From the IMG/VR virus record IMGVR_UViG_3300029794_000022: 34,983 nucleotides of DNA; one strand, given 5' to 3'. Source of the stretch: a virus. Shown one piece after another: positions 1 through 34,983 of the stretch (position 1 is the first letter of the stretch; every line of letters starts with the position of its first letter). The notes under the pieces were generated by a model that had not been told where the DNA came from, did no database searches, and saw only the letters and a list, made by a program, of their open reading frames with translations. The position numbers and the translations under genes are program-made.

Positions 1-123
1 TAATTGTCGCCTTCGCTCGCAACCCGATATTATCCTCATGCAGCTCTAGGTTGCCCTGCTTGGTCGAGCCAAGATCGCGATTAGTGTCGTGATTCAGCAA
101 GACATGGATATCGTCGTTGCGTT
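1..123. repeat. Terminal direct repeat, identical to 34861-34983; indicates a circularly closed or terminally redundant genome with a 34,860-bp unit
   Basis: Base-by-base identity of 1-123 with 34861-34983. Confidence 0.95.
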
Positions 124-262
124 CGATTGCACGTTCGAAAGCGCCCGCCTTGATACGCTCACGGAATTTGCCGATACGCGAATTCAACGGCCTCGATAAT
201 CTTTCGATACTGTTGACGTACCCGTCGATCTCGACACTGTCATTCCTGATATTGATTCTCAT
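1..262 (-). CDS. HK97-family prohead protease, N-terminal part; the gene wraps the junction and continues at 34860 down to 34457
   Basis: ATG at 262 follows AGGAGGTG plus a 6-nt spacer. My translation, MRINIRNDSVEIDGYVNSIERLSRPLNSRIGKFRERIKAGAFERAIERNDDIHVLLNHD, is in frame with ORF 34457-34960. Overlaps the portal stop by 23 nt. Confidence 0.85.
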   Translation of the reverse strand, partial: MRINIRNDSVEIDGYVNSIERLSRPLNSRIGKFRERIKAGAFERAIERNDDIHVLLNHDTNRDLGSTKQGNLELHEDNIGLRAKATI

Positions 263-1499
263 TATCTGCACCTCCTGCATCAATGATACCGCCGTTGTCA
301 TGCGTATCAGTCGCTGGAAACTCCATCGAATTATCCGGTTGCGCTGTCTTTGTGCTATCGGTGTTCGGCGTGTAAATCTCGCCAGTCTGCGTATTGTAAA
401 GCACGCTGTCAAGTCCAAGGTTGAGAATGTCCATGCCGTCAATCGCATTCATATTCTCGGCCTGCCGCATTTCGTTGATGGTCATCAGTCCACACTGCTT
501 CGCCAGCTGATACACCTCGAAACGTTCCTTGATATTCGCCTTGATAATCTCCTTGGTGTCGAACGCGAAATAGTACTTTTTCTTTTCCGATTCCAAGAGC
601 AAATCACGGTTAAGTGCTGTCTCGAAAGCGCGGATAATCGGATAAATCGCAAACTTGAAAGTTTCCTCAAAATTATCCTTGATATGGAAGATGTTATTTA
701 TTTCATCTTCAAGTGTTTTCTTGCTCTCATTCAACTGCATTTCAACGCTTGAATTTGATGCTTCTTGGAATTCCAAGCCGTTGTTAAGCACCACGACATT
801 CTCGGAATTGTTGGCATAGAGGTTGCGCCAAGCATTCTTCAGGATGTCGATTTCCTCCTGACCGAGCTTGCGGGTGGCCTTGAGGAAGCCTTTCTTGTTA
901 CCGCCACTCTTGACAAGGTAAAGCTGATAGAGCAACGTCTGATAAGCTGTTTCCAGCGCCTTGGACACTTCAGCCGTCAAGCCCACACCGCTTGCGCCGT
1001 CCTTCGTATTCCGGAGCAGCTTGACAAATTCAAAAGGCTTGTAGATGTCCGAACCCACAAGGATGTCATAGTCCTTGTGGATCGGGTCTGAATTGATGTT
1101 GATCGATACATTATTCGTCGCCACATAGTAGAGTCCGGTCACGTCATTACGGCTACGCTCGATGTAGCAATAGCCGCCTTTATCCAAGAGATAATCTTCG
1201 ACCATCGCCTTCTTAAGCTGGAAGCCGTCCAGCGTGTCGCCGGTATCGCCATTGAGCATAGTCGCGCGAGCATCGTCCACCCGCTCCACATTGCCCTTCT
1301 TGATGCGGTAAAGATACACCGGCATTGATGCGATAGCGCCGGAAATGAAGTCCACAGCGCCGCTCACAGCCGGTAAGGTCATCGCCTTCTGCCGATCAAT
1401 CGTGTCACCAGCCAGCAATGCTCTAAGCAATACATCACTCACCTGCGGCTCGACCACCGGTTCGACGTCTCTTTTATGCCGATTGAAAAAACCCATCAT
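240..1499 (-). CDS. Portal protein, HK97 family
   Basis: 419-aa ORF between terL and the protease; sequence resembles HK97-type portals (GGNKKGFLK...LNNGLEFQE); ribosome-binding site (RBS) AAGGCAGGTG upstream. Confidence 0.85.
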   Translation of the reverse strand: MMGFFNRHKRDVEPVVEPQVSDVLLRALLAGDTIDRQKAMTLPAVSGAVDFISGAIASMPVYLYRIKKGNVERVDDARATMLNGDTGDTLDGFQLKKAMVEDYLLDKGGYCYIERSRNDVTGLYYVATNNVSININSDPIHKDYDILVGSDIYKPFEFVKLLRNTKDGASGVGLTAEVSKALETAYQTLLYQLYLVKSGGNKKGFLKATRKLGQEEIDILKNAWRNLYANNSENVVVLNNGLEFQEASNSSVEMQLNESKKTLEDEINNIFHIKDNFEETFKFAIYPIIRAFETALNRDLLLESEKKKYYFAFDTKEIIKANIKERFEVYQLAKQCGLMTINEMRQAENMNAIDGMDILNLGLDSVLYNTQTGEIYTPNTDSTKTAQPDNSMEFPATDTHDNGGIIDAGGADNENQYQE

Positions 1500-1528
1500 A
1501 TCACCTGCCTTATGCGATTAATTCTAGA

Positions 1529-3208
1529 CTAGATTACTTGGATGCCGACCCCACCATCACCCAGCACATAATCCTGCTGCAGCAAATACATAGCGTTAAT
1601 CAAGCTGACAACCATATCAACCTTGCCCTTCGACTTCTTCTTGTGGACATAAAGATTCATGTTGCTATCGTAAGTGCATCGGGCATTCTGGAAGTTAATC
1701 TCAAGCAAGCGGTTCGGCGCATACGCGAATTCTCCCTTGAGTATCTTCTCCTTGAGCCATTTGGTAGGCGGGTGGAGCACCGAGCTATGCTGTCGAATCT
1801 CTACAGTGTTGTATCCCGCTTCGTCCAGCTTCTGCGCGGTTGACATGGCGTTCCAGCGGTCATACCCGATTGCCTGAATCTTCACGCCATACTTTTCCTC
1901 GATACCCATGATGAAGTCTTCGACTGCCTTGTAGTCGATGATCTTGTCACCGCAAGCAATGCACTCCCCGGTACGGATATATTCGCGGTAGTCGATTTTC
2001 TCATAGGCGTTCTTCTCATCGATACGATCAGCCGGAATAAAGGCGATGGAATCGGCAAGCACAGTGCCATCGTCATCCACCGACACCATTGACACGCTCG
2101 TATTGTCGTTGGTCATCGACAAGTCAAGACCAAGATACACAGTGCGCCCAGCCCAATCGATCTGAGACACCTTGCACGCCTGCACATCAGCCACGTCAAT
2201 ATAAGTCTCCGTGCCCTGACCCTGATAGATGATGTTGCAGTGTTTGGTGAGGAAATTCTCGCGAGCCGATTCCACCGCGATCGCATAAGCCCGCTTCTTT
2301 TTCAGGTCTTCCCAGATCTCCGGAATCTCCAAGGACACCGGATTAGCTTGACGCAATACCAAGTCATCCGTCATCCAGTCCTTTGTCTCGTCAGGCTCAT
2401 AAAGCAGCGAGAATCGCGTCTCGTCCTCAATCAAGCCATCAAGCACCTTCTTGCAATATCCGACTTCATCCTCAAAAGGATTGTCAATAGTCGGGTATTT
2501 GGTGCTGATGATAAAGCCCAATTTATTCAGGATATTCAGCTGACCAGACCTCATTGCTTCGATAGCATATGATGTCGGCAGTGCCCCCACCTCGTCTGCA
2601 CAGAAGGCGTTAGGCAAGCGTCCATCCATACGTGACGTGGAATAGCTCAGGGGTATGTACTGCGTACTCGTCGGCTTGAAGGTGATGCTGTCACGAAGGA
2701 TCTTGAAGCGCAGCGAATCACCGAAGCTATACACGTCCGGTGAGCTTTTAAGCGTCTCCGATATTGCTTCACGCACCTCACGGCTCAACGTGCCATCTGG
2801 AGCCACAGAGTAAAATTTACTAAAACGCGGCTCAGTCAAGAACAGCAAGATGAAGATGGTCGCAATAGTGTACGTTTTGAAGTTCTTGCGGCTAATCTCA
2901 AGCAAACATGTCTCGTACTTGCGCTTCTTCGGGTTATCCCTGCGCACAGTGCAAAGCGTAGCCGTGTAAAACAGCCACTGATATCCGGTAGTGCAATCGT
3001 ACAATGATTGCCCGGCACGCAAGCCCTTCGGCATACGCAAAACCTTGAGAATCGCGTACAGTTGCTTAACCTTGCGGTTGCTTACCTTGTATGTTTCGTC
3101 CTTGCCATCGCAAATAGACATCCACTGTTCCATTTGTTTCCGCACGTAATTCGGTGTGGTCGGCTTATCAATGCACTGCAAGCAATACTCGTAAGCCTTA
3201 TTCATCAT
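1529..3208 (-). CDS. terL: Terminase large subunit
   Basis: About 560-aa ORF upstream of portal with a Walker-B-like ADEVG and a nuclease C-terminal half. ATG ATG at 3208/3205 overlaps the end of the methyltransferase gene; the GTG at 3217 is also possible. Confidence 0.85.
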   Translation of the reverse strand: MMNKAYEYCLQCIDKPTTPNYVRKQMEQWMSICDGKDETYKVSNRKVKQLYAILKVLRMPKGLRAGQSLYDCTTGYQWLFYTATLCTVRRDNPKKRKYETCLLEISRKNFKTYTIATIFILLFLTEPRFSKFYSVAPDGTLSREVREAISETLKSSPDVYSFGDSLRFKILRDSITFKPTSTQYIPLSYSTSRMDGRLPNAFCADEVGALPTSYAIEAMRSGQLNILNKLGFIISTKYPTIDNPFEDEVGYCKKVLDGLIEDETRFSLLYEPDETKDWMTDDLVLRQANPVSLEIPEIWEDLKKKRAYAIAVESARENFLTKHCNIIYQGQGTETYIDVADVQACKVSQIDWAGRTVYLGLDLSMTNDNTSVSMVSVDDDGTVLADSIAFIPADRIDEKNAYEKIDYREYIRTGECIACGDKIIDYKAVEDFIMGIEEKYGVKIQAIGYDRWNAMSTAQKLDEAGYNTVEIRQHSSVLHPPTKWLKEKILKGEFAYAPNRLLEINFQNARCTYDSNMNLYVHKKKSKGKVDMVVSLINAMYLLQQDYVLGDGGVGIQVI

Positions 3209-4070
3209 CACGATCACCCGCCATCACCGAATCGTAAAACCGCTCTTGCACGAACAGACACTCCGCGACACGCTTACGGTTTGAATGGTCAGCAAGCGAG
3301 CGAGAATCTCTCCGCGCAACCTCAACACACCCTTTCGGACATATGTACTCTGAAACGAACACCGGAAAATCAACCTCAGCCAGCCAATCCTCGAAAGCAT
3401 CATAATCAAAACCGGCACCATACTGGCTTATCGTCGTACCCTTATATGGCGGGTCGGCATACACAGTGGAACCATCAGACACATCAAAATCACGATAATC
3501 GCACCGCGACGTTTCAAGCTCAGCAGACGGGCACGCACAATGTATGTCCTGCAGACGGTTAGCACGCTCAATAGCCTGTAATTCCGACACGTTGCGGCCA
3601 ACTTTACCCCCGCACTGCAAATGGCTGGAAAGCGCCCTGATAAACACCTTGTACGCCGCGTACCTGTCAGCAACCGTCGCGCCGTACATCATGCGTTCAG
3701 CCGCAATGCACACATCCTCACTCTCGCTGCTGTAAATATAGCTCCTCTGGTCATTCCCAAAACTGTAAACAAGCCGGGAAAGCGTATCGGTTGATGCCTT
3801 GAATTGCTCGCGAGTAAGCGGAAAACCTGACACGTCAATATCGCCATTGACAGCCCTAGCGAAAACCTCCGGCGCATCAGAGATATCATTCGCAATCACA
3901 CGCTTGAATTTCCCGGAAAGCATCGCGCAATGCGAGACAGCACAACCGCCAGCGAACAAGTCAACAAGCGTATCAGCTGCAGGAAGACTATCTACAACCC
4001 ACTCAGCAATACGATTCTTACTGCCCTTATACGGCAGTCCATACGCCTTACGCCTCTTCATCGTCATCAT
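3198..4070 (-). CDS. Dam-like (D12 class, alpha-type) N6-adenine DNA methyltransferase
   Basis: N-terminal PYKGSKNRIA, motif I DLFAGGCAVS, motif IV YADPPY. Overlaps the terS 3' end and the terL 5' end. Confidence 0.8.
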   Translation of the reverse strand: MMTMKRRKAYGLPYKGSKNRIAEWVVDSLPAADTLVDLFAGGCAVSHCAMLSGKFKRVIANDISDAPEVFARAVNGDIDVSGFPLTREQFKASTDTLSRLVYSFGNDQRSYIYSSESEDVCIAAERMMYGATVADRYAAYKVFIRALSSHLQCGGKVGRNVSELQAIERANRLQDIHCACPSAELETSRCDYRDFDVSDGSTVYADPPYKGTTISQYGAGFDYDAFEDWLAEVDFPVFVSEYICPKGCVEVARRDSRSLADHSNRKRVAECLFVQERFYDSVMAGDRDDE

Positions 4071-4434
4071 CCTCAGCCTCTCCGTTAATCAGCGCAAGCA
4101 GCGGGTCAACATCATCACCGTCACGTTCAGCGTCAGACTTGCCGAACCCTTGGATAATACGCATAAGCGTCGTTACAGTTCGATTGGCGGAATCCGTGGT
4201 CTTATTGTATTCGGTCACAGCCGGATTGCTGTAAAGGTTCTTGCGTCCCTTCACGTATTCCTTCTTGACAAGCATCCCACTCTCGTCCATGCTCTTTTCA
4301 AGCTCAGAGAGAATCTTAATCTGCACCTGATACCGCTTGAAAGTCGTGACGAAGAAGAAGTTTGTCTGGACGCCCGTTTCTTCAGCAATGCGCAGGATTT
4401 CGACTGCCTGCTCCTGTAGATTCATCTTTGCCAT
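4048..4434 (-). CDS. terS: Terminase small subunit, P27-like family
   Basis: MAKMNLQEQAVEILRIAEETGV...YQVQIKILSELEK... pattern. GGAGGTA sits 6 nt upstream of the ATG at 4434; the track ORF starts earlier, at 4461. Confidence 0.75.
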   Translation of the reverse strand: MAKMNLQEQAVEILRIAEETGVQTNFFFVTTFKRYQVQIKILSELEKSMDESGMLVKKEYVKGRKNLYSNPAVTEYNKTTDSANRTVTTLMRIIQGFGKSDAERDGDDVDPLLALINGEAEDDDDEEA

Positions 4435-4496
4435 ATTAGCTACCTCCGTTTTCTGTGGCATCGCTTAGAATCTTCGTGTAGGGATTCGCGTCCCAC

Positions 4497-5747
4497 TCAA
4501 TCCTCATCGGTCTTTCCAAGGTTCGCGACTATGCCGCGTTCACGTTCCGACAACTCCCAGACATACTCCAGGTCATCCGTGTTGGCCGCTTCAGCTTCAC
4601 GCTTGGCCGCTTCAGCTTCACGCTTGGCCGCTTCAGCTTCACGCTTGGCCGCTTCAGCTTCACGCGCCGCACTCTCCGAGAGCAAGAACCCATTGCCGTA
4701 AATGGCCTTCCCCACAGACCTCTGCGCGTCCAAAGCGGAAATACGCGCCGCGTCCTCACGGCGAAGTTTGAAATCCACGCCACGCGAACACCAGAGAGAG
4801 ACCATAGCGGAAGTAATCACCTCAGCCGGATACGAATATTTCGGCAGCTGCTTCTTCTCAAGATTAGCGTCATTCGCCTGCCGCAAAGCAACCGCGAGCG
4901 CAGGTGCCGTCCTCACAATCAAATCTGGCTCCAAATTCGTTACGAACGACGTACCCACTACCGCGCCATTCTCGTAAGTGATACCACCGCCACACGGAAT
5001 GTAACACACGCCATCAACCCGACCGAACAGGGTCAACGTAGGTGCGAAAAGGAAAAACCGCACGCCATGCTCCTGATAGAACCTCTGGATCTCCGCAAGA
5101 ATCGAAAACGGCGGATTATCCACGACGCAACAGCCCGGCGCGTAAACCTCCGAACGATAATCACCGCCCGGATAAAACGGGCGCATCATGTCCGCGCGAT
5201 CAACACCATACTCCTGCGACACCCACGCGGCCACAGCCTCATAAACATTATCAGGCGTATAACAGTCATCTGTAGTCTTCTTCGGCTTGAACTTGTCAAC
5301 GAACTCGTTATATTCATCGTTGCCGTCCTCGTGGTCATCCCCGTCCTTCGTGCCACGGTCGAACCATCCATCGGTACTCAACTCAAACCCAAAAGAACCC
5401 ATGTCAATGTCCGGGATCTCCCCAAGCTCAATATCAAGCTTCCCCAGATCCCATTCCGCAAGCTCCCCGACACGATTGTCTGCAAGCCGGAACGCCTTCA
5501 CCTGCTCTGGGGACAAATCATCTGCCACGATAACCGGCACGGAATCCAAACCGAGCTTCTTCGCAGCCTTCAACCGAGTGTGGCCCGCGACAATCACACC
5601 ATCGGAATCGACCACAATAGGCACCTTGAAACCGAATTCCTTGATGCTAGCGGCTACAGCATCCACCGCACCATCATTAAGACGCGGATTATTCACATAC
5701 GGGATCAAACCCGCCACATTCCTGTACTCCACTTTCAGCTTGCTCAT
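4497..5747 (-). CDS. ParB-like N-terminal nuclease domain fused to a putative N6-adenine methyltransferase-like domain
   Basis: N-terminus PYVNNPRLN...GHTRLKAAKKLG (ParB/Srx fold motif). Central DCYTP...VVDNPPFS (NPPF motif IV). C-terminal (EAEAAKR)x4. RBS GAAAGGA lies before the ATG at 5747. Confidence 0.65.
   Translation of the reverse strand: MSKLKVEYRNVAGLIPYVNNPRLNDGAVDAVAASIKEFGFKVPIVVDSDGVIVAGHTRLKAAKKLGLDSVPVIVADDLSPEQVKAFRLADNRVGELAEWDLGKLDIELGEIPDIDMGSFGFELSTDGWFDRGTKDGDDHEDGNDEYNEFVDKFKPKKTTDDCYTPDNVYEAVAAWVSQEYGVDRADMMRPFYPGGDYRSEVYAPGCCVVDNPPFSILAEIQRFYQEHGVRFFLFAPTLTLFGRVDGVCYIPCGGGITYENGAVVGTSFVTNLEPDLIVRTAPALAVALRQANDANLEKKQLPKYSYPAEVITSAMVSLWCSRGVDFKLRREDAARISALDAQRSVGKAIYGNGFLLSESAAREAEAAKREAEAAKREAEAAKREAEAANTDDLEYVWELSERERGIVANLGKTDED
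4584..4667. repeat. In-frame 21-bp tandem repeat x4 (3 perfect and 1 near-perfect) encoding EAEAAKR heptads
   Basis: Unit ggccgcttcagcttcacgctt at 4584, 4605, 4626 and 4647. Confidence 0.95.
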
Positions 5748-5790
5748 GAATATCAATCCTTTCTATATCGTTTACTTGGCACCTAAATTT

Positions 5791-5850
5791 TTATCAACCG
5801 TTATCACGCTTTATTCAAGTGTATCAACGGTTTTCAGCGCATTATCAAGG
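5791..5850. repeat. Six consecutive 10-bp-phased TTATCA-like boxes; candidate terminase or ParB recognition and bending array (cosB/pac-like)
   Basis: ttatcaaccg / ttatcacgct / ttattcaagt / gtatcaacgg / ttttcagcgc / attatcaagg, each starting exactly 10 bp apart. Confidence 0.5.
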
Positions 5851-5938
5851 GGTTTTCCAAAAAAAGAACGTAAAACAGATATTTTGTATTTAGAGGTGGC
5901 GTGTTGGTGTTGATTGAGCCGAGTTTAATTGGCGGTCT

Positions 5939-5951
5939 CCCCCGGGGGGGG
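5939..5951. other. C5G8 tract (CCCCCGGGGG palindrome plus GGG) 4 nt downstream of the HNH stop; candidate cos cleavage region
   Basis: ggcggtctCCCCCGGGGGGGGatg; the only such G/C palindrome in the packaging-gene upstream region. Confidence 0.3.
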
Positions 5952-5954
5952 ATG

Positions 5955-6323
5955 TTAGTTTTCGTCGTGTCGTTTTTGCGCGAGTTGTTTGAGGTAGGTT
6001 GAGTCTATCTGCCCTGCGTCTGCTTGCTTGTGATGTGGCACGCATAGGCAGATCAGGTTATCGTCATCGGTTAGCAGGTCTGGATTCGTGTTGAGCTTGA
6101 CAATATGGTGTACTTCCAGTCCATTGGTGGTGATGATGCCCTTAGCCTTGCATACCTCGCACATGTAGTTCGCGTCCTGTCTGATCTGCTCGCGCTTGCG
6201 TTGCCACCGATACGTGTTGCGGAGCTTGTCTATGTCGGTCTTCCGGTAGTGTCTTGCCGGTCTCTTCGGACAAGTGGCATTGATGTCGTGCATCCTGCCG
6301 CAGTATCCACATGCTTTAAGCAT
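5955..6323 (-). CDS. HNH endonuclease, terminase-associated type
   Basis: CGYCGR...EVHHIVKL...NLICLCVPHHKQ motifs. AAGGAGGT sits 7 nt before the ATG at 6323; the track start at 6353 lacks an RBS. Confidence 0.85.
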   Translation of the reverse strand: MLKACGYCGRMHDINATCPKRPARHYRKTDIDKLRNTYRWQRKREQIRQDANYMCEVCKAKGIITTNGLEVHHIVKLNTNPDLLTDDDNLICLCVPHHKQADAGQIDSTYLKQLAQKRHDEN

Positions 6324-6398
6324 TCCAGTCACCTCCTTGTCTAGCACTATCATAGTGTGTTTCTTGAGGGAGTGAGTGAGCTTAGGTGGAGAGAGTAA

Positions 6399-6768
6399 GC
6401 CTTAAGAGCTACAGGCAATTGCTTGTAGGTTAAGGCTTATTGACGGTTTCCGTCGGTCGGTCGTTCGCCCGGCTTCGGTCATAAGAGTGTTGCATTGCTA
6501 ACACTGGTGCGGCATACCCCAGCAGGTCGCATTTACATCTTTGATGTGATGGTGTCGGCACCCCGGTTATTCCACCATCGCCTGTTGGGTCGGTTGGACT
6601 AGCACCTCTAACGTGTGCCTCAACCAGTGTGAGTGGTCGTCCCGTTATCCGAGCTTGGGATATTGCTAGGAAGTTCTCGTGCCTTCGCACCCAAGTATGT
6701 GGTATACTTGGCTTTGTTGAATCGTTATGGCTCCATCATAGCACATTGTGTTGTGATGGAGCTTTTTT
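6399..6768 (+). ncRNA. Candidate structured non-coding RNA of unassigned family; 5' end uncertain
   Basis: Nested helices 6399-6436, 6486-6505, 6506-10/6602-06, 6518-26/6581-89, 6535-47, 6548-54/6573-79 and 6691-6711. Several G.U pairs exist only on the plus strand. Ends in a strong plus-strand terminator. No ORF with an RBS. Confidence 0.45.
6730..6768 (+). terminator. Intrinsic terminator, plus-strand oriented
   Basis: 15-bp stem 6730-6744/6748-6762 with 2 G.U pairs that are valid only on the plus strand, then T6 at 6763-6768. Confidence 0.8.
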
Positions 6769-6783
6769 AATGTTTCGACGTAT

Positions 6784-7011
6784 CTACTTTGCCGTGTCTT
6801 CGGTTTTGGCTGTTGCGTGGCTAATACCTATGAGCGAACCGATAAGCACGCCGATCGCGTTGAGTGTTGTCACGATTGCGTCGGTATCATGCCAGCCCCA
6901 GACTGCGCCGATCACGCCGATGAAGGTGGCGATTGCCGGAAAGGCTATCAGTCCAGCCCACTTGAGTACTTCGTATGCTTTGTCGTTGAGCAAATATGTT
7001 TTGTTGTCCAT
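6784..7011 (-). CDS. Holin, phage phi LC3 family-like
   Basis: 75 aa; KAYEVLKWAGLIAFPAIATFIGVIGAVWGW...AIGVLIGSLIGIS matches the phiLC3-type holin pattern; two TM segments; RBS GAGGAAG. Confidence 0.7.
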   Translation of the reverse strand: MDNKTYLLNDKAYEVLKWAGLIAFPAIATFIGVIGAVWGWHDTDAIVTTLNAIGVLIGSLIGISHATAKTEDTAK

Positions 7012-7026
7012 TGGTCTTCCTCGCTT

Positions 7027-7101
7027 TCAGTGTTTGCCGACTTTTGTGATGATGATGAGTGTTACGCAGATGATGCTTGTGATTGCGATTGCGGTATTCA
7101 T
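7027..7101 (-). CDS. 24-aa hydrophobic micro-ORF (MNTAIAITSIICVTLIIITKVGKH)
   Basis: GAAAGGA lies 7 nt upstream of the ATG; single TM-like peptide; the stop lies 13 nt before the holin start codon, just upstream of the holin RBS. Too short for the ORF track. Confidence 0.4.
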   Translation of the reverse strand: MNTAIAITSIICVTLIIITKVGKH

Positions 7102-7128
7102 GTTTTTATCCTTTCTGTTGGTTCTATT

Positions 7129-7503
7129 CTAGTCTGATAGATGCACTACGGCTTTGCGCTGTGCAACATCCATGTTGGCTTGGGCTTCATGCACTTTATC
7201 CCGCGCCGCCTCAACATTTCCGTTGAGTTTGCCGTGCTGCAAGGCGATTAAACAGATTTCGTTTGCCGCTAGGCTCGCGTCGATACCTTTGAGCATGGCC
7301 TCATAAAGGTATTGTCGCTCGTTGTGTTGTTGGTCTCTTTTCGCGTCGATTATCGCCTGTTGTGCGCGGTATTGTGCCTCCTGCTGGTCGCGTTGTTTCA
7401 TCCGATTGTTGCCCACGCAGGTGATGATCGCGACAAAGATACTGGACACCGCCGCGCAACCGCTCGTGACTATTGCGACGATTACTTCCGTGCTTAGCAT
7501 CAT
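7129..7503 (-). CDS. N-terminally membrane-anchored coiled-coil protein; possibly lysis-associated
   Basis: AGAGGGGAA precedes ATG ATG at 7503. MMLSTEVIVAIVTSGCAAVSSIFVAIITCVG is a TM segment, followed by a Q/A/E-rich coiled coil. Confidence 0.55.
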   Translation of the reverse strand: MMLSTEVIVAIVTSGCAAVSSIFVAIITCVGNNRMKQRDQQEAQYRAQQAIIDAKRDQQHNERQYLYEAMLKGIDASLAANEICLIALQHGKLNGNVEAARDKVHEAQANMDVAQRKAVVHLSD

Positions 7504-7638
7504 TTCCCCTCTAATCACTCCAGTTTTTCTATTGTGATTATAGCGTGATACTAGCGGGATTCGCGGGACAGTTCGTGCTATGATTTGCTTGTACTCATTT
7601 TGAGTATCCTTTCGGTTTGGTTGGTGATTGGGCATGGC

Positions 7639-8175
7639 TTAATGGCCATGCCCTTTCCTTTTACTTCTGATGCAGTTCACGTGATAGTACTCGCTGTCGC
7701 GATCTAGCAGGTTATTCACCATCAACTTATTTCTCAGTGCGATTGCTGATTTTTCAGCTTCATGAATATCGCTGTAGTAGCCACCATGATACTGCTTCCC
7801 TTTTACTCTAACTTTCACCCGCCACTTATTCTGGGCAGCAACCCAGAACACGCCGCGAACGCCGGTTTTACTATCCTTCCGAGCGCCCCTGTTTTCACTA
7901 TTCTGTTGATTGGTTACTAATTGCAAATGCGCAGGATTTACACACTGCCTATTGTGGCAAATGTGATCGATCTGGAGTTCAGCAGGACACTCCCCATATG
8001 CGAGCGCATACGCAAACCTATGAGCACGCACAGATTTCCCATGGAAGCACATAGACCCATATCCGTTTACGAAAGTAGCAGCCGTCCACGTCCAGCATTC
8101 ATTGCTTTTGTCGACTTTTTCCCAGAACCGCGCGATATCTTCGTCAGTCATGTCAGCACGGCGTATTATAATCAT
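7639..8175 (-). CDS. HNH (HNH_3-type) homing endonuclease with C-terminal AP2 DNA-binding domain
   Basis: IDHICHNRQCVNPAHL plus TGVRGVFWVAAQNKWRVKVRVKGKQYHGGYY (AP2-like); AAGGAG RBS. Confidence 0.8.
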   Translation of the reverse strand: MIIIRRADMTDEDIARFWEKVDKSNECWTWTAATFVNGYGSMCFHGKSVRAHRFAYALAYGECPAELQIDHICHNRQCVNPAHLQLVTNQQNSENRGARKDSKTGVRGVFWVAAQNKWRVKVRVKGKQYHGGYYSDIHEAEKSAIALRNKLMVNNLLDRDSEYYHVNCIRSKRKGHGH

Positions 8176-8201
8176 TGGTGTACTCCTTATAGGTATTGAT
8201 T

Positions 8202-8241
8202 GAGCTGGACTACTGCTAATAGTCCAGCTCGTTTTATATAT
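8202..8241 (+). terminator. Intrinsic-terminator-like hairpin oriented on the plus strand
   Basis: Perfect 11-bp stem 8202-8212/8220-8230, 7-nt loop, then gTTTTATATAT. On the minus strand no U tract follows it. Confidence 0.55.
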
Positions 8242-8607
8242 CTAGTGTATCTCAGGCTCTGGAGTGTCCCCCGCCGTCCCGTCATCCCAAAGAAAACATC
8301 GCCCCCAACATGCGTGGTCTACCGCGATCTTGTGCGGGTCATTGTAGCTGTGGACTAGCCAGCCGTGCTTGTAGGCTTCAGCTGGGTGCATGTGTACGTA
8401 TCCGTGACAGCCTTGTGTCCCACTACCGCAGAGCCAGATCAGGTTGGACGCTTCGTGTAAGCCGCTCCAACCGTGTGACCTCATGCGTCGATGATGGAGT
8501 GAGGCCATCGATCCGTATAGTGCCTTGCCGCATCGGACGCAGCATTGCATGTCCCTTCTGGCACAGATGGATCGTGTCTCTGGTGTCGGGTTCGTGGCCT
8601 TGCTCAT
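8242..8607 (-). CDS. HNH endonuclease, actinophage-like small type
   Basis: CCVRCGK...SLHHRRMRS...NLIWLCGSGTQGCHGYVH motif arrangement. Confidence 0.7.
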   Translation of the reverse strand: MSKATNPTPETRSICARRDMQCCVRCGKALYGSMASLHHRRMRSHGWSGLHEASNLIWLCGSGTQGCHGYVHMHPAEAYKHGWLVHSYNDPHKIAVDHACWGRCFLWDDGTAGDTPEPEIH

Positions 8608-8783
8608 TATTTGCCGCCTTGAATGTCCCTGCGGATCAGTGTCTTGATGTAGCCTTGCTTGTTGTCCACTGTTTCGAGTTTGCGGATTATGTCAGCGTCG
8701 TTTTCCTTGTGCAGTTCGAGATGGTACTGTTTTGAAGCTCGTTGGTGGTAGGCGTTCGCTGCTTTGGTGCGTCTGGTGCCCAT
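8607..8783 (-). CDS. Small ribbon-helix-helix-like protein (58 aa)
   Basis: GGGAGGTGAAAAAA precedes the ATG at 8783. YHLELHKENDADIIRKLETVDNKQGYIKTLIRRDI resembles the small phage RHH/CopG-like family. Confidence 0.5.
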   Translation of the reverse strand: MGTRRTKAANAYHQRASKQYHLELHKENDADIIRKLETVDNKQGYIKTLIRRDIQGGK

Positions 8784-8788
8784 TTTTT

Positions 8789-8857
8789 TCACCTCCCTAA
8801 GTAGCTGATCAGGATAGTCAAGGCGATCAGGCAAACTGCGATTATTATGTCAGGCAT
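8789..8857 (-). CDS. 22-aa hydrophobic micro-ORF (MPDIIIAVCLIALTILISYLGR)
   Basis: Its ATG overlaps the stop of the upstream 48-aa gene (AATGCCTGA). Its stop lies inside the RBS of the next gene. Confidence 0.3.
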   Translation of the reverse strand: MPDIIIAVCLIALTILISYLGR

Positions 8858-8996
8858 TTTTCTTGTCCTTTTCGTATTGTCTGATGAGCATTTCGATTTC
8901 CATGCGTGGGACTTGCGGTACCAGTGGCGCGATCTCGTCCACACTGTAGCCTCGCTCATGCCATTTAATGATCATTTCGGATAGCACCTTTTTCAT
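8850..8996 (-). CDS. 48-aa HTH-like protein (MKKVLSEMIIKWHERGYSVDEIAPLVPQVPRMEIEMLIRQYEKDKKNA)
   Basis: Hand-translated ORF, below the track cutoff. ERGYSVDEIA resembles a resolvase or sigma-region-4 type HTH. Preceded by a G9 run and aacc. Confidence 0.45.
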   Translation of the reverse strand: MKKVLSEMIIKWHERGYSVDEIAPLVPQVPRMEIEMLIRQYEKDKKNA

Positions 8997-9000
8997 GGTT

Positions 9001-9009
9001 CCCCCCCCC
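9001..9009. repeat. C9 homopolymer (G9 on the coding strand) between the exonuclease stop and the next start
   Basis: taGGGGGGGGGaaccATG on the minus strand; the first G is the last base of the TAG stop. Confidence 0.9.
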
Positions 9010-9698
9010 TAGAATAGTGGAATGTTGTCCGGGTCATAGCATACACGGTTGACTCGTTCTTTGAATTCCATCGTGGGGTTATGCCGCACTGGTGGTGTAT
9101 CAGTTTGGACGTGATTCCAGAATTCGTCAACAGCGTCCTCGATCATCTCTATCAGCAGTTCGTCACGTTCGACGGAGCGTTCGATAATCCGGCTATTGCC
9201 TATCATGGCGATTAGTTGCGCTCGCCGGCATCCGCTCACCGCCATATAGTGCAGGACTTGGCAGACGTATGATATCGGCACTGTATCCGGCTCCCAGCAT
9301 TTGGCGCTAGGTACGCCTACCGTCTTGATTTCCAGCACTTCCTTCCTGCCGTCCTCGTAGGTCAGCACTCCGTCGAGTGATGCTTGCCGCCACGGGTGTC
9401 TATCATCCTGAAGCATGTATTGTGGTTCCTCCACCTTCACGTCAGGGTGCCGATAGGCGTACTCTTTGCGTAGTGCAGACTCCACGCAATTGCCGAGGAT
9501 TACGGCGGGCTTGTGACTGATGTCTTCAGGCTTGACGCTACCGGTCTTCTCACGCCATAATTGGCTGATGGTCTTCCAGTGATTGACTCCAATGATTACG
9601 CCCACGTCTGACCCGCCGACGCCCTTATCACGCTGTGCGTGCCATGCCTTGCTGATTTCCTCCGGCGTGCCGGTAAATCTGATTTCTTTTGCCGTCAT
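9009..9698 (-). CDS. YqaJ-like (lambda Exo-type, PD-(D/E)XK) recombination exonuclease
   Basis: GVGGSDVGVIIGVNHWKT...LWREKTG...ASLDGV...LEIKT motif order. ATG at 9698 with GAGGA upstream; the longer track ORF N-terminus is implausible. Confidence 0.75.
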   Translation of the reverse strand: MTAKEIRFTGTPEEISKAWHAQRDKGVGGSDVGVIIGVNHWKTISQLWREKTGSVKPEDISHKPAVILGNCVESALRKEYAYRHPDVKVEEPQYMLQDDRHPWRQASLDGVLTYEDGRKEVLEIKTVGVPSAKCWEPDTVPISYVCQVLHYMAVSGCRRAQLIAMIGNSRIIERSVERDELLIEMIEDAVDEFWNHVQTDTPPVRHNPTMEFKERVNRVCYDPDNIPLF

Positions 9699-9735
9699 TT
9701 CGTGTCCTCGCATTCGACATACTTGGTTGCTTTGC

Positions 9736-9990
9736 TCATTTCTTCCTCCTGAAGTACTTGTATTCATCGTGGTGATGGAACAGGAACAGGTGAAGTCTCC
9801 ACGCCTTGACTGCCAACAGGCCCTTGAGTGTGATCGCATACCCGCCATGGACACGCTCCATGAGCTTCCTATCGGCCAATGATTCAAGTATTCGGGAAAG
9901 CTCTTGGTTCTCTCGTTGTTGCCAGATGTAGCTCATCCCCTCAGCGATATACAGGCAACACATGTCCTTGTCGGATTGGCTAATCATCAT
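9736..9990 (-). CDS. Hypothetical protein (84 aa)
   Basis: ATGATG overlaps the upstream TAG; GGAGG is just upstream. Confidence 0.5.
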   Translation of the reverse strand: MMISQSDKDMCCLYIAEGMSYIWQQRENQELSRILESLADRKLMERVHGGYAITLKGLLAVKAWRLHLFLFHHHDEYKYFRRKK

Positions 9991-10183
9991 TAGCCTCCAT
10001 GTCGCCATCATTCTTTCCTTTCTGCGTGTACCACCATTTGATGATTTCTTCTTGTCGTGGCGTGGTCATAGGAAGCCCATAGTCTTCCGCTATGGCTTTG
10101 CCCCATGCTGAGCCGACGTGGGGCTTGCTGTAGGCTTCGAGCGCGTCGGCAAGCTCCACAAGGTCGATATCCTGCTCACTCAT
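9980..10183 (-). CDS. Hypothetical protein (67 aa, acidic)
   Basis: ORF in the operon; its start lies directly after the upstream gene's stop. Confidence 0.5.
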   Translation of the reverse strand: MSEQDIDLVELADALEAYSKPHVGSAWGKAIAEDYGLPMTTPRQEEIIKWWYTQKGKNDGDMEANDD

Positions 10184-10184
10184 G

Positions 10185-10385
10185 TCACATTCTGCTGTCT
10201 GCCATGATGCACATCAGGTCGAGCACTGGGATGTCATCGTAGCTGGTGAGGTTGAGGCCATCGGCGGTGTCGGCTAGGGATTCACAGGCAGTGTTTTGGT
10301 CGAATTGCTCCCAGATGCCGGGCACGCCCTTGTAGTGGTTCTTGAGCCATTCGAGGGCGGTCTGGTAGTTGATTTCGGTGGTCAT
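10185..10385 (-). CDS. Hypothetical protein (66 aa)
   Basis: GAAAGGAACCAGAA precedes the ATG; first gene behind promoter copy A. Confidence 0.55.
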   Translation of the reverse strand: MTTEINYQTALEWLKNHYKGVPGIWEQFDQNTACESLADTADGLNLTSYDDIPVLDLMCIMADSRM

Positions 10386-10426
10386 TTCTGGTTCCTTTCT
10401 CGGTTGGTTCCTTGTATGTAACTACC

Positions 10427-10456
10427 ACTATACACCTATAAGAAGGTGACACGCCG
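10427..10456 (-). promoter_or_regulatory. Promoter copy A: CGGCGTGTC-N8-ATAGGTGTATAGT
   Basis: Minus-strand TATAGT at 10432-10427 and the 9-mer at 10456-10448. Same 21-nt register as copies B and C. Confidence 0.55.
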
Positions 10457-10464
10457 AAGAATCG

Positions 10465-10641
10465 TCAAACACGACACCTTGATTCATACTCTTCGACACC
10501 ACGCACATACTCCACACTCATGCCGACGATCTCAGCGACAGTCTCAGCCGGATACCCAAGGCCGAGATAATGCACCGTAAGCCAATATGATCTCGACTTC
10601 GTATCGTATGACGTTCCCCGTGTCTCATGCTTCCTTGCCAT
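10465..10641 (-). CDS. Small HTH protein (58 aa)
   Basis: AAGGAATAAA precedes the ATG at 10641. GYPAETVAEIVGMSVEYVRGV is an HTH-like segment. Last gene of unit B. Confidence 0.5.
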   Translation of the reverse strand: MARKHETRGTSYDTKSRSYWLTVHYLGLGYPAETVAEIVGMSVEYVRGVEEYESRCRV

Positions 10642-10642
10642 T

Positions 10643-11017
10643 TTATTCCTTCGCGAAATAGATTTCGGTCTCATACTCGGCTCCCCTAGCCAGTCGCGCC
10701 GGGATATTGCCGATGTACATTTCCTTTGCTTTGGTCAGCCAGCATCGTTCGCGCTTTCCGTCTACCTTCGCCCAGACCATGCAGCCTTCCGAGAGGAAAA
10801 GCCGCGCTTCCTCCGGATCAAGCTTGACGATCATTGGCTTCGGTTTCCGAAGTTCAGCGATTTCACTCGCCATCTCGCTCATGATCAGGCTGGACATGCG
10901 CTTATTGTCGTTCGCGTGGGCGATTTCGCGTTTTCGTGCTTCGTCGCGTCGTTTCCAGTGGCTTCGGGTTCCTGTCTGTGTGGGTGCTGTGGTCACGCCG
11001 ATGAAATTCGCTTTCAT
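10643..11017 (-). CDS. Hypothetical protein (124 aa)
   Basis: AAAGGAGGA RBS; no family recognised. Confidence 0.6.
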   Translation of the reverse strand: MKANFIGVTTAPTQTGTRSHWKRRDEARKREIAHANDNKRMSSLIMSEMASEIAELRKPKPMIVKLDPEEARLFLSEGCMVWAKVDGKRERCWLTKAKEMYIGNIPARLARGAEYETEIYFAKE

Positions 11018-11027
11018 GACTCCTCCT

Positions 11028-11273
11028 TTAACGGGTCACCATATCATCGCTCTTGCACATCAGTCCTGCCCCCTTCTGCCTGCACCAGCGGCAGTACATG
11101 TGCTCAATGCCGTTTTCTTCGCGCCGCTCCCACCCGGCTTCGAGCGCCGCATTGATTGCTCTCGTTGGTGTTGCCCAGCCTAGGCAAAGCTCGTAGTCCA
11201 TGCTTGCCATGAATCCGCATTTGGGGTTATCGCAGCCCACGTCATACCAGCGACTCGTGTTAGTGATGATCAT
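11028..11273 (-). CDS. Small Cys-rich (zinc-ribbon-like) protein (81 aa)
   Basis: CDNPKC...CRWC pairs; AAAGGAAAC RBS before the ATG at 11273; first gene behind promoter copy B. Confidence 0.55.
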   Translation of the reverse strand: MIITNTSRWYDVGCDNPKCGFMASMDYELCLGWATPTRAINAALEAGWERREENGIEHMYCRWCRQKGAGLMCKSDDMVTR

Positions 11274-11325
11274 TTTGTGTTTCCTTTTCGTTTGGTGGCT
11301 TGGTGTTTCCTTGTTTGCACTTATC

Positions 11326-11355
11326 ACTATACACCGATATAGATGAGACACGCCG
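11326..11355 (-). promoter_or_regulatory. Promoter copy B: CGGCGTGTC-N8-ATCGGTGTATAGT
   Basis: TATAGT at 11331-11326 and the 9-mer at 11355-11347; lies directly after a terminator. Confidence 0.55.
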
Positions 11356-11356
11356 G

Positions 11357-11392
11357 GAAAAAGAAAAATGCCGCAGCCAAACGGCCACGGCA
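11357..11392 (-). terminator. Intrinsic terminator, minus strand
   Basis: 10-bp stem 11369-78/11383-92 with two G.U pairs valid only on the minus strand, followed by UUUUUCUUUUUC. Confidence 0.75.
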
Positions 11393-11414
11393 CCAATTCG
11401 GCTGGTGGAGAGTC

Positions 11415-11639
11415 TTAGTCGCGTGGGGCGAACCGCACGATCAGCCACAATGCGGTGGCGATGTACACGCCTTCCACCATGAGCGCGGCGGTGGTGTCAC
11501 CGTCATGCCATGTGAGCATGAGTGTGGATGTGACGATGAGGGCGACCACCGCGAGGGCGAATTTGATGCGGCGGCGCGTGTAGTTCGGTTTCCGCGTCTT
11601 CTCCCGCTGGTCTTCGAGCCAGTAGTCGTGGTCGGTCAT
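11415..11639 (-). CDS. Two-TM membrane protein (74 aa)
   Basis: GGAGG lies 7 nt before the ATG at 11639. FALAVVALIVTSTLMLTW and GVYIATALWLIVRF are hydrophobic spans. Last gene before the terminator. Confidence 0.55.
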   Translation of the reverse strand: MTDHDYWLEDQREKTRKPNYTRRRIKFALAVVALIVTSTLMLTWHDGDTTAALMVEGVYIATALWLIVRFAPRD

Positions 11640-11659
11640 TTGGTTGCCTCCAGTCCTTT

Positions 11660-11872
11660 TCATCTTGTGTTTCCTGTCATTTCGTTGAGTGCGTATGCGA
11701 TGCCTTCGATTTCCGCTGGCGTGAAGTCCGCGAGGGTGATGTCTTGGATGCCGTCAACGAGACTGGCGCTGCCGTCCTCATGGAGGCGGAGGTAGAATCC
11801 GCTTGATGCGAGCAGCAGGCATCCGGGTTCGTGGATTGTCGGCGGTGCTGGCGGGTTGAGTGTCTGGTTCAT
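11660..11872 (-). CDS. Hypothetical protein (70 aa)
   Basis: AAGGAGAAAACAA precedes the ATG at 11872, and that ATG overlaps the upstream TGA. Confidence 0.5.
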   Translation of the reverse strand: MNQTLNPPAPPTIHEPGCLLLASSGFYLRLHEDGSASLVDGIQDITLADFTPAEIEGIAYALNEMTGNTR

Positions 11873-12039
11873 TTGTTTTCTCCTTTTGCTTTTACGATGG
11901 ATTCCAGTACTTTGGCGAGGGTTTCGATGGTGTCGGCGCAAGCGTCGAGTAGATCGTCCACTTCATCGCAATCGTAGCCTTCACGCAACCGGTGGACGGT
12001 GAGCTCGGCGTTTCGGACTTCTTTTGGTGTGAGCATCAT
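11869..12039 (-). CDS. DivIVA-domain protein (56 aa)
   Basis: Hand-translated: MMLTPKEVRNAELTVHRLREGYDCDEVDDLLDACADTIETL. It fits the DivIVA N-terminal motif LTPxDVRNxxFxxxxRGYDxxEVDxFLD. GAAAGGAAC RBS. Confidence 0.65.
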   Translation of the reverse strand: MMLTPKEVRNAELTVHRLREGYDCDEVDDLLDACADTIETLAKVLESIVKAKGENK

Positions 12040-12098
12040 TGGCGTTCCTTTCGGTTGTCGGGTTGAGCGGTTGCCGCCACCAAGCTTAGTGTTGCCGG

Positions 12099-12395
12099 TC
12101 AGTCGAGATCTGACGGTTCACCATCAAAATAGCGACATAACTGATCGATGACATATTCCGGGGTATCCTCATAACGGTATGGCTTCAGCTCAGCGTTCTT
12201 ATCCCGCTCCTCCTGCTCGATCAACTGGTCTATCCGGTCTTGCTCACCGCGGTGCTGCCATGAGAGTGGCGCGTTGCATTTCGCCCGATTCTCGCACACT
12301 GTGTACTCGTGTCCGCGATACTCGTAGTCGAGATATACCATGTGCGCGTCGTATCCGCTTCCGTAGTATTTCCTAACGAATGTTGCCTTCTTCAT
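12099..12395 (-). CDS. Hypothetical protein (98 aa)
   Basis: AAGGAG RBS; first gene behind promoter copy C. Confidence 0.6.
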   Translation of the reverse strand: MKKATFVRKYYGSGYDAHMVYLDYEYRGHEYTVCENRAKCNAPLSWQHRGEQDRIDQLIEQEERDKNAELKPYRYEDTPEYVIDQLCRYFDGEPSDLD

Positions 12396-12435
12396 GGTGT
12401 GCTCCTTTTGGTCGGTTCCTTACTTGATATCTATT

Positions 12436-12465
12436 ACTATACACCTATCAGGGAACGACACGCCG
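12436..12465 (-). promoter_or_regulatory. Promoter copy C: CGGCGTGTC-N8-ATAGGTGTATAGT
   Basis: TATAGT at 12441-12436 and the 9-mer at 12465-12457; follows a terminator directly. Confidence 0.55.
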
Positions 12466-12502
12466 AAGAAAAGAAAAGGCGGCACGCCTAGAACATGCCG
12501 CC
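12466..12502 (-). terminator. Intrinsic terminator, minus strand (of unit X1)
   Basis: Stem GGCGGCA/TGCCGCC at 12478-84/12496-502, followed on the minus strand by UUUUCUUUUCUU. Confidence 0.75.
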
Positions 12503-12603
12503 CGTGCATCATTCGCCGGCGCCCCGGCACGGTTGGTGCTCCCGCTAGCAGTGGCTGGTGCGCATCCTTGGAGAGGCGTTCTGCTTTGTAAATACCGATT
12601 ATA
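12466..12603 (-). ncRNA. Candidate sRNA unit X1, from a TATAAT box to a terminator; no conserved ORF
   Basis: Minus-strand TATAAT at 12603-12598, then about 125 nt ending in the terminator. Shares sequence blocks with X2. Confidence 0.4.
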
Positions 12604-12622
12604 CACGCTGTCCAGACTAGGC

Positions 12623-12656
12623 AAAAGAAAAGGCGGCACGCCTAGGACATGCCGCC
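12623..12656 (-). terminator. Intrinsic terminator, minus strand (of unit X2; also ends the early operon)
   Basis: Same GGCGGCA/TGCCGCC stem at 12632-38/12650-56, followed by UUUUCUUUU. Confidence 0.75.
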
Positions 12657-12739
12657 AGTATCATTCGCCGGTACAGCCCCGGCACGGCTGATATGCGCCG
12701 CTGGCAGGAGTGGTGCCCTGCCGTACAATCACGATTATA
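12623..12739 (-). ncRNA. Unit X2, a paralogue of X1; either the 3' UTR of the DUF1492 gene or a separate sRNA
   Basis: TATAATCG at 12739-12732 overlaps the TAA stop. Shares the blocks GCACCA, CTGCYAGCGG, CCGTGCCGGGGC, CCGGCGAATGAT and the terminator with X1. Confidence 0.3.
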
Positions 12740-13037
12740 CCCGCGCCAACCACCTGCGTAGTATCTTCGCCGTTGACGTGCGCTCATAATGGAGCCGCCG
12801 CGCTATCGTCTCCCACGACTCACCCTCTAGAAACCGCATTATGCAAATCAACCGCACGCGATCGTCAGGCACCGCGATAATCCACGCTATCAGCTCGAAG
12901 CGTCTCTGCTCCACATGCTCCAAGTGTTCCGCGAGCAGTCGGCGGCATGACGGCTCAAGCTCCACGGCCAGTAGCGAGCGCACACTGTCGCTTTCGCGTT
13001 TAAGCCATCGGGCTTGAGCCAAGTCACGCTCCGTCAC
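12735..13037 (-). CDS. DUF1492 / sigma-70 region-4-like phage transcriptional regulator
   Basis: RLICIMRFLEGESWETIARRLHYERTSTAKILRRWL is a region-4-type HTH. GTG start overlaps the upstream TGA (GTGA). Confidence 0.6.
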   Translation of the reverse strand: MTERDLAQARWLKRESDSVRSLLAVELEPSCRRLLAEHLEHVEQRRFELIAWIIAVPDDRVRLICIMRFLEGESWETIARRLHYERTSTAKILRRWLARV

Positions 13038-13885
13038 AAGCCCAACAGCTCCTTAGCGCTCATGATATTGCGCTCCATCTTCCGAGTACGCCGATCAGCG
13101 CCAGTAACTTCGATAGGCACGCACATCTCCTTAAGGCGACTGTAGACACGCTGACGGCGGATATCCGATGGATCGGCAAGCTCCCCAATCGTCAGATTGG
13201 TGGTCACAATCAACGGCAAGCCACTACGATAACGAGAATCCACAATGTTCATAATGTTTTCCCACACATACTCGCTATTACGCTCGACTGCCATATCATC
13301 AATCACCAGCAGGTCGAAACGGCTAAGATTATCGATATACTTCTGCCGCCCCTCGAAACTCTCCTGCAAGCGGTTGATAATCCGGCTGAAATTAGTCATC
13401 ATGCACGGCGTACCGCGATCTATCAGCGCATTGGCAATGCAAGCGGCCGCGAAACTCTTACCACACCCGACATTACCGTAGAGCAACAAGCCTGTGCCCT
13501 GCGAGCGCATGGCATCGAAATTATCCACATACTTCCGCGCGATATCGATGATCTTACTATTGCCGCCATCATCATTATCGAAAGTCCATTTACGCATTTC
13601 CGCATCAGGGAATCCAGTGCGTCTCATGCTGTCCAAGTATTGCATCCGGTCACGCTTGCGCTGCTCCTCGGCTTCACGCTTATTGCGTTCGACACTGCAC
13701 TTGCACGCGCAATGCAACACTTTCATTTCGCCTAGGAGCGGTTGGCGTACTTGCTTCGGCGTATGGCATTTGCCGCAGTACAGTAATCCGTCTTCTCCTG
13801 TGTAGTCGCCTTCCTGCCGTGCGTATTGTCGTGCGGCACGTGCCGCGATCCCGCTGATAGCATTGTTGATTTCCATTGGTCTCAT
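13034..13885 (-). CDS. DnaC/IstB-like AAA+ helicase loader
   Basis: Walker A GNVGCGKS and Walker B LLVIDDM; N-terminal Cys-rich segment. The ATG at 13876 has better RBS spacing than the one at 13885. Confidence 0.8.
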   Translation of the reverse strand: MRPMEINNAISGIAARAARQYARQEGDYTGEDGLLYCGKCHTPKQVRQPLLGEMKVLHCACKCSVERNKREAEEQRKRDRMQYLDSMRRTGFPDAEMRKWTFDNDDGGNSKIIDIARKYVDNFDAMRSQGTGLLLYGNVGCGKSFAAACIANALIDRGTPCMMTNFSRIINRLQESFEGRQKYIDNLSRFDLLVIDDMAVERNSEYVWENIMNIVDSRYRSGLPLIVTTNLTIGELADPSDIRRQRVYSRLKEMCVPIEVTGADRRTRKMERNIMSAKELLGL

Positions 13886-13892
13886 TCCTTTC

Positions 13893-14678
13893 TCACGCCT
13901 TGAGTTGGCTCATAAGCTCGATTACTTTGTCTTGTTCTGCTTGTGTTTCTCGTCTTTCGGCGGGTAGCGTGTTGGCTTGCTGTGGCTGCTGATAGTTGTT
14001 TTGATAGTTTTTGATTGGATAGAAGGCCGTCCAGCCGCGTCGCACGACTTCCGCTAGATAATCGTCCACGCTCATGCGGCTTTCTCGCGCGTACTGGTCT
14101 AGCTTGTCGATATTGCGCCTGATGGCATTATCGGTCATTGCCGCTCGCTTAGCCTTACGATTCTGCAGCCATTCGCCTAACAGCTCCCTAGTAGATGGAT
14201 TATCCGTATAGGCATTGATAATCGCATCAAAGCTATGACGCTTTCTTTCTTTCTTATGATCAGTATTTAATTCTTTAGTATTTGATTCTTTAGTATTTAA
14301 TTGTGTGGCATTTTGTAGCTCTACATTTTGTAGAGGTACATTTTCAACAGCTACATTTTGTACCTCTTGACTGCGTGCCTCTTGTGGCTTCTCGAAAATG
14401 TCATACACGTATTCGATACGCTTACGCTCACCATTTGGATACAGCTTAGTCACCACAAGGTAGCCTTGCTCCTTAAGCTCAGCGAGCGCAGACTTGACTG
14501 CACGCACATCTTCCTTGCAAATCGACACAAGCCCATTCACGGAATAATCCCAATCTTCAGGCAGTGCCAGCATCATCGACAGCAAGCCCTTAGCCTTGAG
14601 AGACAGTGCTTTATCTCGTAAGTGGTGGTTACTCATGACTGTGTAATCTTTTGTCTTGTTTACTCTGAAAACACTCAT
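13893..14678 (-). CDS. Phage replisome organizer / DnaD-like replication initiator
   Basis: N-terminal winged-helix-like domain (YTVMSNHHLRDKALSLKAKGLLS...). C-terminal DnaD-like region (LLGEWLQNRKAKRAAMT...). AGGAGA RBS before the ATG at 14678. Confidence 0.7.
   Translation of the reverse strand: MSVFRVNKTKDYTVMSNHHLRDKALSLKAKGLLSMMLALPEDWDYSVNGLVSICKEDVRAVKSALAELKEQGYLVVTKLYPNGERKRIEYVYDIFEKPQEARSQEVQNVAVENVPLQNVELQNATQLNTKESNTKELNTDHKKERKRHSFDAIINAYTDNPSTRELLGEWLQNRKAKRAAMTDNAIRRNIDKLDQYARESRMSVDDYLAEVVRRGWTAFYPIKNYQNNYQQPQQANTLPAERRETQAEQDKVIELMSQLKA
14262..14366. repeat. Seven 15-bp-periodic iterons inside the organizer gene; putative origin of replication
   Basis: AGTATTT(A/G)ATTCTTT repeats at 14262, 14277 and 14292. 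TACATTTTGTA-type repeats at about 14307, 14322, 14337 and 14352. Confidence 0.6.
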
Positions 14679-14812
14679 TTGTATTCTCCTAGGTAAAAAA
14701 TTATCCCACTGACTATTACCGTTTGCCCCCGGTAACAATCAATGGGATATGCATGTTGAGTTATCACTCCACGTAAGTGGGGCAACACTCAACATGGCGT
14801 ATATCTATAATA

Positions 14813-15166
14813 TCACGTCTCCAATATAGCCACGCCGAATCTGCGGGCTAACAGCTTAGCCTTCAACCGGTACACGTCCGTACGGTATCCCTTGCAGTCC
14901 TCCACGACTTCCTTGCCAGTATTAACGTCAGTATAGACGAAATCGGCAATGTACGTGGTCGGCCTATAGTGTTTGCCATCGCAATCGAACGCCGGGATAA
15001 GCTCATACCGTACCTGCCGTTTCAGATCGCGGATAGCTCCAGCACGTTCCAAGAGCTTCAATTCCTGATATCGCTTAGCCTCGCGCTTGCTGTCGAAGGT
15101 TATACCGTCTATCACTGTTTTTGTCGCGTGGTATTTACTACTTGCCGGTCGAACCAAAGCCGCCAT
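14813..15166 (-). CDS. DUF1064 family protein (PD-(D/E)XK-like)
   Basis: SKYHATKTVIDGITFDSKREAKRYQELKLLERAGAIRDLKRQ matches the DUF1064 pattern. ATG at 15166 follows GAGAGGGGAG. Confidence 0.65.
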   Translation of the reverse strand: MAALVRPASSKYHATKTVIDGITFDSKREAKRYQELKLLERAGAIRDLKRQVRYELIPAFDCDGKHYRPTTYIADFVYTDVNTGKEVVEDCKGYRTDVYRLKAKLLARRFGVAILET

Positions 15167-15548
15167 CTCCCCTCTCACCGCCATCGATGCTATCCACCAC
15201 TTCAAGCGGTACGTACACCACGGGGAACACAACAAGCTGCGTCACCTTGTCACCCGGCTCGAAGGTATAAGCTTCATCGCTGTGGTTGTACAGGCGCACA
15301 AGAATAGCCCCCGTGAAGCCCTCATCGATCAGCCCGGTACTTGTGATGCCATGCCGAACGTTCAAGCCGCTTTTAGACACAAGTAAGCCAGCGCACCCAT
15401 GCGGCAATTCGACGTGCGTCTTAGTATCAATAACGACGCTCCCGTGTGCGGGGACGGTTACGGCTAACGGCGTGCGTAGATCCATGCCAGCGTCGGTATC
15501 GTGAGCGCGCGATGGCTTATAAGCTGATTCTTCCAACATAATCTTCAT
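15138..15548 (-). CDS. dut: dUTP diphosphatase
   Basis: AGMDL, GLLVSKSGL, GLIDEGFTG and FGSTG motifs; AAGGAG RBS before the ATG at 15548. Confidence 0.85.
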   Translation of the reverse strand: MKIMLEESAYKPSRAHDTDAGMDLRTPLAVTVPAHGSVVIDTKTHVELPHGCAGLLVSKSGLNVRHGITSTGLIDEGFTGAILVRLYNHSDEAYTFEPGDKVTQLVVFPVVYVPLEVVDSIDGGERGDGGFGSTGK

Positions 15549-15640
15549 CTTGTATGCTCCTTGTACTAACGTATTTATTTGGCAGATGGCGGGGTGCGGC
15601 TTTGAGCAGTCACCGTCCCCGCCATTAATGCCGTCCACTG

Positions 15641-16039
15641 TCAGAATTCAGGTTCGCCCCACGGGGCACCAGCATCACCATAGGTGTTTTGAGTCTGTGT
15701 GGCCTGAGCCTGATTACCCTGATGCTTACAACTACCGGCGTTGAGCGGCAGATTATCCACGACGAATTTCACGCGGCTATGCTTCTGCCCATCCTTCTCC
15801 CACTGGTCTACAACGGCATGAGCCGTCAAGCCCACCGTGTCACCCTTATGGCGATATTGGGCGATAGTCTCCGCAGTCTTCCCCCATGCCTCGAAATCAA
15901 GCCATGAGGTATCGTCTTGCTTGTAGCCGTTGACTGCGAGCCGGAAGCGAGCCACGCTCTTACCGCTCTGCGTCTGCTTCAACTCCACGTCAGACCCCAA
16001 ACGCCCCGTAAAAGTGCAAGTGTTAATATCAGCCATCAT
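15641..16039 (-). CDS. ssb: Single-stranded DNA-binding protein
   Basis: OB-fold pattern (TGRLGSDVELKQT...RFRLAV...W...EAWGK), a Q/G-rich tail and the C-terminal acidic tip WGEPEF. Confidence 0.8.
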   Translation of the reverse strand: MMADINTCTFTGRLGSDVELKQTQSGKSVARFRLAVNGYKQDDTSWLDFEAWGKTAETIAQYRHKGDTVGLTAHAVVDQWEKDGQKHSRVKFVVDNLPLNAGSCKHQGNQAQATQTQNTYGDAGAPWGEPEF

Positions 16040-16275
16040 TTATTCCTTCCATCCTTCAGCGCTGCAATAGTCGCGCTGTAACCTTCCTTAAGCACATATT
16101 TGAGCAGTGTATCTGCCGTACCTTGATCGATAATCAGTCGCGTACCGTCAAGGCTAAGCACAGCAGATGCCTTAATCATGTCCTTCAGCATCGCATTATC
16201 AGCCTTAGCCTCAAGCAGTGCCACATACTCCTTCTGTTTTATCGTGATAAATTGTTCAAAAACTGATTCCTCCAT
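16036..16275 (-). CDS. Hypothetical protein (79 aa)
   Basis: Translationally coupled ORF between erf and ssb. Confidence 0.55.
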   Translation of the reverse strand: MEESVFEQFITIKQKEYVALLEAKADNAMLKDMIKASAVLSLDGTRLIIDQGTADTLLKYVLKEGYSATIAALKDGRNK

Positions 16276-16868
16276 TACTCTTTTCCTCCATTCTGTTGTT
16301 TCGCTTCACGTTCACGGTAACAATCCCCGCACACGGCAATTCCAGTCTTTGCCCTAGTCCACTTCGCCACGGCTTCCGGCGACATTTCGCCACCGCCACG
16401 CTTAGCCATCGACTTGATAGGCTGGTGACACAATTCGCAGGTGATACCCTGAGACTGCCGTGATTGCGTCCTACGCTGATATTCGTCCGTATCAGCGTCC
16501 CGCGTATCATCAATGCAGAATAAGCCGTTTAAAGCGTATTTCCGCGCATAGCTGGACGCTGTGCCGGTAATCTGCGAATCATCCATGCCCTTCTTCATCT
16601 CGGCTTCCCGTGCAAATGCCGTGTTGCTCACACTATCCGTGCCGTTTGTGACGGTAGCCGTAGACTTGACATAGATACGATTGCCGACAGCTGTCACATC
16701 ATCACTCAAGGTCAGCGTCAACCCGGCTTCATGCAATAGCGGCTTCACAGCTTCGAGGATATCCTCGCAAGAGCGGTAGTTATAGTGACCGAAAGAATTC
16801 ACTTGCCCCTTCGGTGCCTTCAGATTGTACTGGACTTCACCAAGCGCCTTGATCAATTCCTCAGACAT
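16275..16868 (-). CDS. erf: ERF-family single-strand annealing protein
   Basis: YNYRSCEDILEAVKPLL..., REAEMKKGMDDSQITGTASSYARKYALNGLFCIDD; C-terminal Cys pairs. Confidence 0.8.
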   Translation of the reverse strand: MSEELIKALGEVQYNLKAPKGQVNSFGHYNYRSCEDILEAVKPLLHEAGLTLTLSDDVTAVGNRIYVKSTATVTNGTDSVSNTAFAREAEMKKGMDDSQITGTASSYARKYALNGLFCIDDTRDADTDEYQRRTQSRQSQGITCELCHQPIKSMAKRGGGEMSPEAVAKWTRAKTGIAVCGDCYREREAKQQNGGKE

Positions 16869-16881
16869 TGCCTAGCTCACC

Positions 16882-17367
16882 TCACTTGATCGAGATATTC
16901 TCGTGCGTTTCGATAGTGGCGAGATTGTCGGGCACTCTGCCGTCCTTGATAGCCGCCTTAATCGCGGTTTTGTTCGGCTTCGGCTCCGAGTAGGTCAGCA
17001 GATCGTCAGCGTGTACCTCAGCCCACTTGGTAAAGCCTTCGGCAAGCTCGACAGTGGATGACTTGCGGTAGGACACCTTCAGGCGTGGAGAGCTGAATTT
17101 GTCGCCATTCAGCGCATAATTCAGCAGGTGCTTCAGGCGCTCCGCCTTATTCTCCACAGTCTTGCGCCGTGCCGCGAGACTTGCTTCCTCTTCCTTGATT
17201 GCCTTGGCTTCGGCGATCAAGTCCTTGTAAAAAAGCCCGATGTTCTCGACCTTCACATCACGCTCCATCTGGAGCGCATCGAAGGCTTCCTCGTCGGTCA
17301 CTTCCCCGGTTTCCGTATCGATCAGCGAGATGATAGCCGCATCGATATCGTAAATGCTCATGCTCAT
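16882..17367 (-). CDS. Siphovirus Gp157-like protein
   Basis: Coiled-coil N-terminal half plus KPNKTAIKAAIKDGRVP, typical of the Gp157 family. Confidence 0.65.
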   Translation of the reverse strand: MSMSIYDIDAAIISLIDTETGEVTDEEAFDALQMERDVKVENIGLFYKDLIAEAKAIKEEEASLAARRKTVENKAERLKHLLNYALNGDKFSSPRLKVSYRKSSTVELAEGFTKWAEVHADDLLTYSEPKPNKTAIKAAIKDGRVPDNLATIETHENISIK

Positions 17368-17507
17368 AATATTTCGATTCCTTCCTTGGTTGGCAATTCT
17401 TTTAATTCTTCGGTCGTGTAGTACACGTCCAAGTCCGGCATGATTTCGTTGATAAGGTCGTACAACGCCTCAAGATGTTCTCTTGTAGGTGTCTGGCGTT
17501 CCATCAT
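17364..17507 (-). CDS. Hypothetical small protein; start uncertain
   Basis: The ORF overlaps the cro-like gene's 3' end by about 38 nt. No good RBS precedes the ATG at 17507; an upstream TTG with AAAGGTGA is also possible. Confidence 0.35.
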   Translation of the reverse strand: MMERQTPTREHLEALYDLINEIMPDLDVYYTTEELKELPTKEGIEIL

Positions 17508-17706
17508 CTTCAAAGAGATAGTCAAGATCACCTTTCCCGTCCCTGCGTTTGATTTCACTTGACAGCCCGATCATTTCGGAAAGCCGCCATTCTTGAATCC
17601 CGCCAATGAGACGGTAGAACGTCGGCAAGCTCTTGCCAATTGCCTTAGCGCAATCATCGCCGCTCATGCCGGTACGCGCGATTTCCGCTTTCAGATTCCT
17701 ATACAT
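17470..17706 (-). CDS. Cro-like HTH regulator; first gene of the early lytic operon
   Basis: AGGAGGTG RBS. GMSGDDCAKAIGKSLPTFYRLIGG is an HTH. Divergent from the repressor gene. Confidence 0.65.
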   Translation of the reverse strand: MYRNLKAEIARTGMSGDDCAKAIGKSLPTFYRLIGGIQEWRLSEMIGLSSEIKRRDGKGDLDYLFEDDGTPDTYKRTS

Positions 17707-17763
17707 TGGATCACCTCCTAATGTGTCCACGATGAGCGCTTTTGTGCTCACCTCTTGCACACC

Positions 17764-17792
17764 ACTATACACCCATTATTCTCAAAGTGCAA
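17764..17792 (-). promoter_or_regulatory. Early lytic promoter: TTGCAC-17 nt-TATAGT with the GGTGTATAGT core
   Basis: Minus-strand -35 at 17792-17787 and -10 at 17769-17764. Flanked by CTTTTGTG operator-like repeats at 17733-50, 17793-99 (inverted) and 17832-45. Confidence 0.7.
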
Positions 17793-17845
17793 CACAAAAC
17801 TACCACTATTTGAAGAATTTACCTCAAAAATTGAGCACTTTTGTG

Positions 17846-17874
17846 TTTACAATGAGAACGCGGCATGATACTAT
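17846..17874 (+). promoter_or_regulatory. Repressor/integrase promoter: TTTACA-17 nt-TACTAT with a TGn extension
   Basis: -35 at 17846-51; TGA then TACTAT at 17866-74. Confidence 0.6.
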
Positions 17875-17933
17875 AAAATGCGTGGAACACCTGAAACAAC
17901 GACGTTTCAAGGCGAAAGGTGGTGAAAAATGGC

Positions 17934-18242
17934 ATGGAGTTTTTGTCGAATCTACAAGCACTTATGCAAGCAAAAGGGATATCACGTCGAAAATTGGCGG
18001 CTGACTGCGGAATAAGCCCAAGCGCGGTGAATTCATGGTTTAACCGCAGTGCAGAAAACATCAGTCTGAAAACTTTAAAAAAGCTATCTGAGTACTTCGG
18101 CGTGAGCATGGAAGAGCTGGTGCATGGCAAAACACCGAAGCACGATCTTGTGTTCTCAAGCGACACATATACGGAGGAAGAACTCGCGCAGATTAAGCAA
18201 TTCGCGCACTTTTTAATAGGGCAACGACGAAAGGACAGATGA
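17934..18242 (+). CDS. XRE-family (cI-like) repressor
   Basis: GISRRKLAADCGISPSAVNSWFNR is an HTH_XRE motif. ATG at 17934; the track start is the GTG at 17919. Confidence 0.8.
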   Translation: MEFLSNLQALMQAKGISRRKLAADCGISPSAVNSWFNRSAENISLKTLKKLSEYFGVSMEELVHGKTPKHDLVFSSDTYTEEELAQIKQFAHFLIGQRRKDR

Positions 18243-18245
18243 TGA

Positions 18246-19760
18246 ATGACATACGCAATTTATTTACGAAAATCACGAAAAGATGACGAAACGGGATATG
18301 CTGATACGCTATCGAGGCATGAAAAAATGCTCATGGATTTAGCCGACCGAATGGGAATCGTAATCCATGAGCATGACATATATAGAGAGATCGTATCAGG
18401 TGAGAGCATCGAAGCCAGACCGCAGATGCAACGACTACTTAAAGCCGTAGAAATGCGAACATACACCGCAGTCCTATGTATCGAATTGGAGCGTTTAAGC
18501 CGCGGTAATGGCGCAGACCAAGCGCGAATCTTGAAAGCATTTCAATTCTCGAACACTAAAATAATCACACTGAATAAAACCTATGATTTAGCCAGTGATG
18601 ACGAATTCGATGAAGAATTCTTTGAATTCGGGCTTTTCATGAGCCGTCGTGAATATAAGACGATTAAACGCCGACTATTACGCGGAAGATTACAGTCACA
18701 ACAAGAGGGATATTTTACCGGTTCTACGCTGCCATTCGGGTACGGGAAAATGAAGAATCCAGAAGGAAAAGGCTACATTCTAATCCCGAATGAACAGACA
18801 CCAATCTTGCAGATGATTTTCCGCCGCTACGCATCAGGCGATCTACTAGCCGATATCGTGCAAGACCTCAACACGGCAGGTGTAAAAACGGCAAGCTCAC
18901 TAAACGCGGAATGGTCAACCAACCGCGTGAGAGACATGCTCAGAAACCGCGTCTATATCGGTGAAATCAACGTGAATAAATATGCGAAGAATAGACGCAT
19001 GGAAGACGGTAGAATCATCGAAACCAAGAGACGCAACCCAGACATGAAGACAGTGCCGGGGAAGCATGAGCCGATAATCGACAGGGAGACATGGGACAAG
19101 GTTCAGGCTAGGTTCGCACGCTTCACACCACGCACCAACATCGACCGATCACTGAAAAACCCGTTAGCGTCTATCATGCGTTGCGCCGAGTGTGGGAAGA
19201 TGATGGCACGCCGCACATACACCCATAAAGGCGTGTCAATCCCCATCATCGTATGCCAATCAAACCGTTGCGTGACCAGACAAAGCAATCTTGAAATGGT
19301 CGAAAACATGGTCATAGAAGCATTGAAAAAAGAGCTTGAAAGACAGCAGACAATCCTCGCAAGCTACAACACCGAAAAGCAAGATAATAGCGATGATAAA
19401 ACACTTGAATTTCTACAAGCTGAAATAGCGAAGAAAGACAAGATGATGGAGCGTGTAGACGAATTGTATGAACTAGGCGATTATAGCAGATCTAAATATT
19501 TGGAACGTTCGCAGAAACTCCAAGCGCAAAAAGCCGACTTAATGAAGCAATTAGAGGAAGTTGAAAAACGCATCAGCGAGCGCGATAACAACCGCAAGAA
19601 CGCAGTGCCAATCCTCACGAAAGTACTGGATGAATACCATACGCTTGATGTGAAGGGTAAGAACGACTTGCTGAAGATGATTATTGAAACGATAACGTAC
19701 CGTAAGCACGAATCGGGTAGTGATATCGAGCCTGAACTATGCTTTAAACTCTTAATTTAA
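18246..19760 (+). CDS. int: Large serine recombinase (integrase)
   Basis: N-terminal resolvase domain (AIYLRKSRKD...ELERLSR), recombinase domain, Cys zinc ribbon (CAECGK...CQSNRC) and a C-terminal coiled coil. Confidence 0.9.
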   Translation: MTYAIYLRKSRKDDETGYADTLSRHEKMLMDLADRMGIVIHEHDIYREIVSGESIEARPQMQRLLKAVEMRTYTAVLCIELERLSRGNGADQARILKAFQFSNTKIITLNKTYDLASDDEFDEEFFEFGLFMSRREYKTIKRRLLRGRLQSQQEGYFTGSTLPFGYGKMKNPEGKGYILIPNEQTPILQMIFRRYASGDLLADIVQDLNTAGVKTASSLNAEWSTNRVRDMLRNRVYIGEINVNKYAKNRRMEDGRIIETKRRNPDMKTVPGKHEPIIDRETWDKVQARFARFTPRTNIDRSLKNPLASIMRCAECGKMMARRTYTHKGVSIPIIVCQSNRCVTRQSNLEMVENMVIEALKKELERQQTILASYNTEKQDNSDDKTLEFLQAEIAKKDKMMERVDELYELGDYSRSKYLERSQKLQAQKADLMKQLEEVEKRISERDNNRKNAVPILTKVLDEYHTLDVKGKNDLLKMIIETITYRKHESGSDIEPELCFKLLI

Positions 19761-19765
19761 TCCGT

Positions 19766-19811
19766 CTGCAAGCATCGCGTATCTGATTTATCGGACACTC
19801 AATGCTTACAG
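19766..19811. other. Candidate attP core: imperfect inverted repeat CTGCAAGCAT-N26-ATGCTTACAG
   Basis: 46-bp element 6 bp downstream of the int stop, with 9 of 10 complementary arms; central TT at 19788-89. Confidence 0.35.
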
Positions 19812-19822
19812 ACAATAATAAT

Positions 19823-19856
19823 GGCGGATAGTCGAATGGCTACCCGCCTTTTATTA
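19823..19856. terminator. Bidirectional terminator between the convergent int and RBP genes
   Basis: Stem 19823-31/19840-48 with one mismatch (a G.U on the minus strand). TTTTATTAT follows on the plus strand and ATTATTATT on the minus strand. Confidence 0.6.
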
Positions 19857-19859
19857 TGG

Positions 19860-21623
19860 TCAGCTTACCCGCTTCCACATGAAAACAGCCAAGTACGGAG
19901 GCATATTATTGTGGGGCTTCCCGCCGCCCGCGAACATGGTCTGCACGTTCCCGCCGTAACCTTTCTTATCTTGCGCGGAAACCGTCATATAAGGCGTTGC
20001 ATTGCCCGACGCGTTGAGATTGTCAATCTCATGGTTATGCTTCGGCATTTCATCGATCGTCAGCGTATGCTCTGCCTCGCCGCCAGTGCTCCCCGCCGTA
20101 TAGGTATCGTCAGCGCCCAAGAGGAACCGCCCGCCGATACGCTCCCACGTCCCGCCGAAAAGCGTAGCCGGGTCGGTATCAGTCACACTCAAGTAGATCG
20201 CGCCGACCGGGTATGCGCCCGCCGCCGTGAGAAACGCATTCTCCCCCAGTTGCAAGCGGTCATAGCCAGCGGGGAAGCAATTAACGCCGACACTGGATTT
20301 AACTGTATCGATGAAGAATGTCGGGATACCACGTCCAAGCGTCAGCATCTGGGTAGTGCTTCCCAGCTTGTCAGCCGTCGTTATCTGCCACTCATAAGCG
20401 TAATCGCGCTCACATGTCACAGTCGATTCCACACCATTAGCAAGCGTTATGGTAGACCATGCGTCACTGCTCCCAGCCTTGCGGTATTTCGCGCTGATCG
20501 TCACATCATTTTTAGCATCTAGGCTCGCATACCATGCCGTCGCAGTCACATGCGTTTCCGGCTCGAAATTATTGAGACGCTTAAGGTCGATAGTCGATGT
20601 CGGATCCCACCACGGCTCAACCTTGACAGTGAGCGTCGTGGACGTTTTCAAACCGCGCGAATCCGTCACGGTAAAGACCAGTGGCATATCCGAGGAAACA
20701 TCAACCTTGCCGAAGTCAATAGTGACCACGCTGGATGCACTCTTAGTCACACCGGCAAAAGTCGCTTCGTAGCCGGTAATCGTCGCGCCTTTCTGAGCCG
20801 TTGCCGCTGTGAAAGTCACTTGCAAGTCAGATTGACGCTGGACAATCACCTGATTATCACCAGTCACCGCCACCGTGGCCGCGTTAGCGTCCTTGTAGGT
20901 GACTGAGCCAAGAATTGGCGCGGAATCGCTCATGCTCATGGTACGATCAAGCGTGCTGTAGTACTCTTTGCCGCCGATAAAGGTACGCAGTGCATACCGT
21001 ACCGGCATCGATATCCCTGTACACGCCGCCCGCAACGTCTCACGCTCCGCGTCAGTAAGGACAAACTCATACGCGCCGCTCTTGCCCGTGATGGCGTTCC
21101 TGCGCATGATCTGAGTACCAGAGCCGACCGGAGCGAACTCCAAATAAGCGTCAGCCGTGAAGCCACCGGCATTGCTGTATGCAAGAGATGGCGTCCCAGT
21201 ATCCGTGAAATCGGTGGCGCTGGTGATTGTCGCCTGTCGCGGGATATTGTCAAGCGTGATGCTGCCGTTTGCCGTAATGCTGGATACCTGCGAGCCATCA
21301 ATCGCCGCATTGACATTAAACACGTCAGTGACGGTGCATGTCTTGCTACCGTCTGCATTGTGATTGACACGGTGTGTAGTCGTGCCGAGAGCGACGCTCC
21401 CGCCCTTCTGATTGATTGCCGGTGACGTGTAATTTTGAGCCGCACCGTCAACCGTACAAGTGTTCGAGCGGCTGGAAATGTGCAGCGAATAAGCAGCGCC
21501 GATTACGAGCACGTGACGAATCGTAATATCGGAGTAATTGCCGCTAATATCCTGTGTGGCTGTCCAATTAGCCTGTAGAGTATATCCGCGATAAACGCCT
21601 GTAATAGTACCTGAAAGCGCCAT
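19860..21623 (-). CDS. Receptor-binding / tail fibre protein (DUF859-like N-terminus, tail-collar-like C-terminus)
   Basis: The N-terminus (GYTLQANWTATQDISGNYSDITI...TLDNIPRQATI) is DUF859-like. The C-terminus (GGTWERIGGRFLLG...HTLTIDEMPKHNH...PPYLAVFMWKR) is collar-domain-like. Confidence 0.7.
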   Translation of the reverse strand: MALSGTITGVYRGYTLQANWTATQDISGNYSDITIRHVLVIGAAYSLHISSRSNTCTVDGAAQNYTSPAINQKGGSVALGTTTHRVNHNADGSKTCTVTDVFNVNAAIDGSQVSSITANGSITLDNIPRQATITSATDFTDTGTPSLAYSNAGGFTADAYLEFAPVGSGTQIMRRNAITGKSGAYEFVLTDAERETLRAACTGISMPVRYALRTFIGGKEYYSTLDRTMSMSDSAPILGSVTYKDANAATVAVTGDNQVIVQRQSDLQVTFTAATAQKGATITGYEATFAGVTKSASSVVTIDFGKVDVSSDMPLVFTVTDSRGLKTSTTLTVKVEPWWDPTSTIDLKRLNNFEPETHVTATAWYASLDAKNDVTISAKYRKAGSSDAWSTITLANGVESTVTCERDYAYEWQITTADKLGSTTQMLTLGRGIPTFFIDTVKSSVGVNCFPAGYDRLQLGENAFLTAAGAYPVGAIYLSVTDTDPATLFGGTWERIGGRFLLGADDTYTAGSTGGEAEHTLTIDEMPKHNHEIDNLNASGNATPYMTVSAQDKKGYGGNVQTMFAGGGKPHNNMPPYLAVFMWKRVS

Positions 21624-21638
21624 AATATCATCCTCCTA

Positions 21639-23312
21639 TTAGCTCATCGCGACGAATGCTACGCCGTTATTATCGCCTGAAGCGACTGGCACGATTTTCA
21701 GCTTGCCGCCAACCGCAAGCCCCTCTTCGACATAACCATTGCGCATGTAGAAAACGCCATTAGTGACCGTGTAAGTCACCTTATTGGCCGAATCATAGCC
21801 GGTCAAGCCTTTATCCGCGCTCACGACAATATGCGAGCCATCAGTAGCCCACATGGTCAAACCGCCATTATCGAGCCGCCCCAATGTCGCTCCAGCCGCC
21901 GACTTGACAAGCATCACGCCATTGCCATTGTCCTGTCCGCCGAGCGTGAGTGTGCCGCCTTTGATAAGGTCAGCCACTAAATTAATCACGTTAATATCCT
22001 GCATATTGAGGGTTCCGTCAATCGTCCAAGCGCTTGTAAAACTGCCGTCGATGCCGGAACTGCTGAAGCCGATCCCTGCGGAATTAATACGCAACACATT
22101 ATGTGCGGATTCCTTCGGCAGGGAATCCACGACCAGAATCTGTTCACCGTCGTAAATAACATAGCTACCGCCATACAGATTGTTGATTTTGTTTTCGGAT
22201 TCATTCAACCGGTCATTTACTGTGGTGACGATTGAGGAATTTACCGCCTGAGCCGCGTCGGTTGCCGTCTGCTGTACAGTACCCATCAAGCCCGAAAGCG
22301 TCTGTTTGAAAGTGCCGAATTCAATGCTCGTGTAGCGCTGTTGGATACAATCGAACTCGAATGATATGACGTTGGTCATCATGTCCAAGCCCATGCGCTC
22401 GTCAATCACTTCGATAGTGTCGCCAATGTCCGTTATTTTCTCCAGATTAGCCGACATCTTGTAGTTGACTTTTGGGACGCAATTCTCGTCCAAATACTTT
22501 TGTGCTTGTTGGCGTAGATCGGAAAGCAGAGCCTGCTTATACGCCACTTCGTCATTGTGTTTACCGTCTGGTGTCTTATAGTCTTCCTGCTTGATATCAG
22601 ACTGCGAGAATTGCACGGTCTTCGTATACGGTAGATCGTACTGTTTTGACGCTTCCATGTAGACCGAGACGCTGCTGTCCAGAGCATTAAGCAGGATACC
22701 GTCACTGCCTTCTGGCAGAAGCTTCGTGCATACGTCGCTCCAGTCGTATGACGCTTCGATGCTCTTGAGATTCTTGCCATAGCGCACTACCACGCCATTA
22801 TCCGCTCCGATAGACTGTCGGATGCCGATAGTCCACCCGTCGCGTACCAAGTGCCCGCCCCAACGCTCCAAAACGGTAGTAATGGCTTCGTAGAGCGACT
22901 TTCGCACGCAACGGAACGAGTCAATCGTATTAATGTCCGAAACCGTCCTGAATGGCGATTGAGGCTCCGTAGCGGTATTGAGATGGTCAAGCGCCTGATT
23001 ACAAGTGCTGTCCACAACATACGAATCTGCAATCAAATAATTAGCAGAATCATAAAAAACATGGTTGCATTTGCACGTGATCTTAGTATGTGTGATCTCC
23101 GGGTTAAGTATACGAAAAGGCTGGGCACCTTGCGGGGTGTCAGCGACGATGATGTTGCCTGATTTGATCCACGGCAAGTATTCCGTGCCGCACGTCAAAT
23201 CCAAATAATAAGCGTCGTTGTCTTCCTTCCTTACTGTCGCTTTTAGCGGCTGGATTACTTTGTCGCCGTTAGTGGCATAAGTCTTGTCTGTTGGGCTGAA
23301 GATTCTGAGCAT
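21639..23312 (-). CDS. Tal-type tail protein (phage minor structural protein N-terminal / prophage tail endopeptidase family)
   Basis: AGGAGGTG sits 4 nt before the ATG at 23312. MLRIFSPTDKTYATNGDKVIQPL...AQPFRI matches the Tal N-terminal pattern. The track ORF's N-terminal extension to 23561 is spurious. Confidence 0.75.
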   Translation of the reverse strand: MLRIFSPTDKTYATNGDKVIQPLKATVRKEDNDAYYLDLTCGTEYLPWIKSGNIIVADTPQGAQPFRILNPEITHTKITCKCNHVFYDSANYLIADSYVVDSTCNQALDHLNTATEPQSPFRTVSDINTIDSFRCVRKSLYEAITTVLERWGGHLVRDGWTIGIRQSIGADNGVVVRYGKNLKSIEASYDWSDVCTKLLPEGSDGILLNALDSSVSVYMEASKQYDLPYTKTVQFSQSDIKQEDYKTPDGKHNDEVAYKQALLSDLRQQAQKYLDENCVPKVNYKMSANLEKITDIGDTIEVIDERMGLDMMTNVISFEFDCIQQRYTSIEFGTFKQTLSGLMGTVQQTATDAAQAVNSSIVTTVNDRLNESENKINNLYGGSYVIYDGEQILVVDSLPKESAHNVLRINSAGIGFSSSGIDGSFTSAWTIDGTLNMQDINVINLVADLIKGGTLTLGGQDNGNGVMLVKSAAGATLGRLDNGGLTMWATDGSHIVVSADKGLTGYDSANKVTYTVTNGVFYMRNGYVEEGLAVGGKLKIVPVASGDNNGVAFVAMS

Positions 23313-23348
23313 TGTTGCACCTCCTGTATCAATGATATGGATAAAAAC

Positions 23349-23390
23349 GACACGCCGAGTGGTTGCGTACCGACGTGATAGGTGTATAGT
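23349..23390 (+). promoter_or_regulatory. Promoter of the plus-strand cassette (TTGCGT-16 nt-TATAGT with the GGTGTATAGT core), preceded by an inverted copy of the 9-mer
   Basis: GACACGCCG at 23349-57, -35 at 23363-68 and -10 at 23385-90. Confidence 0.65.
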
Positions 23391-23438
23391 AATAAGTACC
23401 AGCCGGAAACACCGGCAGGCAACGAGAAAGGAACCACA

Positions 23439-23714
23439 ATGAACACCATCAACAGCAACGAACAGGGCGAGACCAAATATATCGTACACACATACGACCT
23501 GATGGCGCAACACCACACCCGCACATTCAAAAACCTCAACAAGGCAATCGAATACCTTCACAACGAACGCGAATACTACGCCACCTCAGTAATCGAGAAC
23601 GACCGCCATTTCAGTGACGGCACCGGAAACATCGACGACGAAAATATCGCGTGGACACAAAAGAATTTCTTCTACATCGAGCAGATTACGAAAATCGCTC
23701 GCCTCGACTACTGA
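23439..23714 (+). CDS. Hypothetical protein (91 aa), gene 1 of the plus-strand cassette
   Basis: GAGAAAGGAACCACA precedes the ATG; no family recognised. Confidence 0.65.
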   Translation: MNTINSNEQGETKYIVHTYDLMAQHHTRTFKNLNKAIEYLHNEREYYATSVIENDRHFSDGTGNIDDENIAWTQKNFFYIEQITKIARLDY

Positions 23715-23724
23715 ACGATTCACC

Positions 23725-23748
23725 GGGCGGGGGCTTCGGCTCCCGCCC
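23725..23748 (+). promoter_or_regulatory. Very stable intercistronic hairpin with a C(UUCG)G tetraloop and no U tract
   Basis: GGGCGGGGGC-TTCG-GCTCCCGCCC: 10 bp including one G.U that is valid only on the plus strand. Confidence 0.6.
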
Positions 23749-23768
23749 ACCACATGGAAGGACACGCC

Positions 23769-23927
23769 ATGAAAGACAAGCTCGAAACCCTCAGCATCAT
23801 ACTCGTCTTCGCCGGAATGATCCTAAGCATGAACGCCGACGAAACCCACATGACAGTGAATTTCATCGGCGTGGGAATCGCGATCGTTGGATCGCTAATC
23901 CTGCACGTCATCGGCAGGGACGCATGA
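23769..23927 (+). CDS. 52-aa two-TM membrane protein, gene 2 of the plus-strand cassette
   Basis: Hand-translated: MKDKLETLSIILVFAGMILSMNADETHMTVNFIGVGIAIVGSLILHVIGRDA. GGAAGGA RBS. Below the track cutoff. Confidence 0.55.
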   Translation: MKDKLETLSIILVFAGMILSMNADETHMTVNFIGVGIAIVGSLILHVIGRDA

Positions 23928-23972
23928 GATATACTGAGACTTGTCGGGAAAGTCCCGGCCTGTATTTGCCAA

Positions 23973-24008
23973 GTGGCGCGTGGAAAATTAGTCAACAACC
24001 CGCGCCAC
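23973..24008. terminator. Hairpin between the convergent cassette and endolysin genes
   Basis: 8-bp stem GTGGCGCG/CGCGCCAC with a roughly 20-nt loop; weak U tracts on both strands. Confidence 0.4.
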
Positions 24009-24020
24009 TATCACTCTTAA

Positions 24021-25091
24021 TCAGTCGATTCTCAGCACCTGCCCGACACGAATCAGATTAGCGTTCTTGATTCCGTTAATCTGCTGGAGCCGCTGCCAAG
24101 TCGTACCGTACCGAGCGGCAATACCGGAGAGCGTATCACCGGCACGCACCGTGTAAGTCCGCGACTGGTGCCCACCGCCCAGCTTCTGGTTGACGATAGA
24201 CTGCACCGCATTATAGCGATTGCCAAGCGCACGCTTACGATTCTCGCCATCCCCGTACTTTCCGGCGATCACTTCGTCGGCAAGCTGAGCGTCGGTCTTA
24301 CCGGCGAGCGGATCAGCAAGCCGCTGATTGACAATAGCCTGAACAGCGGCATAGCGATTACCGAGTGCCTTCTTACGTGCATCGCCATCACCGTACTTTC
24401 CGGCAATCACTTCGTCGGCAAGCTGATTATCGGACTTGCCAGCGAGCGGGTCAACCGGCTTAGGTGTCGGAGTAGCCGCGCCGGAAGCACCAGCGTACTT
24501 ACGCCAAGCGTTCGCATCACCATAGAACTTGTCAAGGTCGAGATTGCCATTCCAGCCGGTAAGCCGTCCAGCAGACGAATACTGACGGATAGCACAAGAA
24601 TAGGCTCCCTCATTCCACGGCTGATCCTGATAGCCGGTCGCGCTCATATCGGCATACTGGGCGATCCACAAACCGCAATCATGACGCTTGGCAACAGCAG
24701 CCGTCTGGGTATAAGCGGAAGCCTGCACGTAGATAAGCGGCTTGATGCCGGTACGCTCGATAACGCGGGAGACAAGCGCATCAAGGTATGTGTAGTTCCC
24801 CCACGCCCTATTAGAACCGCCCTCCCAGTCGATGCACAGGATACCCCTACCCAGATAACCCTTGATATTGTCCACGTAGTAGTCAGCTTCCGCCACAGCG
24901 CCGGAGCCGTTCACGTAATGATACGTGCCCCAGCACTTGCCAAGCTTAATGCACTGCTGCACAGCGCGGTCGCAATCAGGATTGACGTAATTAACGCCTT
25001 CCGTCGCCTTGACGATAACAAAATCGCAAGGGACTACGCTAAGGTCAATCCCCGCTTGATACGAACTCACATCGATTCCTCGAAGTGACAT
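24021..25091 (-). CDS. Endolysin: GH25 muramidase, two CW_7-like repeats and a C-terminal LysM
   Basis: RGIDVSSYQ...KATEG...DWE (GH25). Duplicated DPLAGK(S/T)[58 protein letters not shown] (LysM). GAAGGAG RBS at 25091. Confidence 0.85.
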
Positions 25092-25219
25092 AATATCACT
25101 CTCCTTCATATCTTTTAAGCACATGTCCTCTGCACGTGCGTTGAAACCATTTATTGTTATTTTACTTGGATTCCAGAGCCGCAATGCGGTCTATCGCCGC
25201 TTGTCAGTCGATGCCATCA

Positions 25220-27115
25220 TCAAGACTGCGAACCAGCTGCGACCCAAGAAACGGTACCTTCAAACCACGTACCAGTGTTGTAATTGGTATCGACGGTAGG
25301 ACGGAACGCCACCTCGTTGCCTTTGACCTGCAAAGCCGTGTTATTGTTCGGCTCACTATTAGCATTAGTCACAATCGGCATATGAACTTCGCCGAGAGAG
25401 CCAAGACCCTCAGGGAGAGTAAGGACATGCGCACGGTCCCACCCCTTAGCATTCCACGCGGCACTCTTGCGACTCGCCGAGAATGACAGTGTGCAGACAC
25501 CGCCGACCACTCGCAACCTGCAAAACTTCCAAGTATAGTCGTCATACCAAGTGCCCTTGGTAAGACCACTGCCAACCTCGTAAGTGGCGGGGCTGATGAG
25601 AGCATCATACTTCGATTGCATCTGACTGATGCGGTCGGCCAGCGCCTGCACGTCGATGGTGCCATCGGCCGACACGTTGATTCCCGCGCCAATCTTGATA
25701 CCGCCGAGAGTGGTGGCCGTGGCAGCGGGAAGCGTGTAGACGCCCTCACCTTTATCGCCCTTGTCGCCCTTGTCGCCCTTGTCGCCCTTCTGACCTTTAA
25801 GGGTGGCGAGAATGGGGCCGACACCATACGAGCCACCGCCGCTGGTGGTTGTGCTCTTGATAAGCATGAGATTACCAGAAGGCGTGAGGATAAAATCCCC
25901 TATCATAGGAGGGTCTGTCACGGTTGCGCTTGGCCTCAAGTAACTCCAACCGTGGGACGGACTGCTCGGCGCCATCTCACCGGGCACTGAGTATATCCGG
26001 TTGCCGCGCGGGCCAGTAGCGCCTGTGTCGCCCTTGTCACCTTTCGGGATCGTGAAGTCAAGCACAACGTCCTTAGCTGTCCCGGAATTCACGACACTCG
26101 CCTGCGTACCCGGCGCACCCGTCGTAGTCTTACCGACCTTAAGCGTATTACCGCCAGTACCGATAGACGTGACACCAATGTACTTGCCGCCGCGAGCATA
26201 CCAGACGGCATTCAGCGAAAGCTGGTATGGAACCACATGGTCAGGCAGCATGCTGCGATAGAATCTCAGAGTGTACACGCCACCGTTCTCTTCGATGTAG
26301 AACCGCTGGAAATCCGAGGCTCCCGACGTGTCACCGGAGATAACACCCTTCGTGTTGTCTGTCGAAATAATGTAGTATCCCGTTCCGCTGCCGGAAGTAT
26401 AGTCGAAAAATGCCTTGTCCGGGCAATATTTGCCATCGACTTGGCATAAATCGTATGTCTGGTCGTTGCTGGTGCTGAGGCTAAGAGAGCCGTTGGCGTG
26501 GGCGTGGACAAGCGCTGTCATCGGGTCATATGTCAGTTGCACGTGTATAGTGTCCACGCCGTTAAGCTGGACATTATCGTCGTAGATCGTGGTAGGCTTG
26601 CTGCTCGCGCCGACCAGTCCGCTAATATCCTCGACTGTCTTATTAAGCGCATCAGACTTGGCAGTCAGTGACGAAGACAGATTGTCAAACTTCTTCTCAA
26701 TCGATGAAGTGTACTGGTCATACAATGTCCTGTCATCAGCACTGGCCGCCGAAGCACGACGCATGCTGGCCGCTTCAACCTCAATGATGAAATTCTGCGT
26801 GCCGATAGGATTACCGTCCGCATCGAAAATCACCAATTCCGCCGCGTGCTTGCCCGCGCACTTGGTCATCTCCTGATTGATGGTGAAGCTCACCTTGCTA
26901 CCGGTGCCCACAGTGCACGACACCGAGAACTCCACGTCATCAGCTCGAGTACCATCGACACGAGCCACCATGCCGTCAATCTGCGCCAAATCACGCCCAT
27001 CATAGACCGTGAACACGATAGTGCGCGAGCCAGTATCGAACTGAGACATTTTAACTACCGGATACTCGCCGGTAGCCTTTAAGTCAATGTCGTAATTCTG
27101 GGTAATTACAGCCAT
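25220..27115 (-). CDS. BppU-N-like baseplate/fibre protein with a collagen-like stretch
   Basis: AGGAGGA RBS. N-terminus ITQNYDIDLKATGEYPVVKMSQFDTGSRTIVFTV is BppU_N-like. GDKGDKGDKGDKGEG triplets. Confidence 0.6.
   Translation of the reverse strand: MAVITQNYDIDLKATGEYPVVKMSQFDTGSRTIVFTVYDGRDLAQIDGMVARVDGTRADDVEFSVSCTVGTGSKVSFTINQEMTKCAGKHAAELVIFDADGNPIGTQNFIIEVEAASMRRASAASADDRTLYDQYTSSIEKKFDNLSSSLTAKSDALNKTVEDISGLVGASSKPTTIYDDNVQLNGVDTIHVQLTYDPMTALVHAHANGSLSLSTSNDQTYDLCQVDGKYCPDKAFFDYTSGSGTGYYIISTDNTKGVISGDTSGASDFQRFYIEENGGVYTLRFYRSMLPDHVVPYQLSLNAVWYARGGKYIGVTSIGTGGNTLKVGKTTTGAPGTQASVVNSGTAKDVVLDFTIPKGDKGDTGATGPRGNRIYSVPGEMAPSSPSHGWSYLRPSATVTDPPMIGDFILTPSGNLMLIKSTTTSGGGSYGVGPILATLKGQKGDKGDKGDKGDKGEGVYTLPAATATTLGGIKIGAGINVSADGTIDVQALADRISQMQSKYDALISPATYEVGSGLTKGTWYDDYTWKFCRLRVVGGVCTLSFSASRKSAAWNAKGWDRAHVLTLPEGLGSLGEVHMPIVTNANSEPNNNTALQVKGNEVAFRPTVDTNYNTGTWFEGTVSWVAAGSQS
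25755..25790. repeat. 9-bp tandem repeat x4 encoding (GDK)n
   Basis: tcgcccttg units at 25755, 25764, 25773 and 25782. Confidence 0.9.
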
Positions 27116-27126
27116 AATCAATCCTC

Positions 27127-27849
27127 CTAGATCCATCGTGAATAGTCTTCGATGGTGAGACTACTAACCGTCCCACTCCATTTTATCGAATGTTTGCCCG
27201 GCGAAAGCGTCAGCCTCTGATAGTCTCCGGTAATATGCCGGTTCATTAACGCGCCTTCCGGCGTGGACGCTTCCAGATTGGCAACATCGATCACAAGCGT
27301 GTAATCGCCCGTGTTGGCGACCTGCAAGACCTGCGAGCCATCAAGATACAGCCCGATATTACCGCTAGCCTTGATGGTGAGCTTCGGTGCCGCCGACACA
27401 TTCCCCGCATTCGTCACCACCGCCTGAGCGTCCGCATTCGTAAAGACTTTCGGCCGCTGGAGCCTGCCAGTCTTATACGGCTGGACGTGGAGCTTCACGT
27501 CAGCCGTCCGATACCGCACTAATCGCTCGAAATCAATGTTTTCAAGCTGCTGGAATCGGTACGCTTTATCAGGCTCATTGCTGAATGTGATTGTGCCACT
27601 AGTGGCGAAGAATTCCACCACCTTGTCAATGTCGAATCCGCCATGCAGACCGATGCTTAGCGTCTTGTCGTAAGCCTGATATCCAAGCGTGGTGATGATA
27701 TCACCGTCCCTGCCGTCGATTTCCTCCGCGTTATAACGCATCTTAGGCTTCGTGATCGGCGGAAGCGAAGTCACAATAAGACCATTCACGCCATATGACG
27801 GCTTGTCATTGATAAGCACCCAAGGACGGGTATACGCAAAACCTTCCAT
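27127..27849 (-). CDS. Distal tail protein (Dit, siphovirus tail component family)
   Basis: 240 aa immediately after the tape measure gene; NGLIVTSLP...AEEIDGRDGD...YDKTLSIGL pattern. Confidence 0.7.
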   Translation of the reverse strand: MEGFAYTRPWVLINDKPSYGVNGLIVTSLPPITKPKMRYNAEEIDGRDGDIITTLGYQAYDKTLSIGLHGGFDIDKVVEFFATSGTITFSNEPDKAYRFQQLENIDFERLVRYRTADVKLHVQPYKTGRLQRPKVFTNADAQAVVTNAGNVSAAPKLTIKASGNIGLYLDGSQVLQVANTGDYTLVIDVANLEASTPEGALMNRHITGDYQRLTLSPGKHSIKWSGTVSSLTIEDYSRWI

Positions 27850-27862
27850 ACTTCAATCCTCC

Positions 27863-30424
27863 TTATCCATAGATGGCGGCTGTGACCGTCTTCTTGACAA
27901 AACGCCCAGCCACTTCGTCATCAAGCACCACGCGCACACCCTGCAGGGCTTCGACCAGAGCATCAATCAGGTTAGACTGCGAACCATACCCGTAGCCGGG
28001 GGAAGCCGATTGAGCCGCCGAGACAGTGCCAAGATCGTAAGACTGAGCAAAAGCGTCAGAGCTAGGCATAGCATCAATCATCTGCTTCGACACATTGCCC
28101 ATCTCGTCCTCGAAGCCCACGCCAATACCCTCAGCCAAATACTTGCCAACCTCATCACGCATCAGCCTCGAAGGCGAGTGGATACCGAAGAAGCCCTTGA
28201 TATCCTGCATAATCCCGTGAACCCAGCCGCTCACCTTGTCACGAAGCCAGCCAGCAGAATTCTGGATACCCTGCCACAAGCCACTGACGATGTTCGCGCC
28301 GACATCAAGCACCATGCTAGGAGCCTGCCTGAGCGCCCCGACAATGCTGCTCACGACATTTCTCGCGCCACTCACGGCATTGCCGATACCCCTCACGATG
28401 CCCGCCGCAAGCTGCACCATCATCTGCAAGCCCGTGCTGAGAATCTCAGGCAAATGCGCGCTGAGCGTCCTCACAATCTTCACCACGATCTGCGGGAGCA
28501 TGGCGATCAATTGAGGGATCGCCTGAGTGATGCCTTGGATTAGGGCGATAAGGATCTGGATACCGGCAGTGACGAGCAAAGGCAGATTATTCAGTAGCAC
28601 GTCGGTGATCTGCATGACGATACCGGGCAGCATCTGGATAAGCTGCGGCAAGGCTTCCACCAAGCCATTAGTCAAGGCAATAAGCATCTGCACGCCAGCT
28701 TGGATAATCAACGGCAGATTAGCCAGCACCACTGATGCCACTTGTTGCACAATCGTCGGCAACATCGCGATTAATGTTGGCAATGCTTCCGTGATGCCCT
28801 GAATCAGGCTAGCCAGCATCTGCATACCAGCATCAATCAACTGCGGTAGCAGCGTGAGCAGGGCTTCCACGATCTGCGGCAAGGCGTCAGCCAGCGCACT
28901 CATAATCTGCGGGAGCGCCGCGACAATCGCCTGCACCACCTGCGACAAGCCACTCACAATATTAGGCACTTGAGCCGTAATCAACGGCAGAAGCTGCGAT
29001 GTAAGCATGTTCACCGCTTGCGGAAGCAGCTGGACAGCCGCAGTAACCATGCCGTTAATCAAAGGCGCGATACGCGGCATGATATTCGACGCGAAAGTAT
29101 TGACCGAATCAACAAGATTGTTGATCAGCCCGTCCATATTCGCGCCACTATCGGACATGCCAGCGAGCAGATTCTGCCAGCTCGCCTTCATCGCGTTCAT
29201 CGAGCCTTCGATGGTCGTGGACGCTTCCTTAGCCGTCGTGCCAGTGATGCCCATCTGCGTCTGCACGGCATGGATGGCCTTAACGGTATCGCCAAAGTCA
29301 CCGACAGTGTAGTGCTCGCCGGTCAGCTTCTCAGCGTCCGACATGAGACGTTCCATCTCGGCCTTCGTGCCACCATAGCCGAGCTTCAAATTATCGAGCA
29401 TGGCATAATTTCCACGAGCCAAGCTCTGGTATGTCTGCTGGATAGAGCCGATATCAGTGCCCATTTTGTTCGCGTTATCGCTCATGTCCTGCACGGCGGT
29501 ATTACCAAGCTCAGCCGCCGCCTTCGTGTCACCACCAAGCGACTGGATAAGCGACGCGGTAAAGCCCGTAACGGTATCCATGTACTCGTTAGCGCTCATT
29601 CCAGCCGCCTTATAGGCGTTATTCGCGTAATCCTGCACGATACCAGCCGAATCTTTGAAAAGCGTCTGTACGCCGCCCACAAGCTGCTCATTCTGCGAAT
29701 ACGCTTCGATGGCCTGCTTGCCGACATTAAGCACAGCGGCACCAAGATTCTTCAATCCATTGACAGCCGCACCAATGGCACTGGACGCAAGATTAGCCAG
29801 CACATTCTTGAACACGGTATACCCGCCGCTAGCTTCCTGCGCCTGCCTACCACTCTTAGCTGCTTCCTCGCCAAGCTCACTAGCAGACTTGCCAGCCTTA
29901 TCCATATCAGGCGACAAGCTCTTAATCTCAGCGTCAGTCTTGTTGATATCCGCCTGAGCATTATTCATCTGCGTGCGCATCTTGCTCATGGCAATCTCAT
30001 TGGCATTGACAGCCGCCGAAGACTTATCCACATCACGAGCCAGATTCGCCACGACTTTCGCCTGCGCCTGATACTCAGGAGACGTTTTGCCAAGCGTCGC
30101 CTCAATCTGCGCCAGCTTCTGCTTCTCAGCATCATAGCTTGCGACAAGCTCCTTATGCTTCGTATTGTTCGCCGTGTACTGCGCGCTCATGGCGCGATAT
30201 TGCGAGGTAAGGACGCTCAGCTTTTCCTTCTGCGCAGCCATCTTGTTATTCAGCGCTTCAGTCCTCGCAGTCAGCGCCACCTGAGACGTGTCGCTCTTTG
30301 CATACTGGGAGCTGACGACTTTCATTTCAGATCCGACTTCACGCAGATTCTGCGAGATACGTGCAAGCGCCTGACGATAGGCGCTCTCACCTTGTAACTT
30401 AATCGCGCCGCCGAAACCTGCCAT
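27863..30424 (-). CDS. Tape measure protein
   Basis: 853 aa; coiled-coil N-terminus; long hydrophobic LPQ(I/L)(I/V)-type repeats; position after the chaperone pair. AGGAGGTG precedes the ATG at 30424. Confidence 0.85.
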   Translation of the reverse strand: MAGFGGAIKLQGESAYRQALARISQNLREVGSEMKVVSSQYAKSDTSQVALTARTEALNNKMAAQKEKLSVLTSQYRAMSAQYTANNTKHKELVASYDAEKQKLAQIEATLGKTSPEYQAQAKVVANLARDVDKSSAAVNANEIAMSKMRTQMNNAQADINKTDAEIKSLSPDMDKAGKSASELGEEAAKSGRQAQEASGGYTVFKNVLANLASSAIGAAVNGLKNLGAAVLNVGKQAIEAYSQNEQLVGGVQTLFKDSAGIVQDYANNAYKAAGMSANEYMDTVTGFTASLIQSLGGDTKAAAELGNTAVQDMSDNANKMGTDIGSIQQTYQSLARGNYAMLDNLKLGYGGTKAEMERLMSDAEKLTGEHYTVGDFGDTVKAIHAVQTQMGITGTTAKEASTTIEGSMNAMKASWQNLLAGMSDSGANMDGLINNLVDSVNTFASNIMPRIAPLINGMVTAAVQLLPQAVNMLTSQLLPLITAQVPNIVSGLSQVVQAIVAALPQIMSALADALPQIVEALLTLLPQLIDAGMQMLASLIQGITEALPTLIAMLPTIVQQVASVVLANLPLIIQAGVQMLIALTNGLVEALPQLIQMLPGIVMQITDVLLNNLPLLVTAGIQILIALIQGITQAIPQLIAMLPQIVVKIVRTLSAHLPEILSTGLQMMVQLAAGIVRGIGNAVSGARNVVSSIVGALRQAPSMVLDVGANIVSGLWQGIQNSAGWLRDKVSGWVHGIMQDIKGFFGIHSPSRLMRDEVGKYLAEGIGVGFEDEMGNVSKQMIDAMPSSDAFAQSYDLGTVSAAQSASPGYGYGSQSNLIDALVEALQGVRVVLDDEVAGRFVKKTVTAAIYG

Positions 30425-30435
30425 TATCCCACCTC

Positions 30436-31031
30436 CTAGAACCATTCTTCTTCTTGCGCCTGCTTAGCCTTCACCTGAGCATAAGTCGTGTTATTCACTC
30501 GAAGCATATTCTCCACGTCGAACACGTTTTGATATGCCTGATACCGCCCCATGAAGTCCTTGAGCGTCAAGCGCATAACCTCACGGTCAGACGATAAGCC
30601 CAACCGCGCCCGGCCAATAAAAAGTATCCACGAGAAATCTATGGCCGGGTCTTGGTCAAAAATCACGTCATCGTCGTGGATTATTCGTTTTTTGAGCCGT
30701 CCTCAGTGGACGCGACAACAATCTCCTGCATCTGCGCAGTGATAGCGTCCATTCCGACAGCGCCGATCAATCGTCCGACCTGCTTCAACGTCAACGGCTT
30801 GATATCCGCGCCGGTGTCCTCATTATCGATGTCAATGCCTTCATTGAGCATTGCCGCGAACCCGAAAATGACAGCCTTTGCATTCGGCTCTCCGTTCTCG
30901 CCTTCGGTCTGCTTGCCCCACTCGTCCAGCGACCCGTACTCTTCCTGAATCGCCTGCATCACATTCAGATTGAAAGCAAGGTGATATTCCTGCCCCTTGT
31001 AGACAATCGCATCATTCGTTTTCTTAGTCAT
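30436..31031 (-). CDS. Tail assembly chaperone, -1 frameshift fusion (G-T-like)
   Basis: A -1 slip at A AAA AAC joins the G-like frame to ORF 30436-30666 (registers match, no intervening stop): ...SKKRIIHDDDVIFDQDPAIDFSW... Confidence 0.65.
30681..31031 (-). CDS. Tail assembly chaperone (G-like, short product)
   Basis: 116-aa acidic ORF between the major tail and tape measure genes. Confidence 0.75.
   Translation of the reverse strand: MTKKTNDAIVYKGQEYHLAFNLNVMQAIQEEYGSLDEWGKQTEGENGEPNAKAVIFGFAAMLNEGIDIDNEDTGADIKPLTLKQVGRLIGAVGMDAITAQMQEIVVASTEDGSKNE
30687..30693 (-). promoter_or_regulatory. Slippery heptamer A AAA AAC for the -1 programmed frameshift
   Basis: UCA AAA AAC GAA UAA at the end of the G-like ORF. 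Confidence 0.65.
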
Positions 31032-31041
31032 AAGTTCCTCC

Positions 31042-31078
31042 TAAAAGTAAGGGCATGACACTTATCATGCCATGCCCT
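31042..31078 (-). terminator. Probable leaky terminator after the major tail gene
   Basis: 8-bp stem 31050-57/31071-78, followed on the minus strand by UACUUUUAG. Confidence 0.45.
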
Positions 31079-31096
31079 ATTATCTCACGAAAAAGG

Positions 31097-31693
31097 TCAG
31101 CTATGAGAGCCTGTAGTGGTCACTGACGTTCCACCGGCCTTAGCTGCCAGCTTACCCTTCACCCACGTGACAGCCGCAGTCTTCGTGTCGAATACCTGCG
31201 CAGCCGACCACTGGCCATTAGCCAACGTCGCGGCAGTACCCTCGATCTCAGGCGTGGAAAAGTCCACCGATTCGCCCTTGGTATTGTCCTCCTGAGACGG
31301 CTCCGCAAACCTCACCTTGTAAAGGAATTCGCCCTTATACACGTACTTGCCATTGACCATCTTGGTCACGACACGGCCAAGACCGACCCAAGGCGCGGCA
31401 TCCTCAGCGGAACGCACCATCTCACCGCCACTCTCAGCCACCTTATGACCAAGAATCTCCGCGAAGATAGTCATATCATCATCGGCAACACCCAATGTAA
31501 CCTTCGCACTCTGGAAACTCTTATCGGATTCCACGAGGGCATCATCGGCGTAAAGCGTCGCGTCATTAGTGGACACGTCCACCTTAGCCGAGACGGCCTT
31601 GCCGAAAGACTTCGCACCAGCATAAGAGGGTGTACCGTCCTCGGCTTCCGTCAGCAGACCATACCAGAGATTCGTAAGTCCAATCTGTGCCAT
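31097..31693 (-). CDS. Major tail protein (phi13-like family)
   Basis: GAAAGGAG RBS before the ATG at 31693. MAQIGLTNLWYGLL...LYADDALVES... pattern and position. Confidence 0.7.
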   Translation of the reverse strand: MAQIGLTNLWYGLLTEAEDGTPSYAGAKSFGKAVSAKVDVSTNDATLYADDALVESDKSFQSAKVTLGVADDDMTIFAEILGHKVAESGGEMVRSAEDAAPWVGLGRVVTKMVNGKYVYKGEFLYKVRFAEPSQEDNTKGESVDFSTPEIEGTAATLANGQWSAAQVFDTKTAAVTWVKGKLAAKAGGTSVTTTGSHS

Positions 31694-31694
31694 T

Positions 31695-32051
31695 TCAATA
31701 GCTCCTTTCCATAGCAAAACTTAGCGTCGTGTGATAGTAGCCCGTCTCCGTCTCGTACTGATCCGGGCTACTCCGTGACGGTTGCCACGTCCACCCCGCT
31801 TCTTCAAGTTTATCGCGTACCGCGTCGCATATCGCGATATAATCCGACCTAGTGTAAACATCAAAGTCATAATATGTGACCCACGCTTGGAGCCTATCGT
31901 CCGCACTGTATGAGCTGGAATCATCCTCGCGCATAAACGTCACATAAGGCTCACCATGCCCATCATAATAGGCGAAAGCCACCGGGATACTCTTACCGCC
32001 TACCGTGAAGTCCTTGAAAAGATCAAGAATAGTCTCATTCACACCACTCAC
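31695..32051 (-). CDS. Tail terminator / tail completion protein, assigned by position
   Basis: 118 aa between the gp10-like and major tail genes; GTGA start/stop overlap. Confidence 0.5.
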   Translation of the reverse strand: MSGVNETILDLFKDFTVGGKSIPVAFAYYDGHGEPYVTFMREDDSSSYSADDRLQAWVTYYDFDVYTRSDYIAICDAVRDKLEEAGWTWQPSRSSPDQYETETGYYHTTLSFAMERSY

Positions 32052-32467
32052 CCCTTCGGAATATACTTATCCTGCACCTTCTGCATAGCCGCTTCGATCT
32101 CCGCCTTCCTGAAGCTCTTGCGCATGAACGGATGCTTTTGCACAGGCGCTTTACTCCGTCCATACTCCATGACATTGCACACAAGCTCTGCGGGAACGAC
32201 CTCGCCAGCCTTATTGGTGAAATATCCATAGAAAGCGACCTTGCTGTTCACACCATCATCACTAGGTGTCCTATACACTCGCGTTATCCGCAGGCAATTC
32301 ATGATATCAGAGCCACGGAAGCTAGCAGGCACATTCGCCTTCACATTTGCGAGTACGACTTCCGCGCCAGCTTGCGTCATCTCGCCAAGCATCTTATGCG
32401 CATCAGCACCCAATCCATCGAACAGTTTCAGCAGTTCGGTGGGCATTTCCGCATCGAATCTAGCCAT
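32048..32467 (-). CDS. HK97 gp10-like tail-head joining protein
   Basis: 139 aa; pattern ...AGAEVVLANVKANVP...AFYGYF...; position. Confidence 0.55.
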   Translation of the reverse strand: MARFDAEMPTELLKLFDGLGADAHKMLGEMTQAGAEVVLANVKANVPASFRGSDIMNCLRITRVYRTPSDDGVNSKVAFYGYFTNKAGEVVPAELVCNVMEYGRSKAPVQKHPFMRKSFRKAEIEAAMQKVQDKYIPKG

Positions 32468-32799
32468 CAGTGCTTCACCAGCCTTGCTTGGATTTCAAGC
32501 ATGGTATTAGCTTCGTCCACGTTGTTCAAGTACTCAATCGTGTACGTCTTCCCAGCGTACTCAATAAGCATATCCCTGTCGATAATGACCTTGCCGGGAT
32601 ACCGAATCGTGAAGTTGGTCGTAGCCGCTTCAAAATCCGAGTTGTTGGCGATAAGCGTATAGCCCTTAGTGGTCTTAACGCTCGCGTAAGATTCCAAGAC
32701 AGTCACACGGCTGACAATCGGGAGCCCATCCTTGTCATAGGTTTTCACAGCCTTGACTATCCTGATCCGATGGTCAAAACGTCCAGCGTTCATCATCAT
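32467..32799 (-). CDS. Head closure / head-tail adaptor (SPP1 gp16-like)
   Basis: GRFDHRIRIVK...YASVKTTKG...FTIRY... is typical of the head-tail joining family. Confidence 0.6.
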   Translation of the reverse strand: MMMNAGRFDHRIRIVKAVKTYDKDGLPIVSRVTVLESYASVKTTKGYTLIANNSDFEAATTNFTIRYPGKVIIDRDMLIEYAGKTYTIEYLNNVDEANTMLEIQARLVKH

Positions 32800-33128
32800 T
32801 GATCACCGTCAGACGGGAGAAGATTAACACTGTGCATGTCAAGGATTGACTGCACGGTAAGATTCGGCTTATTCGTGTCCGCATAAATACTGCGGTTATC
32901 GTACATGTCTTGAGCCAAGCAGAGCGCGGCAATGACGAAGTCCGGAGACTTGTCCAAGTCAGCCGCGCCAAGCCCAGTGTACTTGCCCATATAAGCAGGA
33001 ACAGCCTTGATGATGGCGGCAAGCAGAGTCCTATCATCGTCGGACGGGTCAGCGATACGCAGATAATCCGCGAGCGCCTGCACCGTAATATCCGAGACTT
33101 TGCTAATGTCCATCGTTGCCACCACCAT
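32796..33128 (-). CDS. gp6-like head-tail connector protein
   Basis: ITVQALADYLRIADPSDDDRTLLAAIIKAVPAYMGKYTG pattern. Confidence 0.6.
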   Translation of the reverse strand: MVVATMDISKVSDITVQALADYLRIADPSDDDRTLLAAIIKAVPAYMGKYTGLGAADLDKSPDFVIAALCLAQDMYDNRSIYADTNKPNLTVQSILDMHSVNLLPSDGDQ

Positions 33129-33133
33129 TCAGA

Positions 33134-33262
33134 CTATTCTTGAGGTTCTGTTGCGGTTTTCTTAGTCCTGCCCTTCGGCTTGACTTCCTCCACGTACCCG
33201 GCACGCAACAGGTCGGCTACAAGGTCAGCGTCCTTAATCTCCCGCTTCTCACCCTCACACAT
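33134..33262 (-). CDS. Possible small protein (42 aa from the ATG; 55 aa if the GTG at 33301 is used)
   Basis: Fills the gap between the capsid and connector genes. EKREIKDADLVADLLRAGYVEE is Rho_N/SAP-like. No clear RBS. Confidence 0.3.
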   Translation of the reverse strand: MCEGEKREIKDADLVADLLRAGYVEEVKPKGRTKKTATEPQE

Positions 33263-33293
33263 GGAGATTGCGCCGCTGAAAGATTTCAGAGCT

Positions 33294-34454
33294 TTATGCA
33301 CTAGCCATCACCAGCTTCGCCAGCTTCTGAGCATCTTGCACCTTCGCATCGAACTCAAACCATGCGACCACGCCCGTGGCGTGTTCATCGGCGTACTTCT
33401 CACGCAGAATCTGCGTGGAAATATTCTCGGAGAACTTAGTCGCAAGGCCAGTCAGATCGCCATAGTAGATTGGCGCAGCCTTAGCACCAATCTCCGGCAT
33501 ATTGTCAGAGACATACACGGGCTTGCCGAGCAGAGTGCTACCGAACGGCGACGTGATATCATCCTGAAGCAGATAATGACCATCAGTGCCCTTCAGCAAG
33601 CGCAGAGCGGTACGGGTCTTATTGCTCATGATCCACACGGCGTTACCCTGATAAACATCCTTGATGGAATCCTTCAGGGTCACGATCTCGTCGGCAGTGA
33701 TGGCGTTAGCCGCCTTAGCGGTGGTCGTGTTGGTGATGCCGGAAAGGCCAGCGACCTTGCCAGACGTGCCAATGAGCAGCTCATGCTCAACGAAGCGAGC
33801 GATGTCCTCGCCCATCTGATTCACGACAAAGGACACGATATCAAACTGGCTGTTGTTAATCAGAGAGTTGCTAATCTTGGACAGCGCGCCAGCAAGGAAG
33901 CCATCAAGCTCGATGCTCTTGAAGGCACCATTGGAAGACGCGATCGGGGAAAATTCAGTCTGATAAGCAACCTTGATAGAGCTGGTAGACGTGTCATAGT
34001 AGGGGAGCTGGAGCTTGCCCTTCACATTGTACTTCTGCGACTTCTGAAGCACCGGCGCAACGTCATACACCTTCTTGACAATCTGGTTGGCAATAGAGGT
34101 GGGGATGACCGCGCCATTATCGGTGAGCGTCAGCTCACCGGCACGCTCCTGCATCACCTTATCGCCACGCAGGTACGCTTCGAACGCACGCAGTTCACGC
34201 GCCTCGGTATCCTGCGGCTTGTCAGTGTTATCGCCCATTGGCTTTGCCTCCTCTTTCGGCTGCTTATCAGCAGCACCCAGCTCGTCGTTAATCTTCAATG
34301 CGGCCTTGATCTTGCGCACGTCATCGCGGATCTCAGCCAGTTCTGCGGCTTCATCGTCGGTCAGCTCGCGCTTCTCAGTTTCCGCGCCTTTAAGGATCTC
34401 TTCGGCACGGGTAATGCGCTCATTTTTGCGCTCAATCATGTTTTTAAGCTGCAT
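33294..34454 (-). CDS. Major capsid protein, HK97 fold, with an N-terminal delta-like coiled coil
   Basis: AGGAGGA RBS before the ATG at 34454. N-terminal coiled coil, then ...LQLPYYDTS...GLSGITN...HATGVVAWFEFDAKV. Confidence 0.85.
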   Translation of the reverse strand: MQLKNMIERKNERITRAEEILKGAETEKRELTDDEAAELAEIRDDVRKIKAALKINDELGAADKQPKEEAKPMGDNTDKPQDTEARELRAFEAYLRGDKVMQERAGELTLTDNGAVIPTSIANQIVKKVYDVAPVLQKSQKYNVKGKLQLPYYDTSTSSIKVAYQTEFSPIASSNGAFKSIELDGFLAGALSKISNSLINNSQFDIVSFVVNQMGEDIARFVEHELLIGTSGKVAGLSGITNTTTAKAANAITADEIVTLKDSIKDVYQGNAVWIMSNKTRTALRLLKGTDGHYLLQDDITSPFGSTLLGKPVYVSDNMPEIGAKAAPIYYGDLTGLATKFSENISTQILREKYADEHATGVVAWFEFDAKVQDAQKLAKLVMASA

Positions 34455-34456
34455 GA

Positions 34457-34983
34457 TTAATCCTCCTTTAATTCGGCAATGAGCTTTTCCCATTTGCCGT
34501 AATCAATTGTACTATTTTTTTCTTCGGAATTATCGCGCGTATTCTGCGGTTCTTCCTCAGTCTTTTCAACCGGTTTATCTGCCAGTTTTTCTTCGGTGAC
34601 TTCCGGCTTATCATCGGTCATCGCTTCACCGGTATTAAGATGCACCGTGTCCCCGTCAGCATCTCGTGCTTGGATCAGCGTACCATCGTATGCCGGAACC
34701 TTCGAGCGGTCAAGGATTGACACCTCGTAGAGATCAAGGTCTTTCACATCGCGGGTCATCATGCCGTTCTCATCGTGCGTATCCACGTCCCTATCGGTAA
34801 AGCCGAAGCTCCACCCCACAAGGTCGCCGCGCTTGGCTTTCTCGATCACATCGGCATCGGTAATTGTCGCCTTCGCTCGCAACCCGATATTATCCTCATG
34901 CAGCTCTAGGTTGCCCTGCTTGGTCGAGCCAAGATCGCGATTAGTGTCGTGATTCAGCAAGACATGGATATCGTCGTTGCGTT
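34457..34983 (-). CDS. HK97-family prohead protease, C-terminal part; the 5' end is at 262 after circular wrap
   Basis: LLNHDTNRDLGSTKQGNLELHEDNIGLRAKA...GDLVGWSFGF is a protease core motif; acidic C-terminal tail. Confidence 0.85.
   Translation of the reverse strand, partial: RNDDIHVLLNHDTNRDLGSTKQGNLELHEDNIGLRAKATITDADVIEKAKRGDLVGWSFGFTDRDVDTHDENGMMTRDVKDLDLYEVSILDRSKVPAYDGTLIQARDADGDTVHLNTGEAMTDDKPEVTEEKLADKPVEKTEEEPQNTRDNSEEKNSTIDYGKWEKLIAELKED
34861..34983. repeat. Second copy of the 123-bp terminal repeat
   Basis: Identical to 1-123. Confidence 0.95.

What the first reader, a model, noticed from the sequence alone, without database searches (positions are those of the whole stretch)
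6324..6783. A 460-bp non-coding gap carrying a plus-strand structured RNA candidate, antisense to the whole surrounding operon
This is the largest non-coding stretch in a genome where most neighbouring genes overlap or abut.

It ends in a strong intrinsic terminator at 6730-6768: a 15-bp stem followed by T6. That terminator is oriented on the plus strand, opposite to every flanking gene.

Upstream of it, a nested set of helices can be drawn:
- 6399-6436, a bipartite hairpin of 7+8 bp
- 6486-6505
- 6506-10 with 6602-06, enclosing 6518-26 with 6581-89
- inside that, hairpins 6535-47 and 6548-54/6573-79
- 6679-90
- 6691-6711, 8 bp

G.U pairs at 6414/6423, 6522/6585, 6739/6753 and 6741/6751 would become A.C mismatches on the minus strand, which supports a plus-strand transcript.

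Neither track ORF in the gap has an RBS. I see no tRNA or tmRNA signature and could not assign a known family.

A plus-strand RNA here would be fully complementary to the read-through message linking the holin cluster to the HNH and terminase genes. It could therefore gate late or packaging gene expression.
Basis: partly seen in the sequence, partly recalled or inferred. Interest (0 to 1): 0.75.

Follow-up and report, generated by a model that had tools for sequence, protein, structure and literature searches.

The report
New large structured RNA in gut phages
The 460-base gap holds a gene for a roughly 410-nucleotide, intricately folded non-coding RNA that matches no described RNA family, recurs almost unchanged in two unrelated groups of human-gut phages, and has no known function.

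Summary
Window 6360-6768 (+) is a sharply bounded block of about 410 nt ending in an intrinsic terminator. I found 24 distinct full-length copies, all in human-gut phage or metagenome contigs, in three genomic contexts with unrelated flanks.

On their alignment:
- A 15-helix model has 93% of cells paired, against 35-49% when partners are slid.
- 41 pairs show compensatory changes, against 10-13 slid and 20±2 shuffled.
- G·U cells outnumber A·C cells 364 to 89, which fixes the plus strand.

No ORF is conserved. No Rfam 15 family, tRNA or tmRNA matches. Close relatives (L003-L005) have the same holin-like and HNH genes about 70 nt apart without the block, so it is an accessory, moron-like insert.

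It is antisense to its neighbours in every context. A co-oriented terminator inside an operon would be polar, so this orientation is expected anyway and is not evidence for antisense control.

Best reading: a stand-alone RNA acting in trans through its fold (about 0.55). No transcript has been observed, no clear promoter was found, and the function is unknown.

The parts
6360..6768 (+). Conserved RNA block of about 409 nt. This is the inferred RNA gene, from the 5' conservation boundary (TTTCTTGAGGGAG) to the end of the terminator U-tract.
   Evidence: nhmmer finds only full-length matches (model positions 1-2 to 403-408) in 24 distinct sequences. The flanks are unrelated between contexts.
6360..6394 (+). 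P1 (6360-65 with 6389-94), enclosing a purine-rich, Shine-Dalgarno-like segment GAGGGAGKGAGYGAG.
   Evidence: Invariant, so neither supported nor refuted by covariation. Includes two invariant U·G pairs.
6396..6439 (+). P2 (6396-6405 with 6430-39) plus the inner P2a (6409-15 with 6422-28).
   Evidence: P2 is invariant. P2a has compensatory changes in 4 of its 5 inner pairs.
6441..6481 (+). P3/P4 domain. P4 is 6452-55 with 6470-73. There are two candidate closing helices: local 6441-44 with 6478-81, or long-range 6442-43 and 6447-51 with 6669-73 and 6677-78.
   Evidence: The local helix shows C-G changing to U-A in 3 sequences. The long-range helix is 97-100% paired but shows one-sided changes only. 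Unresolved.
6486..6505 (+). P5 hairpin (6486-92 with 6499-6505).
   Evidence: 5 of 7 pairs have compensatory changes; 98% of cells paired.
6506..6509 (+). PK1 5' strand (GGUG), pairing with the P9b loop at 6559-6562 (CACC). This is a pseudoknot.
   Evidence: G-C in 16 sequences against A-U in 6 at one pair, and a second pair with G-C changing to A-U in L064; 97% paired. The rival partner 6602-06 has 8 mismatches in 24.
6510..6596 (+). Core domain: P6 (6510-13 with 6593-96), P7 (6518-27 with 6580-89), P8 (6535-39 with 6543-47), P9 (6548-54 with 6573-79) and P9b (6555-58 with 6563-66), with the bulge UUAUUC.
   Evidence: P7 has 5, P8 has 4 and P9 has 4 pairs with compensatory changes. P6 and P9b are invariant with G·U pairs.
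6603..6660 (+). P10 (6603-05 with 6613-15), P11 (6622-26 with 6634-38) and P12 (6640-43 with 6657-60).
   Evidence: P11 has 4 covarying pairs. P12 shows U-A changing to C-G at its outer pair. P10 is invariant.
6679..6711 (+). P13 (6679-82 with 6687-90) and the variable-length hairpin P14 (6691-98 with 6704-11).
   Evidence: P13 has 3 covarying pairs. P14 folds as a hairpin of 8-9 bp, extended by an internal insertion hairpin in some members, in most of the 24 sequences.
6729..6768 (+). Intrinsic terminator: 15-16 bp stem at 6730-44 with 6748-62, then U-tract at 6763-68.
   Evidence: Found by the terminator scan. 6 pairs have compensatory changes. Every one of the 24 members has a hairpin of -16.6 to -29.5 kcal/mol, followed by a U-rich tract in nearly all of them.
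6345..6357 (.). 13-bp palindrome CACTATCATAGTG between the HNH RBS and the RNA 5' end. It carries -10-like hexamers on both strands: TATCAT and CATAGT on plus, TATGAT on minus.
   Evidence: Read from the sequence. The consensus promoter scan found none here. This is a candidate promoter region only.
5955..6323 (-). Flanking HNH endonuclease gene (122 aa), head-to-head with the RNA.
   Evidence: PHROG 144 and Pfam HNH. Present 75-80% identical in the relatives that lack the RNA.
6784..7011 (-). Flanking Dp-1-family holin-like gene (75 aa), convergent with the RNA. Its stop codon lies 16 nt from the U-tract.
   Evidence: Pfam PF16938, E = 1.7e-19. About 65-80 nt from the HNH gene in L003-L005.

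Best explanation
Window 6360-6768 (+) is a self-contained gene for a non-coding RNA of about 410 nt that belongs to a previously undescribed family. The RNA folds into some 15 helices with at least one pseudoknot and ends at its own intrinsic terminator.

It is an accessory, moron-like module. It has been dropped into intergenic spacers of at least two unrelated lineages of human-gut phages and is missing from close relatives.

It lies antisense to the surrounding operon, probably because a co-oriented terminator would cut off the genes downstream.

I think it most likely acts in trans through its three-dimensional fold, for example by binding or sequestering a host or phage factor or by assembling with itself, rather than by pairing with the message on the opposite strand.

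Shown: the conserved fold, the folded strand, the terminator, the absence of coding potential, modularity and accessory status, and the absence of a linked protein partner.

Inferred: that it is transcribed starting near 6360, that it acts in trans, and what it binds.

The confidence of 0.55 is for the whole statement including trans action. That it is a real structured-RNA gene of a new family I put at about 0.9.
For: **Family and borders.** There are 24 distinct full-length copies, and conservation starts and stops at the same bases in three contexts.

**Fold.**
- 112 modelled pairs, 93.4% of cells paired, against 35-49% with slid partners.
- 41 pairs with double changes, against 10-13 slid and 19.9±2.2 in shuffles (0 of 500 shuffles reach the observed value).
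- RNAalifold independently finds 28 compensatory pairs.
- The pseudoknot PK1 covaries.

**Strand.** 364 G·U cells against 89 A·C cells. Folding z-score is -7.5 on the plus strand and -3.4 on the minus strand. A terminator hairpin is present in all 24 members, with a U-rich tract after it in nearly all.

**Non-coding.** No ORF is conserved in position or length; L020 and L022 have nothing longer than 35 codons.

**Constraint.** The block is more conserved than the flanking genes at the DNA level: 85% against 77% and 79% (window against L027), and 80% against 74% and 63% (window against L064). Many unpaired junction bases are invariant.

**Accessory and modular.** L003-L005 have the holin-like and HNH genes about 65-80 nt apart without the block. 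Eight phages with a related DnaC-like gene lack it within the flanks retrieved, up to 10 kb on each side.

**No partner or target found.**
- No reverse transcriptase, IscB, TnpB or Cas gene in the genome, among the roughly 30 larger window ORFs scanned.
- The genes shared between the two phage groups are replication and repair genes, and relatives that lack the RNA also carry the DnaC-like one.
- No complementarity to the rest of the genome beyond chance.
Against: - No transcript data exist.
- No convincing sigma-70 promoter lies upstream. The window group has only -10-like hexamers. The 30-kb group has a C-rich stretch with no -10 element, so the 5' end might come from processing of a longer transcript.
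- Trans action is an argument by exclusion; no binding partner is known.
- The family is narrow: 24 sequences at a mean column identity of 77%, falling into a few clades. Several covariation events are therefore shared by descent, and some helices (P1, P2, P6, P10) never vary.
- In the 30-kb phages the RNA lies inside a non-coding region of about 1.4 kb next to the replication genes. That could point to a local, cis role there.
Confidence: 0.55

Rival explanations
1. Cis-antisense gate. The plus-strand RNA pairs with the read-through transcript on the minus strand, or its transcription collides with it. This triggers RNase III cleavage or transcriptional interference and so sets how much HNH and terminase message is made. 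In the 30-kb phages the target would be the replication message instead.
For: The RNA is antisense to the genes on both sides in all three contexts. There is no minus-strand terminator in the gap, so operon transcripts must cross it. Temperate phages use antisense RNAs in this way (lambda OOP, P22 sar, P1 c4; from general knowledge).
Against: - Complementarity to its own locus is automatic and needs no conserved fold. Yet 15 helices, a pseudoknot and invariant loops are conserved across contexts whose flanking genes differ.
- The orientation is equally explained by avoiding a polar terminator.
- Relatives do without it.
- In the 30-kb group the inferred replication promoter lies between the RNA and the replication genes. 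Transcripts from that promoter would not contain the complementary sequence.
Confidence: 0.2
2. Replication-linked RNA. It would be a primer or a copy-control countertranscript belonging to the origin region, as ColE1 RNA I/RNA II and plasmid countertranscripts are.
For: - In the 30-kb phages it lies in a non-coding region of about 1.4 kb directly upstream of the replication initiator and DnaC-like genes. That region has strongly C-rich, G-poor flanks and iterons (5 copies of GATTTTGCGGCCAGGKTACCAT).
- The two RNA-bearing phage groups share a related replication module (DnaC-like 66%, initiator 43% amino-acid identity).
Against: - In the window group it is 7 kb from the replication genes, and no iterons or C-rich flanks accompany it.
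- Phages with the same DnaC-like gene (83% identical, including L005's contig) lack it.
- It lies upstream of the inferred replication promoter, not within a replication leader.
Confidence: 0.08
3. Part of a longer transcript. It would be a cis-acting leader or attenuator, or a processed product, whose terminator conditionally controls genes downstream on the same strand.
For: - No promoter abuts the block in the 30-kb group.
- A variable C-rich leader precedes the block and could pair with its purine-rich 5' segment.
- In L021 a second terminator follows about 560 nt downstream on the same strand.
- An ORF-like conserved peptide recurs about 320 nt downstream.
Against: - In the window group nothing on the plus strand follows the terminator; every gene for more than 10 kb downstream is on the minus strand.
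- The downstream ORF has no family match and varies in length.
- The block alone is what is conserved between contexts.
Confidence: 0.07
4. A DNA-level site (cos or pac, origin, or recombination site), or the decayed remnant of a protein gene.
For: It lies next to the packaging module in the window. It is a large gap in a tightly packed genome.
Against: - Compensatory changes preserve helices that contain many G·U pairs on one strand only. Duplex DNA sites do not behave this way.
- The two host phage groups appear to have different terminases, so a shared cos site is unlikely.
- A better cos candidate lies at 5757-5954.
- No ORF is conserved, and no PHROG or Pfam family matches the gap ORFs.
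Confidence: 0.03

Closest known systems
GOLLD and ROOL (large ornate RNAs carried by Lactobacillales and other phages or prophages)
   Same: Phage-borne, stand-alone, large, many-helix non-coding RNAs with pseudoknots. No obligatory neighbouring protein gene. Sporadic distribution. Function unknown.
   Different: No sequence or structure match: cmscan against Rfam 15, which should include these families, finds nothing at gathering score or at E≤10. Smaller, about 410 nt against roughly 580-800 nt. Not next to tRNA genes. Known so far only from about two dozen gut phage contigs.
Phage morons (accessory transcription units inserted between genes that are adjacent in relatives), including prophage sRNA morons
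   Same: Absent from close relatives whose flanking genes abut. Carries its own terminator. Sits in a zone rich in other optional genes (three HNH genes, a stray holin-like gene).
   Different: The cargo is a 410-nt pseudoknotted RNA rather than a protein or a short Hfq-type sRNA. Its own promoter is not demonstrated. Its base composition does not stand out from the genome.
Antisense RNAs of temperate phages (lambda OOP, P22 sar, P1/P7 c4, P4 CI)
   Same: A terminator-ended or processed RNA encoded antisense within a lytic operon of a temperate phage.
   Different: Those RNAs are roughly 60-200 nt with one to three hairpins and are tied to one specific target gene. This one is 410 nt with about 15 helices and is conserved across contexts with unrelated neighbours.
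Type I toxin-antitoxin antisense RNAs (RatA/txpA, SR4/bsrG, par RNA II/fst)
   Same: In the window group the RNA converges on a small membrane (holin-like) protein gene, with the 3' ends 16 nt apart.
   Different: The pairing is not conserved. L064 has an HNH/AP2 gene there, and the 30-kb phages have no such gene. It is far longer and more structured than known antitoxin RNAs.
IscB/HEARO omega-RNA and other guide-RNA scaffolds
   Same: Size range. A sharply bounded scaffold preceded by variable sequence. A terminator at the 3' end. HNH genes nearby.
   Different: No IscB, IsrB or TnpB ORF anywhere in the genome. No match to any Rfam model, which should include HEARO. The adjacent HNH is a 122-aa packaging-type protein on the other strand and is also present in relatives that lack the RNA.

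Membership tests
Any Rfam 15 family (including GOLLD, ROOL, HEARO, raiA, OLE, RNase P, tmRNA, 6S, SRP, group I/II introns, riboswitches and small ribozymes, as far as these are in the library) | Covariance-model score at or above the family's gathering threshold | tested here: not met
   0 matches in the whole window. At E≤10 only tfoR at 13.5 bits against a threshold of 70. In seven other members only scattered noise: tfoR 16.2 bits, plus miRNA and snoRNA models.
tRNA / tmRNA | Cloverleaf or tRNA-like domain detectable by ARAGORN | tested here: not met
   0 genes in the window and in 12 related loci.
Phage moron | Absent from close relatives in which the two flanking genes are adjacent | tested here: met
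   In L003-L005 the holin-like gene ends about 65-80 nt before the HNH start. In the window, L001 and L002 the distance is 460 nt.
Phage moron | Own terminator | tested here: met
   Terminator at 6729-6768, covarying; the hairpin is present in all 24 members.
Phage moron | Own promoter | tested here: inconclusive
   No consensus sigma-70 site found. Only -10-like hexamers at 6348-6356 in the window group.
Cis-antisense regulator of a specific neighbouring gene | Conserved association with the same target gene on the opposite strand | tested here: not met
   The neighbours differ: holin-like and HNH (window group); HNH/AP2 and HNH (L064); RusA-like resolvase and the replication operon (30-kb group).
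Type I toxin-antitoxin | Small hydrophobic toxin gene convergent with or overlapping the RNA in all members | tested here: not met
   Present only in 4 window-group members.
IscB/TnpB guide-RNA (omega-RNA) system | Adjacent RuvC-containing effector ORF (IscB, IsrB or TnpB) | tested here: not met
   No such ORF in the 35-kb genome. The neighbours are annotated as HNH (122 aa), holin-like and ParB-like.
Plasmid-type replication countertranscript / ColE1 RNA I | Complementary to the leader of the replication mRNA or to the pre-primer | tested here: inconclusive
   In the 30-kb group it lies upstream of the inferred replication promoter (TTGATG-17-TATACT). In the window group it is 7 kb from the replication genes. 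Read-through transcripts were not testable.
Protein-coding gene or its remnant | ORF conserved in frame and position, or a match to a protein family | tested here: not met
   ORFs differ in strand, start and length among the 24 members. No PHROG or Pfam hit for the gap ORFs.

The most novel reading that the evidence does not exclude
The block is a new class of large functional RNA that phages trade among themselves. It could be a catalytic RNA, a guide or scaffold RNA working with a nuclease encoded elsewhere, an RNA-only assembly like ROOL and GOLLD, or an RNA decoy or sponge against a host defence. In this reading it works entirely by its pseudoknotted fold and is expressed from the prophage as an RNA 'moron'.
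Probability: 0.2. Interest if true: 0.85.

Novelty: new variant of a known kind. Interest (0 to 1): 0.68.

Why it matters
Bacterial and phage non-coding RNAs longer than 400 nt with complex conserved folds are rare. The few known classes (RNase P, tmRNA, group I and II introns, OLE, GOLLD, ROOL, omega-RNAs) have each turned out to be enzymes, guides or unusual assemblies.

This one is well enough supported by covariation to justify experiments now. It is compact, has defined ends, and moves as a unit between unrelated gut phages. That implies a function that does not depend on the genes around it.

If it proves to be an anti-defence decoy, a ribozyme or a self-assembling RNA, it would add a new RNA tool to phage biology. 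If it proves to be only an antisense brake, it would still be an unusually elaborate one.

The family label is new: no Rfam or literature match. The general kind, an orphan structured RNA carried as an optional phage gene, has precedents. That is why I rate it a new variant rather than categorically new.

Tried and rejected
- **Rfam.** Searched at gathering score and at permissive thresholds, on the window and on seven other members. Nothing.
- **BLAST.** The gap against 50,697 GenBank phages and against PLSDB plasmids, and the 30-kb context against phages. No homologue.
- **Species-representative genomes (GTDB).** Two degenerate patterns were tried. The first found nothing. The second gave 26 hits, mostly Lentzea, which do not match the family profile and are chance. 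So no prophage copy and no host assignment.
- **Host inference from proteins.** TerL is 71% identical to Lactobacillus delbrueckii phages, but the endolysin and tail proteins are only 28-40% identical to phages of assorted hosts. The integrase occurs only on 20-50 kb contigs with no sign of an integrated prophage in a longer contig. Host unresolved.
- **Long-range helix 6498-6508 with 6623-6633**, from the single-sequence MFE fold. Not conserved; P5 and P11 covary instead.
Rejected in favour of PK1.
- **Helix 6506-09 with 6638-41.** It competes with P12, and P12 has the better covariation.
- **RNAalifold with ribosum scoring.** It gave a different global pairing of the 5' purine-rich segment that conflicts with the covarying P13. 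Not adopted.
- **Complementary targets elsewhere in the genome.** Counts equal those for shuffled sequence.
- **Type I toxin-antitoxin idea**, with the holin-like gene as toxin. The association is not conserved.
- **Small RHH-like gene downstream in the 30-kb phages as a partner.** No Pfam support, and it is absent from the window.
- **Link to the shared replication module.** Relatives with that module lack the RNA.
- **Literature.** Searches by topic and by sequence fragments found no description. A 2023 catalogue of more than 10,000 anonymous candidate phage RNAs (PMC10690425) could contain it, but its supplementary lists are not held.
- **Full-length covariance model.** Not built, because the alignment exceeds the tool's 400-column limit.

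Full report
**Setting.** The window is a complete circular assembly of a temperate siphovirus-like phage. Its first 123 nt repeat at the end, so the true length is about 34,860 bp. GC content is 51.7% and nearly all genes are on the minus strand.

Reading along the minus strand, the order is:
- serine integrase and an HTH repressor
- Gam, Erf, SSB, dUTPase and a RusA-like resolvase
- replication initiator and DnaC-like loader
- small genes, then a YqaJ exonuclease
- two HNH genes, a 168-aa protein of unknown function and a 75-aa Dp-1-family holin-like gene (7011-6784)
- the 460-nt gap
- an HNH gene (6323-5955), then a 198-nt gap
- a ParB-like gene, TerS, a methyltransferase, TerL and the portal gene

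The endolysin is elsewhere, at 24021-25184.

The gap is the largest non-coding stretch in the genome. A plus-strand terminator, a 16-bp stem followed by T6, lies at 6729-6768. The plus strand of the gap folds to -187.7 kcal/mol against -143.1±5.9 for shuffles (z = -7.5). The minus strand gives only -136.4 against -115.5 (z = -3.4). No tRNA or tmRNA was found. No Rfam 15 family matches at gathering score in the window, and only noise appears at E≤10.

**Homologues.** Using the HNH protein as anchor, two near-identical phages (L001, L002) carry the same gap at 90-92% identity. Three further relatives (L003-L005, HNH 75-80% identical) have the holin-like gene only about 65-80 nt from the HNH gene, with a single unrelated hairpin between them. 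The element is therefore an insertion, or it has been lost in those relatives.

Scans of IMG/VR and of metagenome contigs with exact or degenerate patterns from the gap recovered more copies. A profile search over everything fetched shows 24 distinct sequences, every one full length. All come from human-gut viral or metagenome contigs. Two pattern scans of species-representative genomes gave only chance hits. GenBank phages and PLSDB plasmids hold no copy.

**Borders and contexts.** In a joint alignment, conservation begins abruptly at TTTCTTGAGGGAG (window 6360) and ends with the terminator U-tract (6768). The flanks are unrelated between contexts. There are three contexts:
- **Window group** (window, L024, L023, L027): between the holin-like and HNH genes.
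- **L064**: between an HNH/AP2 gene and the HNH gene.
- **A separate group of phages of about 30 kb**: inside a non-coding region of about 1.4 kb between a RusA-like gene and an operon of two small genes, a replication initiator and a DnaC-like loader.

In the 30-kb group the block is flanked by strongly C-rich, G-poor stretches on the RNA strand and, further on, by iterons. In all three contexts the block is antisense to the genes on both sides.

The two phage groups otherwise share only replication and repair genes. Eight phages with related DnaC-like genes, one of them on the same contig as the RNA-less L005, have no copy in the flanks retrieved. The RNA is thus optional and is not tied to that module.

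**Structure.** RNAalifold on 22 sequences predicted 102 pairs, 28 of them with compensatory changes. I then fixed a 15-helix model (P1-P15, coordinates listed under parts) and counted it on the 24-sequence alignment A3:
- 93.4% of 2,670 cells form standard pairs, against 35-49% when the 3' partners are slid by 1-3 columns.
- 41 pairs show changes on both sides, against 10-13 slid and 19.9±2.2 in column shuffles (0 of 500 shuffles reach the observed value).

P2a, P5, P7, P8, P9, P11, P12, P13 and the terminator all covary. P1, P2, P6, P9b and P10 never vary, so they are neither supported nor contradicted. P14 is a hairpin of variable length, extended by an internal insertion hairpin in some members.

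A scan for further stacked covarying pairs found a pseudoknot, 6506-6509 (GGUG) with the P9b loop 6559-6562 (CACC). It has G-C in 16 sequences and A-U in 6 at one position, plus a second G-C to A-U change in L064. How the P3/P4 region and the purine-rich 5' segment close is unresolved; the candidates are.

**Strand, coding potential and constraint.**
- Paired cells include 364 G·U against 89 A·C, so the plus strand is the one that folds.
- All 24 members end in a hairpin of -16.6 to -29.5 kcal/mol, followed by a U-rich tract in nearly all.
- No ORF is conserved in strand, position or length, and the gap ORFs match no protein family.
- The block is more conserved at the DNA level than the protein genes beside it: 85% against 77% and 79% for L027, and 80% against 74% and 63% for L064.
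- Many junction and loop bases are invariant.

**What could not be shown.** There are no expression data, and I found no convincing promoter. The consensus scan finds none on the RNA strand.

In the window group a 13-bp palindrome (6345-6357) carries -10-like hexamers on both strands. The minus-strand TATGAT recurs in L027 and L064 and may serve the HNH gene.

In the 30-kb group the block is preceded by about 100 nt of variable C-rich repeats. The only good promoter nearby (TTGATG-17-TATACT with an extended -10) points away from the block, towards the replication genes. The RNA's 5' end could therefore be a weak or atypical start at about 6360, or a processing site.

**Interpretation.** The data establish a new, self-contained RNA module under purifying selection for a complex fold.

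Its antisense orientation does not by itself argue for antisense control. A module that carries a strong terminator can sit inside an operon only in the orientation where the terminator does not stop the operon. Complementarity to its own locus needs no conserved fold, and the neighbours differ between contexts.

No partner protein is linked to it, and no complementary target stands out in the genome. I therefore favour a trans-acting RNA that works through its fold, carried as a moron-like accessory gene (about 0.55).

The rivals are:
- an antisense or interference gate on read-through transcripts (about 0.2)
- a replication-linked RNA, suggested by the origin-like surroundings in the 30-kb phages (about 0.08)
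- a leader or processed piece of a longer transcript (about 0.07)
- a DNA-level site or dead gene (about 0.03), largely excluded by the one-strand covariation

**Comparison with known systems.** The nearest in kind are the orphan large phage RNAs GOLLD and ROOL, but there is no homology. This RNA is also smaller and not associated with tRNA genes. It fits the moron definition except that its promoter is unproven. It fails the defining features of the other candidates:
- type I antitoxin RNAs, because the toxin association is not conserved
- omega-RNA systems, because there is no effector ORF
- gene-specific antisense regulators, because the neighbours vary

Literature searches by topic and by sequence found no description. 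An anonymous entry in the 2023 catalogue of candidate phage RNAs cannot be excluded.

**Verdict.** The finding is real and worth experiments. It is a well-supported new family of large structured phage RNA. Interest 0.68.

Noticed in passing
window 1-123 and 34861-34983: The first 123 nt are identical to the last 123 nt. The window is a circular assembly of a complete phage genome of about 34,860 bp.
   Followed up: partly
window 5757-5954: A second non-coding gap of 198 nt, between the HNH and ParB-like genes. It holds direct and inverted repeats (TATCAACCGTTATCA / TATCAACGGTTTTCA at 5792-5836) and a C5G8 run at 5938-5950. It is a plausible cos or terminase-binding region, given the HNH-TerS-TerL arrangement.
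   Followed up: no
window 6784-7011 (-): A Dp-1-family holin-like gene sits alone next to the packaging module, 17 kb from the endolysin (24021-25184). It is conserved next to the HNH gene in relatives with and without the RNA.
   Followed up: partly
window 5955-8607: Three HNH endonuclease genes lie within 2.7 kb: 5955-6323, 7639-8175 (with an AP2 domain) and 8242-8607. This looks like a plasticity zone of optional or mobile genes just upstream of the packaging genes.
   Followed up: no
L012 about 3620-4980 (and the equivalent in L013, L021, L022, L030): The 30-kb phages have a non-coding region of about 1.4 kb around the RNA. On the RNA strand the flanks are C-rich and G-poor (up to 35 C against 5 G per 60 nt). 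There are iterons: 5 copies of GATTTTGCGGCCAGGKTACCAT and 3-4 copies of AGAGTATCCCT. Two AGCATCGAA repeats overlap the inferred replication promoter. The region looks like an origin or control region.
   Followed up: partly
L012 3826-4041 (-), L021 about 5750-5960 (-), and others: An ORF-like conserved peptide (AMEEASKTSGQTPWLHVTLTEAIKARL...) recurs about 320 nt downstream of the RNA on the same strand in the 30-kb phages. Its length varies and it has no Pfam match, so whether it is a real gene is unclear.
   Followed up: partly
L021 5706-5736 (-): A second strong terminator (14-bp stem) lies on the RNA strand about 560 nt downstream of the RNA's own terminator. Read-through or a second transcript may end there.
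   Followed up: no
window 6345-6357: A perfect 13-bp palindrome, CACTATCATAGTG, lies between the HNH RBS and the RNA 5' end. It could be an operator, or overlapping divergent -10 elements.
   Followed up: partly
window 1529-3217 (-): TerL is 71% identical in amino acids to Lactobacillus delbrueckii group-b phages (c5, LL-Ku, phiLdb). The endolysin and tail proteins have only distant and mixed relatives. The genome is mosaic and the host is undetermined.
   Followed up: partly

Follow-up and report, generated by a model that had tools for sequence, protein, structure and literature searches.

In phage lambda, the bor gene is expressed in lysogens and lies beside the lysis genes, in the opposite direction and under its own promoter; it encodes an envelope protein, an outer-membrane lipoprotein made in a Gram-negative host. 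Imm of the virulent phage T4, a small early membrane protein of 83 amino acids with two predicted membrane helices, blocks the injection of superinfecting DNA. The toxin and paratox genes of Streptococcus pyogenes prophages are positioned beyond the lysis genes. Paratox is described as a small conserved phage gene that always stands beside a variable toxin gene (PMC8383118, PMC6224593). The gene 15 moron of phage HK97 encodes gp15, a small inner-membrane protein that blocks genome injection by related phages (PMC3594210). In T4-type phages, gene shuffling is mediated by cassettes of an early promoter and a stem-loop, termed PeSL (PMC2839356, PMC4122927).

Here we analyse a plus-strand unit at positions 23349-24008 of a viral DNA stretch of 34,983 nucleotides (IMG/VR record IMGVR_UViG_3300029794_000022, hereafter the window), where it lies between the genes for endolysin and Tal, antisense to the late operon. 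The locus is a hotspot in an uncultured family of temperate phages of about 35 kb, the closest cultured relatives of which infect Lactobacillus delbrueckii. A first-pass annotation had described the unit as a two-gene cassette, and inspection of the sequence recovered all of the listed features where they had been placed: a gene for a 91-aa protein (here A), a 10-bp hairpin with a C(UUCG)G loop and no U tract, and a gene for a 52-aa protein (here B). The statement that this is the sole plus-strand unit besides the repressor and integrase genes is in keeping with the genes called in relatives, for which 12-kb loci were compared; loci are numbered with the prefix L below.

Results

Promoter of the unit and its copies

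The promoter occupies positions 23363-23390 of the plus strand and consists of a -35 element TTGCGT (23363-23368), a 16-nt spacer and a -10 element TATAGT (23385-23390), as annotated. Its description as a good sigma-70 promoter was overstated, since it matches the consensus at eight of 12 positions, with three of six in the -35 element, and a promoter scan of the unit region left it below threshold and unflagged. The case that it is a real promoter rests on its conservation, and its activity is predicted. A family-wide 14-mer, GATAGGTGTATAGT, forms its 3' half (23377-23390, plus strand). All relatives that have retained the unit carry the 10-nt core of this box, GGTGTATAGT, at the promoter position. 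Of those read, all but one have the complete 14-mer, the exception being L038 with TATAGGTGTATAGT. A convincing sigma-70-type promoter for Tal was not found on the minus strand of the spacer between Tal and B.

Within the window the box core occurs five times, compared with about 0.07 occurrences expected. The four further copies, starting at 10427, 11326, 12436 and 17764, are all on the minus strand and at promoter positions, where they head the early promoter and three small-gene units bounded by terminators. The copy at 12436-12449 is exact and heads the gene at 12099-12395, the one at 11326-11339 has two mismatches outside an intact core, and the one at 10427-10440 has a single mismatch and precedes a small gene beginning with MTTEIN, a start that also opens the unrelated cargo gene of L011. 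The fourth (17764-17777) belongs to the early promoter (TTGCAC, 17 nt, TATAGT), which stands next to the repressor gene and is flanked by operator-like repeats. In the window such repressor-operator-like repeats were found only at this repressor and early-promoter region, with no copy at the promoter of the A/B unit. Two of the four copies directly follow terminators, located on the minus strand at 12503-12477 and 11394-11367, so that terminator and box together span 12503-12436 and 11394-11326; the promoter of the A/B unit has no terminator ahead of it.

Gene A and the variable slot

Gene A (23439-23714, plus strand; ribosome binding site GAAAGGA) is part of a module at 23391-23752 that comprises a leader, A and the GC-rich hairpin. 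Measured against relatives without cargo, this module is an insertion that adds about 350 bp net: 378 nt separate the end of the -10 element from the ATG of B in the window, versus 28-29 nt in L001-L009 and L014, none of which has a cargo gene. The module is thus inserted into the leader of B and was seen only in the lineage of the window phage, where it is also present on L025 and L026, short contigs that come from other samples. Its leader contains a hairpin, CCAGCCGGAAACACCGGCAGG (23399-23418, plus strand; -11.3 kcal/mol, z = -2.9), which is not conserved in other cargo leaders and which, read on the minus strand, has a weak terminator-like score.

The A protein is acidic (pI 5.4), and its model (pLDDT 72.7) is that of a soluble alpha/beta protein. 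Among billions of proteins, its relatives were limited to one cluster at 99% identity and to P0020, a protein of 91 amino acids with 38% identity. In an exhaustive HMMER search P0020 was likewise the sole credible relative, the other three matches being repetitive or compositional. The gene for P0020 belongs to a series of small genes that precedes an HNH gene on a GC-rich phage contig, and it does not occupy a slot of the B type. Searches with A in Pfam, PHROGs, PADLOC and NCBIfam gave no meaningful match, and a fold search with the model against the PDB and BFVD returned nothing at E <= 0.001; the top PDB match, AcrIIA15 (E = 0.3, TM 0.34), is not evidence of a fold relationship. The structure prediction and remote-homology search proposed in the first-pass annotation thus yielded models for both A and B, and no informative homologue or fold match for either. 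The GC content of A is 0.478 versus 0.517 for the genome.

In the relatives, the position between promoter and B is either empty or filled with other genes, making six unrelated cargo families in all. B is the sole plus-strand gene between Tal and endolysin in L001-L009, L014, L030, L031, L039 and L040. Besides the 91-aa A of the window phage, the slot holds proteins of 133-146 amino acids in L010, L041 and L013, of 116 amino acids in L011, of 99 and 109 amino acids in L012, and of 132-141 amino acids in L018, L021 and L038. Hence the cassette is not the fixed gene pair that had been proposed: A is a lineage-specific cargo placed in the leader of B, which in most relatives is on its own. All slot cargo proteins are small and acidic (pI 4.6-6.3), and seven of them gave nothing informative against Pfam, PHROGs, PADLOC and NCBIfam; the only family matches were those of the L011 protein to two PHROG families that have no assigned function.

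The junctions of the cargo genes are readable. Unrelated cargo genes have a common leader and common first codons (MNTIN, MNTIT, MKTIT, MTTEIN), and the swaps begin at the box, the leader and these first codons. In L020 a mini-ORF, MKNITERH*, is left as a deletion scar. The protein encoded at 12099-12395 of the window and the 99-aa cargo of L012 are 89% identical, and the two genes also have a copy of promoter and leader in common; a unit of the early array was the source from which the L012 cargo and its promoter block were jointly copied. No inverted repeats flank the unit, and an invertible segment was therefore rejected.

Gene B

B (coding sequence 23769-23927, plus strand; 23756-23927 with its ribosome binding site GGAAGGA at 23756-23762) lies on the plus strand between Tal and endolysin in nearly every relative of the approximately 35-kb phage. 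The two transmembrane segments attributed to it agree with its model, a helical hairpin (pLDDT 88.9) with helices at residues 2-20 and 25-51, both hydrophobic and the second glycine-rich. Relatives of B fall into 17 protein clusters, which are 73-98% identical and, with one exception, called at 52 amino acids; further loci extend the identity range down to 50%, and a metagenome scan added at least three loci. B is 50-98% identical where the adjoining N-terminus of Tal is 93-97% identical. The pN/pS ratio in the frame of B is 0.50, the lowest of the six frames, which indicates moderate constraint only. Seven residues (G16, N22, N31, G34, G36, G41 and G49) never vary, and the loop between the helices varies most. 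A 92-aa antisense ORF (23720-23998) was rejected as a real gene, its frame being interrupted in L010 and L005 and its pN/pS ratio being above that of the B frame.

As judged from the loci compared, B behaves as an accessory gene that is both dispensable and mobile. In L035, a contig of 34.9 kb, B and the promoter are deleted and the endolysin gene is kept; L035 may be a defective genome, which would weaken the argument for dispensability. In L037, an AT-rich phage, B was transferred with only its ribosome binding site into an early gene array, far from any endolysin gene. The whole unit is absent from the more distant relatives L033, L034 and phage c5. The earlier view of an autonomous accessory unit on the opposite strand is supported: the unit has its own conserved promoter and terminator, is dispensable and evolves far faster than its neighbours, as accessory (moron) genes do.

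Profile searches with B in Pfam, PHROGs, PADLOC and NCBIfam gave nothing informative, and the sub-threshold Pfam matches to DUF2427 and PhaG_MnhG_YufB were discarded as generic membrane-helix matches. A tblastn search with B gave no match, two scans of representative bacterial and archaeal genomes with B and the Tal N-terminus as queries found nothing, and megablast of 19800-27200 against GenBank phages produced only a chance match of 44 nt.

Hairpins and terminator

The hairpin between A and B (23725-23748, plus strand), GGGCGGGGGC-TTCG-GCTCCCGCCC, comprises ten pairs including one G-U pair, and the 56-nt intercistronic segment folds at -25.3 kcal/mol (z = -2.8). It had been taken as a feature of the A/B pair. 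Its stem, however, recurs 3' of unrelated cargo genes in L010, L013, L018, L021, L038 and L041, and is common to the 3' boundary of the cargo modules in three of the six unrelated cargo families. The loops vary (TTCG, TACG, TACA, CTTATAA, CCAATAA), and the L038 version has a compensating extra U-A pair. Six distinct versions were each folded separately; formal covariation counting was dropped, as there were only six versions to count and the L038 arm was misplaced in the MAFFT alignment. Loci without cargo lack the hairpin. Since one cargo locus (L011) lacks it too and another (L012) has a different one, the hairpin is not an obligatory part.

The likely terminator of the unit is a hairpin, GTCGGGAAAGTCCCGGC (23943-23959), followed by CTGTATTTGC, together 23943-23969 on the plus strand with the T-rich tail CTGTATTTG. 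The hairpin at 23943-23959 is the sole terminator-like site on the plus strand in 22800-24600, and the element is conserved with compensatory changes (GTCGGGA/TCCCGAC versus GCCGGGA/TCCCGGC); in L014 a different hairpin takes its place. The first-pass annotation had missed this element and had ended the unit in a hairpin shared with the convergent lysin gene. That hairpin does exist (23972-24009), with the arms GTGGCGCG and CGCGCCAC around a variable loop of 15-19 nt, and ends 12 nt before the endolysin stop codon (24021-24023). Its arms are conserved in nearly all loci, including the B-less L035, and it has a U tract on neither strand. The hairpin at 23943-23959 is the likelier terminator of B. 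The hairpin at 23972-24009 was also considered as the attachment site of the integrase and rejected in favour of GTCTGCAAGCAT-N26-ATGCTTACAGAC (19764-19813), a stronger candidate that immediately follows the integrase gene. Rfam searches gave no match at gathering thresholds in the whole window or at E <= 1 in 23300-24100.

Discussion

We consider it an even chance that the locus is a moron-type unit with a swappable cargo slot, in which B would probably be a membrane exclusion protein. The fixed parts of such a unit would be a host-type promoter with the family -10 box, gene B and the plus-strand terminator. Judging from the junction sequences, cargo would be exchanged by recombination at two conserved flanks, the 5' flank consisting of promoter, leader and the first six or so codons, and the 3' flank of the hairpin and/or the ribosome binding site of B. 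Because the promoter block is common to the slot and the early small-gene units, genes can presumably move between them. A and B would be co-transcribed from the single promoter, which carries no repressor-operator repeat and hence probably works in lysogens as well as at an early stage of infection. The intercistronic hairpin, which has no U tract, would most likely stabilise the RNA or mark its 3' end, or else set cargo apart from B by partial attenuation. B may reside in the cytoplasmic membrane with its variable loop facing outward and hinder genome entry by related phages. Because neither A nor B has an informative homologue or fold match, superinfection exclusion is proposed for B purely by analogy with HK97 gp15 and T4 Imm. 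By the same kind of analogy, A would be independent of B and one of many interchangeable accessory proteins for defence or counter-defence.

The first-pass annotation had placed the unit among genes expressed in lysogeny, which the sequence does not imply: the same promoter type also serves the early lytic promoter and the early small-gene units, and expression could therefore be mainly lytic. It is possible, though on balance rather unlikely, that the unit is an early lytic accessory unit that becomes active together with the other box-type promoters when infection begins, its cargo including A serving host takeover or anti-defence and B being an early membrane protein, for example against secondary infection. 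This would fit the identity of its box to the boxes at the early promoter and at the three small-gene units of the early region, the cargo family that is common to slot and early array, the place of B among early small genes in L037 and the small, acidic nature of all cargo proteins. The GC3 values point the same way, being 0.71 for A and 0.74 for B versus about 0.60 for Tal and endolysin, thus resembling the early small genes (0.63-0.79) and unlike integrase and repressor (0.50). In addition, the virulent relative c5 has repeated terminator-promoter cassettes for its early genes. However, with no operator-like repeat at the promoter nothing visible would hold it off in a lysogen, and insulation by its own terminator together with an antisense orientation to late genes is the classical moron layout. 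The early lytic explanation overlaps with the moron-type unit, and the two differ mainly in the timing of expression and the role of the cargo.

A more ambitious version of the moron-type unit, which we regard as improbable, would see the locus as a dedicated cassette-exchange site, in which a portable 5' block (promoter, leader and first codons) and a portable 3' block (GC hairpin and ribosome binding site) serve as recombination ends and shuttle small genes between the early array and the antisense slot. Each arriving gene would come to lie upstream of B because the two cooperate, the soluble cargo as a variable sensor or modulator and B as the constant membrane effector. If true, the phage would carry a modular system for defence or exclusion, the specificity of which could be exchanged. 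Very improbable is the related proposal of a two-part abortive infection system, with the variable soluble cargo as sensor and B as a shared membrane-disrupting effector. A constant membrane protein does follow a variable soluble protein behind one promoter, and the conserved hairpin could set the ratio of cargo to B; most relatives, however, have B without cargo, so the function of B must be cargo-independent, one cargo gene is also found in the early array with no B beside it, and PADLOC gave no match.

Similarly small is the likelihood that B acts with the adjoining endolysin as a lysis-timing protein, such as a holin, an antiholin or a pinholin-like protein. In favour of this, B is small, with two membrane helices of which the second is rich in glycine, it adjoins the endolysin gene in almost all relatives, and no holin gene stands beside endolysin. 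Yet the ORF at 6784-7011, some 17 kb away, is a Dp-1-type holin (PF16938, E = 1.7e-19; also phrog_881), which makes a holin function of B unlikely; with B also dispensable and mobile, its candidacy as the missing holin was rejected. B is convergent with the endolysin gene, is not co-transcribed with it, is separated from it by two hairpins and has its own early-type promoter. It matches no holin family in Pfam, PHROG or NCBIfam and diverges much faster than its neighbours. Moreover, L035, which may be a defective genome, keeps endolysin without B and its promoter, and the B of L037 is far from any endolysin gene.

A toxin-antitoxin module, in which A would be the antidote to a toxic B or B a type I toxin checked by antisense RNA, is scarcely credible even though B is hydrophobic, shorter than 60 amino acids, carried on a prophage-type genome and convergent with the endolysin gene: B and the same promoter persist in most relatives without A or with five unrelated proteins in its place, so that A cannot be the antidote and the A/B pair suggested earlier is effectively excluded by the comparison of loci, while scan and alignment, which a weak or atypical promoter may have escaped, revealed no conserved antisense promoter downstream of or within B, Rfam gave no match, neither Pfam nor PADLOC gave a toxin-antitoxin family match, and B moved to L037 with its ribosome binding site only.

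At least six unrelated small proteins that have no assigned function, together with a fast-evolving membrane protein, are new candidates from a type of locus that has been a good source of exclusion, defence and counter-defence proteins in the past. Both cargo junctions, a deletion scar and one early-region donor site can be read, which makes the locus a clean example of accessory gene movement. The arrangement also explains an odd annotation in this family, in which endolysin stands apart from holin and lies, along with the unit, inside the tail-tip genes.

By Tal, with about 50% identity, the closest cultured relatives are L. delbrueckii group-b phage c5 and its relatives, a kinship that makes Lactobacillaceae the foremost candidate hosts. 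As in c5, the genes for tape measure protein, Dit, a GDPD/BppU-type protein and Tal follow in this order, the holin gene adjoins an HNH gene ahead of the packaging genes, and terminator-promoter pairs, annotated as such in c5, surround small early genes. Unlike the window phage, c5 has neither repressor nor integrase annotated in those stretches that were read. Its endolysin gene lies between holin and the HNH gene, and the genes for the GDPD protein and Tal enclose neither endolysin nor B nor a cargo unit.

Compared with described accessory genes, the unit resembles lambda bor in position, orientation and possession of its own promoter; bor has no cargo slot, and there is no homology. B and T4 Imm are both small two-helix proteins, B being likened to Imm by its predicted structure, and are not homologous. 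The toxin-paratox pair likewise sets a small conserved gene beside a variable one. Paratox is soluble and binds ComR; B, in contrast, is a predicted membrane hairpin with no homology to it, and the slot cargoes are small proteins with no assigned function, unlike the secreted toxins of S. pyogenes.

The unit has more in common with the gene 15 moron of HK97: both are extra units with their own promoter and terminator inside the tail or late operon, are found in some relatives and not in others, and encode a small inner-membrane product, predicted in our case (PMC3594210). At the sequence level we found a promoter and a terminator belonging to the unit itself and its presence or absence among close relatives, and B, by its model and hydrophobic helices, has the form of a small membrane protein with its own promoter as in the HK97 gp15, T4 Imm and Sie2009 types. 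Unlike gene 15, the window unit is antisense to the late operon and has an internal cargo slot, and there is no sequence or fold relationship between them. With the PeSL cassettes it has in common repeated sigma-70-like promoter and stem-loop blocks that flank small non-essential ORFs and bound insertions, deletions and replacements between close relatives (PMC2839356, PMC4122927). The window phage differs from the PeSL phages, which are T4-type myoviruses, in being a temperate siphophage of about 35 kb and in its motif sequence, and the promoter block and hairpin of the A/B unit lie on opposite sides of the cargo, unlike the composite PeSL motif. The repeats of terminator and box in the early array and the swaps bounded by the motif nevertheless follow the PeSL pattern. 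The locus is no new kind of system but an ordinary kind of phage add-on.

Genome layout and position of the A/B unit

Genes A and B form a plus-strand unit (23349-24008) that lies between the endolysin and Tal genes in a genome in which the minus strand carries almost all genes. The first 123 bp of the window recur exactly at its end (1-123 = 34861-34983), and this terminal overlap indicates a complete, circularly assembled genome of about 34.86 kb; its GC content is 51.7%. On the minus strand, the reading order is tape measure protein (27863-30445), Dit (27127-27849), a BppU-type protein (25220-27136), endolysin (GH25, two CW_7 repeats and LysM; ORF 24021-25184), Tal (21639-23312) and a DUF859/Gp10_C fibre (19860-21623), and the plus strand encodes the repressor (17919-18242) and the serine integrase (18246-19760). 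Directly 3' of the integrase gene an imperfect inverted repeat (GTCTGCAAGCAT-N26-ATGCTTACAGAC, 19764-19813), followed by a bidirectional terminator, is a likely candidate for the phage attachment site. The BppU-type protein (638 aa) contains a GDKGDKGDKGDKG repeat and lacks a GDPD domain; its counterparts at loci L001-L008 have 350-379 aa, or as many as 662 or 890 aa together with a GDPD phosphodiesterase domain. Such modularity downstream of Dit suggests receptor-binding swaps.

A Dp-1-type holin is encoded at 6784-7011 (minus strand), some 17 kb away from the endolysin gene. In Lactobacillus delbrueckii phage c5, the closest cultured relative by Tal, the order is holin, endolysin and HNH gene, just preceding the packaging genes, whereas in the window a 430-bp gap without an endolysin (6354-6783) separates the holin from the HNH gene (5955-6353, minus strand). 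By this comparison the endolysin, together with the B unit, seems to have been relocated in this phage family to a place between the BppU-type protein and Tal. The 2.7 kb preceding the packaging genes contain three HNH endonuclease genes, each separate from the others (5955-6353, 7639-8175 and 8242-8607, minus strand), and at loci L031 and L035 an additional homing-endonuclease-like gene adjoins the endolysin.

The unit begins with the promoter TTGCGT-16 nt-TATAGT (23363-23390), which is present as the first-pass annotation described, but calling it good was an overstatement, as it agrees with the consensus at 8 of 12 positions and was not flagged by a promoter scan. Also as described are gene A (91 aa, 23439-23714), a hairpin lacking a U tract (GGGCGGGGGC-TTCG-GCTCCCGCCC, 23725-23748), gene B (52 aa, 23769-23927), modelled as a two-helix hairpin, and a terminal hairpin (23972-24009) whose end is 12 nt away from the stop codon of the endolysin. 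The annotation missed the sole plus-strand terminator-like site here, a hairpin (23943-23959) with CTGTATTTG after it.

Gene B is the conserved component

B was found in 17 protein clusters with 73-98% identity, mostly on 33-36-kb contigs and with a length of 52 aa in all but one call; on IMG/VR contigs the family reaches down to 50% identity. Pfam, PHROG, PADLOC and NCBIfam searches, like tblastn against phage sequences, found no match for B. Two findings support its reading frame: a pN/pS of 0.50, the lowest among six frames, and interruption of the antisense ORF in two loci. B is 50-98% identical between loci in which the first 180 Tal residues are 93-97% identical. The N-terminal MKDKLE, five glycines (G16, G34, G36, G41, G49), N22 and N31 are conserved or invariant, and variability peaks in the inter-helix loop (1.23 bits vs 0.26 bits in the N-terminal tail). 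With GC3 of 0.71 (A) and 0.74 (B) and low T, both genes resemble the early small genes, unlike the integrase and repressor genes.

The gene can be lost and can move. In L035 the promoter is gone and B is reduced to its last ~5 codons, with both downstream hairpins and the endolysin retained. In L037 (498-734), B with its own ribosome-binding site lies inside an AT-rich phage's array of early small genes, next to homologues of the window's early small genes; B itself is GC-rich there, suggesting that B alone was acquired horizontally, and recently. The unit is absent upstream of Tal in L033 and L034 (64-66% Tal identity) and in phage c5 (~50%). The B homologue upstream of Tal in L030 has a wholly different N-terminal half (MMDIIETIAVAFIFSG...) and the usual C-terminal half, by its sequence a case of mosaicism within a 52-aa gene.

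Gene A occupies a variable slot

In L001-L009, B is the sole gene on its strand between Tal and the endolysin, and the distance from the promoter box (GATAGGTGTATAGT) to the B start codon is 29 nt, compared with 378 nt in the window. A and the GC hairpin thus represent an insertion of ~350 bp in the B leader. Other relatives carry other cargo in this slot: a 145-146-aa protein in L010 and L041, its distant relative of 133 aa in L013, a 116-aa protein in L011, a tandem pair of units (109 and 99 aa) with one box apiece in L012, and a 132-141-aa family in L018, L021 and L038. All-against-all BLAST placed the cargo proteins in six unrelated families, acidic without exception, and family searches found a named family for none. 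In L020 a scar, the mini-ORF MKNITERH*, lies between promoter and B.

A itself is nearly an orphan, judging from a search of 5.8 billion clustered proteins, which returned nothing beyond a cluster of 99% identity, on short contigs, and from an exhaustive HMMER search, which added one credible relative, the 91-aa protein P0020 (38% identity), whose gene is one of a row of small genes preceding an HNH gene on a phage contig rich in GC. The A model is an alpha/beta domain (pLDDT 72.7) with no significant match in fold searches of the PDB and BFVD.

At the 5' junction, unrelated cargo genes have in common the box, a similar leader and similar first codons (MNTIN, MNTIT, MKTIT, MTTEIN). At the 3' junction one GC stem follows cargo genes of three unrelated families, with differing loops (TTCG, TACG, TACA, CTTATAA, CCAATAA), one additional compensated U-A pair in L038, and folding energies of -19 to -29 kcal/mol for segments of 51-52 nt. 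Since this stem is shared across cargo families and missing from cargo-less loci, it belongs to the cargo module and not to the A/B pair; it is missing in L011 and different in L012, and is therefore not obligatory.

A promoter block reused across the genome

The window has five copies of the box core GGTGTATAGT, against ~0.07 expected (10-mer, 70 kb of sequence): at the A/B promoter, at the early promoter adjoining the repressor gene (17764, TTGCAC-17-TATAGT) and at three small-gene units (12436, 11326 and 10427), the first two of which are directly preceded by strong terminators. In all relatives keeping the unit, the box is found at B as well as at the early promoter. The repressor and integrase genes are both missing from L009 (contig ERR13898615_2269, 1993-2445 in locus coordinates), which retains the early box, Tal, endolysin and a B identical to that of L007/L008 and has the appearance of a phage that recently became lytic.

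At 12099-12395 the window has a gene with 89% identity to the 99-aa cargo of L012, and the two have promoter block and 3' flank in common, showing that genes travel between early array and slot. The gene behind the 10427 box, unrelated to cargo, also starts with MTTEIN. The 8-mer GGCGTGTC lies 15 nt upstream of the -10 in all three small-gene units (12457, 11347 and 10448, minus strand). It is also found inverted at 23349-23356, between Tal and the A/B promoter, and at 23761-23768, in the ribosome-binding region of B (both plus strand), and may serve as a regulator site, act as an unusual -35 element or reflect recombination microhomology.

The repeat GAGCRCTTTTGTG has only two copies, both exact (17734-17746 and 17833-17845), flanking the early promoter, and the spacer from that promoter to the repressor gene has a third TTTTGTG motif on the opposite strand; these are probably repressor operators. 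A strong terminator, GGCGGCATGT(C/T)CTAGGCGTGCCGCC plus T tract, occurs twice ~150 nt apart (12656-12632 and 12503-12477, minus strand) with ~60 nt of upstream flank repeated and a promoter-like site GTGTATAAT (12598) between the copies, and could mark a cassette site that has been emptied, or a unit for a small RNA. The early unit begun at the 12436 box ends in an 82-aa ORF (11415-11663, minus strand) with two predicted membrane helices and no family match, a second instance in which a small membrane protein comes after small soluble ones.

Interpretation and known systems

Having its own promoter and terminator and occurring in some relatives only, the A/B unit is, at the level of sequence, a moron as delineated in PMC3594210. 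We are confident of the architecture of the unit and of its evolution as described here. A would be an independent, interchangeable accessory protein. For B, a role as a membrane exclusion protein is a tentative suggestion by analogy with HK97 gp15 and T4 Imm: the fast-evolving loop, which would face outward, the apparent dispensability of B and the autonomous promoter fit such a pattern. A serious rival reading is expression early in infection, with cargo countering host defences, because the promoter type is common to early lytic promoters. B is unlikely to be a holin, as the phage already encodes one of Dp-1 type (6784-7011) and B runs convergent to the endolysin gene, is apparently dispensable (L035) and has moved (L037). 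Relatives keep B without A, or next to partners unrelated to A, so the suggested toxin/antidote pairing of the two fails.

The proteins A, B and the cargo, and the locus, are new here; the kinds of element are already known, namely morons, shuffling cassettes of promoter and stem-loop, and a conserved small gene with variable cargo. The small early genes of phage c5 are annotated with repeated terminator-promoter pairs of the same kind as the window's, and the promoter/terminator architecture is similar to that of the PeSL cassettes of T4-type phages (PMC2839356). In the case of paratox (PMC8383118), a conserved small gene is linked to variable cargo, like B and its slot.
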